From Mobula birostris (taxonomy: Eukaryota): 64,000 nucleotides of DNA. Below the pieces are notes generated by a model. It made no database searches. It saw only the letters and a program-made list of their open reading frames with translations, and was not told the origin of the DNA. How positions within the stretch are numbered: the stretch's first letter is position 1; the number at the start of each line of letters is the position of its first letter. The stretch lies in NCBI RefSeq assembly GCF_030028105.1, contig NC_092374.1:158062432-158126431 (forward strand), in the 5' to 3' direction. This document shows positions 1-64,000 of the stretch, piece after piece. A program made the position numbers and the translations under genes.

Positions 1-700
1 ACAGGGGTGCAGCTGACTATCTACAGAAGAGGGCTGGCAGAGTACAGCTCCAGTGCTGACGTCTGATGTATCAAACTTGATGATGAGTGGGTGGGATGGG
101 TCCGGATGTTGCAGCACTGAGGCAGTGCTGAAGTATGGCTTTATTTCTGAGACTGCCTGGTCTGCACCACTGGTCCATAGGAATCTTGCAGAAGTGTCCT
201 TGGTGAATGGATTTATGGGTGCCGCAGTGGAACTGAAGACATGTTGGACATGTTCCCGGTGAGAGTTGAAACAGATAAGAATGTCTTTCAAATACATGAA
301 AACAAACTGATTCAACCTGGTGTGGTCTGGACGGAGGTTCTTGGGTTCCGGCTCATGCTACCTTGGACAAGTCTCTAATCCAGAACTTCCAGCGGACACA
401 GCTGTCTGGTGCTTTGGGAGCTGTGCTTAAGGAGGGCCCTGTTACAACCACAGCCATTGCCACAGTGTCTGGGCGCCCTTGCAGATGGACAGGTGAACGG
501 GGTTGGCAGTTACGCTTGTGAATATACACATTCCAGCCAATTTCATTGTGATTGTATTTAATTCCCTTCATTTCTTTTCAGTCCTGTCGAGTCTTGACTG
601 AAGCAGAGCAATGACAACGTTTCCGGCTTATCTGAGTCCACAATCAGAGAAAGAAGGTTGCAAAGTAGATTGATGCTGCTATGGGGCAGTATTTATTTAG
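1..700 (-). mobile_element. Ty3/Gypsy LTR retrotransposon pol remnant (RT to RNase H, internally deleted), running off the window start
   Basis: Manual minus-strand translation of 318..1 gives LNQFVFMYLKDILICFNSHREHVQHV|FSSTAAPINPFTK..FLWTSGADQAVSEIKPYFSTASVLQHPDPSHPLIIKFDTSDVSTGAVLCQ..QLHPC. This contains a degenerate YLDD motif and the RNase H DAS-GAVL motif. A possible protease LIVDS lies near 630-650. The upstream boundary is uncertain. Confidence 0.8.
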
Positions 701-959
701 TGTTTAGTACTACTTCTCAGCCGCGGTGATGGCGTTTAGATTTGCTTTTGAGAGTTTTTGTTAGTAGCCCTGCTAACCTGGTGCTTACTATTTTCTCTTT
801 GGTTTTGTACAGTCTTATAAAATCTCAATGAACTTTTCACCTTGCGGTTGTGTCTGTCCCTCTGCTCCTGGACCATCACCGAACGCTCCTGTCAGTATGA
901 CTCAGTGAGGTGGGGGACAGTTTTCAAAGTTTTAGGTGCATCGATGTTACCGTGTACAA

Positions 960-2400
960 TGCTAAAATTAATTTTCTTGTGGACATACTCAATAAATTTA
1001 TAATAGAATAATAACCGTAATAGAATCGATCAAAGACTGCACCAACTTGGATATTCAACCAGTGTGCAAAAGACAAGAAACTGCAAATACAAAAAGAAAG
1101 AAATAATAACTAAATGAATACACAGTAAGTATTGAGAAAATGAGATGAAGAGAAAGTGAGTTCATAGGTTGTGGGATTATTTCAGTGGTGGAGCAAGTGA
1201 AGTTATCCCTTTTGGTTCAAGAGCCTCATGGTTGAGGGGCAAATAACTGTTCTTGAACCTGGTGGTGTGAGTCCTGAGGCTCTTGTACCTTCTTCCTGAT
1301 GGCAGCAGTGAGAAGAGAGCATGGCCTGGGTTGTGAGGTTCCTGGTGATGGAGGCTGCTTTCCTGTGACAATGCTTGCTGCAGATGTGCACAATGGTGGG
1401 GAGGACTTCACCCTGTGATCGATTGGGCCGTATTCACTACTTTTTGTAGTAGTTTCTGTTCAAGGATGTTTGTGTTTCCGTACCAGGTTGTGATATAGCC
1501 AATATATTCTGCCCTGCACATATATACGAGTTTGTCAAAATTTTAGATGTCATGCTGAATCTTTGCAAACTTCTAGGAAAGTAGAGGCATGGCTGTGTTT
1601 TCTTTGTAACCACCTCGTTTGATTCAGCCTAACGTCAGTGGTGTCGTCAGCAAGCTTGAATATGACATTGGAGCTGTATTTAGCCACGCAGTCATAAGTG
1701 TAAAGCGAGTACAGCAGGGGCTAAGCGCATAGCCTCATGGTGCCCCTGCTGATGGAGATTGTGGAGGAGATGTCGTTGCCAATCTGAACTGACTGGGGTC
1801 TGCGAGTGAGGAAATCTAGGATCCAATTGCAAAAGGAGGTATTGGCGCCAATATCTTGGAGCTTCTTGATCAGTTTTGAGGGGACGATGGCGTTCAGTGC
1901 AGAGCTCTAGTCGATATTGAGCATGCTGATGTGTTCATCTTTGTTGTCCGGATGTTCCAGGGTTGAGTGAAGGGCCAATGAGATAGCATCTGTTGTGGAT
2001 CTGTTGCTCTGGTAGGCAAATTGGAGCCGATCCAAGTTGCTCCTCAGGGAGGAGTTGATATGCTTCATCGCCAACCTCTCAAAACACTTCATCACTGTGG
2101 ATGGTAAGGGCTACTGGATGGTAGTCACTGAGGCAGGTTACCACCGTCTTAAGCACCAGTGTAACTGAGCTCTGCTTGAAGCAGGTGGGTACCCCAGACT
2201 GCCGAAGTGACAGGATTAATATCTCTGTGCACACTCCAGCCAGTTGATCAGCACAAGTCTTCAGTACTCAGCCAGGTGCCCCGTCTGGGCTGGATGCTTT
2301 TCTTGGGTTCACCCTCCTGAAGGTTGCTCGCACGTCAGCCTGAGAGACTGAAATCACAGGATCATCAGGGCTGTGGGAATTCATGATGGTTGCCATGGTT
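960..2400 (-). mobile_element. Rex1/Babar-type LINE, 5'-truncated and decayed
   Basis: ORF 1907..2095 reads KCFERL..LQFAYQSNRSTTDAISLALH and ORF 1177..1371 reads HPGHALFSLLPSGRRYKSLRTHTTRFKNSY, typical of Rex1 RT and its C-terminus. Confidence 0.85.
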
Positions 2401-3068
2401 ATAAGCTGTTACTGAAGCCATCTGGTTGTTGAAGGCAGTTAAGGAAAAGGAAAGCAAACAAATACGTAGAAAGTCTGAAATTCAGGTCAAAGCTGAAGGA
2501 AATGTTTAGCAGACAAGGCAATGCCAGTACAGAGAGAAAAACTGATTTAGTATTTCTAGGCATATGTATGAGCACAATGTGGCATGGTTTCATTTATAAA
2601 TTGGGTTCAAATTGTTTATTTTGTGGTGCCATTATTTCAGTTTTTTAGCCATAGCACGGTGTTGGTTAGTGACATCAGGGCAGGATGGAAGATGGGGAAT
2701 TAGAGGTATTTTAGATGCAGTTGTGCTTTGGATGAAACCCACATGGCAGTCCAGGAAGATGATCCCTTGCTCTTCCAGCACTTCTTAGCTTCAGGAGCGG
2801 TTATTACCCTACAACCGCCAGACTCCTGAACCGACTAGAATAACTTCACTCACCACGGACCTGTGCAGATTCTACGATCTACAGTCTCACACAACTCGTG
2901 TTCTCAGTATTATTTTTATTGGCACAGTTTGTCTTCCTTTACAGATTGGTGTTTGTCAGTCTTTGTCTGTTTGTGCATAGTTTTTTTTGTGCAATTCTAT
3001 TGTATTTCTTTTCTCCCTGCAAATGCATGTGAAAAACTGAATCTCAAGGTTGTATGTGGCATATTTGA

Positions 3069-3543
3069 GTAATCATGTGTGTGTGTTTGTGTGTGTATGT
3101 GTATGTATATATATATTTGTTTGATTAAGTATTCTTGTTTGTTTAAATAATTCATTTTGGGTTATGTGTATAAATACGTGAATTGCATATATCATCACGC
3201 TACCACGTGATACGTGTGTAACCTTGCTTGAAGTAAACCCAAAGTTAGACTCACATTTTGGACTCGAGAGTCTTTAAGTAAGAATTGGAATTCAATTATA
3301 AACAAGGTGGGAGAGCTGAAACCTGATTGGATGAAGATTAACCAGTCAGGAGGGATGGAACACAGGGGTATAAATACCACTGGACGAGACATGCTGCCAC
3401 ATCATCCCTGAAGAAGATGGCAAAACTTGTCATCAAGACGTTAATTATAATTGAAACCTGTACCCAGCTGGAAGCCTGAGAAGAGTTCATTCTCATGTCC
3501 TCTTTTGAATTAGTTTAATGTTTTGGATTTACAAAACATTGCA
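3069..3543 (+). mobile_element. Possible solo LTR (contains a TG/TA microsatellite at 3076-3116), interrupted by a PLE fragment
   Basis: Degenerate gtaat...attgca ends, TATA-like and AGTAAA signals, and a position inside a Rex-type 3' tail. Confidence 0.3.
3277..3495 (+). mobile_element. Penelope-like pLTR fragment with a degenerate hammerhead
   Basis: TATA-like ggtataaata at about 3367-3376, then CTGAAGA, a GATGGCAA/TTGTCATC stem and aagacgtt (mutated GAAACGTT) at 3408-3442. Confidence 0.65.
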
Positions 3544-3820
3544 TATATTTACTTAGATAATACATTTACTTTGAACTTTTTTTTTATTCATTCGTGTGTA
3601 TCGCTGGGTAGGCCATATTTACTACCTATCTCTAAATGTTCCTCAGCTGAATGATTTTTCTGGGTAATTGTAGAAGGAACTATAAGAAATAGTAGCCCCT
3701 TACTGCTGTTTCACTGTTCAACAACATCACAGCTGATCCAAATTTGGCCTCAAATCATTTCCGCACCCATTCCCCAGAACTCATTTGTCCAAAAATCTGC
3801 CAAACTGAGTCATGGATATA

Positions 3821-4341
3821 CATTCAATAGGCCACGTTATTAGGTACACCAGCACACTTGCTCGTTAGTGCAACATATAATCAGCTAACCATGTGGCAGC
3901 AACTGAATGCATAAGAGCATGCAGAAATGTCCAAGAGGTTCAGTTGTTGTTCAGGCCGAACATCAGAATGGGGAAGAAATGTGATCTAAGTGACTTTCAC
4001 TGTAGAATGATGGCTGGTGCCAGATAAATTTGCCAGCTGATCTCCTGGGACTTCTGTGCACAACAGTTTACAGAGAATGGTGCAAAAAACAAAACAAAAA
4101 ATAGTCCATCTAGTGAACAGCATTTCTGTTGGTTAAAGTGCCTCGTTAACGAGAGAGGTCAGAGGAGAATGGCTAGACTGGTTCAAGCTGACTGAAGGCG
4201 ACTGAAACTCAAGTAATCATGCTTTACAACAGTGGTGTGCAGCAGAGTATCTCTGAACACGCAACATGTTGAACCCTGAAGTGAAGTATTGCAGCAGAAG
4301 ACCACACCAGTTCTACTCTTGTACCTAATAAAGTGGCCACT
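3821..4341 (+). mobile_element. Non-autonomous Tc1-family element
   Basis: Preceded by TA. TIR pair ggccacgttattaggtac / gtacctaataaagtggcc. Internal remnant GQRRMARLVQAD of the Tc1 HTH domain. Same family as 32235-32742. Confidence 0.8.
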
Positions 4342-5169
4342 TTATTCTTAAACCTACTGCCTAGGAGTTTGTATGTAGAACACTGCAGGGTCTCATAGCA
4401 ATGTGCCAGTCATATTTGTTTCTGACAGAAATGAGTACAGTTCACAATTATGAGTCCTGTTTGTGGTGATCTCATTTTGCTGAAGGGCAGGTCACTGACT
4501 TTACTGCATAACAGGAAGATTTGCAGAGCTGCATGAGAGAATTAATAACATTGGTCTAAAAGCTTTTGGATATAAAACAGGTCAGGTCTTGTGTTGCTAC
4601 CTACAGATTATGGATGTGTTCGCTATCTGAACGGGATCAGAATCTGGCAGCAGTCCTTGTTACTGTACTCTGTACTAGAGGTGATTTTTCCAAATCTCTT
4701 CCAAGATTATAATTTTTCGTAATAATGATGACATTTCAGCCTTTAAAAGGAATTATCTCAAAATATTTCTGGAGCTGAGCAGATACCCTGCTTCTTTTGT
4801 TTGATTGAATTCTTGTTGCAGATTAACTCCATTTGTGTTAAATGTTATTTCAGATCTCTGCAGGAATACAGCTTCCAGCTCTTTTGTCAGATTGGAAAGC
4901 AAATATTTTCTGCCTGTCCTACAAAGTCAGGCTGCCTTTAAATAAATTAATTGTTGGTCACAGTGAGTTAGTAGTGTTTGCAATAACTGGCCGTTGTTGT
5001 TTGGACCATCCACGTGACTGTGTTATGTACTCTTGGCTTCGTTACTTCAGTACAGTGGGTCATAGACATGGTTCATGTACTTTTTGGAGAACTGCAGCAC
5101 GTTCTCTTTATGGTGCTGCAAATGTTTTAGTGTAGAACGGTCTACCCTGTGTGGTAGTAAACACACTGT

Positions 5170-6120
5170 AGAAATCCACATGCCATGGTCATCTGGAACT
5201 CCCAGTTGTCAGCTCTTTTAATTCCCCTCCCCATTCCCTCACTGACATGTTTGTCCTCAGTCTCCACCTCTGCCAGAGTGAGGCTAAATGCAAACTTGGG
5301 GAACAACGCCTCATCTTCCACCAGGTTAGCCTACAACCCAAAGGCATGGACATTGAATTCTCCAATTTCAGGTAACCTGCTCTCCCTCCGATACTTTCTT
5401 CCCTCTCCTCCTGATCTACCCGGTTCTTCCTACGCACACGCCAGCCGCCCCATCACCATATTTCTTTCCCTTCCTCCACCACCACTCCAGCTGCCCCTCA
5501 TGCACTGACTCCTCCCACTGCAACCCCCTCCCATATGCCTCCCCCTCCCCCCACTTTTGGTTCCATGCTCCACCTTGCTCTCCTATCAAGTTCCATCGTA
5601 TTCAGCCCTTTGTTGACTTTCCCTATCACCCCCCAGTCTCTGTCCTACCTGTTTCCACTTTCCCCTCCATCATCAGCCTGACGCCTTTCGCTGGCTACCT
5701 CTTGTTCCATTCTTTCCCTTCTTTCTACTGGCAATCTCCTGTCTACCTTTCAGTCCAGGTGAAGGGTCTCAATCTGAGATGTTGACTATCCATTTCCCTC
5801 CACCCAGGGCTTCCCACCCTTTTAGATAGATAGATAGATATATTTTATTGATCCCGAGGGAAATTGGGTTTCGTTACCGCTGCACCAACCAAGGATAGAG
5901 CATAGGTATAGCAATACAAAAACCACAAACAATGAAACGACAATATGCAAACTATGCCAGATGGAAATAAGTCCAGGATTTTTTATGCCATGAGCCCTTA
6001 CCATTAACTGAGGGGTCCATGAACCTCAGGTTGTGAACCTCTGCTTCACACAAATTGCCTGAGTTCTTCTAGTACCCCTTGCTGCAGGTTCCGTCATCTG
6101 CAGTGTCTTGTGTCTCCAGT
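5170..6120 (+). mobile_element. Old PLE 3' fragment (endonuclease C-terminus, C-rich UTR, degenerate hammerhead at 5751-5788), interrupted by a hAT MITE
   Basis: Remnant EQRLIFHQVSLQPKGMDIEFSNF, followed by cagtccaggtgaagggtctcaatctgagatgttgact. Confidence 0.75.
5805..6043. mobile_element. hAT MITE containing a LINE 3' tail ((TAGA)n, about 5824-5977, minus strand)
   Basis: TIR-like ends cagggcttcccacc / ggttgtgaacctctg. Degenerate 8-bp TSD ctccaccc/cttcacac. Confidence 0.6.
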
Positions 6121-6344
6121 GGAAATGTCGTTTGTCTCTCTGACAGCTCTTCTGTCCTCAAAGCCCTTTGTTGGTTTAAATAACTGGCTGTTTGCCGTCT
6201 CACAACTGAGTGAATAGGTGTGTAAGTATTGAGACACAGATGTACACTGACAGAATATGTTGTAGTGAGGATGATAAAGTCATGAGATGTCGCCTTATAA
6301 TAGTGTATGAACTGATAAATGGATGTTACCTGGAGATCAGAGTG

Positions 6345-7052
6345 GGCTTATTATCGACATTACACAACCTTGAGATTCGTCTCCTTACAGTCAGCCACAA
6401 AAGAAAGAAACCCAAAAAAAAGCATTAAATGAAATACCGTCAAACACCTAATGTGTAGAAAAAAATAGTGCAAACAATAAAAGCAAGCAAGTCATGTTCG
6501 GAACTGATGTCCACAAAAGAGAGTCTGTGCATAGACATGAAGCCACAGCCTCAGCTCATCACAGAGCCGAGTAAACATTGCGGAGCAGAGAGCGGAACCC
6601 GCCTGTCACCCACCTCTGGTCCCAGTACCCTGAGCTTTTCAATCTGGCCCGGTGCTTAAATCGTCTAGACATCAGGTTCTGTCACTTCGATATGCTCTGG
6701 GTCCTGTACCACGCTGCCTCAGTTTGGCCTGGCACTTAAATCATCGTCCAAACATTGGGTTAAGTTGATTTGATACACACGGGTGCCTGGACTCCACTGC
6801 CTCAATTCGGTCTGTACCCAACCTTTCCAATTCGGTCTCTCCTTGCTCTCGGCAACCGGCCTGCAGCCTTGCCTTGCTTCAGATTCTGCCGCATCCAATC
6901 ACCTCCAAGTCCAAAGGGAAGTTGCAGGCTGTTGTTTGCGCTGATCGTTTACCAGAAAAAGTGTGATTAATAGAGTATGTATTTGTTTTCTTTGTTGTGT
7001 TTGCCACTGATAGGTAGTCACTGAGCTTCACCAGCCCTATCTTAAACCGGAG
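6345..7052 (-). mobile_element. Non-coding non-autonomous retroposon (family A), Rex1-like tail
   Basis: Similar along its length to 33530-33990 and 34980-35742. Tail shared with Rex1 copies. The 5' end reads ctccggtttaagatagg on the minus strand. Confidence 0.6.
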
Positions 7053-7619
7053 AGGAGTATTGCTTCAAAAGTAAGGGGAATAAATGTAGGTACATCATGG
7101 AAGGAAAGACTGGCTGTCTACATTTTCAGCAGATTTCCTTACTGTGGACCTAATTGGGGGGTGTGTCGTTTGATTGTTCCACAGATAGGCTTCAGTGCAG
7201 TACCTGGGAAGTTATGTGCTGTTGTAAGCTGGCCTTCAGGTGAGACCCTGATCTGCTTACCTGACTCGTTGTGCAACTGTAGGCTATTTGTCCTGTCAAA
7301 TTTGTTCCACCACAGCTGGGGGTAAAAGATTCCATATCTCCCAACAATAATTCACTAGGAACATATCTGTAACTCTGCCCAATATTTGTCCTTTAAACAG
7401 TATGAAAAAATGAATGGATTGAGAAGTTCCGCTGAGCGATAACTGTTTTTGTTGAAAGCTTCCTAACTAATTGTGATTAGATAATTACTGCTCATATTGC
7501 ATTGCATCATGTATTGATTTTGTGTCACATGCTTTTACACGCAAGCAGGTGTGTTGCTTAGTAAACATGCTCAAAGCAATCTTGACTCCATTTTTACATA
7601 TCACGAAAAAATTTGCCTC

Positions 7620-7850
7620 CCCTCTGTGGGCTCTGCCTATACTTCTTGCTGCCTTGGAAAAACCGCCAACATAATCGGAGACTCTGCCTATCCCAGACAT
7701 TTTTTTCTTCCTTCCCATCATGCATAAGATACAAAAGCCTGAAAGCACATACCACCAAGCTCAAGGGCGGCTTCTACCCTGCCGTCATAAGACTCTTGAA
7801 AGGACTTCTTTCCAATAATATGGATTCTTGACCTCAATCTATTTTCTGTT
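7620..7850 (+). mobile_element. Rex1-type LINE 3' fragment
   Basis: RYKSLKAHTTKLKGGFYPAVIRLL in ORF 7613..7831. Confidence 0.75.
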
Positions 7851-8366
7851 CTGTATTGCACACTCCCCAAGCTAGTCTGGGAGATCCCTTTAAATGACAC
7901 TTAAGTAAACCTTGTATATGTTACAAAGAACTACTATGCTTAAGTTGCACCAGCAATTTGGAGGTCACACATTGGTAAATGATAAATAGGTTTATTATTG
8001 TCACATGTACTGAAATATAGTCACAAACTTTAGCATGCCATCTGTCCAGATCATTCTGCCACATCAGTATGTCCAGGTATTACGACGGAAAAGCAGTAGC
8101 ATATTGCAGAATAAAGTATTACAGTTACAGGGAAAATGCATTGCAGTTAGACTGTAAGATGCAGGGGTCATGATGAAGTAGATTGTGAGGTCAAGAGTCC
8201 ATTTTATCATACAAGAGCTTTGTTTAATAGCGGGATAGAAGCTGGTGGGATATACTTTCAGGTTTTCATATCTTCTTCTCAAGGAAGGGGGAGAAGAGAG
8301 AGTATCCAGTGTGGAAAGAGTGATTGTTTTGACTGCTTTACAGAGGCAGCAAGAAGTGTAGAAATA

Positions 8367-8842
8367 CAGTACTGTGCAAAGGTTTCAGACATATATCAAT
8401 GTGGAGGGGACAGAGAGTTTGTAAATCTGGCAGGAGCAAAGGATGTTGGGAATAGGGGTGTGGAACTGGTGGCAGAGAAGGTGTGCCAGGGGTGGGGGTG
8501 AGGGTGGTGGTGTGGATGCAGACACATTCAGCTTTGTGACACCAGGCAAGTTTATTTGACTCCAAACAATTGGTTTATCTGTCATTACAAACCATCTCTC
8601 TGGTGCTTCTTGCTCCCTTCCTGTTTTCTCAACCATGATCCCCTCTCCCTATCCCTTTCCCGCTCTCAGTCCACAACAGAGACCCGTACCAGAATCTGGT
8701 TTATCATCACTCATGTATGTCATGAAATGTGTTTTTTTTTGTGACAGCAGTACAGTGCAATACATAAAATTACTGCAGTACTATGCAAAAGTTCTAGGCA
8801 CCCGAGCTACATATATGTGCCTAAGACTTCTGCACAGTACTG
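8367..8842. mobile_element. Tc1/mariner-type MITE inserted in a Rex1 3' fragment (about 7970-8900, minus strand)
   Basis: TA|cagtactgtgcaaaggtttcagac at the left end and gtgcctaagacttctgcacagtactg at the right end. An extra internal TIR copy lies at 8776. Confidence 0.7.
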
Positions 8843-10339
8843 CAGTCCATGGAGGAGAGGCTGATTTTCATGATGTGCTGAGCTATGTCCATAATTCTCA
8901 ATCACCCCAACACCATTATCTTTACTTCATTTCTCATATTAAATTCCAATCCGTATAAACGTACACTTGACCAGGATATATCACGTGCAGGAGGCATTTG
9001 CAAGCTGGGTAGTGAGTCAGACCTTAATAAATTATTCAATGAATGAAAAGAGCACACCTTCTTATGCACTGCCCCATCTTGACCCAGGGAGAGAGGGATT
9101 ATTCATTCAGTCAGCTTGCCATTCAAGTATATATTTGCTGCAGCCACATTTAATACTGTGTCATTTCACCCATGATTTGATGATTATTTTCGAGTGCTTT
9201 CTGGTCCTACATGAAATTTGTTCACTGTTCAGGTTTCCTTGGCTTTGGAGAATACTTCCAAGCAACAGTATTACCCATTGCACCACCATGCCACCCATTC
9301 ACGTTTATTAAATTGGTATGGGATGAACTCTGACCTGTGTCTAAATATCTTCACCTTTCCCTGTCTCTAAGAATTCCTCCATTTTTCAGCACAACCATGG
9401 AACAATCTGTTCCTCTGACCCTGGCGCACATTCAGTGAACAGTACAGGCTTATTCCATTATTGCCTGGATCGCTTTCTCTGCAGCTCCCTGCCTGCCACT
9501 GAGTTAACTCCCTTTTCTTCTTTCCGACCCTCTTTTAAAATCTACCACCTTGTAATGCCACTAATGTGCTTGGCACACCTCAAGTTGACCGGAGGTAACG
9601 GAAAGTCCCACTTTATGAATTTGGTATTTGCTGCTTATGTTCAAACTGGTTAACCTTGGCTGTGATTGTGGACATTATGCAGCTTTTCTTAGGCGGTGAT
9701 TTATTCTGTTATGCTATGTTCACTTGTTAATGACTTCCTCCCTTGTTAGTTGAATGCCAACTGAATACTTGTTTCTAAAATAATTACCCAGCATTCTCTG
9801 AGTTGCTCCCCAGAGTCTGACTCACACAGCCACGTAGTGCCAAAAATATCAACAAAACCACATAAAATTGATGACAGGGAAAGACAGGGTGGGAAAGATC
9901 AGCGATATCTTTGAAGCAGGCTTTGCAACTGCTGGAATGTGGAACAATACATAAGGAGAGAGGTAAGAGAAAGACTGAGAGGTGATCTTATTGAAACATG
10001 AGATCTTGGGGTAACAACAGGGGAGGTGTTTCCACTAATAGGAGATTCCTGAGACAGAAGGCAATTATAAGATTGGGCTGTATTTTTGAAACTTGTGCAG
10101 AAACTTCTTGAAGGAGTTGGTGAATCTCTGGAATTCTTGACTCTGGAAGGATTTTGGAGGCTGGAACATTGGGGGGTATTTAAAGAGGAAGTAGACTATT
10201 TTTTTCTGTATATCTGGGAACTGAGTGTTAGCACAGAAGAGGAGATGGTGCCATTTGATTCTTGGGCATTGAAATGTCGTTATGTTAGAAATGCAAGAGG
10301 CAATGTACACACGCAGGACCCTGCAAATAGCTCTTTGAT

Positions 10340-10560
10340 AATTATCAGACAATTTGTAATAGTGATATGGGTTGAGAAGTAAATGTTGTTCAGGTGATGA
10401 GGGAGAGCTGTCCTGTTTTGCCTCTCCACGTGGGATCCCATACATTCACTGAAGAGGTCATCCTGGTCTCCAATTTAAAATTTCATTCAAACAGTGTAGC
10501 ACTCCCTCTGTACTGTACAGGAGTTCCCACCTATATATTCTCATATTTTACAGGAGGACC
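10340..10560 (-). mobile_element. Degenerate Deu-domain SINE (SacSINE/AmnSINE-like)
   Basis: gtgggatccc..acattcactgaagagg..acagtgtagcactccctctgtactgtacaggagt resembles the Deu-domain SINE consensus as I recall it. Confidence 0.5.
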
Positions 10561-10654
10561 TTCAGCCTGTTGATCCTCTGCTAGCTCTCAGTTCAGCTCC
10601 ATTGATTCTTGTTCTCTCGTTTGTGCTCATCAGCTCCCCGCTTATTTTCCAACC

Positions 10655-10810
10655 CTCCCTCCAACCCCACCCCACAAATGAGAAGTAGTTTCCAGTGGAC
10701 AATTAACCTATCAGCATGCCTCTGGGATCTGGAAGGAAACCAGAGCTCCTGGGGGAATCCAGGGCAGTCACAAGGAGAACCAACAAACTCTGCTAAATTC
10801 CCTGGAATGA
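10655..10810 (-). mobile_element. V-SINE (HE1-like) fragment
   Basis: acaattaacctatcagcatgcctctgggatctggaaggaaaccagagc is the reverse complement of the V-domain core. Confidence 0.6.
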
Positions 10811-10999
10811 GCAGCCAAATCAGAAGGAAATTTGTAAACCACAACTGTCCTGAGACTCCAGTGAAAATAACTCTACTTGTATGTGTTGAATTAGTTGGGA
10901 TGATCTGTACATAAGTTTTTTAGGAAGCAGATTTGAACCAAAGATCCTAATGAGATTCTTATGTTACAGCTTCATACAGCTCTGATTAGGCTGCATAGA

Positions 11000-11915
11000 G
11001 TCTGTGAAAAACAAAGCACAGAAACAGGCCCTTTGGCCTATCTAGACCATACCGAACCATTTAAACTGTCTACTCTCATTGACCTGCACCCGGACTATAG
11101 CTCTCCATATCCCTACCACCCAGGTACCTATCCAGACTTAAGCGTTGAAATCGAGAGCTTGCATTTATAGCTTGCACCAGCAGCTCATTCGTCACGCTCA
11201 CAACCCACTGAGTGAAGAAGTTTCTCCTTATGTTCCCATTACATTTTCTCAGCTTTCACCCATAACCCATGACCTCTAGTTGTAGTCCCACACAACCTCA
11301 GTGGAAAAAAGCCTGCTTGCATTTACCCTATCTATACCCCTCATAATTTTGTATACCTCTATCAAATCTTCTACGTTCCAATGAATAAAGTCCTAAACTA
11401 TTCAGTCTTTCCTTATAACTCAGATTCTCTAATCCCGGCAATATCCTTGTAAATTTTCTCTGTACGCTTTTAACCTTTGCTGAAGGTAGGTGATCAAAAC
11501 TGCACACAATACAATTAGGCCTCACCAACGGTGGGCCTGATGGCCTGATTCTGCTCCTATGTCTTATGGTCTTATACAACTTCAACATAACATCCCATCT
11601 TATCTGAATACTTTGACCTTATGAAGCCTAATGAGCCAAAAGCTTTCTTTATAACCCTTTCTACCTATGCTGCCACTTTCAATGAATTATTGACCTGTAT
11701 TTCTTTGTTCTACTGCACTCCTCAGTGCCCTGCTATTCACTGCGTAAGACCTACCCTGGCTGGTCCTACCAAAGTACAATACCTTGTACTTGTCTGCATA
11801 TTCATCTGCCATTTTTCAGCCCATTTTTCCAGCTGGTCCAGATCTCTGCAAGCTTTGATAGTCTTTGTTGCTGTCCACTACATGCCCGATCTTGGTGTCA
11901 TCTGCAAATTTGCAT
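11000..11915 (-). mobile_element. CR1/HER1-type LINE 3' part
   Basis: VQRKFTRILPGLENLSYKERLNSLGLYSLERRR and a typical CR1 3' UTR. Confidence 0.9.
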
Positions 11916-11919
11916 CTGC

Positions 11920-12412
11920 AGCATTGTTTTCAATTCTGGTCATCCCAAAATAGGAAGATGTGGAGGCTTTGGAGAGGGTGCAGAAGAGGTTTATCTGGAT
12001 GAGCATGTGCTGCAAGAACAATTTGGACTAATTTGGGTTATTTTCTCGAGAGCAATGGAGGTTGAGTGGAACCTTGATAGAAGTTTATAAGATTATGAGA
12101 GCTATAGATAGATAGCTGGTATCGCTTTCTCAGGGTCAATCTGTTTAAAACCACAGGGCAAGCATTTAAGGTAAGTGGAGGGATGGGGGGGGGGAGTATA
12201 AGTTCAAATGAGATGTATAGGACAAGATTTTTATACAGCGAGTAGTGCTGTGGGTGGTAGTGGGTCCGATAGGAGAGGGACATTTAGATAGTCACATGAA
12301 TGTGTAGATGGAAGGGGTTAGTTTAGATAGGAGTTTAATTCCAATTTAACTTTGTTTGGTATGACATTGTGGGTCAAGGGCCTGTTCCTGTGCTGTACTG
12401 TTATATGTTCTA
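11920..12412 (+). mobile_element. CR1-type LINE 3' part
   Basis: gaggctttggagagggtgcagaagaggttta through the tail gggcctgttcctgtgctgtactgttatatgttcta. Confidence 0.8.
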
Positions 12413-15400
12413 ATGAAACATTGCAGGGAAATGTTGTAATGCTTCCTCTGGCGAGAAGGCCTCAGACCAGCGACACATAGTTACAGAATGAAAGGATAGT
12501 CATTCAACAGTGAGATATGTACAAATCCCTTCTCAGAAGGTGGTGGACCTTTGAAATACTCTACTTCATCAGGTTGCTGATCGGGCATTTCAAGAGAAGG
12601 CAGATACATTTTTGAAAGATGAGAACATTGATGTTGATGGGGGATTGGTGCAGAAGGCAATTTGAGGCCAGGGTAGTTGGCCATCACCACATTGAATGGC
12701 AGGGCAGACTTGAGGGACTGATAGTCAACTCCTTCTCATAATTTCTAGTGTTCCCGTGAATAATTTTTATGGCCAAGCTCATGCAATTATCTAACACATG
12801 CAATTGGATCTTGATACTGTAATGATACTGGTGCGTTAACACAAATTCAGATAAGCATTTTAACAAACTTGTTGGTATAGGAAGGGCCCAATGAGCAAAG
12901 GCCCACTCTGACTCAAAGCCCTGTAGTTGCAGCGTGATGAAGGCCATGGTCTCATTTAAATTTCTGTCTCATTTTTGGCAGTGTGCTGATCAAATTTATA
13001 GACATAGCTCAGGAACCAGCCTCCACTCTACAGACTCTCTCTATACAGTACTTCTCACTGCCTCTGTAAAGCAGCCAGCAGAATCAAAGACTCCACTCAC
13101 CTGGGCATCTCTTCTCCCTTCTCTCATGAGGCAGAAGTTAGAAAAGCCTGAAGCACATACCACCGGGCTCAAGGACAGCTTCTATTTCACTGTTATCAGA
13201 CTCTTGAACAGACCTCTTGTACAATAAGGTGGATTCTTAGCCTCATAGTCTACCTCTGATTTAGCACATTTATCGCTTACCTGCATTGCACTTTTTTGGC
13301 AGTTTTTTAGACTTCATTCTTTCATTGTTACTGTTTTAACATACTCTAGCTCAATGCACTGGGTAATGATTTGATCTGTATAAACAGTATGCAGGACAAG
13401 CTTTCCATTGTCTGAGCCGACGTTTTTTTTGGTGGGTGGGGTAGAATGCGACAGTAACATGCCACTATCAGATGAACTGCTGAGAAAGAGAGTTATTGTC
13501 TGAAAGAGAGAGTGGAGGAGAACTTTGGCTTGAATTGTTTTGAAGTTTCCTACACTCATAAAATAAATTCCTGAAGGCCCATTGTGTGGATGAAGCCAGG
13601 TTGTTGAGTGGGGAAATGGAGGTACAGGCAAGAGCAGTAAACTGGAGACCCAGATCAAACCTGGCTGCCATGTGTCTTCATCCCAATTCTTCTTCATTAA
13701 TTTCGCAGCAATGGCCCTTCATATCACTGTTCACTGTCTCTGGTAGTGAGAGTGTTAAACCTTTTTCTGACACTTACAGTCATTATGATTCAGATTTATT
13801 TATCAGATGTACACCGAAACATACAGTAATTTGCATTAACAATCAACACACTTAAAACTGTGCTGGAGGCAGCTCACAAGTCTCACCAGACATTCTAGAG
13901 CCCAAATAACATGCCCACACTTCATAGACTTTGTAACATTTCTTGTGGTGTCTGCACATTAACAGATCTCCAAGCATACTAGTGAATTTTTATGCAGCCC
14001 TCATTCTGCAATTGCTCTGGATAAAATGATGAAAGGATTGAGTTTATTGTTGTAGAGTGTCTCCCAACTTCACCCCTTCCCCCTACCTGGCCCAATCTGC
14101 CCATCATCTTTCACCTCTCCTCAGTCCTCCAGTCACCTTCGGGCCCTGGTCTCACCATTCACTCTGTGCTTCAAAGACAAAAGAGATAGCAGATGCTGAA
14201 AAATGGTGTGACAAATAATATGCTGGAGACTCCTTTTGAGCCACTGAGTGTCTCCAGCAGGTTGCTTATTGCTCCCTCTCTTCATTATACCATTTATCGT
14301 CCCTCTCCACCGTCAGTCCTGATTTAGGTTTCAGCCTGAATCATCAACAGTTCCTTTCAGCCTGCAGTTTCTACTTAACTGGCTGCACTCCTCCAGTTGC
14401 TGCCTGTTGCTTTAGGTTGGTGCAAATCGAAGGTCGCATGGCATTACCCCCGCTGCCCTTACCCTTCAAGGGGGTAGACGTTGCGAGTTTGTTAAAGTGA
14501 AGTCAGAGTAACCTGGCCAAAATAATACAAGGAACAATGTAGCAATCAGAACATGTTCAGGAAATTGTGATCCCCCGACTAAATTACATCAATCTCATTA
14601 ACATATTTTATGGAATGAGCTACCAGAGGAAGATAACAACTTTTAAAAGACAGTTTTAATAACATCTTTTAACACTAACAACCTTAAAAAGATTTGGATT
14701 GGTGTATGGGTGGGAATGGTTCGGAAGGACATGGGCCCAAAGGCAGTTAAGTGGGAACAGCTTGGATCAGAATCTTGGTCAGTATGGCCCAGTTGAGCTG
14801 GAGGGCCTGTTTCCATTCTGTCTGGCTTTATGACTCTATGGTTGCTGTTCAGTTCGTTAGCGAAAAGTTTGAATGGGCAAGTGCACACATAAGATGTGGT
14901 TAATATTACTGCAGTGTTTTCTGTCTCCTCCCTCGTGCCCTGGGTTTTGTATGCTAGGAAAGCAGAAAGGTGCCCGACTTAGTAATTATCTAACCTTGCA
15001 TAGGGTTATGGAAATAAACCATTGGGCCCACTGACCCTTAAATCTGCTCTGCTGGATGAGGAAGTTAGACCTGATCCTTTATCATTAACAGCCACTCTCT
15101 TCAAGAACAGCACAATACATAGGGACTGCAGTTTAGTTTTAATCTGACTGCATTTAACAGGCATCTGCCCCCTTGAAGAAGGATAAGGACAGCAGGGGAA
15201 AAGAGCACGGCACCTTCTGCAAGTTCCTCTCCAGGTTGCCAGGCCCAATTTATACTGCTCCGTCCCTGACAACATTCTGAGAACGTGTTCACCGGAAGGC
15301 AGCAGTGATTCATGAAGGTCGATTGCCACCTCCTTCTCTAGGACAAATAGGGATGATCATTAACTGTAGTCTTTGCTCACACCTTAACTAATGAATAAGC

Positions 15401-15779
15401 AAAATGAAAAACTTTATGAGTTGTTATGTTAAGCTGCTGGCCACCTGCCCTGTGACTTACTCTGTTGGTGAAGCTAGTCGTTGAGAAGTGCAGTTGTTCT
15501 GTTAAATGTATTCTCAGCTGTTGGATTGTTCACACCAACCTGGACTCTGACTTTACTGAACTGGAATTAGTTTATCGCCGCATGTTCTGAGATATAGTGA
15601 AGAACCTGTCTTACATGCTGCTCATACCAATCGTATCATTACATGGAGCATTTGGGCAGTGCAAGATCAAACAATAACATAATGCAGAAAAAAGTATAAC
15701 AGCTACAGAGAAAGTGGGTGCAAAATCAAATCAATGTAGATTGCTAAGTCTAGAATCCAACAAGAAAATTGAGATCAAT

Positions 15780-16355
15780 CAAGAAGATTGAGAGGGGATA
15801 TGATAGAGCTATACAAAATTATAAGGGGTATTGATAGGGTGGGCCAGCTGGTTGTGTAGTGACACCACCACTGGACTTCGAGGTGGATGGTCCTGAGTTT
15901 GAATCCAACGGCCTGTCAATCTACTTCTGCATCTTGCCACGACAACTGCTCTATCCATACGGTCGCCATGAGTCGACTTCGACTCGACGACTCGACGGCA
16001 CTCAACAACATACAAACTATAGATAGGGTAAATGCAAGAGGGCTTTTTCCACTGAGGGTGGGTGGGACTGAGGTTGGTTAAGGGTAAAAGGTGAAGAGTT
16101 TAAGGGGAACATGAGAGGAAACGTCTTCACTCGGAGGGTCGTGGAGTGTGGAATGAGCTACCAGCACAAGTGGTGCACGAGAGCTCGACTTCAACTTTTA
16201 AGTGAAGTTTGGAACGGTACATGGATGGTAGGGGTATGGAGGGCTCCCGGTGCAGTTTGATGGAAGTAGGCAGTTTATATGGTTTTGGCATGGACCAGAT
16301 GGTGAGAAGGGCACTGTTTCTGTGCTGTCCTTTTCTGTGACTCTATGACTCTATC
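15780..16355 (+). mobile_element. CR1-type LINE 3' part interrupted by a SINE
   Basis: RRLRGDMIELYKIIRGIDR|..DRVNARGLFPL, ending in a (TGACTCTA)n tail. Confidence 0.85.
15841..16017 (+). mobile_element. tRNA-derived SINE with an RTE/BovB-type 3' tail
   Basis: A-box-like tggttgtgtagtg and B-box-like gagtttgaatcc. Tail catacggtcgccatgagtcgac..gactcgacggcactcaacaaca. TSD tattgatagggt/tatagatagggt (15829-15840 and 16018-16029). Confidence 0.8.
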
Positions 16356-16519
16356 TTATTGTATTGGGAAGTATTTAATAGTCTTACAACAGTGGGATAG
16401 AAGCCTGGTGATACGTGCTTTCAGACATTGTATCTCGTTCCCGAGAAGAGAGAATTTCCAGGGTCAGTGGGGTCTTAGATTAAGCTAGCTGCTTTACTGA
16501 TGCAGTGAGAAGTCTAGAT

Positions 16520-17716
16520 CAGGGGTCCCCAACCTTTTTTGCAATGCGGACCGGTTCATAATTGGCGATATTCTTGCAGACTGGCCGACCCGGGGGTGGG
16601 GGGAGGGGGAGGAGGGTTGCCAACGGACAAGAGTAGCAGTAAAATATGTTGTGTTTACCCTGAGAAAGACTACAATGACCATGAAGCCTTGCGCAGGCAC
16701 CAGTGTGCATGTGTGTACATGCCGATTTTTTTTCTACAAATCGTTTTTGGCGATTCTGTTCGGGGGGGCGGTGGTGTTAATCAGGACCGGAATATAGGTG
16801 ATAAGTGGCTAATACACTCAATTTTGTTTCTAAAAGGGTTTATCTAACGAATTTAATATTAAACACACAGCGCATATTTTCCTTGCATGAATATAGTGAT
16901 AAGTCAATTATCAGGGGAGCTTGAAGTAAGTGTTGAACGAACTTTCAGTAGAAGTGGTAGAGGCAGGTTTGATACTATCATTTAAAGAAAAATTGTGTCA
17001 GTATATGGACAGGAAAGGAATGGAGGGTTATGGGCTGAGTGCAGGTCGGTGGGACTAGGTGAGAGTAGTGTTCGGCACGGACTAGAAAGGCAGAGATAGC
17101 CTGTTTCTGTGCTGTAATTGTTCTATGGTTATATGGTTATACAGTATAAGTCACTTATAAGTCAATAGCATCATAACATTTTAAGTAACGTTTGCATATT
17201 AAACACACAGCGCATATTTTCCCTGTATGAACATATAAAATTATTGCAACACACCAATAACGCTGAATCAGTGGGAGCCCTGGGCTGAATACTTGTTTCC
17301 CTGCAACATCGAGGGGCGATGGGAGACAGCGATACTCGAAGGGGGTTCCTTATGTCCAGTCTATTCCGCAATTTAGTTTTCGTTACATTTATTGCAGAGA
17401 TATGTTGGAAATGGAAGCAACGTTTTCAGTGCTTTTGTGGCTATCTCAGGATATTTAGCCTTGATTTTGATCCAGAATGCCAGCAGAGATGTTATGTCAA
17501 ACATACTTTTCAGCCCACCGTCATTTGCAAGCTCGAGGGGTTGATCTCCTTCCCGCGCTGACATGGATGACGCGTGGGTAATGACCTTGCGTGTGTTCAA
17601 GCTCAGCAGTGCGCGTGACAGGGAATGAGGAAAGGTGCAGCTGACTCATATCGCCAAATCACATCGTTTCCTCACAGCTCGGTACTGGTCCGCGGCCCAG
17701 TGGTTGGGGACTGCTG
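16520..17716 (-). mobile_element. Charlie-type hAT non-autonomous element with a transposase C-terminal remnant
   Basis: TIRs caggggtccccaacc / ggttggggactgctg. 8-bp TSD gtctagat/gcctagat matches the NTCTAGAN preference. ORF 17373..17600 contains FWIKIKAKYPEIATKALKTLLPFPTYLC (hAT dimerisation domain). Confidence 0.9.
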
Positions 17717-17964
17717 GCCTAGATAATTCCAAGGAGGGGAGGCTGGTTTCCATGATGTTCTGAGCTGTACAGTATCTACAACTCTGTGCAGTATTTTGTG
17801 GTCACATGCAGAGCATTGCTATACCAAAACATTATGTACTCACAAACATGGGAAAATCTGTAGATGGTGGAAATGACGAAGGGTATCGACCTGAAATATC
17901 GACTATTTATTCTTTTCCATAGGTGCCGCCTGACCTGCTGAGTCCCTCCAGCATTTTGTGTGTG

Positions 17965-18255
17965 TGACATTGTTTACCCATATAGAATACTTCCTATGGT
18001 GCACTAATAAAAATTGGTAAGGGTCAGTGGAGACATGCCTCCCGAGGAGGTGGAGGCATTGATGAGCTTTTTTGGCCACGACATCTACGTGATTGGACCA
18101 GGATGGGCTATTGGTGATGTTCACACCCAGGAACTTGAAGTTCTCAACCCTCTCAGCCTCAACACCATTAATGTAGACCTGAGCACCTGCCACTTCTTGA
18201 ACTCAATGACCAGCTCTTTTGTTTTGCTGACATTGAGGGAAAGGTTGTTGTCATG
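17965..18255 (-). mobile_element. Rex1-type LINE fragment
   Basis: INGVEAERVENFKFLGVNITNSPSWSNHVDVVAKKAHQ. Confidence 0.8.
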
Positions 18256-18929
18256 GCAGTGCGTTGCTCAGCTCGACCAGGAGTTGCAAGACTCAACGCT
18301 CAGTGATTACCACATTAATATCAATCATTATCTAGCCCTCCCTCATCCCTCAGTTTATGATTTCTCTTATTTTATCATTAAACATGGAAAAACAGCTCAA
18401 TGCTCAGAAGTGTTTAGAGTGCAGATCAGTGCCAAGTGGCACCTGTTGCTGTGATGCTGGGATATCCTCCAGTTTCTCTATCAGAGACACTAGGCTCTTC
18501 CAAACCTCTCATGTCCTTGCCTCTCCTCAGACCGAGACTGCCTGTTGGTTTCAACACAGACATGCTGCGAGCTGTTTCTGTTTTTCAAATAATTTTTTTT
18601 CTCTCTCTCAGGATACCTGCTGTGTAGAACACAACTTTAATTTGGGCCCCAGATAGCTGGTTATATCCACTGTCCCTGCAGCTGGTTTTAACAGTACAGA
18701 TGGGTTGAGGAAGTGTGTCAGTCAGCTTTGCCTCTAGTCTTTAGGCAAAGTGCCTGCCTTCTGCAGCACTTGGCAGCGCAAGTTAATTTATTAACGGTAA
18801 GTTTAAAAAAAAGTGAAATGTTGTTCCTGCCAGTCAGAATTCACTCAGCCAGTAGTGCTCACTGTCTCAAAACGTCTCAAGTATACCAGCTGATTCTGCA
18901 TGCTCTCTCTCCAGGGAAGAGAACTGTCT

Positions 18930-20830
18930 AGGTGAGCAGCTTTGGGAGGAGGGGGTGGGATTCTTCAGTGAGTGGAACAGACAACTCCATCTGTGGCTGA
19001 GAGAGATTCTCCAGAGCAATATATTGCCTCCCTGGTGCCAGGGATGGGGATGTCTTGGATCAGGTACAAATCTTTCTAAAAGGGGAAGGAGGAGAGACAG
19101 AAGGATGCTGTCCAGCAAAGTGAGCTTTGGGAATTATGCAGAAGGTTAAAGGGATCAGGATTTCTCCCTCAGCTACGTGCTAGTGAGGGAAGAACTGGGA
19201 GGATTGGACTGATGAACTTAAGGTATAGCATTGATGAAGAAGGGATGGCTTTAGATACTTAACATTGGGATCGCTGCTGGTGTTGATGGGAGCTGTACAT
19301 GAGGGATGAGTCCAACCTAATCTGGAGGAGGGACAATATCCTAACCGTGAGATTTTCTTATGCTGATCTGGAGGGATAACACTAATTAAGCAGTGGGATG
19401 AGAAGAATAGCATGCACTGAGATAGCGGGGAAGGAAGAAAAGATAGAAGGTAAATCAAGCAAGTCCAGTGACCAGAGCAGACAGAAGCAGGTTAGTAATA
19501 ATGGGAGGACTGGCCTTTACTTTAGTGAAAGGAACTGTACAATTAAATCAGATGAGCTTAGAGCATGGGTGATACAATGATCATTCTCATGCAATCATGG
19601 AAATGTGGCTGCGGGAAGGACAGGACTCTAAGCTTAATCTTCCTGAATATGGAAGATTCAAATTTGACAGAGAGCAGTGCAACCGAGGTGGGGAAATCCA
19701 AAAAAAAAGTTTTTTGAAAATCTTTCAAGAGATAGAGCTGTACTTGACTTTATCTTAGGGAATGAAGCTGGGCAGATGGTGGAGCTGTTGAGGGAAGAAC
19801 ACATTTGCAACAGTGACCTTCATTCTGTAAGCTTCACAGTTGTTATGGAACTGGGTGAGCATGATCCTCAAGTTAAGGTCTTGAATTGGGGAAATGCTGA
19901 TTTTAGTAGCATAAGGGAGGACTTGGTGAAAATAAAAGGTGTCATGCGGAAGACTATTAAATGAAAGTTAGTAGAGATTTAGGGTCAGCATGTTTCAATA
20001 AGAATGAAGGGCATAGATTAGGGAATTTTGGATGACAAAGGATATTAGAGATTTGATATGGAAATAGAGGGAAACATGCAAATATAGGAAATTGGAAATT
20101 GAGGGAGGCTCTTGAGGAATATTGAGTGTTGACTCTTAGATCGGCACATGGAGGAAGAAAATAAAGGACTGTGGGAAGGAAGGTTTAGATTGATATTGGA
20201 GTAGCATAACATCCCGGGCCAAAGGACTTGTATTGTGTTGTGATGTTCCATGTTCTAAGTTTGGGAGAGAATTAAGACAAAAATAAGGAGGGTTAAAAGG
20301 GGCTATGAACTATCCTTGGCAAATAAGATTAAGGAGAATCCCCTTACGTTCTAAAAGCGTATCAGGAGTAAGAGCCTAACCAGGGAAATAGTGGGTCCCC
20401 TGTTTGGACCAGAAGGATAATTTATAAATGGAACCAGGAGGTGTGGGCAGAAGTTTAAAATGGATGCATCTCTTCAGTATTCACCAATGCGGTGGACATG
20501 GAAAGTAGTGAGCTCAGGGAGGACGAGAATAATCTGAAGCTACGTCAGTGCTGAGAAGGGTGTTAGATACCATGGAATGTATAATGGTTAATAAGTCTCA
20601 TGACCGGATGAGATCTATCCAAGGTCACTAAAGGAAGCAAGGGGAGAGATGGCTGGGGCCCTGATGGAGATCTCTGCAGCCTTGCTAGCCACAGGTAAGA
20701 TGTCCGACGACTGGAGGATGGCTGATGTTGTGTCATTATTTAAGAAGAGTCTCTGGGGCAAGCCAGGTAACTACAGGCCAGAGAGTCATCTATCAGTTGT
20801 AGGAAAGTTATTAGAGAAAATTGGAAGGCT
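18930..20830 (+). mobile_element. Old, fragmented CR1 LINE (ORF1 esterase, APE and RT pieces)
   Basis: AVLDFILGNEAGQ..SDLHSVSF..VLNWGNADF and DDWRMADVVSLFKK..PGNYRP. Confidence 0.8.
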
Positions 20831-21639
20831 CAGAGTTTAGGTATATTTAAGCTCAAGTTTTATTCAGTGATAGTCTTCCTGCTACTTCTGAAAGTAAAAC
20901 ACTGCCCTGGTTTGCACAGATATGCTCATGGCTTGCTTTGTTTGAAACATAATGCAGTTGCTTTCAGCTCTGGGGACATTATGGTAGGTATAGAAAGGGT
21001 TAACAGCAGATGTGCAAGTCTGATAAAAATAGTGTTAGAAATGTTGGGTACAGAAGCCAGAACCATCAAAATGATTTGTATTTTCTTTCACGCACAGTAG
21101 AGGCCACCTGATACATGCACATTGTACCTTTCTGCAGCAGATACTAAACAGTACTCCATGCAGCCGGGAACAGATTGCCAGGGCCATTAATCAGAGTTTC
21201 ACTGACACAAAATGCCTTTTGAAAATCAGGGAACATATTTAATATTGACCTTATGAGGTCAATATTTCTGATTCTCTTTCCAATTTGGACTTTTGTCACC
21301 GTAAATACCAAAACTATGGGTGACAGCACATTTATCAAATGTAAAGGGAAACTTCTCAGAACTAGTTACTACAAAGGTGGGAGTGTGGTTTGAATGAGGT
21401 GCAGGGAGATTGGGAGCAAAAGAAAATGTTTTGAAACTTCCTGGAATGTGATAGAACTAGTCCAACAATCTGTTTAATTCCTTATAAGGCATGTTGATTT
21501 TGCTTCTCGTTACCCACAATGATGATCATCAGTCACTCACATCAGATGCACACTGAAGTGAATACATGTGCTCACCAAATCACAACATGATTGCCCAACA
21601 GTAGAAGGTTGTTATACCTACTGATTACATGCCTGCTCC

Positions 21640-22075
21640 ATGCACAAACGGCTGCAGATGCTGGAAGCTGCAGCAACACACAAGGTTCTGTAGGGTCTTG
21701 GCCTCAAAGCATCAATTGTTCATTTCCCTGCATAGATGCTGCCTGTCCTGATGAATTCCTTACGCTCAAAATTTCCAGCATCTGCAGAATCTCTTTGTGT
21801 TTATGAGATGCTGGAGGAATTCAGTGGGTCAAAAAGATTCATGGAGGGAAATGGACAGTCGACCACATTTGCCTATTATACCCTCCTCACTTGGATCTAC
21901 CTGTTGCTTGCCATCTCCTGCTCTACCCCTTCCCTCCCATCCTTTTTTACTGCTGTCTCTATTCTTTCTTTCAGTCCAGATGAAGGATCTTGACTCGAAA
22001 GGTTGACTGTCCATCTTCCTCCATGGATGCTGTCTGACCTGCAGACCTCCTCCAGCATCTTGTGTGTTGCTCTGT
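21640..22075. mobile_element. Two adjacent PLE-derived short elements with inverted ends
   Basis: tgcagatgctggaa/ttccagcatctgca pair. 21806-21864 is the reverse complement of about 22001-22059. Degenerate hammerhead at 21972-22009. Confidence 0.7.
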
Positions 22076-22800
22076 CTCTATCCACTATCCCATCTTCTCA
22101 CTGCAGCCTTGAAAATTCCTTCACATGGATGTAACCAAAGTCTACATGGAAGCAGACTGTGAATCTTTAACTTGTTGTTTTATGTAGTGACACACAGTGC
22201 TGAAACAGGCTCTCCAGCCCATGATCTCCAAGTCAACCATTGCAGCCACCTATACTAATTCTATTTACTCATATTAAGTCCATAGCCTTTGAAGCATGGT
22301 GTCGAGATGTTGTACTGATTAAATTAAATCCAATAAAAACCCACACAGTGTTAATGGCGAATCACCTTGGGCTGTCTCCGTTTGATGGTGTGTGGAACAG
22401 GACAAGCTCAGTATAGTAAATTGCCTGTTTTAAGTACAACATTAATGGAGCAGAAGGCATTGAAGAGGCAAATAATTTCTTCTTTTTGTGTTTACTTGCA
22501 TAAGCATTTATTGTTTCCCAAAGTTTCCAAAGTAGCTCTCATTGATTGAAACAGTATTTTCTGCTTTATTAATGACACAAGGTGGATATTTCTGTTCCCC
22601 ACTTGATTTTGTCTGAATCCAGTCGAGGAAAAAAGCTTAGTATTTGAAAGATGAGCTGGGCTACTCAGTGCAGGCTGGCATTCCCAGGAATCAAGAAACC
22701 AGTCTCTCTTTTTTGACTCAGCAGTGTAGGCTGGATTGATGACCCAAGAGGCAGCAGTAGGTTTGTTCCTTACAAGGGCAATTGGGCAACTACTTGGAAG

Positions 22801-23549
22801 AAGCAACACTCACAACACGCTGGAGGAACTCAGCAGGTCGGGCAGCATCCGTGGAAAAGATCGGTCGGCGTTTCGGGCCGGAACTCTTCGTCAGGACTGT
22901 AGAGGGAAGGGGCAGAGGCCCTATAAAGAAGGTTGGGGGAGGGTGGGAAGGAGAAGGCTGGTAGGTTTCAGGTGAAAAACCAGTAAGGGGAAAGATAAAG
23001 GGGTGGGAGAGGGGAGGCAGGGAGGTGATAGGCAGGAAAGGTGAAGAAAGAATAGGGGAAAACACGATGGGTAGCAGGAGGCGGCGGAACCATGAGGGAG
23101 GTGATAGGCAGCTGGGGGAGGGGCAGAGTGACATAGGGATAGAGGAAGGGAGGGGGAGGGAATTACCCGAAGTTGGAGAATTCTTTGTTCATACCAAGGG
23201 GCTGGAGACTACCCAGACGGTATATGAGGTGTTGCTCCTCCAACCTGAGTTTAGCCTCATCATGGCAGTAGAGGAGGCCATGTATGGACATATCTGAATG
23301 GGAGTGGGTAGCAGCGTTGAAGTGGGTGGCTACGGGGAGATCCTGTCTGTTTTGGCGGACGGAGCGGAGGTGCTGGACGAAGTGGTCCCCCAATCTGCGT
23401 CGGGTTTTACCGATGTAGAGGAGGCCACACCGGGAGCACCGAACACAATAGATGACCCCAACAGATTCACAAGTGAAGTGTTGCCTCACTTGGAAGGACT
23501 GTTTGGGGCCCTGAATGGTGGCAAGAGAGGAGGTGTAGGGACAGGTCAC
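22801..23549 (-). mobile_element. Penelope-like element, 5'-truncated: GIY-YIG endonuclease C-terminus, purine/pyrimidine-skewed UTR and pLTR with a degenerate hammerhead
   Basis: ORF 23163..23549 VIYCVRCSRCGLLYIGKTRRRLGDHFVQH..VATHF..LEEQHLI..LQPLGMN. Hammerhead-like sequence at 22862-22899 on the minus strand. Confidence 0.92.
23163..23549 (-). pseudogene. PLE GIY-YIG endonuclease fragment
   Basis: VIY..C..C..YIG.T motif with conserved His and Glu residues. No RT or start context upstream. Confidence 0.85.
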
Positions 23550-24039
23550 AGTGCTTGGGAGATAGAGCAGTGAATGGGTTAATCGGCTAGTTGGTTCGAG
23601 GAACTGGCTGGGGCATAAGAAGGAAAGTGTAATAAAATACAGTTCTGGAATAGACTGCAGACTGTGTGGTTTTACATTGGTGAACAGATAATCAGATATA
23701 GTAAGGAACAGATTAGAAGCCTCAAATTCTCACTTAAGCTTCTGTCACAATAATGTGGCACCAAAGTTTCTTCAGGAAGTAAACACACAGCTTCTGTTAA
23801 CAAGAAGGGCACTATAGCAGGTGCACGGGAGCACCACGTTGCAGTTACACACCATCCTGACCATGGAATAATACTGCCAGTTCATCACAGCTGCTGGGCC
23901 TAAATCCTGGACTGTCTCCATTGTGGGAGCGTCTTCACCAAATGAACTCAGTCGCTCACCACTACCACCTCAAGGGCAATAAAATGTTGACCTTGCCAAA
24001 GAGATTAGAAATAAATAAATAGAACAAATCTATATTCAG

Positions 24040-25225
24040 AAGGCAAGTGAAAAAGAAAGTGCTTGTAGTCATTGGAGGTCATCCCAGAGTCATACCATCA
24101 CTGCAAGAGTTCCCCAGGGCAAAATCCTAGGCCCAACCATCTTCAGTAGCTTTATCAATTTCCTTCCTTCCAGCACAAGATAGGGGATGCAGAAGAGTTT
24201 CGATGCCTGTCCACCTAACCCGGGTGCATGGTTGGATCACTCCAAGCCTGGAGCCGATTTAGTGAGATCAAGAATTGCGTTGGGTGGGTTTACCTGAACA
24301 TATTGTGGCGCTGGGGTCCGGGTCCCAGAGCGAGGCTCTACCTAGTTGGTACTTGACAATTTAAACGCCAGCACAGATAGTCTGGAAGCCCAAGTGTTGG
24401 AAATGGAGGTGAGGATTGTGCTGGTTTTGCTTGCTGTCCCGCGAGTGTTCATTCCCTTCTCTGTGGCACCGAGGCTGTGAACTGATCCGGCTGCTCTGTG
24501 CTTTTGCCATGCTGGTGTGATGATCTGGGACCGAGGCTTGGGCCTACTCCAGCTGATCTGGGACTCAGTCTGGTTTGGGACGCTGTTGACTTGCTTCTGT
24601 TGTTTGTACGATTTGTGTTTTTTTTTCTCTCTTTCTCTGCGCAGTGGTTTTTGGATGTGTTTTTTGAATTGGGTTATTCTGATTTCTTGCTTTTTGAAAA
24701 CAGACAACTTTTAAGGTGTATAATTTGTACATTCTTTGATAATAAGTGTGCTTTGAATCTTTGAACCTTTGGGGATGTTTGTGGATGACTGCACACTGTC
24801 CCATTCCATTCACAACTCCTTGGTAAATGAAGCAACTCATACCTGCGTACAAGAAGAACAAGACAACACAGATACATGTGATGATAAACAACAAGTCATA
24901 TGCAATCAATAACAACAGGAGAGTTTAGCTGTCTTCCCTTGACAGTCAAAGGCATTACTGTTGTTGAGTTACCCACCATCAATGTGCCAGGGATCACCAT
25001 TGACTAGAAGTACATTGGACAAGCTGCATTAATATCATGGATACAAGAAATGTTCATGCTGTGTATCCTGAGGTGAGTGACTAAACTCCTGATGCTCAAA
25101 AGCAGTTCCTCCATCTGTGAGGCACCAGTCAGAGATTTAATGGAGTAATCTCCACTTGCCCGGATGACTGCAGCTCTCAACAACTCTCTGGAAGCTGGGC
25201 ACCATCAGGAAAAAGCAGCCCTAGC
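24040..25225 (+). mobile_element. Decayed LINE RT (CR1/L2 group), split by an insertion
   Basis: RVPQGKILGPTIFSSFINFLP..GM|FVDDCT. Confidence 0.75.
24190..24770 (+). mobile_element. Non-coding retroposon with a Rex1-like (TTTGAA) tail
   Basis: 7-bp TSD ggggatg (24183-24189 and 24771-24777). Tail gataataagtgtgctttgaatctttgaacc. Confidence 0.75.
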
Positions 25226-25845
25226 CATGCCTGTTTCTTTATGGGATACTTGGAACAGCCCACTCCCCGATCTTCTTTTTTCCAGTGCACCCATGACTTC
25301 ATTGGTGTGGCCTCCTGCATTCAAGATGAACTCAACAACTTAGTTACTTTTGATGTCAGTTTCCACATTACTCTCTCTTCACATGCTCAATCTTTGACTT
25401 TTCCCTTTCTTTCTGCATGTCTTTGCCTCCGTCTCAGGAGACAGGCATGCTACTAACATCCATTGCAAGTCTGCTGACTCCCAGAACCACCTTGACTACA
25501 CTTTACGCCACTCTGTTCCATTCTCCCAGTGCTTCCACCTTTGTCATATGTGCTCTGGTCATTGAGACTTCCCATATATGTGCCTCTGAAATGTCTTTCT
25601 TCTTCTTGAGCTCTTGCTCCCTTTCTGCCATTGTTAGCATAATCTTTGACATCATCTCATCCATTTCTCATGCTTCTGTTCTCATCCACTCTCCTCAGGT
25701 ATGGAAGAAGGACAGAGGTCTCCCTGTCCTCACGTTCCACCACACTAGACTCCATATTCAACAGATGGTTCTCTGCAATTTATGTAACCTTCAAAGAGAT
25801 TCCACCATCAGTCACATCTTCCCCTGTTCTCCTCTTTCAGCAAAT
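25225..25845 (+). mobile_element. Old PLE RT fragment
   Basis: PSHACFFMGYLEQ.. resembles the PLE RT PSYACLFMGYVE motif. Downstream remnant RGLPVLTFHHTRLHIQQ. Confidence 0.65.
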
Positions 25846-25879
25846 GCTTTGAGAGGCTGGTCAAGGATTATATGTACCG

Positions 25880-27031
25880 ATCAACAGACGATGCAATAGC
25901 CAGTGCTCTACATACTATCCTTACATATCTAGAGAGAAAAGGATGATTATGTGAGAATGCTGTTCTTGGACTACAGTTCAGTATTCAGCACCATAATTCC
26001 ATCCAGGCTCGACAGGAAGCTCAGAGACCTTGGCCTTGACCCTGCCTTGAGCAGCTGGATCCTGGACTTCCTGTCAGATTGCTGGCAGGTAGTAAGAGTG
26101 GGCTCCCTCACCCCACTCCTCTGATTGTCAACACAGGAGCCCCTCAGGGCGGTGTACTAAGTCTCTTCCTTTACTCCCTGTATACTCGTGACTGTGTTGC
26201 CACTGATGACACTACATTGATTGGCCTAATCTCAAATAATAATGAAGTGATCTACAGGGAAGAAGTCATCTCTCTGACACAGTGGTGTCAAGAAACCAAC
26301 CTCTCCCTCAATGTCGCAAAAGAAAAGGAGCTGGTTGTGGATTACAGGAGGAATGGAGATGGGCTAACCCCTATTGACATCAATGGATCTGGGGTTGAGA
26401 GGGTAAACAGCTTTAAGTTCCTCAGCATCCACATCTCCAAGGACCTCACCTGGTCTGTACATACCGACTGTTGGGTGAAAAAGGCACAACAGCGCCTCTT
26501 TCACCTCAGACGGATGGAGAAGTTTGGTGCGGGCCCCCAAATTCTAAGAACTTTCTACAGGGGCACAATTGAGGGCATCCTGACTGGCTGCATCACTGCC
26601 TGGTGTGGGAACTGTACCTCCCTTAATAGCAGAATTCTGCAAGGAGTGGTGCGGACAGCCTGGCACATCTGTAGTTGTGAACTTCCCATGATTCAGGACA
26701 TTTACAAGGACAGGTGTGTAAAAAGGGCCTGAAGGATCATTGGGGACCTAAGTCATCCCAACCACAGTCTATTCCAACTGCTACCATCCGGGAAACAGTA
26801 CCACAGCATAAAAGCCAGGGCTAACAGGCTCCGGGACAGCTTCTTCCACCAGGCCATCAGACTGATTAACTCACAATGATTTGAATGTATTTCTATGTTA
26901 CATTGACTGTTCTATTTATTATAAATTACTATGATTGCACATTGCACATTTAGATGGAGACGTAACGTAAAGATTTTTATTCCTCATGTATGTGAAGGAT
27001 GTAAGAAATAAAGTCAATTCTATTCAATTCA
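25880..27031 (+). mobile_element. Rex1/Babar LINE, 5'-truncated, RT pseudogene
   Basis: ORF 26079..26732 NTGAPQG..LYSLYT.DCVA.DDTTLIGLI..LNVAK.KELVVDYRR..KKAQQRLFHLRR, with the FA of FADD deleted. Ends aataaagtcaattctattcaattca. Confidence 0.92.
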
Positions 27032-27119
27032 TAGGGCCCTTTCTCTTAGTAACTCACTGGTCCACTCATTTGATCCCACTAACCATCCACTGGAACTTTC
27101 CCTTGAAACCACAGGTGAT

Positions 27120-27840
27120 TCGAAATTCAAAGTACAATTTTTTATCAGAGTACATAGATGTGATCACATATAGCCTGAGACACTTTTTCTGTGGCATACT
27201 TAGTAAATCTATAGAACAGTAACTGTAAACTGTAAACAAACTGTGCAAATGCAGATATAAATAAATAGCAAAAATAATGATAATGCAATAACAATATAAC
27301 AGTACTTAAATGAGTATAGCTATCACCTTTTGTTCAAGACCCTGATGGCTGAGAGGTCGTAACTGTTCTTGAACCTGATGGTGTGAATCCTGAGGCACCG
27401 GTACCTTCTACTTGAAGGCAGCAGTGAGAAGAGAGCCTGGCCTGGGAGGTGAGGATCTTTGAAGATGGATACTGCTTTTCTACGGTAATGTTTCATGTAG
27501 ATGTGCTCAAAGGTTGAGAGGGTTTTATCTGTGATGTACTGGGCCACATCCACTATCTTTTCCTCTCAAAGGCTTTGGTGTTCCTATTCCAGGCTGTAAT
27601 GTAGCCAGTAAGCACAGTTTCCACCACGCATCTATAGAAGTTTGGCAAGGGTTTCACTGACATGCTCAACCTCCACGGACTTCTGAGGAAGTAGAGATGC
27701 TGTTGTGCTTTCTTCACGATAATTATATGATGGGTCCAGGGCAGGTCCTCTGAGATAGTGACACCAAGAGATTTAAAGGTACTGACCCTCTCCACCTCTG
27801 ATCATCCGACGATTACTGGGTCATGGACCCCTGGTTTACC
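27120..27840 (-). mobile_element. Rex1-type LINE 3' part
   Basis: ORFs 27323..27553 and 27553..27795 (ERVSTFKSLGVTISEDLPW; PGQALFSLLPSSRRYR). Confidence 0.85.
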
Positions 27841-27905
27841 AATACTTGATGCAATACTTGTTCTTTCATCTTCTCAAGGACACAGACAGTCTTCCAGCTG
27901 AAGCA

Positions 27906-28073
27906 TAAACACAAAATACTCTGCAGATGCTGGGGTCAAAGCAACACTCACAACACACTGGAGGAACTCAGCAAGTCGGGCAGCATCTGTGGAAACGATC
28001 AGTCAATGTTGACCGATTGTTTCCACGGATGCTGCCCGACCTGCTGAGTTCCTCCATCATGTTGTGAGTGTTG
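27906..28073. mobile_element. PLE-derived mini fold-back element
   Basis: 67-bp inverted arms 27941-28007 and 28008-28074 with 8 mismatches. Perfect 15-bp TSD cttccagctgaagca (27891-27905 and 28074-28088). Confidence 0.9.
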
Positions 28074-28396
28074 CTTCCAGCTGAAGCAGCAATTCCCTTG
28101 CAGTTTATCCAATCCCATTCACTATATTTGGCATTAATAAGTGGATTCCTTCATGCTGGAGAAATCAAATGTTGATATGGTGATTGCTGTGTGGAACACC
28201 TACGTTCAGGGCTCAGTAGGTGGTTCTGAGCTTCTCCTACCTGCCACTTTAGTACTCAATCCCAGTCCCTCCCTAATTTATTGGTCTTTGATCTCATATA
28301 TTGTTACATTGAGGCCTAACATAAGGTTGAGGAACTGCACCTCATCTTCTGTCTCGGTACATTGCAGCCTTCTGAACTTAGCAATAAACTCTACTA

Positions 28397-28964
28397 CAGG
28401 GGTGGCGAACCTTTTTGAGAGTGTGTGCCCAAATTGGCGATAATCTTCCAACAGATTCTCTTGTGTGCCACGGTAATTTTGGGCAGAGATTATCATTGAT
28501 TAATGAATTAGTAACAATAATTATGGACTTACTAAAGGAAAAAAGATGAGTACTGTTACTTGTTTACTTGTTTTAATAATCTGTTCAAAATTATTAATAT
28601 TCTTTTAAAAGACGTGAAAAATAACATCATTTACAAGTAGTATTGTCAGTGTAACTGCTTACTTTCCAAATGCTGATGTGTACACTATGTCTGCAAGGAT
28701 TTGAAAATGTGTCATCCAACATTATATGTTTTTGCAACTGTCTGGCAGGCACCAAACCATATGAGACGTTTCCTGTGAAAACATCCCATTGCTCTGGAAT
28801 TGTAAAAAACTCATTGACTTTTATTTGAAGTAAAGATGATCATTATGTATCTTTTTATTATGATTGAGGTTTAAAGAATCAAGGGGGCAACACTGCATGC
28901 CGCATGCCAACAAATCTTTATGCATCCCATCTCAGGCTTGTGTGCCATAGCTTTGCCACCCCTG
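28397..28964. mobile_element. hAT MITE
   Basis: TIRs caggggtggcgaa / tttgccacccctg, AT-rich interior, degenerate TSD. Confidence 0.8.
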
Positions 28965-30514
28965 CTTTGCGACTTCCGGTAACTTGATTTCTCTGTCTGT
29001 ATCAGTTATTTATTTGTAATATTGGCTGAGATTATATGTTTCTTTTCCTTTTTATTTTATTTTAGTCTGGATGTGGAGAACATGCACAAGTGGATCTGCA
29101 GGATGTGTCTTCCTGCATTGCATTTTGCGACGCTGTTTTCTTTTGTCTGTGCTCTCACTCTCCTACTGCATGCACTCACTCATTGACCAGATAACCTTGT
29201 AGTTAAGCTTATAGTTGCAGGTAAGCTTATAGTTACCCTGGCTTTACCCTATCAGTGACATTACCCCAAACACCTTTCCTACAGATTAACAAGCCGTGTC
29301 TCTCTCCTTCTCAATTCTGATGAAGAGTCTTTGATCTGAAGCATCAACTCTGTTCTTTTTCAGCAGAAGTGGCCTGACCTGTTGAGTCCTTTCAGCATTT
29401 TTGGCTTTTATCTTAGGACAAAGTAGTCCACTTGATAGGCATCATATCTTTATTCTAACCACTGGATCTAACTATGTCTGGTACATGTTGGGTACGACAG
29501 CATTTTGGGAGAGACTTCACCAGGTGGACTAGAGGGGCTGACCACTACTTTCTCAAGGACAAGTAGAGATGGATAAGAAATGCCGGCCTTCATAGCAACA
29601 CCGAGATCCGGAAAATGTTTGAAAAATAGTTGTAGGAAAGAGGTGAAATGGAATGCAGCATATTTCAAAAATGTCCATGCACAGGCTAGATGATAAATTA
29701 CCTTTAATTCTTGTCGACTTTGCAAGACCTCGTTTGTGTAATAAATGCATAGAAATGAGGAATTGAATTTCCCCCGAGTACTGGTGTGAAATTGGTTTTC
29801 AGCAGTTTAAAGCACTTTCCTTAGCTGTTGTACTGCATAGCACAATGTGAGATTCAGACGTGGGGTGATGATTTGCCTACGGCTTCTCATTGGAGCCAAG
29901 TTGTTCTTAGAGCTGAATTGCACTGCTGCTGAGCGGCGTGTGCCATTGTTTACTGCATACTCGTGACATGAAAGGCAGCCCCTCACAGCGATGCCTTGTG
30001 AAGCCTTCTAATTCCTCTCTGGTTTGAATGCAGTCTTTTTATGATGCACATCTGCTTCCAAATGCAGAAATAGAGAAGGACAAAACTGGAAAGGCTTTGC
30101 GGCCCAAGTAATATTTGAGTTCTAAACAGCTCAAAACATTTTCTGCAAAGCTGCATGTAGTGGTATAATTAGGACTCAAAAATAAAACTGCAGATGTTGG
30201 AAATCTGACATGTTAGCTGTTTCTCTTACCACAAATCTTCTGGGTGTATGCCCTGAGTTCTTTCAGCATTTTCTGCTTTTAGTATAATTTGATCTTAGCT
30301 TCTTGGAATTCAGGAAAAGTGGTGATATAATTAGATCTAATTACAAAGGTATCTTACCCTCTTTGTAGTTTAGATAAGAAAAAGAGATCTTATTACAGCT
30401 TGCAAGATGATGAATGAGTGAAGGGAGAAAGATGGGGTTGAAAGAGTAAATACTGCTGGAATGTTTCACTTGGTGGGAATATCTAAAACTCTAGACATGG
30501 CTTTGGGTTATAAG

Positions 30515-31288
30515 ACCATAAGACCATAAGACAAAGGAGCAGAAGTGGGCCATTCGGCCCATCGAGTCTGCGCCGCCATTTTATCATGAGCAGATCCATT
30601 CTCCTATTTAGTCCCACTCCCCTGCCTTCTCACCATAACCTTTGATGCCCTGGCTACTCAGATACCTATCAATCTCTGCCTTAAATACACCCAATGATTT
30701 GACCTCCACTGCCTCTCGTGGCAACAAATTCCACAGATTCACCACCCTCTGGCTAAAAAAATCTCTTCGCATCTCTGTTCTGAATGGGCGCCCTTCAATC
30801 CTTAAGTCATGCCCTCTCGTACTAGACTCCCCCATCATGGGAAACAACTTTGCTACATCCACTCTGTCCATGCCTTTCAACATTCGAAATGTTTTTATGA
30901 GGTCCCCGCTCATTCTTCTAAACTCCAAGAGTACAGTCCAAGAGCGGACAAACATTCCTCATACGTTAACCCTCTCATTCCCAGAATCATTCTAGTGAAT
31001 CTTCTCTGAAGCCTCTCCAACATCAGCACGTCTTTTCTTAAATAAGGAGCCCAAAACGGCACACAGTACTCCAAGTGAGGTCTTACCAGCACCTTATAGA
31101 GCATCAACATCACATCCCTGCTCCTATACTCTATTCCTCTAGAAATGAATCCCAACATTGCATTCGCCTTCATCACCACCGACTCAACCTGGAGGTTAAC
31201 CTTAAGGGTATCCTGCACGAGGACTCCCAAGTCCCATTGTATCTCAGAACTTTGAATTCTCTCCCCATTTAAATAATAGTCTGCCTGC
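30515..31288 (-). mobile_element. Young CR1/HER1-type LINE 3' part inside an older CR1
   Basis: LYKVLVRPHLEYCVPFWAPYLRKD..FFSQRVVNLWNLLP. (TAAGACCA)n tail. TSD ttataag. Confidence 0.92.
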
Positions 31289-31450
31289 TTATAAGGTTAT
31301 GGGGTCCAATAATTGAGCCTGAGATGAAAAAACATTTTTTTTTTCAGTGTTGCTAAGTCTTTGGATTTTCTCAGAACCAGAATCAGATTGGTTATCACTG
31401 ACATATGACATGAATTTATTGTTTTATGGCAGCAGCTGCAAAAATAAGTA

Positions 31451-32131
31451 GGAGGAGGAGAAGATGGCGGCACGACGCAGCTTGCGCGGCCACTCCGGTG
31501 AATGATATCTGTAATCTGTCAAGTAGGGTGCTGTGCACAATCCTCATTTGATGGAGACAGACGTGAGAGAATGGAGGAACATCTGGAGAAACTTCTGAAA
31601 TGCCTTTTTCACTGCCGTTGTTACTGTGTGATCCTGAATCTCCGGAGGGAAAGGCCCCGAGTCCTTGGCTTTGCTTGTTGCTCAGCGGCTGGGACAGAGT
31701 CAAAGTGCTTGGCAGAGGTGGTGCTCGGTGCTCGATGTCGAAGGGCTGGTCAGACGCTCGAAGTTTTCAGACGGACTCAGAGTCGGCTGGGGTCGTGTGC
31801 TTCCAATGCATCAACTGTTGTCAGTGCTTGGAAGTTTATGGCAGAGAGAGTTTCTCCCTTCTGCCGCCTGCTATTGGGACTATCGGGAGTCAATCGGAAC
31901 TTTGAGACTTTTTTTTACCGTTCCCATGGTTTGGTCTTTATCAAATTATGGTATTGTTTTTCACTGCTGTAACTATACGTTATAATTATGTGGTCTTGCC
32001 AGTGTTAGTCTTTGGTTTGTCCTGTTTTTTTTGTGTGATATCACTCCGGAGGAACATTGTATGATTTCCTAATGCATGCATGCATTTCTAAATGACAATA
32101 AATGAGGACTGAGTGTCCTCATAATCTAATC
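31451..32131 (+). mobile_element. Non-coding retroposon with a YY1-type 5' motif, 3' hairpin and (TAATC)n tail
   Basis: Starts ggaggaggagAAGATGGCGgc. Ends aataaa-tgaggac tgagt gtcctca-taatctaatc. Comparatively CpG-rich. Confidence 0.65.
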
Positions 32132-32234
32132 AAATATAATAGTGAAAGAAATGAGGTAGTGGACCATTCAGAAATTTGATGTCGAGGAAGCTATTTCTGT
32201 ATCATTCAATATAGGTCTTCAGGCTTTCGTACCT

Positions 32235-32742
32235 CATAAATGGCTTCTGAGTGTATGTCATAGTCTTATGTTGCTGTAGCCCATCCACTTCAAGGTTTGA
32301 CATATTGTACATTCAGAGATGCTCTTCTGCACACCACTGTTGTAACGTGTGCTTATCTGAGTTACAGTCACCTTCCTGTCAGGGTGAACCAGTTTGGCCA
32401 TTCTTATCTGACCTCTCTCATTAACAAGGTGTTTTCTCACCCACAGAACTGCTGCCTACTCGATTTTTTTTTTGTTTAAGCTCTAGAGACTGTTGTGCTT
32501 GAAAATCCTAAAAGATCAGCAGTTTCTAAGATACTCAAAGCACCCCATCTGGCACCAACAATAAATCGACTGTCAGAGGCACTTAGATCACATTTCTTTC
32601 CCATTCTGATGTTTAGTCTAAACAGCAACTGAGCCTCTTGACTTTGTCAGCATGCTTTTATGTATTGAGTTGCTGCCATATGATTGGCTGATTAGATATT
32701 TGCATTAATGAGGAGGTGTACTAATAAGGTGGCCAGTGAGTG
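32235..32742 (-). mobile_element. Non-autonomous Tc1-family element
   Basis: ORF 32258..32440 GQIRMAKLVHPDRKVTVTQISTRYNSGVQKSISECT. TIR end ..taataaggtggccagtgagtg|TA. Confidence 0.85.
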
Positions 32743-33529
32743 TATATTGGTGACTCAGATGGACAGATTTTTGGGCAATTGAATTCTGGGGAATGGGTGG
32801 GGAAATGGTTTTGAGGCCACATTTGGATCAGCTGTGATGCTATTGAATAGCGAAGCAGGGGTAAGGGGCCACTATTTCTTATAGTTCTGTGAATTTTATT
32901 CCTGTTGCATCAGGCAGACAGAGAAAACGTTTCCTCTTATAAGACTGATTAAGATGAAACTTAGTGTATGACAGACTGGCAGATGTGTCTCAAAGGCATC
33001 ATTATGAGTGGTGTCATAAGTCTTCTATGTTTCTATGTTTAATGCATGAATTGTTAATTTGGTTTATTATTGTCACATGTGCTGGGATACAGTTGAAAAA
33101 CTTGTCTTGTACACCATCCATACAGATTAATTCATTAAAACTGTACATGGTTGAAGTAGTGCAAGATAAAATAATAGAGTGCAGATCAAAATGCTACAAT
33201 TGATATCAATTTTCAATAAAAGTAAATATAAATTTCAGCTGTGTTCAGTTACCAAAGCACTCTTTCAGATCTTACTTGAAGGTCCCTTGGGAAAGTATAG
33301 ACCTAAATCAATTTAGCTAGTTTAGTCACAGGTCCACACACTAAAACATTGGTTGGTTGCAATAGAACAAATTTGTTCAATATTAAGAAATAATATAAAT
33401 CCAACTTTAGTAAAAGGAGGTTCATGTGTAGCGATGTTCTCACAGTGTCATTCACCACATTATTATCAGTTGGTAGTTTTTACGGTTTATTTATCTTATA
33501 CAAGGTGTTAATGTGCTTTTAGAACATAA

Positions 33530-33990
33530 TTTCAAAGTTTCAAGGACATTTATTATCAAAGTATGTATACTTTATACAACCTTGAGATTGGTCTCCTTAC
33601 AGGCAGTCACAAAACAAAGAAACCTCAAAACAACCAATTAGAAAAAAGACTGTCAGACATGCAATGTGCAGAGAGAGTGAAAAAAACACAAATCGTGCAA
33701 ACAATGAAAGTAAGCAAATAGCTTCAGAGCTGAAGTTTTATGAAAGACACAAAGCCAGGCATCACTGCAGCTGGAGAAAGCCACAGCCTTTGCTTGCCAC
33801 AGAGCTGAGAAAGCGTTGCAGGACCACAGACATGAAGCAAGGCATCACTGCAGCCGAAGCAGGCCACGGCCCTGGTTCAGCACAGAGCTGAGTAAACGTC
33901 ATGGAGTGGTGAATGGAACCAGGCTGAGCTGGCCCTCATCTCGCCTCCGGTTCCGACACCCGGACCTGCAAGTACAGTGGGCCCTGCCAC
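33530..33990 (-). mobile_element. Non-coding retroposon family A, truncated
   Basis: Similar to 6345-7052 and 34980-35742. Confidence 0.6.
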
Positions 33991-34099
33991 TTCCTCAATT
34001 TTCTCTCCTATCCATTCTTGTATGTGTAGGTTCCAGAATTCCTTTGTTAAACCTCTCGGCTTCTTTCCTCCTCCCTTTAAGACATAGCTCTCACCAAGC

Positions 34100-34600
34100 C
34101 TTTGACTGCCATGCCCACAAAGTTGTGCCGAACACGTCCCTACCTTAGAAATTACTCGGGTTACCCATAGCCCTCTGTTTTTCTGAGCTCCATGTACCCA
34201 TCCAAAAGTCTCTTAAAAGACCCTGTTGTATCTGTCTCCACCACCATTGCCGGCAGCCCATTCCACGCACTCACCACTCTCTGTGTAAAAAACGTACCCC
34301 TGACATCTCCTCTGTACCTACTTCCAAGCACCTTAAACCTGTGCCCTCTTGTGTTAGCCATTTCAGCCCTGGGAAAAAAGCCTCTGACTATCCACACGAT
34401 CAATGCCTCTCATCATCTTATACACCTCTATCAGGTCACCTCTCATCCTCTGTCGCTCCAAGGAGAAAAGGCCAAATTCACTCAACCTGTTTTCATAAGG
34501 CATGCTCCCCAATCCAGGCAACATGCTTGTAAATCTCATCTGCACCCTTTTTATGGTTTCCACATCCTTCCTGTAGTGAGGCGACCAGAACTGAGCACTG
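34100..34600 (-). mobile_element. CR1-type LINE 3' part
   Basis: RVQMRFTSMLPGL..LFSLERQRMRGDLIEVYK and FFTQRVVSAWNGLP. Confidence 0.9.
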
Positions 34601-34619
34601 TTTTTCTATTTTTCATTAA

Positions 34620-34816
34620 CTTGCCATTCATTACATATGTGAGGTCATTTCTCAGATCTTCTCTGAGGTGTGCAGAGACCTGAGCATGGCCTGGAAATCT
34701 TTCCAGTGCCTTTTGAAATTTTCCTTTTGTGATGTCAGGATGGTGCTCAAAAGAAGAAAAAAAGGATTTTAGAAGTGTTTGGATTTTGAAATTTCGGATA
34801 AGGGATACTTAACCTG
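34620..34816 (-). mobile_element. pogo/Tigger-like (Tigger4/Zombi-type) terminal fragment
   Basis: Ends ..atttcggataagggatacttaacctg|TA, whose reverse complement is CAGGTTAAGTATCCCTTATCCGAAA. No partner TIR seen. Confidence 0.6.
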
Positions 34817-34979
34817 TATTCAAAAGGAGAACTGTAAATGATTAAGTAGTAGGCCACCAATGATTTTTAAAACGGAAGATTTTTAAATGTATTCACATAT
34901 TGCCAAGTCAAACATCTGTTGGGATTCTCAACTTGCCTTTGAAATGGATAACTTGCTATAATATTTCAGCTGTTAAGTA

Positions 34980-35742
34980 CAAATTTCAAAGTACATTTAT
35001 TATCAAAGTATAGACAATATACTGTGTACAACCTTGAAATTTGTCTTCTTACATGCAGCCATAAAAACAAAGATATCCATTAGAACCCATTAAAAAGGCT
35101 GTTTTAACACTCAATGTATGAAAAAAAGAACAAATCATATAAACAACAAAAAGTAAACAAGTAAAACTCAGAACTGAAGTTCATGAAGGAGATTCCACAG
35201 TAACAAAGCCATTTCATTGCTGCAGCCAGTCCAGGAGTCCGTTAATTGCAGGCTACAACCTCTGTTCAGCACAGGGACTAGTAAACCTTGCGAAGCAGCG
35301 GCCGGACACCGGCCCATCCCTCGCCTCTGGCCTCAACCCTCAACCCTTTCAATCTTGTCATGTGCTTAAATCATCCAAACATCGGCCTGTTCCTCACACT
35401 CTGGCCTGGGCCCTGCCACTTTAATGCGGCCCCAAGTCTGCTCCAGCAATGGCCAATCATTGGCTCGTTCCTCATTCTTAGACCTGGCCCTGCTGCCTCA
35501 ATTTGGCCCGTACCTGTTGTGCTGCCGCACTGCACCTTTGAGACTGCAGTTCACCAAGTCCTCCCCAACACTGCAAAAATGCTAGGTTATACAGGCGGTT
35601 CAGAAGCACAGCTCGGAAAGGGAAATTACAGGCTATTGATTGCAGTGATCGCTGTCCAGAAAAAAGTGTGATTAAAGGGGTAGTTAGTGGATTCGTTTGC
35701 TGCCAGTAAAATGTCACTGTGTCTCACTAGCACCATCTTAAA
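34980..35742 (-). mobile_element. Non-coding retroposon family A
   Basis: Tail ttcaaagtacatttattatcaaagt. The 5' end reads AAGATGGTGC on the minus strand (35730-35739). Confidence 0.65.
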
Positions 35743-36029
35743 TCTCAAACACTAAGTCTAGACCAAGTATTAGTATTGGTATTTGTCCATTATTGTCACA
35801 CGTTCCAAAATATAGTGAAAAGATTTTTGTTTGCATGCAATCCAGACAAATCATTCCATTGCTCTGTGCATTGAGGTAGTAAAAGGGAGAAGAGAATGTG
35901 GAATATGGTATTACAGAGTAAGTGCAGTGCAGGCAGACAAATAAATAGGTTGGAAGATAGGAAGTTCATCTCTCAGGTCTTTTCTAGAGTTTGATAACAG
36001 TGATATCAAACGAAGAAAGTAAAATCTGA

Positions 36030-38214
36030 TGGAGCAGTATTTAAGTGGAGTAAGGGAAATTACAGTGGTATGAGAGAGGACTTGGCCAAAGTGAATTGGA
36101 AAGAGCTGCTGGCAGGGATGTCAACAAAGCACAATGGCATGCGTTCCTGGGAAAAATGAGGAAGATGTATTCCAAAAATGAAGAAATACTCAAATGGAAA
36201 AATAGTACAACCATGGCTGACAAGGGAAGTCAAAGCTATTGTAAAAGCAAAAGAAAGGGCGTACAATAAAGCAAAAATTAGTGGGAAGATAGAGGATTGG
36301 AAAGTTTTTAAAAACCTACAGAGAGAAACTAAAAATATCATTGGAAGGGAAAAGATGAAATTTGAAAGCAAGCTAGCAAATAATAACAAAAGTGGATAGT
36401 AAAAGTTTCTTCGAGTATGTTAAAAATAAATGAGATATGAGAGTGGATATAGGACTGCTAGAAAATGAGGCAGGAGAAATAATAGTGGGGGACAAACAGA
36501 TGGCCTATGAACTAAATGAGTATTTTGCGTCAGTCTTCGCTGTGGAAGACACTAGCAATATACTTGATGCTGTAGTTATGTGAAGGAAGATAAGTGGGCA
36601 CAGTTACTGTTACAAGAGAGAAGGTGCTCAAAAAGCTGAAAGACCTAAAGGTACGTAAGTCAACCGGACCAGAGGAACTGCACCCTAGGGTTCTGAAAGA
36701 GGTAGGATTAGAGATTGTGGTGGCATTAGAAAATCATTGGACTCTGGCATGGTGCCAGACGACTGGAAAATTGCAAATGTTACTCAACTCTTTAAGAAAG
36801 GAGGAAGGCAGCAGAAAGAAAATTATAGACCAATTAGCCTGGCCTCAATGGTTGGGAAGGTGTTAGAGTACTTGTTAAGGATGAGGTGATGGAGTACTTG
36901 GTGACACAGGACAACGTAGTACAAAGTCAGCATGGTTTCCTTCAGGGGAAATCCTGCCTGATGAACTTGTTGGAATTCTTTGTGGAGATTACAAGTAGGA
37001 TAGATAAAGGGGATGCAGTGGATGTTGTATATCTGGATTTTCAGAAGACCTTTGACAAGGTGCCACACATGAGGCTGCTTACCAAGTTAAGAGTCCATGG
37101 TATTACAGGAAAGTTACTAACATGGTTAGAGCATTGGCTGATTGGTAGGAGGCAGTGAGTGGGAATAAAAGTATCCTTTTCTGGTTGGCTGCCAGTGACT
37201 AGTGGTGTTCTGCAGGGGTCGGTGTTGGGATCATTTCTTTTTATGCTGTATATAAATGATTTAGATGATGGAATAGATGGCTCTGTTGCCGAATTTGCAG
37301 ATGGTACAATGATTGGTGGAGGGGCAGGTAGTGTTGAGGAAACAGGTAGGGTGCAGAAGGACTTAGACAGATTAGGAGAATGGGCAAGAAAGTGGTAAAT
37401 GGAATACAATGTTGGAAAATGCATGGTCATGCACTTTGGTAGTAGAAATAAATGTGTGGACTATTTTCTAAACTGGGAGAAAATACAGGAATCTGAGATG
37501 CAAAGGGACTTGGGAGTCCTTGTGCAGAACACCCTAAAAGTCAACTTGCAGGTTAAGTTGGTGGTGAGGAAGGCAAATGGCATGTTAGTATTCATTTCAA
37601 GAGCAAGGATGTAATGGTGAAGCTTTCTGAGGCACCGGTGAGGCCTCACCTTAAGTATTATGAACAGTTTTGGGCCCCTTATCTTAGAAAAGATGTGCTG
37701 GCATTGGAGAGGGTCCAGAAGGGGTTCACAAGGATGATTCCAGGAATGAAAGGGTTATCATAAAAGGAACATTTGATAGCTCTGGGTCTGTACTCGCTGG
37801 AATTCAGAAGGATGTGGGGGAGATCTCATTGAAATCTTTTGAATGTTGAAAGGCCTAGACAGAGTAGATGTCAAAAGGGTGTTTCCCATGGTGGGAGAGT
37901 CTAGGACAAGAGGGCACAGCCTCAGGATAGAGGGGTGCCCTTTCAAAACAGAGATGCAAAGAAGAATCTTTAGACAAAGCATGGTGAATTTGTGGAATTT
38001 GTTGCCACATACAGCTGTGAAGGCCATGTTGTTTGGTGTATTTAAGGCAGAGATTGATAGGTTCTTGATTGGACATGGCATCAAAGGTTACGGGGAGAAG
38101 ACCGGGAAGTGGGGTTGAGGAGCAGATAGAAAAAAAGGATCAGCCATGATTGAATGGCAGAGCAGACTCGATGGGCCAGATGGCCTAATTCTGCTGCTAT
38201 GTCTTATGGTCTTA
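36030..38214 (+). mobile_element. CR1/HER1-type LINE, about 2.2 kb, RT pseudogene
   Basis: SQHGFLQGKSCLMNLLEFF..VDVVYLDFQKTFDKVPH; SGVLQGSVLG..YINDL..FADGT. Tail tcttatggtctta. Confidence 0.95.
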
Positions 38215-38734
38215 CGATATTGAAGCTATTTTTGAGCTTGGTGTTATGTGCCCTGAAGTTTTTGTGACTTCTTCCTGACAGAAGTTGGGATCCCCTTTAT
38301 ACCTTGAATTTTGGCAAACCAGATGGCAACAGCTTTGTCCCTCTTATAAAGAAAGCTATGGCTCATGTGTAGCATCCATAGGTGCTGCCTGATCTGTCGA
38401 GTTCCTCCAGCATTTTGTGTTTGTTGCTCTGGATTTCCATTATCTGCGGAATCACTTGTGTCTGTTCATAATCGTACTGTTCCTGTGGTCTATTTAGTCT
38501 GCCTGTGTTTGTTGATCTAAAATGCCTCTTGGTTAATGTGAACTTTCATTTTGGAAGTTTCATCCTCATTTCTAAGTTCTTCCATGATCTCCTGCGTTTG
38601 CTCTCTTTGTACTCTTGTCCTGAATTATTTATTAAACTCATAGCCAATTTTATTTGTTGCCATCTCGTTGAAAGTCTTTGGGATGGTCCAAAACATTGGG
38701 GCACGATGATCTAATCAGATTGTTTTCTAGATTA

Positions 38735-39620
38735 ATGAACATAAAATGCTGGAGGAACTCGAGTTGTCAGGCAGCATCTATGGAGGGGAATAAACAGCCA
38801 ACGTTTCAGGTTGAGACCCTTCATCAGGTTGGAAAAGAAGGGGGCAGAAGCCAGAATACGGTGGGAGGAGGGGTTGTGATACAAGCTGGCTGATGATTGG
38901 GGAGACTAGGTGATGGGAAGTGGGGTGGGTGGGGGAGGTGTATGATGGAAGAAGCTAATGTAACTTTTGCTTTGGCTAGTAGCCTAATATAGGGGGTGAT
39001 AGCCCCCAGCCCGGCCAAACTTAAGAAATCTCGTTCGGGTGGATGCTGCGCGATATGTCTCCTGTTACAAATCAGTACCACGAAATAACAACCAGTACAC
39101 AATATGCGATTAAACGATTGAGCTTTATAATTCTTAATTTGACTATATAGTTAGTAAAGAAACAAAAAAAGGAAAAGGGCCCATTCTCATGAAACAGTCT
39201 AATGTGCAAATGTTGGAGCTCACTGATAAGCTGGTCGTCCACCATCGACCTCCCCTGATCGTCGCCGATCTTCAGACCCTCGCTCCAAGTCCACTCTGTC
39301 CAACTCACTCCATTCACGTCTTCTCCCCTCATCTCTCCTTAGCAAAAGACCTCGAAAATCTCATCCAGACTCACAAGAAAGAACAGCATTTCTCTCATTG
39401 GATAGCCCCGGCATTCCAAAACCCCGTTAAGTCTAGTCCAAACCCAAATAGTACTGTTACAGAGAAACCATTACATTAGCAGTGAAACATTACGGAGAGG
39501 TCATTACATTAGCAGTGAAACCTTACAGCATGTTACACTAGGTAGTCATAGATGGAAGGGGTGAAGTGCTGAAGAAGAAGGAATGTAATAAGAGATGACA
39601 GTGGACATTGGAAGAAAGTG
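38735..39620 (-). mobile_element. PLE-derived short element (hammerhead core at 38795-38832) split by a solo LTR
   Basis: Minus strand reads CTGATGA AGG gtctcaa CCT GAAA CGTT. The core is intact but stem I is disrupted. Confidence 0.7.
38959..39537. mobile_element. Solo LTR (579 bp)
   Basis: TGTAAC...GTTACA termini. 4-bp TSD-like ctaa/ctag. Internal tandem cattacattagcagtgaaac x2. Confidence 0.75.
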
Positions 39621-41064
39621 TTTTCTCAATCAATCCCCTCAAAGTTACACATGAAAGCATCAAAGCCCACTCATTAATTATCAGGGAAGTTACTTACATT
39701 GCAATGAGGATGGCTAATGGGTATTGCCAGTGGAGTGGTGCAGTGTATCTTCCATGGTATGCAAGTTTCTCAACCAGCTTCACACAACCGTCAGAAGAGT
39801 GTCAAATTAGTGGTGACATTCTGTCATTTAGATGGGAATGTGTTTTTAATGAGAGTGATAGTAAGCTGTTTTTGTAACACTTTAATTATCCTCAGTGAAA
39901 TTTCAAGCAGTAAAAGGTCCCTGGATATCTCAGATGATCAGTTTGGAGACAGGTGGAGACAGGAGTTCAGTGTTGGAGGGGGTAATGGAGATTGGGCAAT
40001 GGGTCTTGGAGGGAGTTGAAAATTAGGAAATGGGGCCCTGAAGAGAAAGATGTAGAATAGGCAATGGGTCTTGGAGGGAGAGGTGGAGAAAGGAATTGGG
40101 TGTTGGAGGGAGAGATGAAGATGTTGCATACAGCTTACACTTATGCAGCATCTTTACTGAAGGGATGGAGGGTGAGATGGAGATGGGCAAGAACATGCCA
40201 GAGGGATGAATGGAGCTTGGAAAAGGATGTTCAGTGGGAGAGGTGGGGACTGTGGATGAGGTATCAGACAGAGATGGGAATTATGAAATAGGGCTTGACT
40301 GGACAGGAAAAGGTGAAAATAGATTTCTCTGCTTTCTTGCTTCTTGAAATTTATTGTACAACAGTTGCAATCAAATAAAGATTCTGAAGTACAGGAGACC
40401 CAGCTGCAAAGGGTAAACCCAATGCCAAGTTTAGATGTGAATTGGCTCAATGCCAAGTAGTTTGGTCACATGATCATTCCCCCTGAAATGTTCACTTCTA
40501 GAGTTGGCAGTCTGAAGTCCAAACTGTAATGTTACAGCACGCACTCCCTCTCTGCTTCACTTTTCACTGGGTGAGTGGCCTTGCATTTGACATTGGCGAG
40601 CTGCTATTTCAATACCATGGGCTGTGGGGCCTTTTCATTTTGAGGAGCAGAGTGCAAGGTTACACTGGAAAAATAACACATACAACCTTTCAAAAGGGAA
40701 GCCTTCAGCCTGTCCTCACCAGCTGTTACACTCATTCCTGCTGATCTTCCCCTGAATCCATTAAGAAAGGAAATGAATCTGTCCTCGTACACTGAACAAC
40801 TGAGCAACAGCCATTATCAGGCACAACGCAAAGAAATGAAGGTTGAACTGGCCCATGTGCACTGTCAGGCAGCTTTTTATTAATTACTGAAAATGGGGAT
40901 CCACAGGAGGTGAGGATGAGGAAGGAATAAATTAAACTCATAGTCAAAATGGACTTTATTGCTACTTGTACATGTATACACAGATGCAATGAAAATCGTA
41001 CTTGTAACAGAATCACAGACACAGCTCATTGTATAAGCAATATTCACAGGAAAAAAGACGTAAA

Positions 41065-41240
41065 CATGAAAATGGCGGAGGAACTCAGCAGGTCAGGCAG
41101 CACCTATCAAGGGAATAAACAGTTGATGTTCCAGGCCAAGATCCTTCATCAGAACTTGACAACGCTGCCTGACTTGCTGAGTTCCTCCAGTGTTTTGCAT
41201 ATTGCTCGGGACTTCCAGCATCTGGAGAATCTTTTGTGCT
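41065..41240. mobile_element. PLE-derived fold-back element with a degenerate hammerhead
   Basis: ggaggaactcagcaggtcaggcagc ... gctgcctgacttgctgagttcctcc inverted pair. Confidence 0.7.
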
Positions 41241-41271
41241 CATAAATTACACAAGAAAGAACATACTGTTT

Positions 41272-41535
41272 GGCACGGTAGTGTACTGGTTAGTACAACA
41301 CTTTACAGCAGAGGCAACCTGGGTTCAATTCCTGTTGCTGCCTGTAAGAGCTTGTACATTGCCTTCGTGGCCGCATGGATTTCCTCCAGGTGCTCCAGTT
41401 TCTTCCCAGTCCAAAGACATACTGGTTGGTAGGCTAATTGGTCAATGTAAATTGTCTCATGTTTGGGCTAGTATTAAAATTGGGGGAATTGCTGGGTGGT
41501 GTGACTTGAAAGGCTGGAAGGGCCTATTCCACATA
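41272..41535 (+). mobile_element. V-SINE (HE1-like), near full length
   Basis: A-box ggtagtgtactggtt, B-box gggttcaattcc, V domain ggatttcctccaggtgctccagtttcttccc..ccaaagac, and a CR1-like tail. Confidence 0.85.
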
Positions 41536-42029
41536 ATATAAATAATTACAAGAAAACCCACAATGTCTAATTTACTGCAAAGTGATCAAAGTGGTTATAG
41601 TGTTTCTAAACTGTAGTGATTAGAGTTGTGTCAGATGGTTCAAGAACCAAATTGTTGAAGGGAAGTGGGTTTTCAGACGTCAGTACCACCCACTTGATGG
41701 TCGCTACAAAAAGATGACATGGGCTGGATGTGGAGAAGCTTGATGATCGATGTTGCCTTCTTTTGACCGCACCTCCTGTAGATACTCCCCATAGTGAGGA
41801 GGGATGTTAACGAGATGAATTAGGTTGCTGAGGAGAATCTGGTTACTTAGCTGGGAGTGGATATCAGGCATTTCATTCTGAAGGTCACATATTTAATGTT
41901 TAAGTGTGTTTGGCATTTTATGAATAGCTGGTGCCCTCTTTCATGCAAACAAAGACAAACAATAGACTGCCCGAGCATTTTGTGCAACATTTCCTGTCCT
42001 GTTCAGCATATCTCTGCAGACAATGAGGT

Positions 42030-42250
42030 GTTCATGACGTTCCGTCACCATTGGAAACCTGGCAGCCAATTTGTGTGCGGCAAGCTCCCACAAACAGCAA
42101 CGTGTTGAGACTATGTACGCTTGTTTTATTCAGTTTTGAAAAGTGAACTGGATACACTATAGAGCCCAAATGAACCTTGGATTAATGATTTTAGATGGCA
42201 ACTTTAACAAAGCAGCACTGTAGTGTTGGCGTAAACTTTTTCACTGGAGT
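42030..42250 (-). mobile_element. Deu-type SINE remnant
   Basis: ggaaacctggcagccaatttgtgtgcggcaagctcccacaaacagcaa resembles SacSINE-type sequence as I recall it. Confidence 0.5.
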
Positions 42251-43980
42251 CACCTCAGTGGCACTCGCAAGTGGAATCTCATGAGGTAACAGGATACAGG
42301 ATAAAGCAATGAAGGCTGATTTTTACGCTCAAAGCTGTGGACACACCTGCAGAGTGAATTTGGACAAAATACATTTTCATAGACACTAATAGACATTCTT
42401 TATTGCTTTCAGTTAATACAAGTGTCAAGAGTCAAACATGTGCAAGAGCAGATGTCTGCATAGCAGAGATGATGGGCAGCCATATTGACTTCAAGTTCAT
42501 GGCAACTGAAATGTGGAAAAAAATCTATCATCCAGCCCTACAATGTATTGTGTAACAACCTCAATATACTTAAAAGTATGCTAACAACACAAAGTGGGAA
42601 ATACTGATACCATACAATTGTGGTTGTGTTTTATTACTATATCCTCAATCAAAAGCAATAACAATAGCATTACACCCCGCAGAGGGCCTTTAAAACAGTA
42701 ACAACATCCCAAGTGTTTCCTCAGCACTGACATTGAAGGAAATTTGGCAACAGGTATCTTAAGGAGATACCTTGAACAGGTGTTGAAATAAAGAGGCAGG
42801 CGTTTAAGGAATGCTGTGAAGAAAAAAAGGAGCTGATGAAGTTTGAGAGGCTCAGGAAGAACCTCTCAAATTCTTCATACCTCCTTTCTTCCTTTGCAGG
42901 AAGAGAGCTGGTAAAGAAACTGAGAACATTTGGTAGTGTACAGGAGGTTGGAATTGGAAGGTGCAGCAAAAAGACTGGCCTGGAGGAGGTTGCAGAGATA
43001 TGGAGGGATGGGAAAACTAGGTTGAGAATTTTAAAACAGAGCTGTTCCCTCCAGATATTGAATGACAATGAAGTAGAAGAAGGAAGAAAATCGGATGAGA
43101 GTTAGTTCTTGAAATAGAACTCTGTGCACGTGATGGTGAGACCGAAATGGTGTGTTGCCGCCCAAGTGCCTGGGTCAGGGACGCTGTGGATTGGGTCCAC
43201 AACATTCTAAAGGGGGAGGTGAGCAGCCAGAAGTCTTGTTACATATTGGTAACAATGACATGGGTAGGAAAAGCGAGCTGGTCCTGAAGAGAGAAGCTAG
43301 GGTTGCTAGGTAGAAAGTTGAAAACCAGGACTAATCTCTGGATTGCTGCCTGTACCATGCACCAGTGAGGGTCAGAATAGGATGAATTGGCAGATGAATG
43401 TGTGGCCAAGAAACTGGTGCAGGGGAAAGGGTTTTAGATTTCTGGATCATCGAGATCTCTTCTGGGGGAGGTAGAACGTGTACAAAAGGGAACTGATATC
43501 CGAGTGGACAGGTTTACTAGAACTTTTGGGGTGGGTTTAGACTCATTTGGCAGGGGAATGGGAACTGGAGTGAAAGGATTGAGGATAGGGCTGTTGGTTT
43601 ACAAGATAGTGTATAGTGAGACTGTCAGGAAGGACAGGCAGATGATAGGGCAAAGTTGTGATCAGTGGTATGAGTTGCAGTGTAGAAGGGGGACAGAATT
43701 GAAGAGTGTTGGATACAGAATTAAAAATTTTATATTTGAATGCATGCAGTATACAGAATAAAGTAGATGATCTTATAGCACAGTTGGAGATTGGCAGGTA
43801 TGACTTTGGGGGAATCACTAAGTAGTGGCTTAAAGAAGATTATATCTAGGAGCTTAATATCAAAGGATACACTTTGTTTGGAAAGGACAGGCAAGTAAGC
43901 AGGATAGACAAAGGAGTGGATGTGTACTTGGATTTTCAGAAGGCGTTTGGCAAGGTGCCGCACATGAGACTGCTTAACAA

Positions 43981-45278
43981 CAAAATACTCTGCAGATGCT
44001 GGGGTCAAAGCAACACGCACAACATGCTGGAGGAACTCAGCAGGTCGGGCGGTATCCGTGGAAACGAACAGTCAACATTTTGGGCCGAGACCCTTCGTCA
44101 GGACTGAAGAGGGAAAGAGGGTGGGGGGAGGGTGGGAAGGAGAAGGTCGGTAGGTTCCAGGTGAAAAACCAGTAAGGGGAAAGATCAAGGGGTGGAGGAG
44201 GGGAAGCAGGGAGAGGATAGGCAGGAAAGGTGAAGAAGGAATAGGGGAAAGCACAATGGGTAGTAGAAGGAGGCAGAACCTTGAGGGAGGTGATGGGCAG
44301 CTGGATGAGGAGGCAGAGTGAAACTGGCATGGGGGAAGGGAGGGGGAGGGGGAGGGAATTACCGGAAGTTGGAGAATTCAACGCTCATGCCAAGGGGCTG
44401 GAGACTACCCAGACGGTATATGAGGTGTTACTCCTCCAACCTGAGTTTGGCCTCATCATGACAGAAGTGGAGGCCATGTATGGACATATCTGAATGGGAA
44501 TGTGAAGCAGAGTTGAAGTGGGTGGCAACGGGGATATCCAGTATTGTGGCGGACGGAGCGGAGGTGCTCGACGAAGCGGTCCCCCAATCTGCATTGGGTC
44601 TCACCAATGTAGAGGAGTCTGTTGGGGTCATCTATTGCATCTGCTGCTCTCAGTGCGGCCTCCTCTACATCGGTGAGACCTGTCGCAGATTGGGGGACCA
44701 CTTCGTCGAGCACTTCCGCTCCGTCTGCCACAACAGACAGGATCTCCCGGTTGCCACCAACTTCAACTCTGCTTCACATTCCCATTCGGGTATGTCCATA
44801 CATGGCCTCCGCTACTGCCATGATGAGGCCAAACTCAGGTTGGAGGAGCAACACCTCATATACCGTCTGGGTAGTCTCCAGCCCCTTGGTATGAACATCG
44901 AATTCTCCAACTTCTGGTAATTCCCTCCCCGTCCCTTCCCCCACCCCATTTTCACTCTGCCCCCTCCTCCAGCTGCCTATCACCTCCCTCATGGTTCTGC
45001 CCCCGTCTACTACCCATTGTGCTTTCCCCTATTCCTTCTTCACCTTTCCTGCCTATCACCTCCCTGCTTCCCCTTCCCCACCCCTTTATCTTTCCCCTTA
45101 CTGGTTTTTCACCTGGAACCTACCAGCCTTCTCCTTCCCACCCTCCCCCCACCTTCTTTATAGGGCCTCTGCCCCTTCCCTCTACAGTCCTGACGAAGGG
45201 TCTCGGCCCGAAACGTTGACTGATCGTTTCCACGGATGCTGCCCGACCTGCTGAGTTTCTCCAGCGTGTTGTGTGAGT
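43981..45278. mobile_element. Head-to-head inverted Penelope-like element (about 600-bp arms)
   Basis: Arms about 44014-44617 and 44660-45278 with a 42-nt spacer. GIY-YIG remnants on both strands. 11-bp TSD ctgcttaacaa (43970-43980 and 45279-45289). Confidence 0.93.
45185..45222 (+). ncRNA. Minimal type I hammerhead ribozyme (PLE type), core intact
   Basis: CAGTC-CTGACGA-a-GGG tctcgg CCC-GAAA-CGTT^GACTG. Stem I CAGTC/GACTG is perfectly paired and stem III is the palindrome ACGT. Confidence 0.85.
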
Positions 45279-48189
45279 CTGCTTAACAATATAAGAGCCC
45301 ATGGTATTACAGGAAGGATACTAGCATAGATAGAGCATTGGCTAATTGGCAGGAGGCAAAGAGTAGGAATAAAGAGTAGAATTGGCTGCCAGTGACTAGT
45401 GGTATTCCACAGGGGTTGGAATTGAGACCGTTTCTCTTTACGTTGTATGTCAGTGATTTGGATGATGTAATTGTTGGCTTTGTGGCCAAGTTTGCAGATG
45501 ATAGGAAGATATGTAGAGGTACAGGCAGCGTTGAGGAAGCAGGGAGGCTGCAGAAGGACTTGGACAGATTAGGAGAATGGGCAAAGAAGTGGCAAATGGA
45601 ATACGGTGTTGGGAAGTATATGGTCATGCACTTTGGTAGAAGGAACAAAATTATAGACTACTTTCTAAATAGGGAGAAAATTCAAAAATCCTTGTGCAAG
45701 ATTCCCTAAAGGTTAATTTGCAGTTTGAGTAGGTGGTGAGGAAGGTAAATACGTTAGCATTCATTTCACAAGGTCTTGAATATAAAAGCAAGGATGTAAT
45801 GGTGAGGATTTATAAGGCACTGATGAGGCCTCATTTGGAGTATTGTGAGCAGTTTTGGGCCTCTTATTTAAGAAAGGGTGTGCTGACATTGGAGAGGGTT
45901 CAAATGAGGTTCACGAGAATGATTCTGGGAATTAATAGCTTACTGTATAAGGAGCGAATGGTGGCTCTGGGCCTTTATTCACTGCAATTTGGAAGAATGA
46001 GGGAGGGATGTCATTGAAATCTGTCAAACGTTGAAAGGCCTAGATATAGTGAATATGGAGAGGATGTTTCCTATGGTGAGGTAATCTAGGACAAGATTAA
46101 TGGGCACAGGCGACTGTGGGGGGGGGGGATCAGGCCATCAAGTGTATTTAAGTTATAGGTTCTTGATTAGTCAGGGTGCAAAAGGTTATGGGGAGAAGGC
46201 AGAAGAATTGGGTTCAGAGGGTAATGGATCAGCCATGATGAAATGGCAGAGCAAACTTAATAGACCGAATGGTCCATTTCTGCTCCTATGTCTTATAGTC
46301 TTAAATAAAAGGGCCACAGAAAGAAGGTGAATTGCGACTTTTGTAAAGAGCTGGTGTGAGATTGATGGCTAAATGGGCTTCATACCTGTGACCATTCTGT
46401 GATTCTGTGATTGGTGAGGAACCAAAAAATCTGGATGAAGCTCAATTCAATGGATGGGTGAGAAAAGAAATGTAGGAACAGCAAGTGATTAGAGTTGTAG
46501 AATTTGACAAATCTGTAGCACTGAAGGGTCAGCTGTTTGAAAGAGCAGGAGTGAGAGTTCCAAGCACATACTGGCTTTTGTTCAGAGCCCTGTATTTTCC
46601 TGATCCAGTTCTGAGCCATTACTTAGAGAATCTGACACAAGAGACTGCAGATGTTGGAATCTGGAGCAACAAACAGCACGCTGGAGGAGCTCAGTGGGTG
46701 GAGCAGCATCTGTGTGAGGAAAGGAATTGCCAATGTTTGTGGTGAGAACCTTGCATTAGGACTTAAAGTCTCCGCTTCTCCTGCCTGTCCTGATCCCTAA
46801 AAAACTGTCAGTAATGAGTTGAGATTAACTCATTAGAAGCTTTTAAGGTCGAAGCAGATAAACTTTTAAAAGATTGTGGGTTTGAGCAGGATAAGGTTTG
46901 GTACAGAGGAGGAGTTGAAAGGAGGGGTAGATTAGCCATGATCACATTGAATAGTTAGGTAGGCTTGAGGAGCCCAATAGTTGAATTCTACTTTCCTGTG
47001 TTTTCATCATCTTGACATTACAACATTTGAGCTGAGATCCAACCAATTGTTAAAAATAGACCTCTGCTTCTCATTTCTGTTTTTCTATCTGTAAATCCAA
47101 GTAACCCACACCAAATGTTTTAGGAGTAGCTTCTTCCCCTTACCATCAGATTTCTGAACTGTCCCTGAACCCATGAACACTACCTCATTATTCCTTTTCT
47201 GCTCTATTTATTTATTTTTTTGTAACTTATAGTAATTTTTATGTCTTGCACTGTACTGCTGCCACAAAACAAAACTATTGCACAACATATATCAGAATTA
47301 ATAAACCTCAACCTGATCCATGAACTTTTATAACCATCTTAGCAACATGTCCTACCACCAGAGCAATTGCGTTATTGAATTGCAAGGCATCTTTACTCAT
47401 GTACACTTTTTCAGATTGTGTCACTCACAGTATATTGTCATTACAAGTTTCTTGTATACTGCATTACCTAAGCTTTTTCTGCTTTGGATACAATCTGCCA
47501 TTTGTTTTCTCATTTCACCACCTATCTGTGCACTCTTGAAGTTTCCTCATCATTGCTGTGTTAAGATGTTTTATGTCAGATTTTAATATGATACAGCCAG
47601 CATTTATCAAGGAGGGTGGGCAGTCTTTATTGTAAATCTGACTGAATAATTGTTGCTTTCTCTTAACACCCAACTTTCCACTTCCCTACAAAATTTATGT
47701 GTACTTCATGCATGCTGCTTTTAATAGGAGTTTGTATTGTACTTCTCTGGTGTGCCATCTTAGGTAGAGAAAGGCAGCTTCATATGGTCTCTTGTTTTAT
47801 GAGCTTAGAAAGTAATTGCTAAATGCAATTTCGGTGCTCTCCTGCCCTTGCAGCTGCTGCTGTCTATGGTTCGTTTGTCAAGGTCGCCTCTTGTAGCTTT
47901 TGTGAAACTTCTGTTCCCCCAATCTTCCATCTGGTTGATCTGCATACTGGCAGACACTCATTGACCTTCAGATGCCATTGCACCTGCAGAATCAGTCCCC
48001 GTGTTGTCTGGCTGAACATTGCACTTGAATTCTTATTCAAAGTGTTCATGAGAATATGGTGACTTTCGATTCCAGAATCCAATTCTCTCATGGATCTTGA
48101 AAGGAGAAATGACAGTGACCGAATTTTCAGGAACACTTGTCATTCTTCTTCACTCATTCACACTCATTGGGCAGAGTGACGGGGTCGAA

Positions 48190-48290
48190 TGACATAGAAC
48201 ATAGAATAGTACAGTACAGTACAGGCCCTTCGGCCCACAATGTTGTGCCGACCCTCAAACCCTGCCTCCCATATAAGCCCCCACCTTAGA
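48190..48290 (-). mobile_element. CR1 extreme 3' tail
   Basis: catagaacatagaa..acaggcccttcggcccacaatgttgtgccgacc. Confidence 0.75.
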
Positions 48291-48527
48291 TTCCAGAGTG
48301 ATGACAACCCCCATCACTCTGTACAATTTCAGATGAAACTCCCAATGTTTCCTTGGTTATGGAAGGAGACTCTAAAGAATGTGAGTTGTACTTTAGTGCT
48401 GAAACCTGTTTGTCCCAACAGAGCATAGATTCACACCCATCCAAGATTCCTTTGTTTCTCCAATGTCTACAGAGCCAGTCCCAACACTCTTGTAACTTGG
48501 TCAGGATACAAATAAATCTTTGTTCAA

Positions 48528-49085
48528 ATCAAGTCAAGTCAAGTTTATTGTTATTTTACTATATACATGTATACCTTCAAAGGAGGCATTTCTCTGAATC
48601 AGGGTGTGAAGCACGGTAGTACACAAAATACACGTATAATACACAATAACTTATGAAAGGAAGGATAAGATCTATAGATGAAATCTGCATTAATCAACAA
48701 CGTAAAGTGCATAAATTAAGTATCATCAGATACGGATTAACTGGTGACATTCCGAATGTGATATGGCAGGGAGTTCAGGAGCCTAATGGCCTGAGGGAAG
48801 AAACTGTTTCCCATCCTCAGGATCCTTGTTTTTAACCATTGGAGTCTCCTTTATGATGGTTAAAGGGCAAAGAGGATGCTGGATGGATAGATGGGATCCT
48901 TGATAATAGTAATGGCCCTGTGTGCACAGCGCTCCTGGAAAATGTCCCTGACAGATGGTAGGCTGGCCTCTGTGATCCTCTCAGTTGTTCTTACAGTCCT
49001 TTGTAGGGACTTCCAGTCTGATGCTTGGCTGTAGATGGAGATGCAACTTGTCAGGACACTCTCAATGATGCTCCTATAAGATTCA
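48528..49085 (-). mobile_element. Rex1-type LINE 3' part
   Basis: (TCAAG)n tail and gttcaggagcctaatggcctgagggaagaaactgtt. Confidence 0.7.
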
Positions 49086-49545
49086 GTACAGGTGGGTGGG
49101 GGGGAGGGTTGGGAGCTCGGGTGAGCTGAACACTTATCCCTTCTTCTCCTTTGCTAACATTACTCGTTCAGTCCTACTTTATCAAAACTATGTTGAATAT
49201 TTCTGTTTCTGCTAAGCTCCCATTGCACTGCTAAAATTAAATGAAAAAGTGTAAGCTCTGAATATCTGAATCAGTGAATCAATTCATTTCAAGTCTTTCT
49301 TACTGTCCATTGTATAATTTTTTTCAGCTGGGAGCCCAGCAGCTAGCATAGTTTTACAGTAAGTGGCAATAGCTTTAATTTTAAATTATATAACATAATA
49401 TTATAGGGACAGGGCTGGGCCATTTACATTATGAAGAAACATCACTTCATCCAGAACAAGGTAATGGGACCAAAACTCAGAAAGTGAAAAGGTGGTAGAG
49501 CTTGAAAGCTTCCTTATATTTTGAAGGTCAATTAACGTGAACAGA

Positions 49546-49557
49546 ACACACACACAT

Positions 49558-49605
<48 letters not shown>
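49546..49605. repeat. (AC)5 plus (AG)22 microsatellite
   Basis: Read directly from the sequence. Confidence 0.95.
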
Positions 49606-49609
<4 letters not shown>

Positions 49610-50109
49610 AACGAGAACGAACAAAACTCATGAGCTAGATTGTTAAAAAATGGTGCAATAAAATGGAATCAGAATTTTACAGTTGTGTCATGAAGTGTTG
49701 GCATGTTTGGCCCTTAATTAATGATTCGGTATGGTTTTGAAACGAACTAAAACATATTGTGACACAGGAATTGGTATTTTGGCACAGTGGTGTATTTCAG
49801 CTCCAGGGAAGAATCTTATTAATCTTCTCATTGCTCATACTCCAGCAACTTAAACACATTAGAAGTTAATACTTCTGGATGTCATGTATTATATCATCAA
49901 ATTAGCAGCAGACGTTTTCATCATGTTGTAACTTGTTTGTGTGCCTAAAATATCAGCTATGTATCAGGGTGTGGAACACTTTGTATTAGAGCGGTTAGAA
50001 GCTGCATAGAGCACCTTCTGAATTACACCAGCCTTATGTTTCTGGATCAACTTCAGGAAATGCCTTTACTGCATCTATGTGGCATTTTGTAAATGTTCAC
50101 ACCAGATAG

Positions 50110-50425
50110 TGAGGTGCATATAGTGGATTCATTGCCTCATAGCACCATGCCTTGGGTGCACTCCGTGTGGAATTTGCATGTTATCCCTAGGACTGTGTGG
50201 ATTTTCTCCAACTTCTCCCACATCCCAGAGTTGTGTGAGTTAATAGGTTCATTGGCCACTGTAAATTGCCCCCTGTGTGTGGGTGAGTGGTGGAATATAG
50301 GGAGAGTTGATGCGCATGTGGCAAGATTAAATGTAAAAGATTAATGTAGAATTAGTTTACATTAGTTTACAATGCAGACTAATGGGCTGAAGGACCTGTT
50401 TTCATGCTATATCTCTCTATGACTC
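50110..50425 (+). mobile_element. Degenerate V-SINE
   Basis: gtgtggaatttgcatgtt..cttctcccacatccc..attggccactgtaaattgcccc. Confidence 0.65.
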
Positions 50426-51309
50426 TCAATTAGTATTTGTTCAGCAAACTATTGGATTGCAGTAAAGGTCACAGAGATACTAAACCAATGGAAAACATTG
50501 ATTTCTCACCTGCGTGCAAAACTGCTATTCATTAAAACTTTTCCTGTATCTCTTGTGCAGTGCTGAGTGTATAAGAGAACAAGATCTTGCAAGCCAATTT
50601 GGTGCTCGGTTGGGTGGGTCCTTTAAAGAAAATGAAGAGCGGAGATGGTGGAGGCAGTGGTGGGGCCTTGGTTGGGTGTGGGTGGAAAGGTGTGGATGTC
50701 AGTACAGTGGCACGATGGAGCCACTCTGTGAGGATCAAGGAGAAATTGGAGATGGGTTGATGGTGGAGGACCTCACTGCCTTTTTTATTTTTGTTTTCTA
50801 TTTACTATAATTCAGTTTTTTTTCTATATTATCATGTACTGAATTGTACTGCTGCCACAAAGTTAACAAATTTCATCACAAATGGAGACTGACAAGGAGA
50901 ACATTGGAGGGAATGGTAGACAAGATGAGGAAGCCCTGTTACAAGCTTCTCGTACCTTTGGGTGAGGGATGCTTTTGGACCATACCTGCCCGCCTGATGC
51001 CTGGGTTTATCCTGGCCAAGCTCATGGGAACGTAGATGAAATTGGTGCTCGAAGAGGATGTAGATCCATTGTGAATTCTGTTCTGTAATGTACGGTGGGG
51101 AGGGGTGAAGAACCTGTTTCTATGCTGTATGACCGCAACATTCTGTAACTTAGAGGAGATCAAGGAGTCAAGTAGATGGATCACAAGTAGAATGAATCCA
51201 GAGCCACTGAAAATAGGAACAGGACCTAATCTGCATCGAATTCTACGATGAACGAGAATACCGTGAAACCTTGGGTAATATACTGGGTGCATTTGGGGTT
51301 CTAAAGAGA

Positions 51310-51798
51310 AATCAGAATCAGAATCAGAATCAGGTTTATTGTCACTGGCATGTGACTTGAAATTTGTTAACTTAGCAGCAGCAGTTCAATGTCCAAAGAT
51401 TCAATGTCCAAAGATTCGATGTCCATTTAGGAATTGGATGGCAGAGGGGAAGAAGCTGTTCCTGAATCGCTGAGTGTGTGCCTTCAGGCTTCTGTACCTC
51501 CTACCTGATGGTAACAGTGAAAAAAGGGCATGCCCTGGGTGCTGGAGGTCCTTAATAATGGACGCTGCCTTTCTGAGACACTGCTCTTTGAAGATGGCCT
51601 GGGTACTTTGTAGGCTAGTACCCAAGATAGAGCTGACTAGATTTATAACCTTCTGCAGCTTCTTTTGGTCCTGTGCAGTAGCCCCTCCATACCAGACAGT
51701 GATGCAGCCTGTCAGAATGCTCTCCATGGTACAACTATAGAAGTTTTTGAGTGTAATTGGTGACATACCAAATCTCTTCAAACTCCTAATAAAGTATA
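51310..51798 (-). mobile_element. Rex1-type LINE 3' part
   Basis: ORF 51401..51781 FYSCTMESILTGCITVWYG..HPGHALFSLLPSGRRYRSLK. (AATCAG)n tail. Confidence 0.9.
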
Positions 51799-52151
51799 AC
51801 TTTGGAACTTTAGCCCTTGTCCTTTAAGCTGAAAGAGGTTGTCATCATGTGAGGTGCTCAAGAAGAAGATTTGATCATCTGATATGGTACATTTTGTTGA
51901 TCCAAAATATTTATTGCCATGATCCTTAATCGGGTAGGGGAGTGAATATTTAGCAAGATGATTGGATGTTAAGTTCTTTGAGGGTCGGTGGATCGAGGTT
52001 CTTGCATCTTAGAGATGAATATTGCCTTTCACGTGTGTGGATCAAACTCAGTATTCATCTCGTGACATGCACAAAACAGTTGTGGAGTCCACACTTCTGA
52101 AGTAATTCATTATATTTGTGGCACTTCAATCTGTTCAATAAACAGGCAAAT

Positions 52152-52832
52152 GTTCAAAGGTTCATTTATCATCAAAGTATAGAACTCTGAAATACTTCTC
52201 AGATTGGCACATCACCAAGAAAGAAATGAACAGCAGCACGATCAACAACCCACAGATCTGTCCTCCCCACACCAAGTCCAAGTCCATATCCAAAATGCAG
52301 AAAACCTGGGTAAAGTTCTTCAGGCACAGAGGCAGGCATTTCACTCTCCAGCAGCAGAGCAATTTCCCAGGGAACAAAAGGCTGTCTCAATTCTCCGGCA
52401 GCGGAGCGGCCCCAACAGTGATCAGAAGGCAGTCTCCGCCCTCTGGCAGCAGAGTGATCTCACGAGTGATCAAAAGGTAGGCAGCCGGCTCTCACCTTCC
52501 GCATTTGCCTCAAGGCTTCAATCTCCCTCATTGCCCTCGAACTATGGAAGCTTTAATCAGTGAAATGGCGTCGAACATCGGCTCGCGGCCTTCTCAGTAT
52601 GAGATTCGTGAACGCTGCCTTTGCCTCCTGGAATCCTGTCAGAGGCTGCAGAGCGCTGGAACAGCCAAACGATCTCCAAACTGCAAGTCACAGGCTCCAA
52701 AAGTTCCAAAATCATATTCAAGATGAGAAACAAATGTGAAAGACATAAAAGAAGTGGAATATATGGTTTCATGATCTACTGGAAGATGTTGAGCGAAGGA
52801 GTGGTTATTCGCAGGTGCCATCTTGACTGGAA
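52152..52832 (-). mobile_element. Non-coding retroposon family B
   Basis: Colinear with 56669-57447. The 5' end reads ttccagtcAAGATGGC. Confidence 0.7.
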
Positions 52833-54447
52833 AGATAGTCAAAAATAGATTATTACCTGACAACCATCGGAATCTTGAACTGGCCATGAATATGTCTATT
52901 CACCAATGCTCTTGAGCTGATTCTACAATTTACAGACTCACTTTTAAGGACTCTTTACAACTTATGTTCCCAATATTATTCTTATTTGCATAGTTTGTCT
53001 TCTTTTGTTCATTGGTGTTTGTCAGACTTTGTTTATGTAGTTTTCGTAATTTTTTTTGTATTTTTTTCCTGTAAATACCAGCAAGTAAATTCATCTTAAG
53101 TTTGTGTAGTATATTATAACATAATAATAATAAACTTACTTTGAACTTTGAAGTTTTTTCCTTTTCTTTGAATTGTAAGAGGGAAATACTTGAATATAAA
53201 GGACCATTGTGACTTGCATTCCTGGATGTTAAAGTGATTAGTTTTCAAGCAATAAATATGCCATCACCCGTGAATTCCCTTCCAAGTCACATACCAGTCT
53301 AACTTTGAAATTATTCCTTCACTGCCACCTGAGCTAAATCCTGGAGTTCCTTATCTAACAGCCTTGGGAGAGGACCTTCACCTTGTAGATTACAGTGTTA
53401 TGAGAAAGCTACTCGTAACCATATTGTCGGGGGGGGGCATGTGAATTAGGAATTTGGCACAAAATATTAGTTGGGAGAAGAAATTCTTATCAGGATGCCA
53501 GTTAACCCATGCATTGTGATTGGAATGCTGCCAGGTTATTTTTTTGTGTGTATGTGAGAGGATCTGTTTGTCGGTGTTCACAATATTTTTGTTCCCTGGA
53601 GAACCTTTATATATTGTGATTCCTTCCTATTCAGAATATTTGTGTTTCTGGGTTGCTCTGGCACTGTTGTCAATAAAATTAGTCACAACTTCAAGGGAAA
53701 ATGCAGCTTGTTGAACAGTCCAGATGAAGGCCTTGATGGGAAACCTTGGTTGTTTATCTCCCTTCACAGATGCTGCCTGACCTTCTGGGTTCCTCCAGCA
53801 ATTGATTTTTTGGTTGAGTAATATCATTGCCATTGCATTAGGAGAACCATTTTGTTTTCGCATTCAATAATGAAGATCAGCAGTTTCTGAGTGAAATAGG
53901 ATACAATATCCTACATCTCTGAGACTGACTAATGTGAAGGGAGAACAGTGGAGGATTTTTGGACAATAAGTAACCCATAATCCAACTCCATGGAAACCTC
54001 AATGGTTCTCCATCTGTTTGCTAAACTCCCATTCCCTTCATTGTCCTGGTTCCCATACCTCTTTCTACTAACTAGCTCTGGCTCCCTCTCTGCCATAAGA
54101 TCATAAGACATAGAAGCAGAATTAGGCCATTTAGCCCATCAAATCTACCCCACCATTTCATCATAGCTGATCCCAGATCCCATTCAACCTCATACACCTG
54201 CCCTCTCACCATATCCCTTGATTCCCCTACCTATCAGGAATCTATCAACTTCCGCTTTGAATATGTCCACGGTCTTGGCCTCCACTGCAGTCTGTGGCAG
54301 AGCATTCCAGAGATTCACCACTCTTCAGCTAAATAATGTAGACTTCCTTCTGTCCTAAAAGAAGTTATCCCGTTAAGCTTATATATTGACTGGAAATTTG
54401 GCTATAATACCATGTTCCAAAAGTGAATTAAATATGTTGGGTGTTTA

Positions 54448-56066
54448 TAGTGCCTATAAAAAGTATTCACTCCTCTTGGAAGTTTCCATGTTTTATCGTT
54501 TTACACAACTGAATCACAGTGGATTTAATTTGGCTTTTTTTTGAAATTGATCAACAGAAAAAGACTCCTCCAGGTCAGAGTAAAAACAATCTCTATAAAG
54601 TGATATAAATTAATTATAAATATAAAACACAAAATAACTGATTGCATAAGTATTCCCCCCCTTTAATATGACACACAAAATCATCACTGGTGCAAACAAT
54701 TGGTTTTAGAAGTTGCATAATTAGTTAAGTAGAGATCACCTGTGTGTAGTCAAGGTGTTTGAATTGATTATGCTGGAAGGTCCAATTGTTGGTGAGTCAG
54801 TATCCTGGTAAAAACTACACCATAAAGACAAAAGAACAATCCAAGCAACTCTGTGAAAATGTTATTGAAAAGCATACATCAGGAGATGGATACAAAAAAA
54901 ATCTCCAAGTCACTGAATATCCCTTGGAGTACAATTAATTCAATCATTAAGAAAAGTAAAGAATATGGCACAGCTGTAAATCTCCCTGGAGCAGGCCGTC
55001 CTCAAAAACTGACTGACCTTGTAAGAAGGGGACTAGTGAGGGAGGCCACCAAGAGACTGATGACAACTCTGGAGGAGTTACAAGCTTCAGTGGCTAAGAT
55101 GGGAGAGACTGTGCCTACAACAACTATCGCCCGGGTGCTTCACCAGTCATAACTTTATGGGAGAGTGACAAAGAGAAAGCTACTGTTGAAAAAAAAACTC
55201 ACATGAAGTCTCAACTAGAGTTTTCCAGAAGGCATGTGGGAGACTCCGAAGTCAACTGGAAGAAGGTTCTGTGGTCTGATGAAACCAAAATTGAGCTTTT
55301 TGGCCATCACACTAAACGCTACGTTTAGCATAAGCCAAACACTGCACATCATCAAAAACACACTATCCCTACCGTGAAGTGTGGTGGCTGCATCATGCTG
55401 TGGGGATGCTTCATTGCAGCGGGCCCTGGAAGGCTTGCAAAGGTAGAGGGTAAAATGAATGCAGCAAAATACAGGGAAATCCTGGAGGAAAACCTGATGC
55501 ATTCTATAAGAGAACTGCTACTTGGGAGAAGATTTGTTTTCTAGCAAGACAATGACCCTGAGCATAAAGCCAAAGTTACACAGGAATGGCTTGAAGCAAC
55601 AAAGTTAATGTCCTGGAGTGGCCAAGTCAGAGTCTAGACTTCAATCCAATTGAGAGTTTGTGGTTGGACTTGAAAAGGGCTGTTTAGTCAAGATTCCCAT
55701 GCAATCTGACAGAGCTGGAGCAAGTTTGTAAGGAAGAATGGGAAAAATTGCAGTGTCCAGATGTGCAGAGTCAATAAGAGACCTATCCACACAGACTCAA
55801 GGGTGTAATTGCTGCCCAAGATGCATCTACCAAATACTGACTTGAAGGGGATGATTAATTATGCAATCAATTCTTACGTTTAATAATGGTAATAAACTTA
55901 AGACCAATTTGTAGAAATTTGTTTTCACTTCGACATGAAAGAATCTTTCTGTTGATCAATATCAAAAAAGCCAAATTAAATCCATGGTGATTTAATGTAA
56001 TAAAACAATAAAAGATGCAAATTTCCAAGCCGGGTGGGGTGGGGTGAATACTTTTTATAGGCACAG
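54448..56066 (+). mobile_element. Full-length decayed Tc1 transposon (1.6 kb, about 215-bp TIRs)
   Basis: TA|tagtgcctataaaaagtattcac ... gtgaatactttttataggcacag|TA. Long imperfect TIRs at about 54448-54662 and 55843-56066. Confidence 0.95.
54822..55840 (+). pseudogene. Tc1 DDE transposase pseudogene
   Basis: Start mutated to ATA. GRPQKL; VLWSDETKIELF; *QDND; WPSQSLDFNPIE; ASTKY*. Contains stops and frameshifts. Confidence 0.92.
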
Positions 56067-56499
56067 TAAATAGGCGTGTCCAATTCTCCAAAAAGTCTTG
56101 TCTGTCTGACACCCGCAATATCCATAGCATTCTGGGTTAGTGGAATGTTACCATTAAATCTCTGCTGTCTTTAACCTTGGTTCAGTCCAGCCATGAGTGC
56201 TGTCTACGTGGAGTTTGCATGGTTTCCCTGTTGGTGGTGGCATCTCCCCAGGGGCTCCAGTTATCTTCCATGTCCCTGGGCCGTACTGGCAGAAGGATTG
56301 TCTCATGTCAGCTACACCTTGGTGGAGGAGAGGGGGACAAGGGAGTCGGCAGGTTATTGGACAGATGGAATGGCTCTAGGAGCTGATGTAGACTTAATGG
56401 ACTGATTGGCCACTGGGGTGTTGCTCTGTGATATGCCAGATCTCCTTAAGCTTCTGAGAAAGTAGAAGCACTGGCGAGTCATCTTTCTGATCGCAAAAT

Positions 56500-57822
56500 G
56501 TTTGTAAAAATTGGGCCCTATATCTAAGAAAGGATGTGAAGGCATTGTAGAGACTATAGATGAGGTTTACAAGGATGATCCAAGAAATGAAAGGGTTAAT
56601 GTATGGAGGAGCATTTGTTAACTCTGGGCCGGTACTCACTGGAGTTTAGAAGAGTTAAAGAGGATCTCAAAGGTTCATCAAAGGTTAATTTATTATTAAA
56701 GTATACAACCCTGAAATTCTTCTTCTCCAGATGGCCATGAAACCAAGAAAGAAAAGAGTAGCAGCTGGATTATCAACTCCCAAATCCCTCCTCACCACAC
56801 AAAAAAAAAGGTCAAAAACGGAACAGGCACATGGACCTCCAAATCCCTCTCCCCACACACAAAAAAAAAGAGAAAGATTTGGAGAAAAACACAGAATGTA
56901 AAAAACCATAAGACTGAAAAAAAGCCCACAATCCAAGTACACATCCAAACCAAAACGTAGAAAACCTGGGCAACATTCTTCCTCTCCATAGCAGTCTGAT
57001 CACACCAGTGATCAGAAGTCTGTCTTCCCTCCCTGTAGCAGAGAGATTGCACCGGCTATGAAAAAGGCAGTCTCCTCTCTCCAGTGGCAGTGTGATCCTC
57101 CAGCGATAAGGCTGCAGGTAGCTGGTGTTTCAATCTCCCTTGTCGCTTTAATCAGCGATCAATGCAAGTTTTAATTGGCGAAATGGAGTTGAACATTGGC
57201 TCACAGCCTTCTCACCACGAGGTTCCCATATGCTACCTCTGCCTCCCGGAATCTCCTTCAAGACTGCAGAGTTCTGAAACATCCAAACAATGTCCAATTT
57301 GCAAATCACAGGCTCCAACAGTTCCAGAATCACATTCAAGATGAAAAACAAACATAAAAGGCATAAAAGAAGTGAAACATATGGTTTCTTGAGCTATGAA
57401 AATGTTGACCGAAGGATGTTGTACAGAAATGCCATCTTGACTGGAAGTCACTGAAGGATACAGTACTGAAAACTGTAAGGCCCCAGGTAGAGTAGACATG
57501 GAGAGAATGTTTCCAGTATTGAAAAAGTCTTGGACCAGAAGGCACAGTCTCAGAATACAAGGATGTCCTTTTAGAATGGAGATGAGGAATAATTTATTTA
57601 GTCAGGGTGGTGAATCTGTGGAATTTATTACCACAGTCAGCTGTGGAGGCCAAATCACATGGCATGTTTAAAGTGGGGGTTAATAGTTTCTTAATTAGTG
57701 AGGATGTCAAAGGTTATGGGGAGAATGGGATTCAGAGGGAATATAAACCAGCTATGGTAGAATGGCAGAGCAGACTTTATGTGCTGAATGGCCTAATTCT
57801 GCTCCTACATCTTATGGTCTTG
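56500..57822 (+). mobile_element. CR1 LINE 3' part split by a family B retroposon
   Basis: PYLRKDV..RFTRMI and RVVNLWNLLP. Tail tcttatggtctt. Confidence 0.85.
56669..57447 (-). mobile_element. Non-coding retroposon family B
   Basis: Colinear with 52152-52832. The 5' end reads cttccagtcAAGATGGC. Confidence 0.7.
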
Positions 57823-58027
57823 TATTTTTGAGGTGTGATGTCTGCATTTCCACCTATCTGAGTGTTCAACTGTAACAACATCATTGTATGCAAATTGGCT
57901 GGGAATTGCACTGCTTGCAATCTTCAAATTCACTGTAATATTAAAAATAAAATAACCTCCTCTAATGGATAATGACTGTACCACTTGTTTATCTTGGGCA
58001 CACATCAACAGACTCCTGTCTAATCTC

Positions 58028-58203
58028 AAACACGAGGAATTCTGCAGATGCTGGAAATTCAAGCACCACACATCAAAGTTGCTGGTGAACGCAGCAGGCC
58101 AGGCAGCATCTCTAGGAAGAGGTACAGTCGACGTTGACTGTATCTCTTCCTAGAGATGCTGCCTGGCCTGCTGCGTTCACCAGCAACTTTGATGTGTGGT
58201 TCT
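58028..58203. mobile_element. PLE-derived mini fold-back element (near-perfect palindrome)
   Basis: 68-bp arms 58065-58132 and 58133-58200 with 2 mismatches. 11-bp TSD tgtctaatctc (58017-58027 and 58204-58214). Confidence 0.92.
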
Positions 58204-58489
58204 TGTCTAATCTCGCTTGTATTTCTGGTTAGCTGTCATACTACAGCTGACGACTGATTCTCAGAAGCTGATACAAAACAAACTGCACAAACTACTTATT
58301 GGTAAGGCAGACAATGCTGACAGAACCTCACATTTTCTGCTCTATAGTTACCATATCCAACATCAATCTTAATTCATACCGTAAATCCTTAATCTTTTTT
58401 TAAAATATAGATCCTGCTTTTATAGGTTGATTTTGTTCAGAAGTTAGAAAATACACAAAATCCATTCAACTTGGTAACCATGGCCATTG

Positions 58490-59435
58490 AGGCATAGACT
58501 GAGTGCATAGCCAGGGACTTCTTTCCCATAATGAAAATGAAGGGGCATAATTTTAAGGTGATTGGAGTAAAGTGTGGTGGGGGGGGAGAATGTCAGATTT
58601 TTTTACACTAATAGTGGTGGGTGCGTGGAATGCCCTGCTAGGAGTGGTGATTAGAAGCAGATACATTAGGGACATTTAAGGAATTCTTATATAGGCATAT
58701 GGATGATAGAAAAATGGAGGGTTAGATTAATCTTAGAGTAAGTTAATAAGTTGGCACAACATCATGGGCTGAAGGGCCTGTACTGTGCTGTACTGTTCTA
58801 TGTTTTAACCATCCTTTGCTGTACTATAATAAGACCATAAGATATAGGAAGAGAATTAGGCCATTTGTCCAGTCGAGTCTGCTTCACCATTTCATCAAGG
58901 CTGATCCATTTCCCTCTCAGCCCCAGTCTCCTGCCTTTTCCCTGTATCCTTTCATGCCCTGACTAACCAAGAATCTACCAACCCCTGCCTTAAATATACT
59001 CAGTGACTTGGCCTCCATAGTCACTTCAGGTCAAGTCGTCACCTTGTCATTTCAACCATAACTGCTGGTACAGTACACAGTAAAAACAAGACAATGTTTT
59101 TCAGGACCATGGTGCTACATGAACAAAACAAAAACTACACTGAACTACGTAAAACAACACAAAAGTACACTAGACTACAGACTAAAATGCACAAAACAGT
59201 GCAGACATTACAATAAATAATAAAAAAGACAATAGGCACAGTAGAGGGCAGTAGGTTGTTGTCAGTCCAGGCTCCGGGTATTGAGGAGTCTGATGGCTTG
59301 GGGGAAGAATGATTGTGTTGAATGCTGAACTGAAGTCTATGAACAGCATTTGAAAATACTTGTCTTTTTTGTCCAGGTGGGTTAGGGCAATGAATTCCAC
59401 AGATTCCCAATTCTTTGGCTAAAGAAATTCCTCCC
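58490..59435. mobile_element. Cluster: CR1 tail (+, 58490-58805) and CR1 tail (-, 58829-59435), the latter interrupted by a Rex1 fragment (59025-59390)
   Basis: CR1 tail repeats. [26 protein letters not shown] is joined directly to a Rex1 3' UTR. Confidence 0.7.
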
Positions 59436-60149
59436 AATAAGTGGCATCAAAAGCACATAAAACTGATAAGAAAGTACAATTAAAAATGTAGAGTGAGGGA
59501 GAGGGAGAGAGGAAATTAGCTCTGCTCTTTATAAGAATTAACATATGCAGGTGTCCATAAGTTCTGTGTTTGTAACCTGGGGAATCCCTGTTAGGCAATC
59601 CATGAAGACAAAGAAGCAGGTAAAAACCAGAAGTGGGATAATGACAAATTTAGTGGAAACTAGTGACAGATGTTTTTTTATATACAGGTACAAGAAAGGC
59701 AACAATCTACATGTCCAATGCATTAAAAAATCTGTAACATTTATGTGAATGAAGTATACTGCTTCAATTTAGTTCCAATTGAACTTCGGAAAATTCCAAA
59801 GACTAAGCAAATTTAAAAAAAATCAGTCTTATAGCGCTTATTGTCATTCTTTGGTAATTGGTGTCCACAGGAGTGGAGGACCCTATAGACTTCTGCTTCG
59901 AAAATTAATTATACTCAGTGCTTTTAGTGAATCAACAAAAAAGTTATGAAAATACCCAGAACCAATCCAACTACAGTAATAAAATCTGCGGGCATTTTAA
60001 TCATTCAGAGACAGGGATCCTGTATTTTATCTTACAATGGTATAATTTCTGATGAGTCGACAGATAACCCAAGACGTGCTATTTTAATAAAAATTAAGTT
60101 TGATGGTTTCTGAGGTAGTTCTGAAGTAGGCACACTACTCAGTGTGAGG

Positions 60150-61250
60150 CTGAAAGGATAAACAAATTGCTGGAAGAACTCAGCAGGACTGTCAGCATCT
60201 GTGAGGCAGAGAGAAGGTGAATGTTCTCAAACATGATCCTGCATCACATCTGAGAGTGTAGAGGGAAGATAGCCAGCTTCAAAAAGTGTGGGCGGGGAGG
60301 GGGTGTAGGTGGCAGGTGGACGCAGGTAAGCATGGCGGGGTGAAGAGATGTGTGATGACAGGTGAGAGGGGGTAAGGGTGGGGGAAAGTATTGAGACAGA
60401 GGCTGTTAGGTGATACTGTAGATGAAATTAGATAAGTGAGACCATGAGACCATAAGACATAGGAGCAGAATTAGGCCATTTGGCCTATCGAGCCTGCTCC
60501 ACCGTTCAATCATGGCTGACTCTTTTTTTTTTCTCCTCTTCAACCCCAGTTCCTGGCCTTCTCCCCGTAACTTTTGATGCCATGCCCAATCAAGAACCTA
60601 TCAATCTCTGCCTTAAATACACCCAATGACCTGGCCTCCACAGCTGCATGTGGCAACCAATTCCACAAATTCACCACCCTTTGACTAAAGAGGGTGGGAT
60701 GATGGGCAGATGGAATCAGGGTAATATTGGGGGGGAGATGGGGGGAAATGAAATAAAAATGGAGACACCATCGGTGGACCTGTAGGAATGAGAAAGGAAT
60801 ATAGGGGGTATGGGCTACCTGAAATTCAAAAAAAATCAATGTTCATACCATTGGGTAGTAGATGCCCAAGTGAAATATAAAATGTTCTTCTAGTTTGTGC
60901 TTTACCTTACTGAGGCAGTGGGAAAGCAGAAAACAGACATGTTAGTGTGGGAATGGGATGTGGAGTTGAAATGACAAGGAACTAGAAGCTCAAGCGGGCT
61001 ACTATGGACAGAGCTGCAGAGGCAGAGAAACTAAGAAAAGAGATTGCTTTTTTTGTGGGAGATGGATTGGGAAGAGATAGAGTCGAAGTCGCTTTGAGAG
61101 TTGGTGGGTTTATAGTAGATGGTGTTTAGCTTATCTCCTGAGATGGGAACAGAGACCTCCTGGAAAGGGAAAGAGAAGTCTGAGATAGTCCAGATGAAAT
61201 TGAAGGCATGGTGGAAGTTGGTGGCAAAGGTGATAAAGTTGATAAATTCC
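60150..61250 (-). mobile_element. Old PLE with a CR1 tail inserted at about 60440-60690
   Basis: FINFITFATNFHHAFNFIWTISDFSFPF..IYYKPTNSQS (PLE RT thumb) and pLTR-like end at 60160-60250. Confidence 0.75.
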
Positions 61251-62799
61251 GCAAAACCGTAGGTTTTGATTTTATTACTGTTAGGTTCTGGAAATGTGCA
61301 AATCCAAAAGTCCTTGTGTATGATCAGCTTGATTTTTTCATATTGAGGCTTCAGCTTTTTCCTTTTTTTCTCAGCCAATATTTAGACTGCAGAGATCTTG
61401 GCAGAATTAGAAGCTGTTGGAATTTGTGTTTTCTCTGTAGATGTGTTCTATACAAAGGGATTGCAATCCAGAATCATGAAAAAAACACTAGTTTATGCAG
61501 CTCACTCATTAAAACACATTAAAATCCAGATTTGTGTCATCTTTCATTCCTGCAGGCTGGAGAATTATTTTCTTTAAAAGCATATGTAGTGTACTGAACA
61601 TCTGTTGTGGACTTTTCTGCAAGTACTTAAAGCCAGCATGAATATTTCAATGAAGTTTTGTCACATCTGATCCAATTTAACTGTTAAACACCAACTAAGG
61701 GTCTATGACGGGTAACATTATAGACTTGCCTCTGCCTGATTTCTAACAATTAGAATGATGACGTATCTCAAGAAGGTATAATGAAGTAGCCTCACTATCT
61801 GGGACTTGCCTTCTTCCTATTACTATCATCAGGAAGGAACCTGAAGATCTGCACTCAATATTTTATGAACAGTTTCTTCTCCTCTGCCATCAGATTTTTG
61901 AATGCTCCATAAACCCATGAACACTACGTTGCTATTCCTCTTTTGCGCGACATATTTTTTAATTGTAACTTATAATAATTTATTATGCTTGTACCATACT
62001 GCCTCCCATAAAACAACAAATTTTACATTTTATGTCAGTGCCAATAAACCTTATTCTGATTCAAAATTCAAAGTAAATTTACTATCGTAGTACATTCAGT
62101 ATATGTCACCATATACAACAGAGATTCTGATTGTTTGAAGTGCATTACTGCAGATACACAAGGTAGTAGTTCAATTAAATCATATAAGTGCTCCTTATTT
62201 GCTGCTTTCTGCAGAATAATCCACTGCGGAGTGGGGTACTAACATACTGCATGGTAAAGTGGCATCTTTTCTAAGCTTTTAAATCATTCTGCAAGGTTTA
62301 CTGTGAGCAGCTGCTGGGAGGTACTACGTTCAAGCAATTGCTCTTGAACCGATGATGCCAGAACTCCCTCTGCAACATTAGATGACAAGTATGGTTGGGT
62401 CATGTAAGCATAATGATGATCAAACATGTCAGTTTATGTATTAAGTTACTTTTTCCACATAAAAAGGCAAATGATTCACCCAACCCACAGTCGTAAATTA
62501 AAGAGGAGATGATCCCTGTCAAAGAGACGTCAACACCAAAATGGACACTTCATTAGTTCCAGTCAGGAACCTAAACTCTGTTTAAGAGTCCCGCGTTGAG
62601 ATTGAGTTGAAATGCTTGAGGTTGTGTCTTGGGAGGGCAATCTTTCCCACTCCATGCTCCATTTAACTGGTTCACAAGCCACGGTGTTACTTTGGACAGA
62701 GTGAACTCGAGACTTCATAAACAACACAGTTGAGATGGAGCTTGGTAGAATGCAGGATATCTATGAACAAAGAGCCCACCAAAACAACTGTAGGATGTT

Positions 62800-63455
62800 T
62801 CATAGAGTTACAGGTATACAGCAAGGATGCAACCTCACTGACTACAGTGACTTCATGGGCTTGTCTCATTTGCCTGCATTTGGCCCACATGCCACTAAAC
62901 CTTTCCTCTCTGTATGCCTGTCCAAATGACTTTGAAAATTGCATTTGTACCCACCTGTACCACTTCCTCTGGCAGCTCATTCCATAGACCCACCAGCCTC
63001 TGTATGAAAACCTTATCCCTCTGATCCCCTTTAGATCATTGCTTTCTCACCTTAAATGTGCCCTATGGTTTTAAACACCTCTGGTGTGGGATTATAGTTG
63101 GGACTATTCACTTTATTTTTACCTTTATGATTTTATAAACCTTTATAAGTTACCCATCAGCCTCCATTGCTCCAGCAAGTATGGTGCCATCCTATCCAGT
63201 CTGTCCTTTAAACTCAAGCCCGATAGTATTGTAAACATCTTTGAGAATTTTTGCTGCACCCTTTCCAGCTAAATCAGATCCTTTGCGTAGTAGGGTGACC
63301 AGAGCTTCACATAGTATTCCAGGTGTTTACTCACCAGTATTGACCAATAAGGTGACTTTCTGAGCTCTTGTGCTCAGTGCCCTATTTGGCAAAGGGAAGA
63401 GTGCTGTACTCCTCCTTCACCAACTTGTCTGCAACTGTTGCCATTTTCAGGGAGC
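62800..63455 (-). mobile_element. CR1 LINE 3' part
   Basis: tgcaccctttccagc..tagggtgaccagagcttcacatagtattcc and a typical CR1 3' UTR. Confidence 0.8.
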
Positions 63456-64000
63456 GCAATCAATTATTTAAGTCGATTCAAATTTATTATCACACACTCA
63501 AGTACATGTAGGCAGAGGTGCAATGGAAAAAATTACTTGCGGCAGCTTTACTGATGCATAGCATTAGAAGCACAACACTTAGAAGAAAAACATAAATATT
63601 ATAGAAATTCTACAGTTATACAATAAAATAATACAATTAAAATTTAAAAAATTCTTTGTGGTGCAGTCATCAAGATGGTCATTGTGTTGCTATATTGAGG
63701 CACTGCTTAGAGTTGTGCCAGTTGGTTCAGGAACCAAATAGCTGTAATAGAAGTGGCTGTTCTTGAACTTGGTGGTGTGGGACTTAAGATCTTTGTACTT
63801 CTTGTTCGATGTTAGCTACAAAAAGATGGAACAACCCGAATGACAGGAACTTTTGATAATATTGCTTCATTTTTTTGTGCCTCACGTAAATACTTCAGAT
63901 GGTAGACAAGATGATGAAGATGTTTAGTGAGGTCTTCCTTCTTTATTTAACCCATTCCTGCTGGAGATGAAGTCATGATTAAGGAGAGCACTTGCCAGAT

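Follow-up and report, generated by a model that had tools for sequence, protein, structure and literature searches.

In the available text of the papers that describe them, typical PLE insertions comprise an inverted, 5′-truncated copy with a tail of 30–40 bp, often at one end (Craig et al., 2021, PMC8557442); a tail on one inverted pLTR, TSDs of 8–10 bp and many palindromes at head-to-head junctions have been described (Arkhipova et al., 2013, PMC3846280), as have a repeat of 34–37 bp and terminal inverted repeats whose size varies (Schostak et al., 2008, PMC2377424). The one-sided PLE tail of 30–40 nt is already published (PMC8557442, PMC3846280, PMC11167929), and the palindromic nature of hammerhead stem III is linked there to dimer formation (PMC4209133, PMC6765202). 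More recently, the study of the Anolis carolinensis Poseidon element (Frangieh et al., 2024, PMC11167929) reported, in its available sections, that the purified PLE protein nicks and extends both strands, that RT begins at two internal sites downstream of the hammerhead, which delimit the tail, that the protein is a predicted dimer and that an element with a dead ribozyme inserts equally well. Those sections do not follow second-strand synthesis or joining, do not mention mini fold-backs and still describe the late steps of PLE integration as unvalidated (PMC11167929); because of this, minimal mini products are useful as a class. The published PLE work compared here demonstrates the joining step for no PLE, and a literature search of titles and abstract openings, with most subscription journals outside its coverage, returned no mini fold-backs joined at a hammerhead palindrome.

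The insert described here lies in a 64,000-nt stretch of DNA, from a genome that resembles a cartilaginous fish genome, analysed as a whole and called the window below; the coordinates of its features are collected in Table 1. Signed positions are counted from the cut in the parent hammerhead, which we take to fall after 45217 by the standard hammerhead rule. Three things can be read directly from the locus: a staggered target of 15 bp, two head-to-head pLTR ends, which begin at about +99 and at about +63 to +66, and a join at −6 to −1.

Table 1. Features of the insert, its host and the copies used for comparison.
Feature	Position	Strand	Remarks
Left TSD copy, 15 bp	27891..27905	.	identical 15-mers; single copy at empty site, organism G
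One-sided tail extension, pLTR +99 to +67 from predicted cut, RNA sense minus	27906..27938	-	matches outer end of 43981 arm
Left arm, pLTR +66 to +1	27939..28004	-	3 differences/56 from subfamily majority, 2 at CpG
Common 6-nt centre AATGTT, decayed stem-III palindrome AACGTT, positions −6 to −1	28005..28010	.	parent 45212-45217
Right arm, pLTR +1 to +63	28011..28073	+	4 differences/56 from majority, 2 at CpG
Right TSD copy, 15 bp	28074..28088	.	identical 15-mers
Host: decayed GIY-YIG endonuclease region of older PLE, split by insert just upstream of GIY-YIG core	27874..28392	+	
Comparison: 1.3-kb head-to-head insertion, insert's own subfamily, TSD 15/16, junction in endonuclease region	43965..45289	.	
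Comparison: mini fold-back of other subfamily, 173-bp insert, TSD 13/14, excess 37 nt, same centre	58014..58214	.	
Minimal type I hammerhead of parent subfamily, motif intact, cut predicted after 45217	45185..45222	+	motif definition PMC4209133

The anatomy proposed in the original prediction is borne out by measurement. The claimed 168-bp insert with a perfect 15-bp TSD is found at 27906–28073 between two identical 15-mers (27891–27905 and 28074–28088), a pair that scores 15 in a flank-repeat scan, in which 150 random window positions gave a mean of 2.9 and a best score of 9. The inverted arms (27939–28006 and 28009–28076), claimed at 67 bp, measure 68 nt and are 90% complementary, the final 3 nt of the right arm falling within the right TSD, whose first 3 nt additionally match pLTR +64 to +66. 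The centre, whose position rests on the window assembly (none of the listed contigs of organisms A and B spans it), falls between 28007 and 28008, the left side measuring 102 nt and the right side 66 nt; the resulting excess of 36 nt agrees with the one-sided extension of about 35 nt that had been noted. The insert can be written as an antisense arm (+99 to −6) and a sense arm (−6 to +63 or +66) that have six bases in common, and where the insert has AATGTT the parent copy carries AACGTT (45212–45217), as had been proposed, a difference compatible with one CpG transition. The predicted RNA fold reaches −129 kcal/mol (z −17), a value equalled by none of 200 shuffles. A fold-back artefact of sequencing is made less likely by the arms of the insert (27906–28073), which mismatch at 7 of 63 positions. 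In the window, a degenerate pattern of the junction matches only at this centre and at 58125–58140, in each case on both strands; chance alone would give 0.11 matches.

The relation of the insert to the hammerhead is partial. The parent resembles the minimal hammerheads of metazoan PLEs, as far as the available text describes them (Cervera and de la Pena, 2014, PMC4209133), in being of the minimal type I with a palindromic helix III, whereas the insert retains only the stem-III palindrome and the 3′ strand of stem I. The hammerhead core CUGANGA/GAAA is absent on both strands of both mini inserts (27906 and 58028), no Rfam hammerhead was found among the 8 window matches at E up to 1, and the insert cannot be a ribozyme. 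The description of the element as “hammerhead-centred” is correct in that its centre is the stem-III palindrome of the motif, and loose in so far as neither strand has the catalytic core. The junction is that palindrome, 3 nt upstream of the predicted cut, and not the cut site itself. The insert is well preserved and dead, and shows no ORF, no ribozyme core and no sign of a host function.

Other identities were rejected on the sequence comparisons made here. MITEs have terminal inverted repeats at both ends, are related to DNA transposons and bear a short, superfamily-typical TSD; in the insert the inverted repeat ends 33 nt short of the left end, homology is to a PLE pLTR and the TSD has 15 bp. 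As a microRNA precursor the insert gave a generic hairpin match to mir-1271 at 44 bits against a gathering score of 80.5, and all Rfam matches to microRNA families stayed below their gathering scores. In public collections searched for related loci, viral contigs gave 20 matches to a gapped pattern, all unrelated chance matches on inspection, and none to a stricter pattern, while metagenome scans gave 0 and 2 matches, the latter two being unrelated GC-rich sequence. Non-LTR retrozymes (bioRxiv 10.64898/2026.07.22.740005) are likewise short, non-coding, pLTR-related vertebrate sequences, but in the available text they have a hammerhead and form direct tandem arrays, whereas the insert is a single inverted unit with no core.

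The host sequence is an older PLE, interrupted in its endonuclease region as originally stated. Joined to each other, the flanks of the insert align over about 340 nt with the endonuclease region of the younger PLE copy 22801–23545, with a score of 74 against a mean of 25 and a maximum of 40 in 200 shuffles, and the right flank matches a PLE endonuclease region in tblastn (E 8e-11). In four runs the right flank is covered at close to single-copy depth, depth not being taken here as copy number. According to PMC6765202 (available text), PLEs tend to land within or beside other PLEs. As for a host gene, no Pfam match was obtained in the 26 of 88 long frames picked as not obviously repeat-derived.

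Contigs of four of the 24 listed public runs (organisms A, B, D and G) were aligned to the 1-kb stretch 27500–28500, to which 27,185 to 45,811 contigs per run aligned; the list includes no RNA run with the sequence, which bears on expression in neither direction. Both filled junctions are found in organism A with no differences (27774–27929 and 28039–28436) and in organism B, where they show 2 and 10 differences. In organism G, a related species, a contig of 513 nt runs from 27723–27890 straight into 28074–28433; this empty site with one target copy proves the insertion. In organism D a 425-nt contig covers 28074–28426 with 71 nt left over, and the left flank shows the same depth value; from the leftover and the matching depth, this locus is probably empty too. 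The right flank differs from the window at 10 of 455 positions in B, 25 of 354 in D and 35 of 355 in G, and this divergence, taken with the filled and empty states, places the insertion after the split from G and before the separation of A and B. As a marker scored by presence or absence, the insert unites A and B and separates them from G.

The parent subfamily is represented by copies at 22801–23545 (minus strand) and 44618–45273 (plus strand), in which the end of an ORF is followed first by a spacer rich in pyrimidines, then by a hammerhead motif of the minimal type I and by about 66 or 99 nt of downstream sequence; the arms of the insert are 89–94% identical to 22801, 43981 and 45284. The linked ORF gives a weak Pfam GIY-YIG match (E 0.0037, below the cut-off), and its first Atlas match is GIY-YIG (0.96), with CxxC within the core. 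Judged on sequence, the ends of the insert are homologous to a pLTR behind a C-terminal GIY-YIG with two core cysteines, as expected of an endonuclease-bearing PLE, and a minimal hammerhead motif is present in the pLTR of the parent (45185–45222) and absent from the insert. The 36-nt excess, the 15-bp TSD and the empty orthologous site are those of an inverted, 5′-truncated copy with a tail of 30–40 bp and a TSD. Every PLE copy found in the window is truncated within or after the endonuclease region. Among family contigs that cease to align near the centre, most continue into a normal hammerhead (about 820–1190 per loose-end row).

To examine the origin of the insert within this subfamily, 16 window arms (70 columns) were placed in a maximum-likelihood tree, with the mini group named before the tree was seen. 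Both 27906 arms group with 22801 and the two arms of 43981–45273 (98/98), ordinary PLE ends of the subfamily and the assignment made in the original prediction, and both 58028 arms stand separately (100/99). An arm phylogeny had been suggested as a check; on the window arms, a single clade of the four mini arms is rejected (AU test on 16 rows and 70 columns, p-AU 0.00075). Compared over 56 positions with the majority of three other young arms, the 27906 arms have no common derived change: their separate 3 and 4 changes, none of them common, fit arms that were copied from an ordinary pLTR and decayed separately. The tree supports formation of the 27906 insert independently of 58028, and with it repeated formation. 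Of the claimed recurrent mechanism, the independence from 58028 holds (p-AU 0.00075), whereas a special mechanism does not follow, asymmetry and palindromes being already known PLE features.

Other copies in the window bear on the same point. The insertion 43981–45273 has a long left and a short right end, and 41063–41238 ends at about +53 and +94 with its junction at −32/+24; both are as one-sided as the insert and join elsewhere, and the asymmetry does not support a special mechanism. At 17844–17966 a 31-nt antisense tail (25/31 identical to the 58028 tail) is followed directly by a sense arm from −27; the flanking repeat of this copy (11/14) is not above background, as was the case for 9 of the 12 boundary pairs tried in TSD searches. 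All five clear two-armed copies of the window (27906, 58028, 43981, 41063 and 17844; the cluster 21642–22074 is excluded from the count) pair a long with a short end, and two of the five join at the palindrome. Outside the minis, one of ten inner arm ends lies at the palindrome (−7) and none at +1, with two units of 21642–22074 included and one end estimated by hand. In the other runs, head-to-head contigs join at other positions, for example +28/+32, +28/+10, +32/+1 and +73/about −8, in listings that cover 15 of the 293 joints and 12 of the 79 joint-filler rows.

We put at roughly 60% the probability that the insert, now dead, was left by a single integration event of an endonuclease-bearing PLE, in which overlapping twin-primed cDNAs annealed at the palindrome. 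The PLE protein would nick both target strands 15 bp apart, and each 3′ end would prime a cDNA on uncleaved PLE RNA, one at an outer and one at an inner RT start site, a difference that would produce the 36-nt tail. Both cDNAs would halt early, probably on entering the hammerhead fold, and their 3′ ends would anneal through the self-complementary hexamer before flaps were trimmed and gaps filled; ribozyme cleavage would not be required. The join would fall on AACGTT because the cDNAs need a complementary stretch and this is the first 6-nt palindrome that they reach: within 698 nt of the parent, the short end has only three such palindromes upstream of it (−315, −245 and −3), and AACGTT is the nearest. 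A pause of the RT at the G+C-rich stem II, directly past AACGTT, is plausible. An uncleaved template is indicated by the centre, which holds six bases from upstream of the cut that would be missing from a cleaved one.

Overlapping twin priming is favoured by the long and short ends, constant in the five window copies while the junctions vary. A forced pairing of long and short is opposed by the Anolis PLE, for which the available text describes no difference between the strands in the use of the start sites (PMC11167929), and annealing is opposed by the 43981 junction, where microhomology is little (0–3 nt). The start region of Poseidon is given as AC-rich (PMC11167929, available text), whereas the ends of the insert are GU-rich on the hammerhead strand. 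With complex PLE insertions the insert has in common head-to-head pLTRs, a 36-nt tail, a TSD, a junction palindrome and a PLE target; it differs in lacking an ORF and a direct pLTR, in its length of 168 bp and in the ending of both arms at one hammerhead hexamer. On an ordinary reading it is the short extreme of the known pattern of an inverted copy plus tail. In L1 twin priming, which the proposed course resembles and which was reportedly described by Ostertag and Kazazian in 2001, both nicks are said to prime cDNA, giving an inversion and a microhomology join with the TSD kept. The two L1 cDNAs cover non-overlapping parts of the RNA, whereas those of the insert overlap almost completely.

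A further step would be that the stem-III palindrome, a known dimerisation motif, acts in integration itself as the meeting point of the two cDNAs of a dimeric particle, started from two RT sites. We consider this doubtful; if it were true, the ribozyme fold would have a cleavage-independent role in resolving insertions, and mini fold-backs would be the genomic footprint of the unsolved PLE joining step.

Instead of annealing, ribozyme cleavage might fix the junction, one RT running off cleaved RNA at +1 and its product being joined to a cDNA that reads 6 nt further. Each of the two mini junctions admits a reading in which an antisense arm to −6 meets a sense arm from +1, the 58028 centre matches an antisense parent reading of a GUC-type core without mutation, and in two joint-filler rows of organism B, which may be one locus, the sense arm begins at about +1 (12 of 79 rows listed). 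This would, however, require one cleaved and one uncleaved template and still a fall on the palindrome, and among the 10 arm ends of the other five two-armed units of the window none is at +1 and one is at −7. By the available accounts, moreover, ribozyme mutants in Anolis are unchanged in insertion and no RNA-seq reads end at the cut (PMC11167929), and minimal hammerheads cleave poorly in vitro (PMC4209133). We hold a junction defined by the cut to be unlikely.

Self-priming, in which a single strand folds at the palindrome and copies itself, has been proposed for rotifer PLEs on an antisense template from the abundant palindromes at head-to-head junctions (PMC3846280, available text), and the centre of the insert is indeed palindromic. 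A 6-nt palindrome nevertheless leaves no loop for an intramolecular hairpin, and the fold predicted for a single cDNA of the parent uses another 6-bp stem, closed by a 9-nt loop, so that the junction would lie elsewhere; self-priming therefore fits less well. By itself it also leaves the fixed short end and the non-overlapping 17844 copy unexplained, and we find it quite unlikely.

A non-autonomous mini family, with one master hairpin per subfamily copied by PLE proteins in the manner of a SINE, a MITE or a retrozyme, appears improbable to the same degree. A clade is rejected across the two subfamilies, but the single mini element per subfamily in the window is compatible with one master each, a paralogous contig of organism D aligns across the centre of the insert (27906–28054, with 24 differences and 6 gap letters), and non-autonomous elements derived from pLTRs exist according to the available descriptions (PMC8557442; bioRxiv 10.64898/2026.07.22.740005). 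The arms of the insert, on the other hand, have no common derived change, and there is neither the core nor the tandem array of retrozymes; the same ends recur on copies with other junctions, and a 66-bp hairpin would be expected to sequester the RT start sites.

Deletions that stabilise a palindrome usually break central symmetry and do not create it, which counts against a later collapse of a long head-to-head insertion through loss of its inner arms by slippage between two copies of AACGTT, direct repeats by virtue of the palindromic hexamer. That is very improbable: although long head-to-head copies of the subfamily exist, the geometry of slippage yields exactly this junction and microhomology-mediated deletions disable many rotifer PLE copies (PMC3846280, available text), the parent has 45 inverted 6-mer pairs, so that AACGTT would not be singled out, and no long allele is seen among the listed contigs, the centre being unbridged in organism B.

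As an object the insert matters little, being one dead insert among very many related sequences. Its parts (inverted pLTR, one-sided tail and palindromic junctions) are already known for PLEs, so that novelty is low and the remaining value is the mechanistic point on joining, which makes two testable predictions: long ends should pair strictly with short ones, and junctions should peak at the palindrome.

Several minor observations concern the related copies. The arms of 43981–45273 are only about 87.5% alike, while one of them is 90.4% identical to the separate copy 22801; a test for two templates in this 1.3-kb copy gave private changes of 22 vs 12 outside CpG (p = 0.12) and 32 vs 18 in all (p = 0.065), neither significant, with the excess in the left arm. 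The host sequence of 43965–45289 is a LINE remnant. The old copy at 17829–17980 has a sense arm from −27 to about +62, and its arms are non-overlapping, as would be expected if twin priming had used a single RNA. The cluster 21642–22074 consists of old PLE end fragments, four or five in number, whose orientation alternates, and it has no clear TSD; it is not a simple long/short pair and may represent a nested event or long/long plus short/short. At 14173–14203 (20/31) and 30174–30204 (22/31) the antisense tail has isolated weak matches, possibly very old tail-only remnants. In the young subfamily (45210–45230), bases −8 to −3 can pair with +8 to +13 in an alternative stem, which would compete with the hammerhead fold.

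At the short ends of the three TSD-bounded copies (28074–28076, 45274–45278 and 58201–58206) the first bases of the target resemble the next bases of the element, exactly over 3 nt at 28074, hinting at a possible homology-assisted priming at the inner start site; in the Anolis PLE the RT is described as starting without target homology (PMC11167929, available text), whereas the right junction of the insert has these 3 nt. The duplicated target 27891–27905 is itself nearly palindromic around a CAGCTG core, which is not the case for the other two TSDs.

The window also contains a separate 75-bp hairpin (8772–8846) with 30-nt arms that are 87% complementary; it partly matches 47231–47307, is unmatched to PLE ends and is possibly a small DNA-transposon derivative. 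A remnant of a Tc1/Sleeping Beauty-type transposase lies at 54826–55152 (Pfam HTH_SB, E 4e-7; HTH_Tnp_Tc3_2, E 3e-6). Finally, C at 28014 accounts for about 45% of the aligned depth in organisms A and B against 1–3% in D and G, which suggests a lineage-specific PLE variant. This base creates an A–C mismatch in stem I of the hammerhead, and the two arms of the insert might come from two PLE variants, although CpG decay accounts for the difference equally well.

Follow-up and report, generated by a model that had tools for sequence, protein, structure and literature searches.

A short head-to-head insertion of a Penelope-like element in Mobula birostris and the joints, proposed priming sites and 5' stops of its relatives

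The window, that is the whole stretch of 64,000 nucleotides of Mobula birostris DNA that was analysed, carries at positions 58028-58203 an insert of 176 bp flanked by perfect 11-bp target-site duplications (TSDs). The insert is made of two pLTR arms in inverted orientation, and its features are given in Table 1 together with the other loci discussed below. Positions within the pLTR are numbered from 0, the first base 3' of the predicted hammerhead cut. Alignment with the reference showed that nucleotides 58028-58135 correspond to +101 to -6 (96% match) and nucleotides 58131-58205 to -5 to +69 (95% match). The arms meet at the axis 58132|58133 with a spacer of zero, the joint being a 4-6 nt microhomology at ACGT common to both arms. 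They pair over 68 nt with two mismatches, at the third and eleventh pair from the axis; beyond these, one further mismatch and four more pairs extend the pairing to 73 nt at 96%, the final two positions lying within the TSD. The hairpin exceeds chance by far, the folding energy of the insert as DNA being -87.3 kcal/mol and that of 200 shuffles -23.2 +/- 2.9 kcal/mol (z = -22). The size, the TSDs, the spacerless arms centred on ACGT and the 32-nt one-sided extension reported in the first-pass annotation were all recovered on re-measurement. The site used there for comparison was also located correctly (GAAACGTT at 45210-45217 and GACTG at 45218-45222, preceded by CTGACGA), though this copy belongs to subfamily B. 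Likewise, the arms do represent the pLTR portion 3' of the minimal hammerhead core, and the locus was borne out as a single TSD-making insertion of a Penelope-like element (PLE).

Table 1. Positions of the insert, of other repeats in the window and of two further loci
Feature	Position	Strand	Remarks
Left target-site duplication	58017-58027		11 bp, TGTCTAATCTC, identical to 58204-58214
Unmirrored 32-nt tail, 3' end of sense arm	58028-58059	-	~+70 to +101
Tail-bearing pLTR arm, sense on minus	58028-58132	-	+101 back to ACGT axis
ACGT, helix III palindrome of minimal hammerhead	58131-58134		axis 58132/58133
Inverted tail-less pLTR arm, sense on plus	58133-58203	+	axis to ~+69
Right target-site duplication	58204-58214		11 bp, TGTCTAATCTC
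Second mini fold-back, subfamily B	27891-28088		15-bp TSD; axis 28007/28008 at CpG-decayed ACGT
Long head-to-head PLE insertion, subfamily B	43972-45278		~1.3 kb; hammerhead motif in each arm, tail on left arm
Reference: complete minimal hammerhead motif in longer subfamily B copy	45186-45222	+	motif read by eye against PMC4209133
Further pLTR fragments, several older subfamilies	21716-21860, 22765-23546, 17844-17965, 38741-38828, 41064-41197, 53710-53805		
ATAAGACCATAAGA-type repeats	30512-30907, 37819-38226, 54095-54333, 57604-57822, 58818-59020, 60444-60691		
L298	G000:C8:42094061-42097461		one TSD-bounded insertion
L038	G000:C1:4034189-4037220		one insertion; inverted arm stops at -33, then N-terminal ORF sequence; sense arm starts at -32

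The window also contains a second mini fold-back, a long head-to-head PLE insertion and further pLTR fragments of several older subfamilies, some of them with hammerhead cores, the window total being at least a dozen. A different abundant family of short repeats, whose unit starts with ATAAGACCATAAGA, adjoins the insert on both sides.

Judged by its sequence, the insert is a minimal, non-coding insertion of an EN+ PLE. Its arms match the 3' end of element L072 at 95-96%, and the parent element encodes a reverse transcriptase (RT) with a DKG motif, a CX4CxxC linker (CKWNKCYTC in L072) and, at the C-terminus, a GIY-YIG domain with cysteines between GIY and YIG. The frames of L072 and L299 gave matches to RVT_1 (E 6e-05) and GIY-YIG (E 2e-04), both just short of the Pfam cut-offs. 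According to passages of PMC8557442, a CX2-5CxxC linker before GIY-YIG is present in Neptune and Nematis and missing from Penelope and Poseidon; under these definitions the linker places Neptune/Nematis-type motifs in the family, and a Poseidon-type label was dropped because the linker motif ruled against it.

The pLTR of longer copies holds a predicted minimal hammerhead motif. In the reference copy the order is helix I 5' strand, CTGACGA, helix II, GAAA and ACGT, with the cut site at 45217|45218. An Rfam scan of the 64-kb window gave no hammerhead at gathering score, so the motif, together with Cervera and De la Pena 2014, is the basis of the assignment; the minimum-energy fold of the monomer differs from the hammerhead fold. 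The metazoan PLE minimal hammerheads described in passages of PMC4209133 show the same motif with palindromic 15.2-16.2, and the same source mentions dual hammerhead motifs on opposite strands 100-700 bp apart in Schistosoma. Unlike these motifs, the insert lacks the core and cannot be a ribozyme, since it retains no more of the motif than helix III and the 3' strand of helix I.

The insert is one of thousands of short head-to-head PLE stubs in the 4.0-Gb genome, in which the 32-mer of the tail region (58034-58065) has 8,148 exact matches. Of 170 junctions, 161 had the tail on a single side and the other 9 on neither. TSDs of 8-19 bp, with a mode of 14 bp, were identified in 89 of 103 fold-backs, the mismatched-flank controls giving 1 of 103, and paralogous empty sites of the host repeat of the ACGT-axis copy L002 carry the target once. 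As an unselected sample, both arms were mapped in the 99 elements represented by the first 100 exact matches of the tail on contig C1 (one element has two tails). An inverted, 5'-truncated pLTR next to the 5' end, as in the insert, was present in 59 of the 99; 31 of the 99 were mini fold-backs, defined by both arms ending 3' of -70, and 4 of these 31 were without any core. In the same sample the long inverted arms cluster at -371 to -403, -476 to -543 and -686 to -697, in small numbers, and seldom end in the pyrimidine-rich 3' UTR, a frequent end zone of the tailed arms.

This layout is known in outline. Passages of PMC8557442 and PMC3846280 describe a PLE insertion unit composed of an inverted truncated pLTR, a sense pLTR, a one-sided tail of 30-40 bp and a TSD, and the second notes palindromes at the inverted junction, so the class which the first-pass annotation did not know to be described is not new in its general form. 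The insert shares with the canonical EN+ PLE unit (Craig et al. 2021; Arkhipova et al. 2013, as far as the passages cited go) the arrangement, the one-sided tail of 32 nt, the TSD and the palindromic junction, and differs in that both arms are only ~70-105 nt long. A literature search, with Arkhipova 2006, Evgen'ev and Arkhipova 2005, Repbase/Dfam entries and the supplementary figures of PMC11167929 outside its scope, found no description of ACGT-centred stubs or of the stop at -31/-32 reported below.

Head-to-head junctions of the insert's subfamily were counted genome-wide using exact 12-nt anchors (+2 to +13) on both arms and spacers of 0-90; this count omits copies with a changed anchor, including the insert itself, and a few complex loci fall into two classes. 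There were about 5,800 junctions, 697 with a spacer of 0-30, 3,105 with 31-60 and 2,036 with 61-90, that is 5,141 with a spacer above 30. The ACGT axis corresponds to spacer 10, for which 15 matches were obtained, 9 of them true mirror joints by eye (about 0.15% of junctions), and the control spacer 12, where there is no palindrome, gave 2 matches. The cleavage-site palindrome GTCGAC (spacer 4) accounted for 45 junctions and a 15-nt quasi-palindrome reaching from helix II to GAAAC (spacer 25) for 276, of which 20 were inspected and 17 showed an overlap of 7-12 nt. The mean per spacer length within 0-30 was 22, above the 9 ACGT joints. No ACGT-centred joint was present among the first 50 listed junctions of spacer 0-30, the 59 unselected inverted pairs or the 31 unselected mini fold-backs. 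Among 32 subfamily B junctions of spacer 0-30, scored by eye and with one row duplicated on an unplaced contig, 20 had spacer 25 and 1 was ACGT-centred.

These counts bear on the central proposal of the first-pass annotation, namely that ACGT is a preferred joining point which defines a stereotyped class of hairpin insertions devoid of the ribozyme core. ACGT-axis stubs do recur independently (the 9 exact-anchor copies, the insert and L004), with different flanks and short-arm ends (+41 to +74 by alignment); spacer 10 does exceed spacer 12, and two such stubs lie within the window. Preference is nevertheless refuted in two subfamilies by 9 joints among 697 (and among the ~5,800), 1 of 32 in subfamily B and 0 of 59 in the unselected pairs, and loss of unstable spacerless palindromes is no explanation, the equally spacerless cleavage-site class being five times commoner. 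Nor are the hairpins typically without a core, part of which is retained in 27 of the 31 unselected minis. We therefore give this proposal hardly any credence. Its expectation that junctions would not be evenly spread along the pLTR held, and the peak lies elsewhere than at ACGT. ACGT is a real yet minor microhomology; the hammerhead region has several self-complementary spots, and this one is seldom used. The 64-kb window holds two ACGT-axis stubs, more than their genome-wide rarity leads one to expect, an excess for which window selection may be the reason.

The type of joint was scored in 101 listed junctions with a spacer above 30, in essence the 50 heading the list of each class. Overlaps of 1-3 nt were found in 33, overlaps of 4-7 nt in 5, no overlap in 10 and inserted or unaligned bases in 53; by eye, many of the inserts resemble copies of nearby arm sequence. 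The junctions of L184, L146, L117, L118 and L079 carry short tandem re-copies of arm sequence, which suggests repeated slippage or re-priming while joining.

Mapping of arm ends at base level in these 101 junctions revealed that the 5'-most arm end lies at -31/-32 in 41 and at -33 to -29 in 61, and that tailed and tail-less arms share the same end peak. The 63 junctions without overlap ambiguity gave 30 arm ends at -31/-32, 5 at -30 and 4 at -33. In subfamily B, for which 50 of 83 junctions were listed, 49 arms reach -28, and 24 of these stop at -31/-32, 1 at -33 and 6 at -34; helix I of subfamily B could end at this minor -34 peak. By the motif reading, -32 is the first base of the helix I 5' strand and thus the outer edge of helix I. 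The unselected sample agrees: 27 of 79 tailed arms end in -5 to -35 where 6.2 are expected from the upstream background rate (p 3e-11), as do 20 of 50 inverted arms (3.9 expected) and 9 of 35 tailed arms without an inverted partner (2.8 expected, p 0.001). Since copies without inversion show it, the stop is independent of any annealing of the two arms. Arm lengths are coupled within an insertion, 14 pairs being core-core, 18 long-long and 1 mixed (Fisher p 2e-8), and L038, the sole mixed pair, also breaks at -33 before ORF sequence. The arms thus end non-randomly within the hammerhead core with a peak at -31/-32, in two subfamilies and in non-inverted copies.

Because arm lengths are coupled and non-inverted copies stop alike, the stop would be a property of the template, most simply an RNA 5' end; a defined RNA 5' end is the likeliest candidate for its cause. 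We put even chances on transcription starting there; an exonuclease halting at helix I is possible though doubtful, a protein or splicing factor blocking at the AG is unlikely, and any other cause is less likely still. Subfamily A reads TTAGTCC at -34 to -28 and several copies of B read TCAGTCC, which we take to be full matches to the initiator consensus YYANWYY with its A at -32. The region -55 to -31 of subfamily A (e.g. L072) contains a branch-point-like TACTAAC/TACTAGC, a pyrimidine tract and a tandem CAG/TAG just 5' of helix I, and the same bases at -34 to -28 presumably form the AG of such a branch point, pyrimidine tract and acceptor-like signal. The initiator-like motif is thus no independent evidence, as it is equally a pyrimidine tract plus AG. 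These signals resemble the intron end described for Penelope of D. virilis, in which, according to passages of PMC2377424 and PMC4209133, an intron of 75 nt ends at helix I, with transcription starting 46 nt upstream of that intron. A spliced upstream exon was rejected for the family studied here, as the 103 arms stopping at -29 to -35 have no exon in common: 92 abut an inverted pLTR, 5 another piece of the element and 6 flanking or unassigned DNA. A cap-derived G would precede -32; a G was found there in 14 of 40 arms (p 0.47), a test confounded by the partner arm. In 5 copies, from 30 loci, in which the 5' pLTR is contiguous with the ORF, the starts are at +19, -13, -54 and, in two, far upstream, so that none of the 5 starts at -31/-32 and 3 extend further upstream; since some of these copies start far upstream, read-through templates also exist.

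How the two arms arise is best told from the 59 unselected inverted pairs. In 36 of them the inverted arm overshoots the tailed arm's start by more than 10 nt, the reverse being true of 12. The 36 pairs need two primings, because a tail-primed strand cannot copy sequence beyond its own reach, nor can the tail be supplied by a strand primed at +68. For these pairs snap-back of a single strand is excluded and two separately primed cDNAs joined end to end are favoured. The 3' ends of short arms cluster at +56 to +74 and those of tailed arms at +94 to +101. Non-CpG variants common to both arms numbered 47 in the 103 fold-backs, which are not an unselected set, against 7.9 +/- 2.6 in 1,000 shuffled pairings, while at two diagnostic sites pairs with disagreeing arms number 8 of 95 and 5 of 92, the background being 4 in 960 (0.4%). 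Since variants are shared and disagreement is above mutation, both arms would come from one and the same template sequence in some 70-80% of pairs and from different ones in the remainder. The arm variants fit twin priming on one RNA, or on the RNAs of one active source, with some mixing, and gene conversion between arms could add to the sharing.

The insert was thus probably formed, in our view with moderate confidence, from twin-primed cDNAs joined head to head. Two cDNAs would be primed from the two nicked target strands at two neighbouring sites, with the tailed arm primed at +101 and its tail-less partner near +68, and both would usually copy the same RNA or RNAs of one source. Short stubs would derive from templates with their 5' end at about -32, at the outer edge of helix I; after trimming, the ends of the cDNAs would be joined head to head through 0-6 nt of microhomology or short inserts, and in the insert the joint would happen to use the ACGT palindrome. 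The first-pass annotation had offered this origin from opposite target strands beside snap-back, and it is the better supported of the two, given the 36 of 59 pairs, the discordant variants and the nicking and extension of both strands in vitro (passages of PMC11167929). Taken alone, the symmetric arms of the insert fit snap-back or a later central deletion equally, and the case rests on the family.

In the self-priming model (Arkhipova et al. 2013) the nascent strand folds at a palindrome and copies itself, and passages of PMC3846280 interpret palindromic inverted junctions in this way. Such snap-back accounts for arm variants shared far above chance, for stereotyped joints that sit on palindromes and for the 12 of 59 pairs with the longer tailed arm, as folding of a tailed cDNA requires; it is unlikely given the 36 inverted arms that reach beyond the tailed arm and the ~20-30% of informative pairs with differing variants, as mixing is not expected under pure snap-back. 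Within one strand, a zero-loop turn at ACGT is also sterically impossible. Loss of the middle of a longer inverted copy by microhomology-mediated repair after insertion would likewise yield an ACGT-centred palindrome; long inverted copies are common (18 of 59 pairs are long-long) and the stereotyped joints are microhomologies, yet this deletion leaves unexplained both the stop at -31/-32 in non-inverted copies and the near-lack of mixed pairs (one, L038). Microhomology repair, moreover, usually destroys perfect palindromes and seldom creates them, and we consider central deletion improbable.

Propagation of a mini element as a unit, from a SINE- or MITE-like master, agrees with the 40 scored loci that match the whole 176-bp layout and is otherwise very hard to sustain: junctions vary among those copies, the ACGT-axis copies have differing arm ends and variants, and variants are mirrored within a copy while asymmetries are not common between copies. 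Identity with a MITE or self-propagating SINE was accordingly rejected, given the variable junctions and short-arm ends, the one-sided tail and the TSDs of 8-19 bp. Equally little speaks for stubs delimited by ribozyme self-cleavage, with cDNAs running off RNA cut at the hammerhead site. The 45 junctions centred exactly on the cut site are what this predicts; they make up less than 1% of the ~5,800, the 6-bp GTCGAC palindrome accounts for them equally well, the insert and most copies include bases 5' of the cut, and none of 35 non-inverted copies ends at +5 to -4. Hammerhead cleavage was also dispensable in vitro, according to passages of PMC11167929.

That in vitro system is Poseidon of Anolis carolinensis (Frangieh et al. 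2024, PMC11167929), for which passages of the paper report nicking and extension of both strands, a predicted dimer and two RT start sites flanking the tail. These two starts match the arm ends at +68 and +101 found here. Anolis Poseidon belongs to a different clade, the family described here having the CX2-5CxxC linker and Neptune-type motifs, and the passages cited from PMC11167929 do not treat inverted junctions or 5' ends of genomic copies. The passages of Craig et al. 2021 and Arkhipova et al. 2013 on EN+ PLEs favour self-priming, a reading with which most pairs in this genome disagree, and give no base-level junction spectrum. Non-LTR retrozymes, described in passages of bioRxiv 10.64898/2026.07.22.740005, are likewise non-autonomous and derived from a PLE terminal repeat; they are head-to-tail tandem units with whole ribozymes, whereas the insert is a single head-to-head stub with its core absent, and identity with them was rejected. 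The formation of tandem and inverted PLE ends is stated as open in passages of PMC8557442.

In twin priming of L1 elements the second target strand reportedly primes a second cDNA, giving an inverted 5' part, a microhomology joint and a TSD. The arms of L1 copy non-overlapping RNA segments while those of the PLE copy the same pLTR stretch; for this reason an L1-type inversion was rejected for the insert, although the process works alike.

In itself the insert is unremarkable debris from a known class of elements, a single data point in the very large natural record left by PLE insertion. The interest lies in the -32 stop and in what supports twin priming rather than in the ACGT axis: for most copies the junction record speaks against self-priming as published, and it directs attention to -32 and to two priming sites (+68 and +101) that can be tested in the existing in vitro system. 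For annotators, it is of note that such stubs mimic MITEs or pre-miRNA hairpins.

A speculative extension, which we think possible but less likely than not, is that these PLEs prime twice near the RNA 5' end and run off a defined end at the outer edge of helix I, producing cDNAs of a strong-stop-like kind comparable to those of LTR elements; a jump of such a cDNA to an RNA 3' end would give rise to tandem and full-length copies, and the thousands of minis would be failed jumps in which the two cDNAs captured each other. If true, a single cycle of this kind would account for pseudo-LTRs as well as for inverted ends and tails. The R2 RT is a documented case of template jumping (passages of PMC8857657). 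Locus L298 shows, in order, an inverted pLTR, a sense pLTR from -13, the 5' half of the ORF, an A run and a pLTR from -31/-32 with a tail, and this single case looks like a jump from the RNA 5' end to an oligo(A) 3' end.
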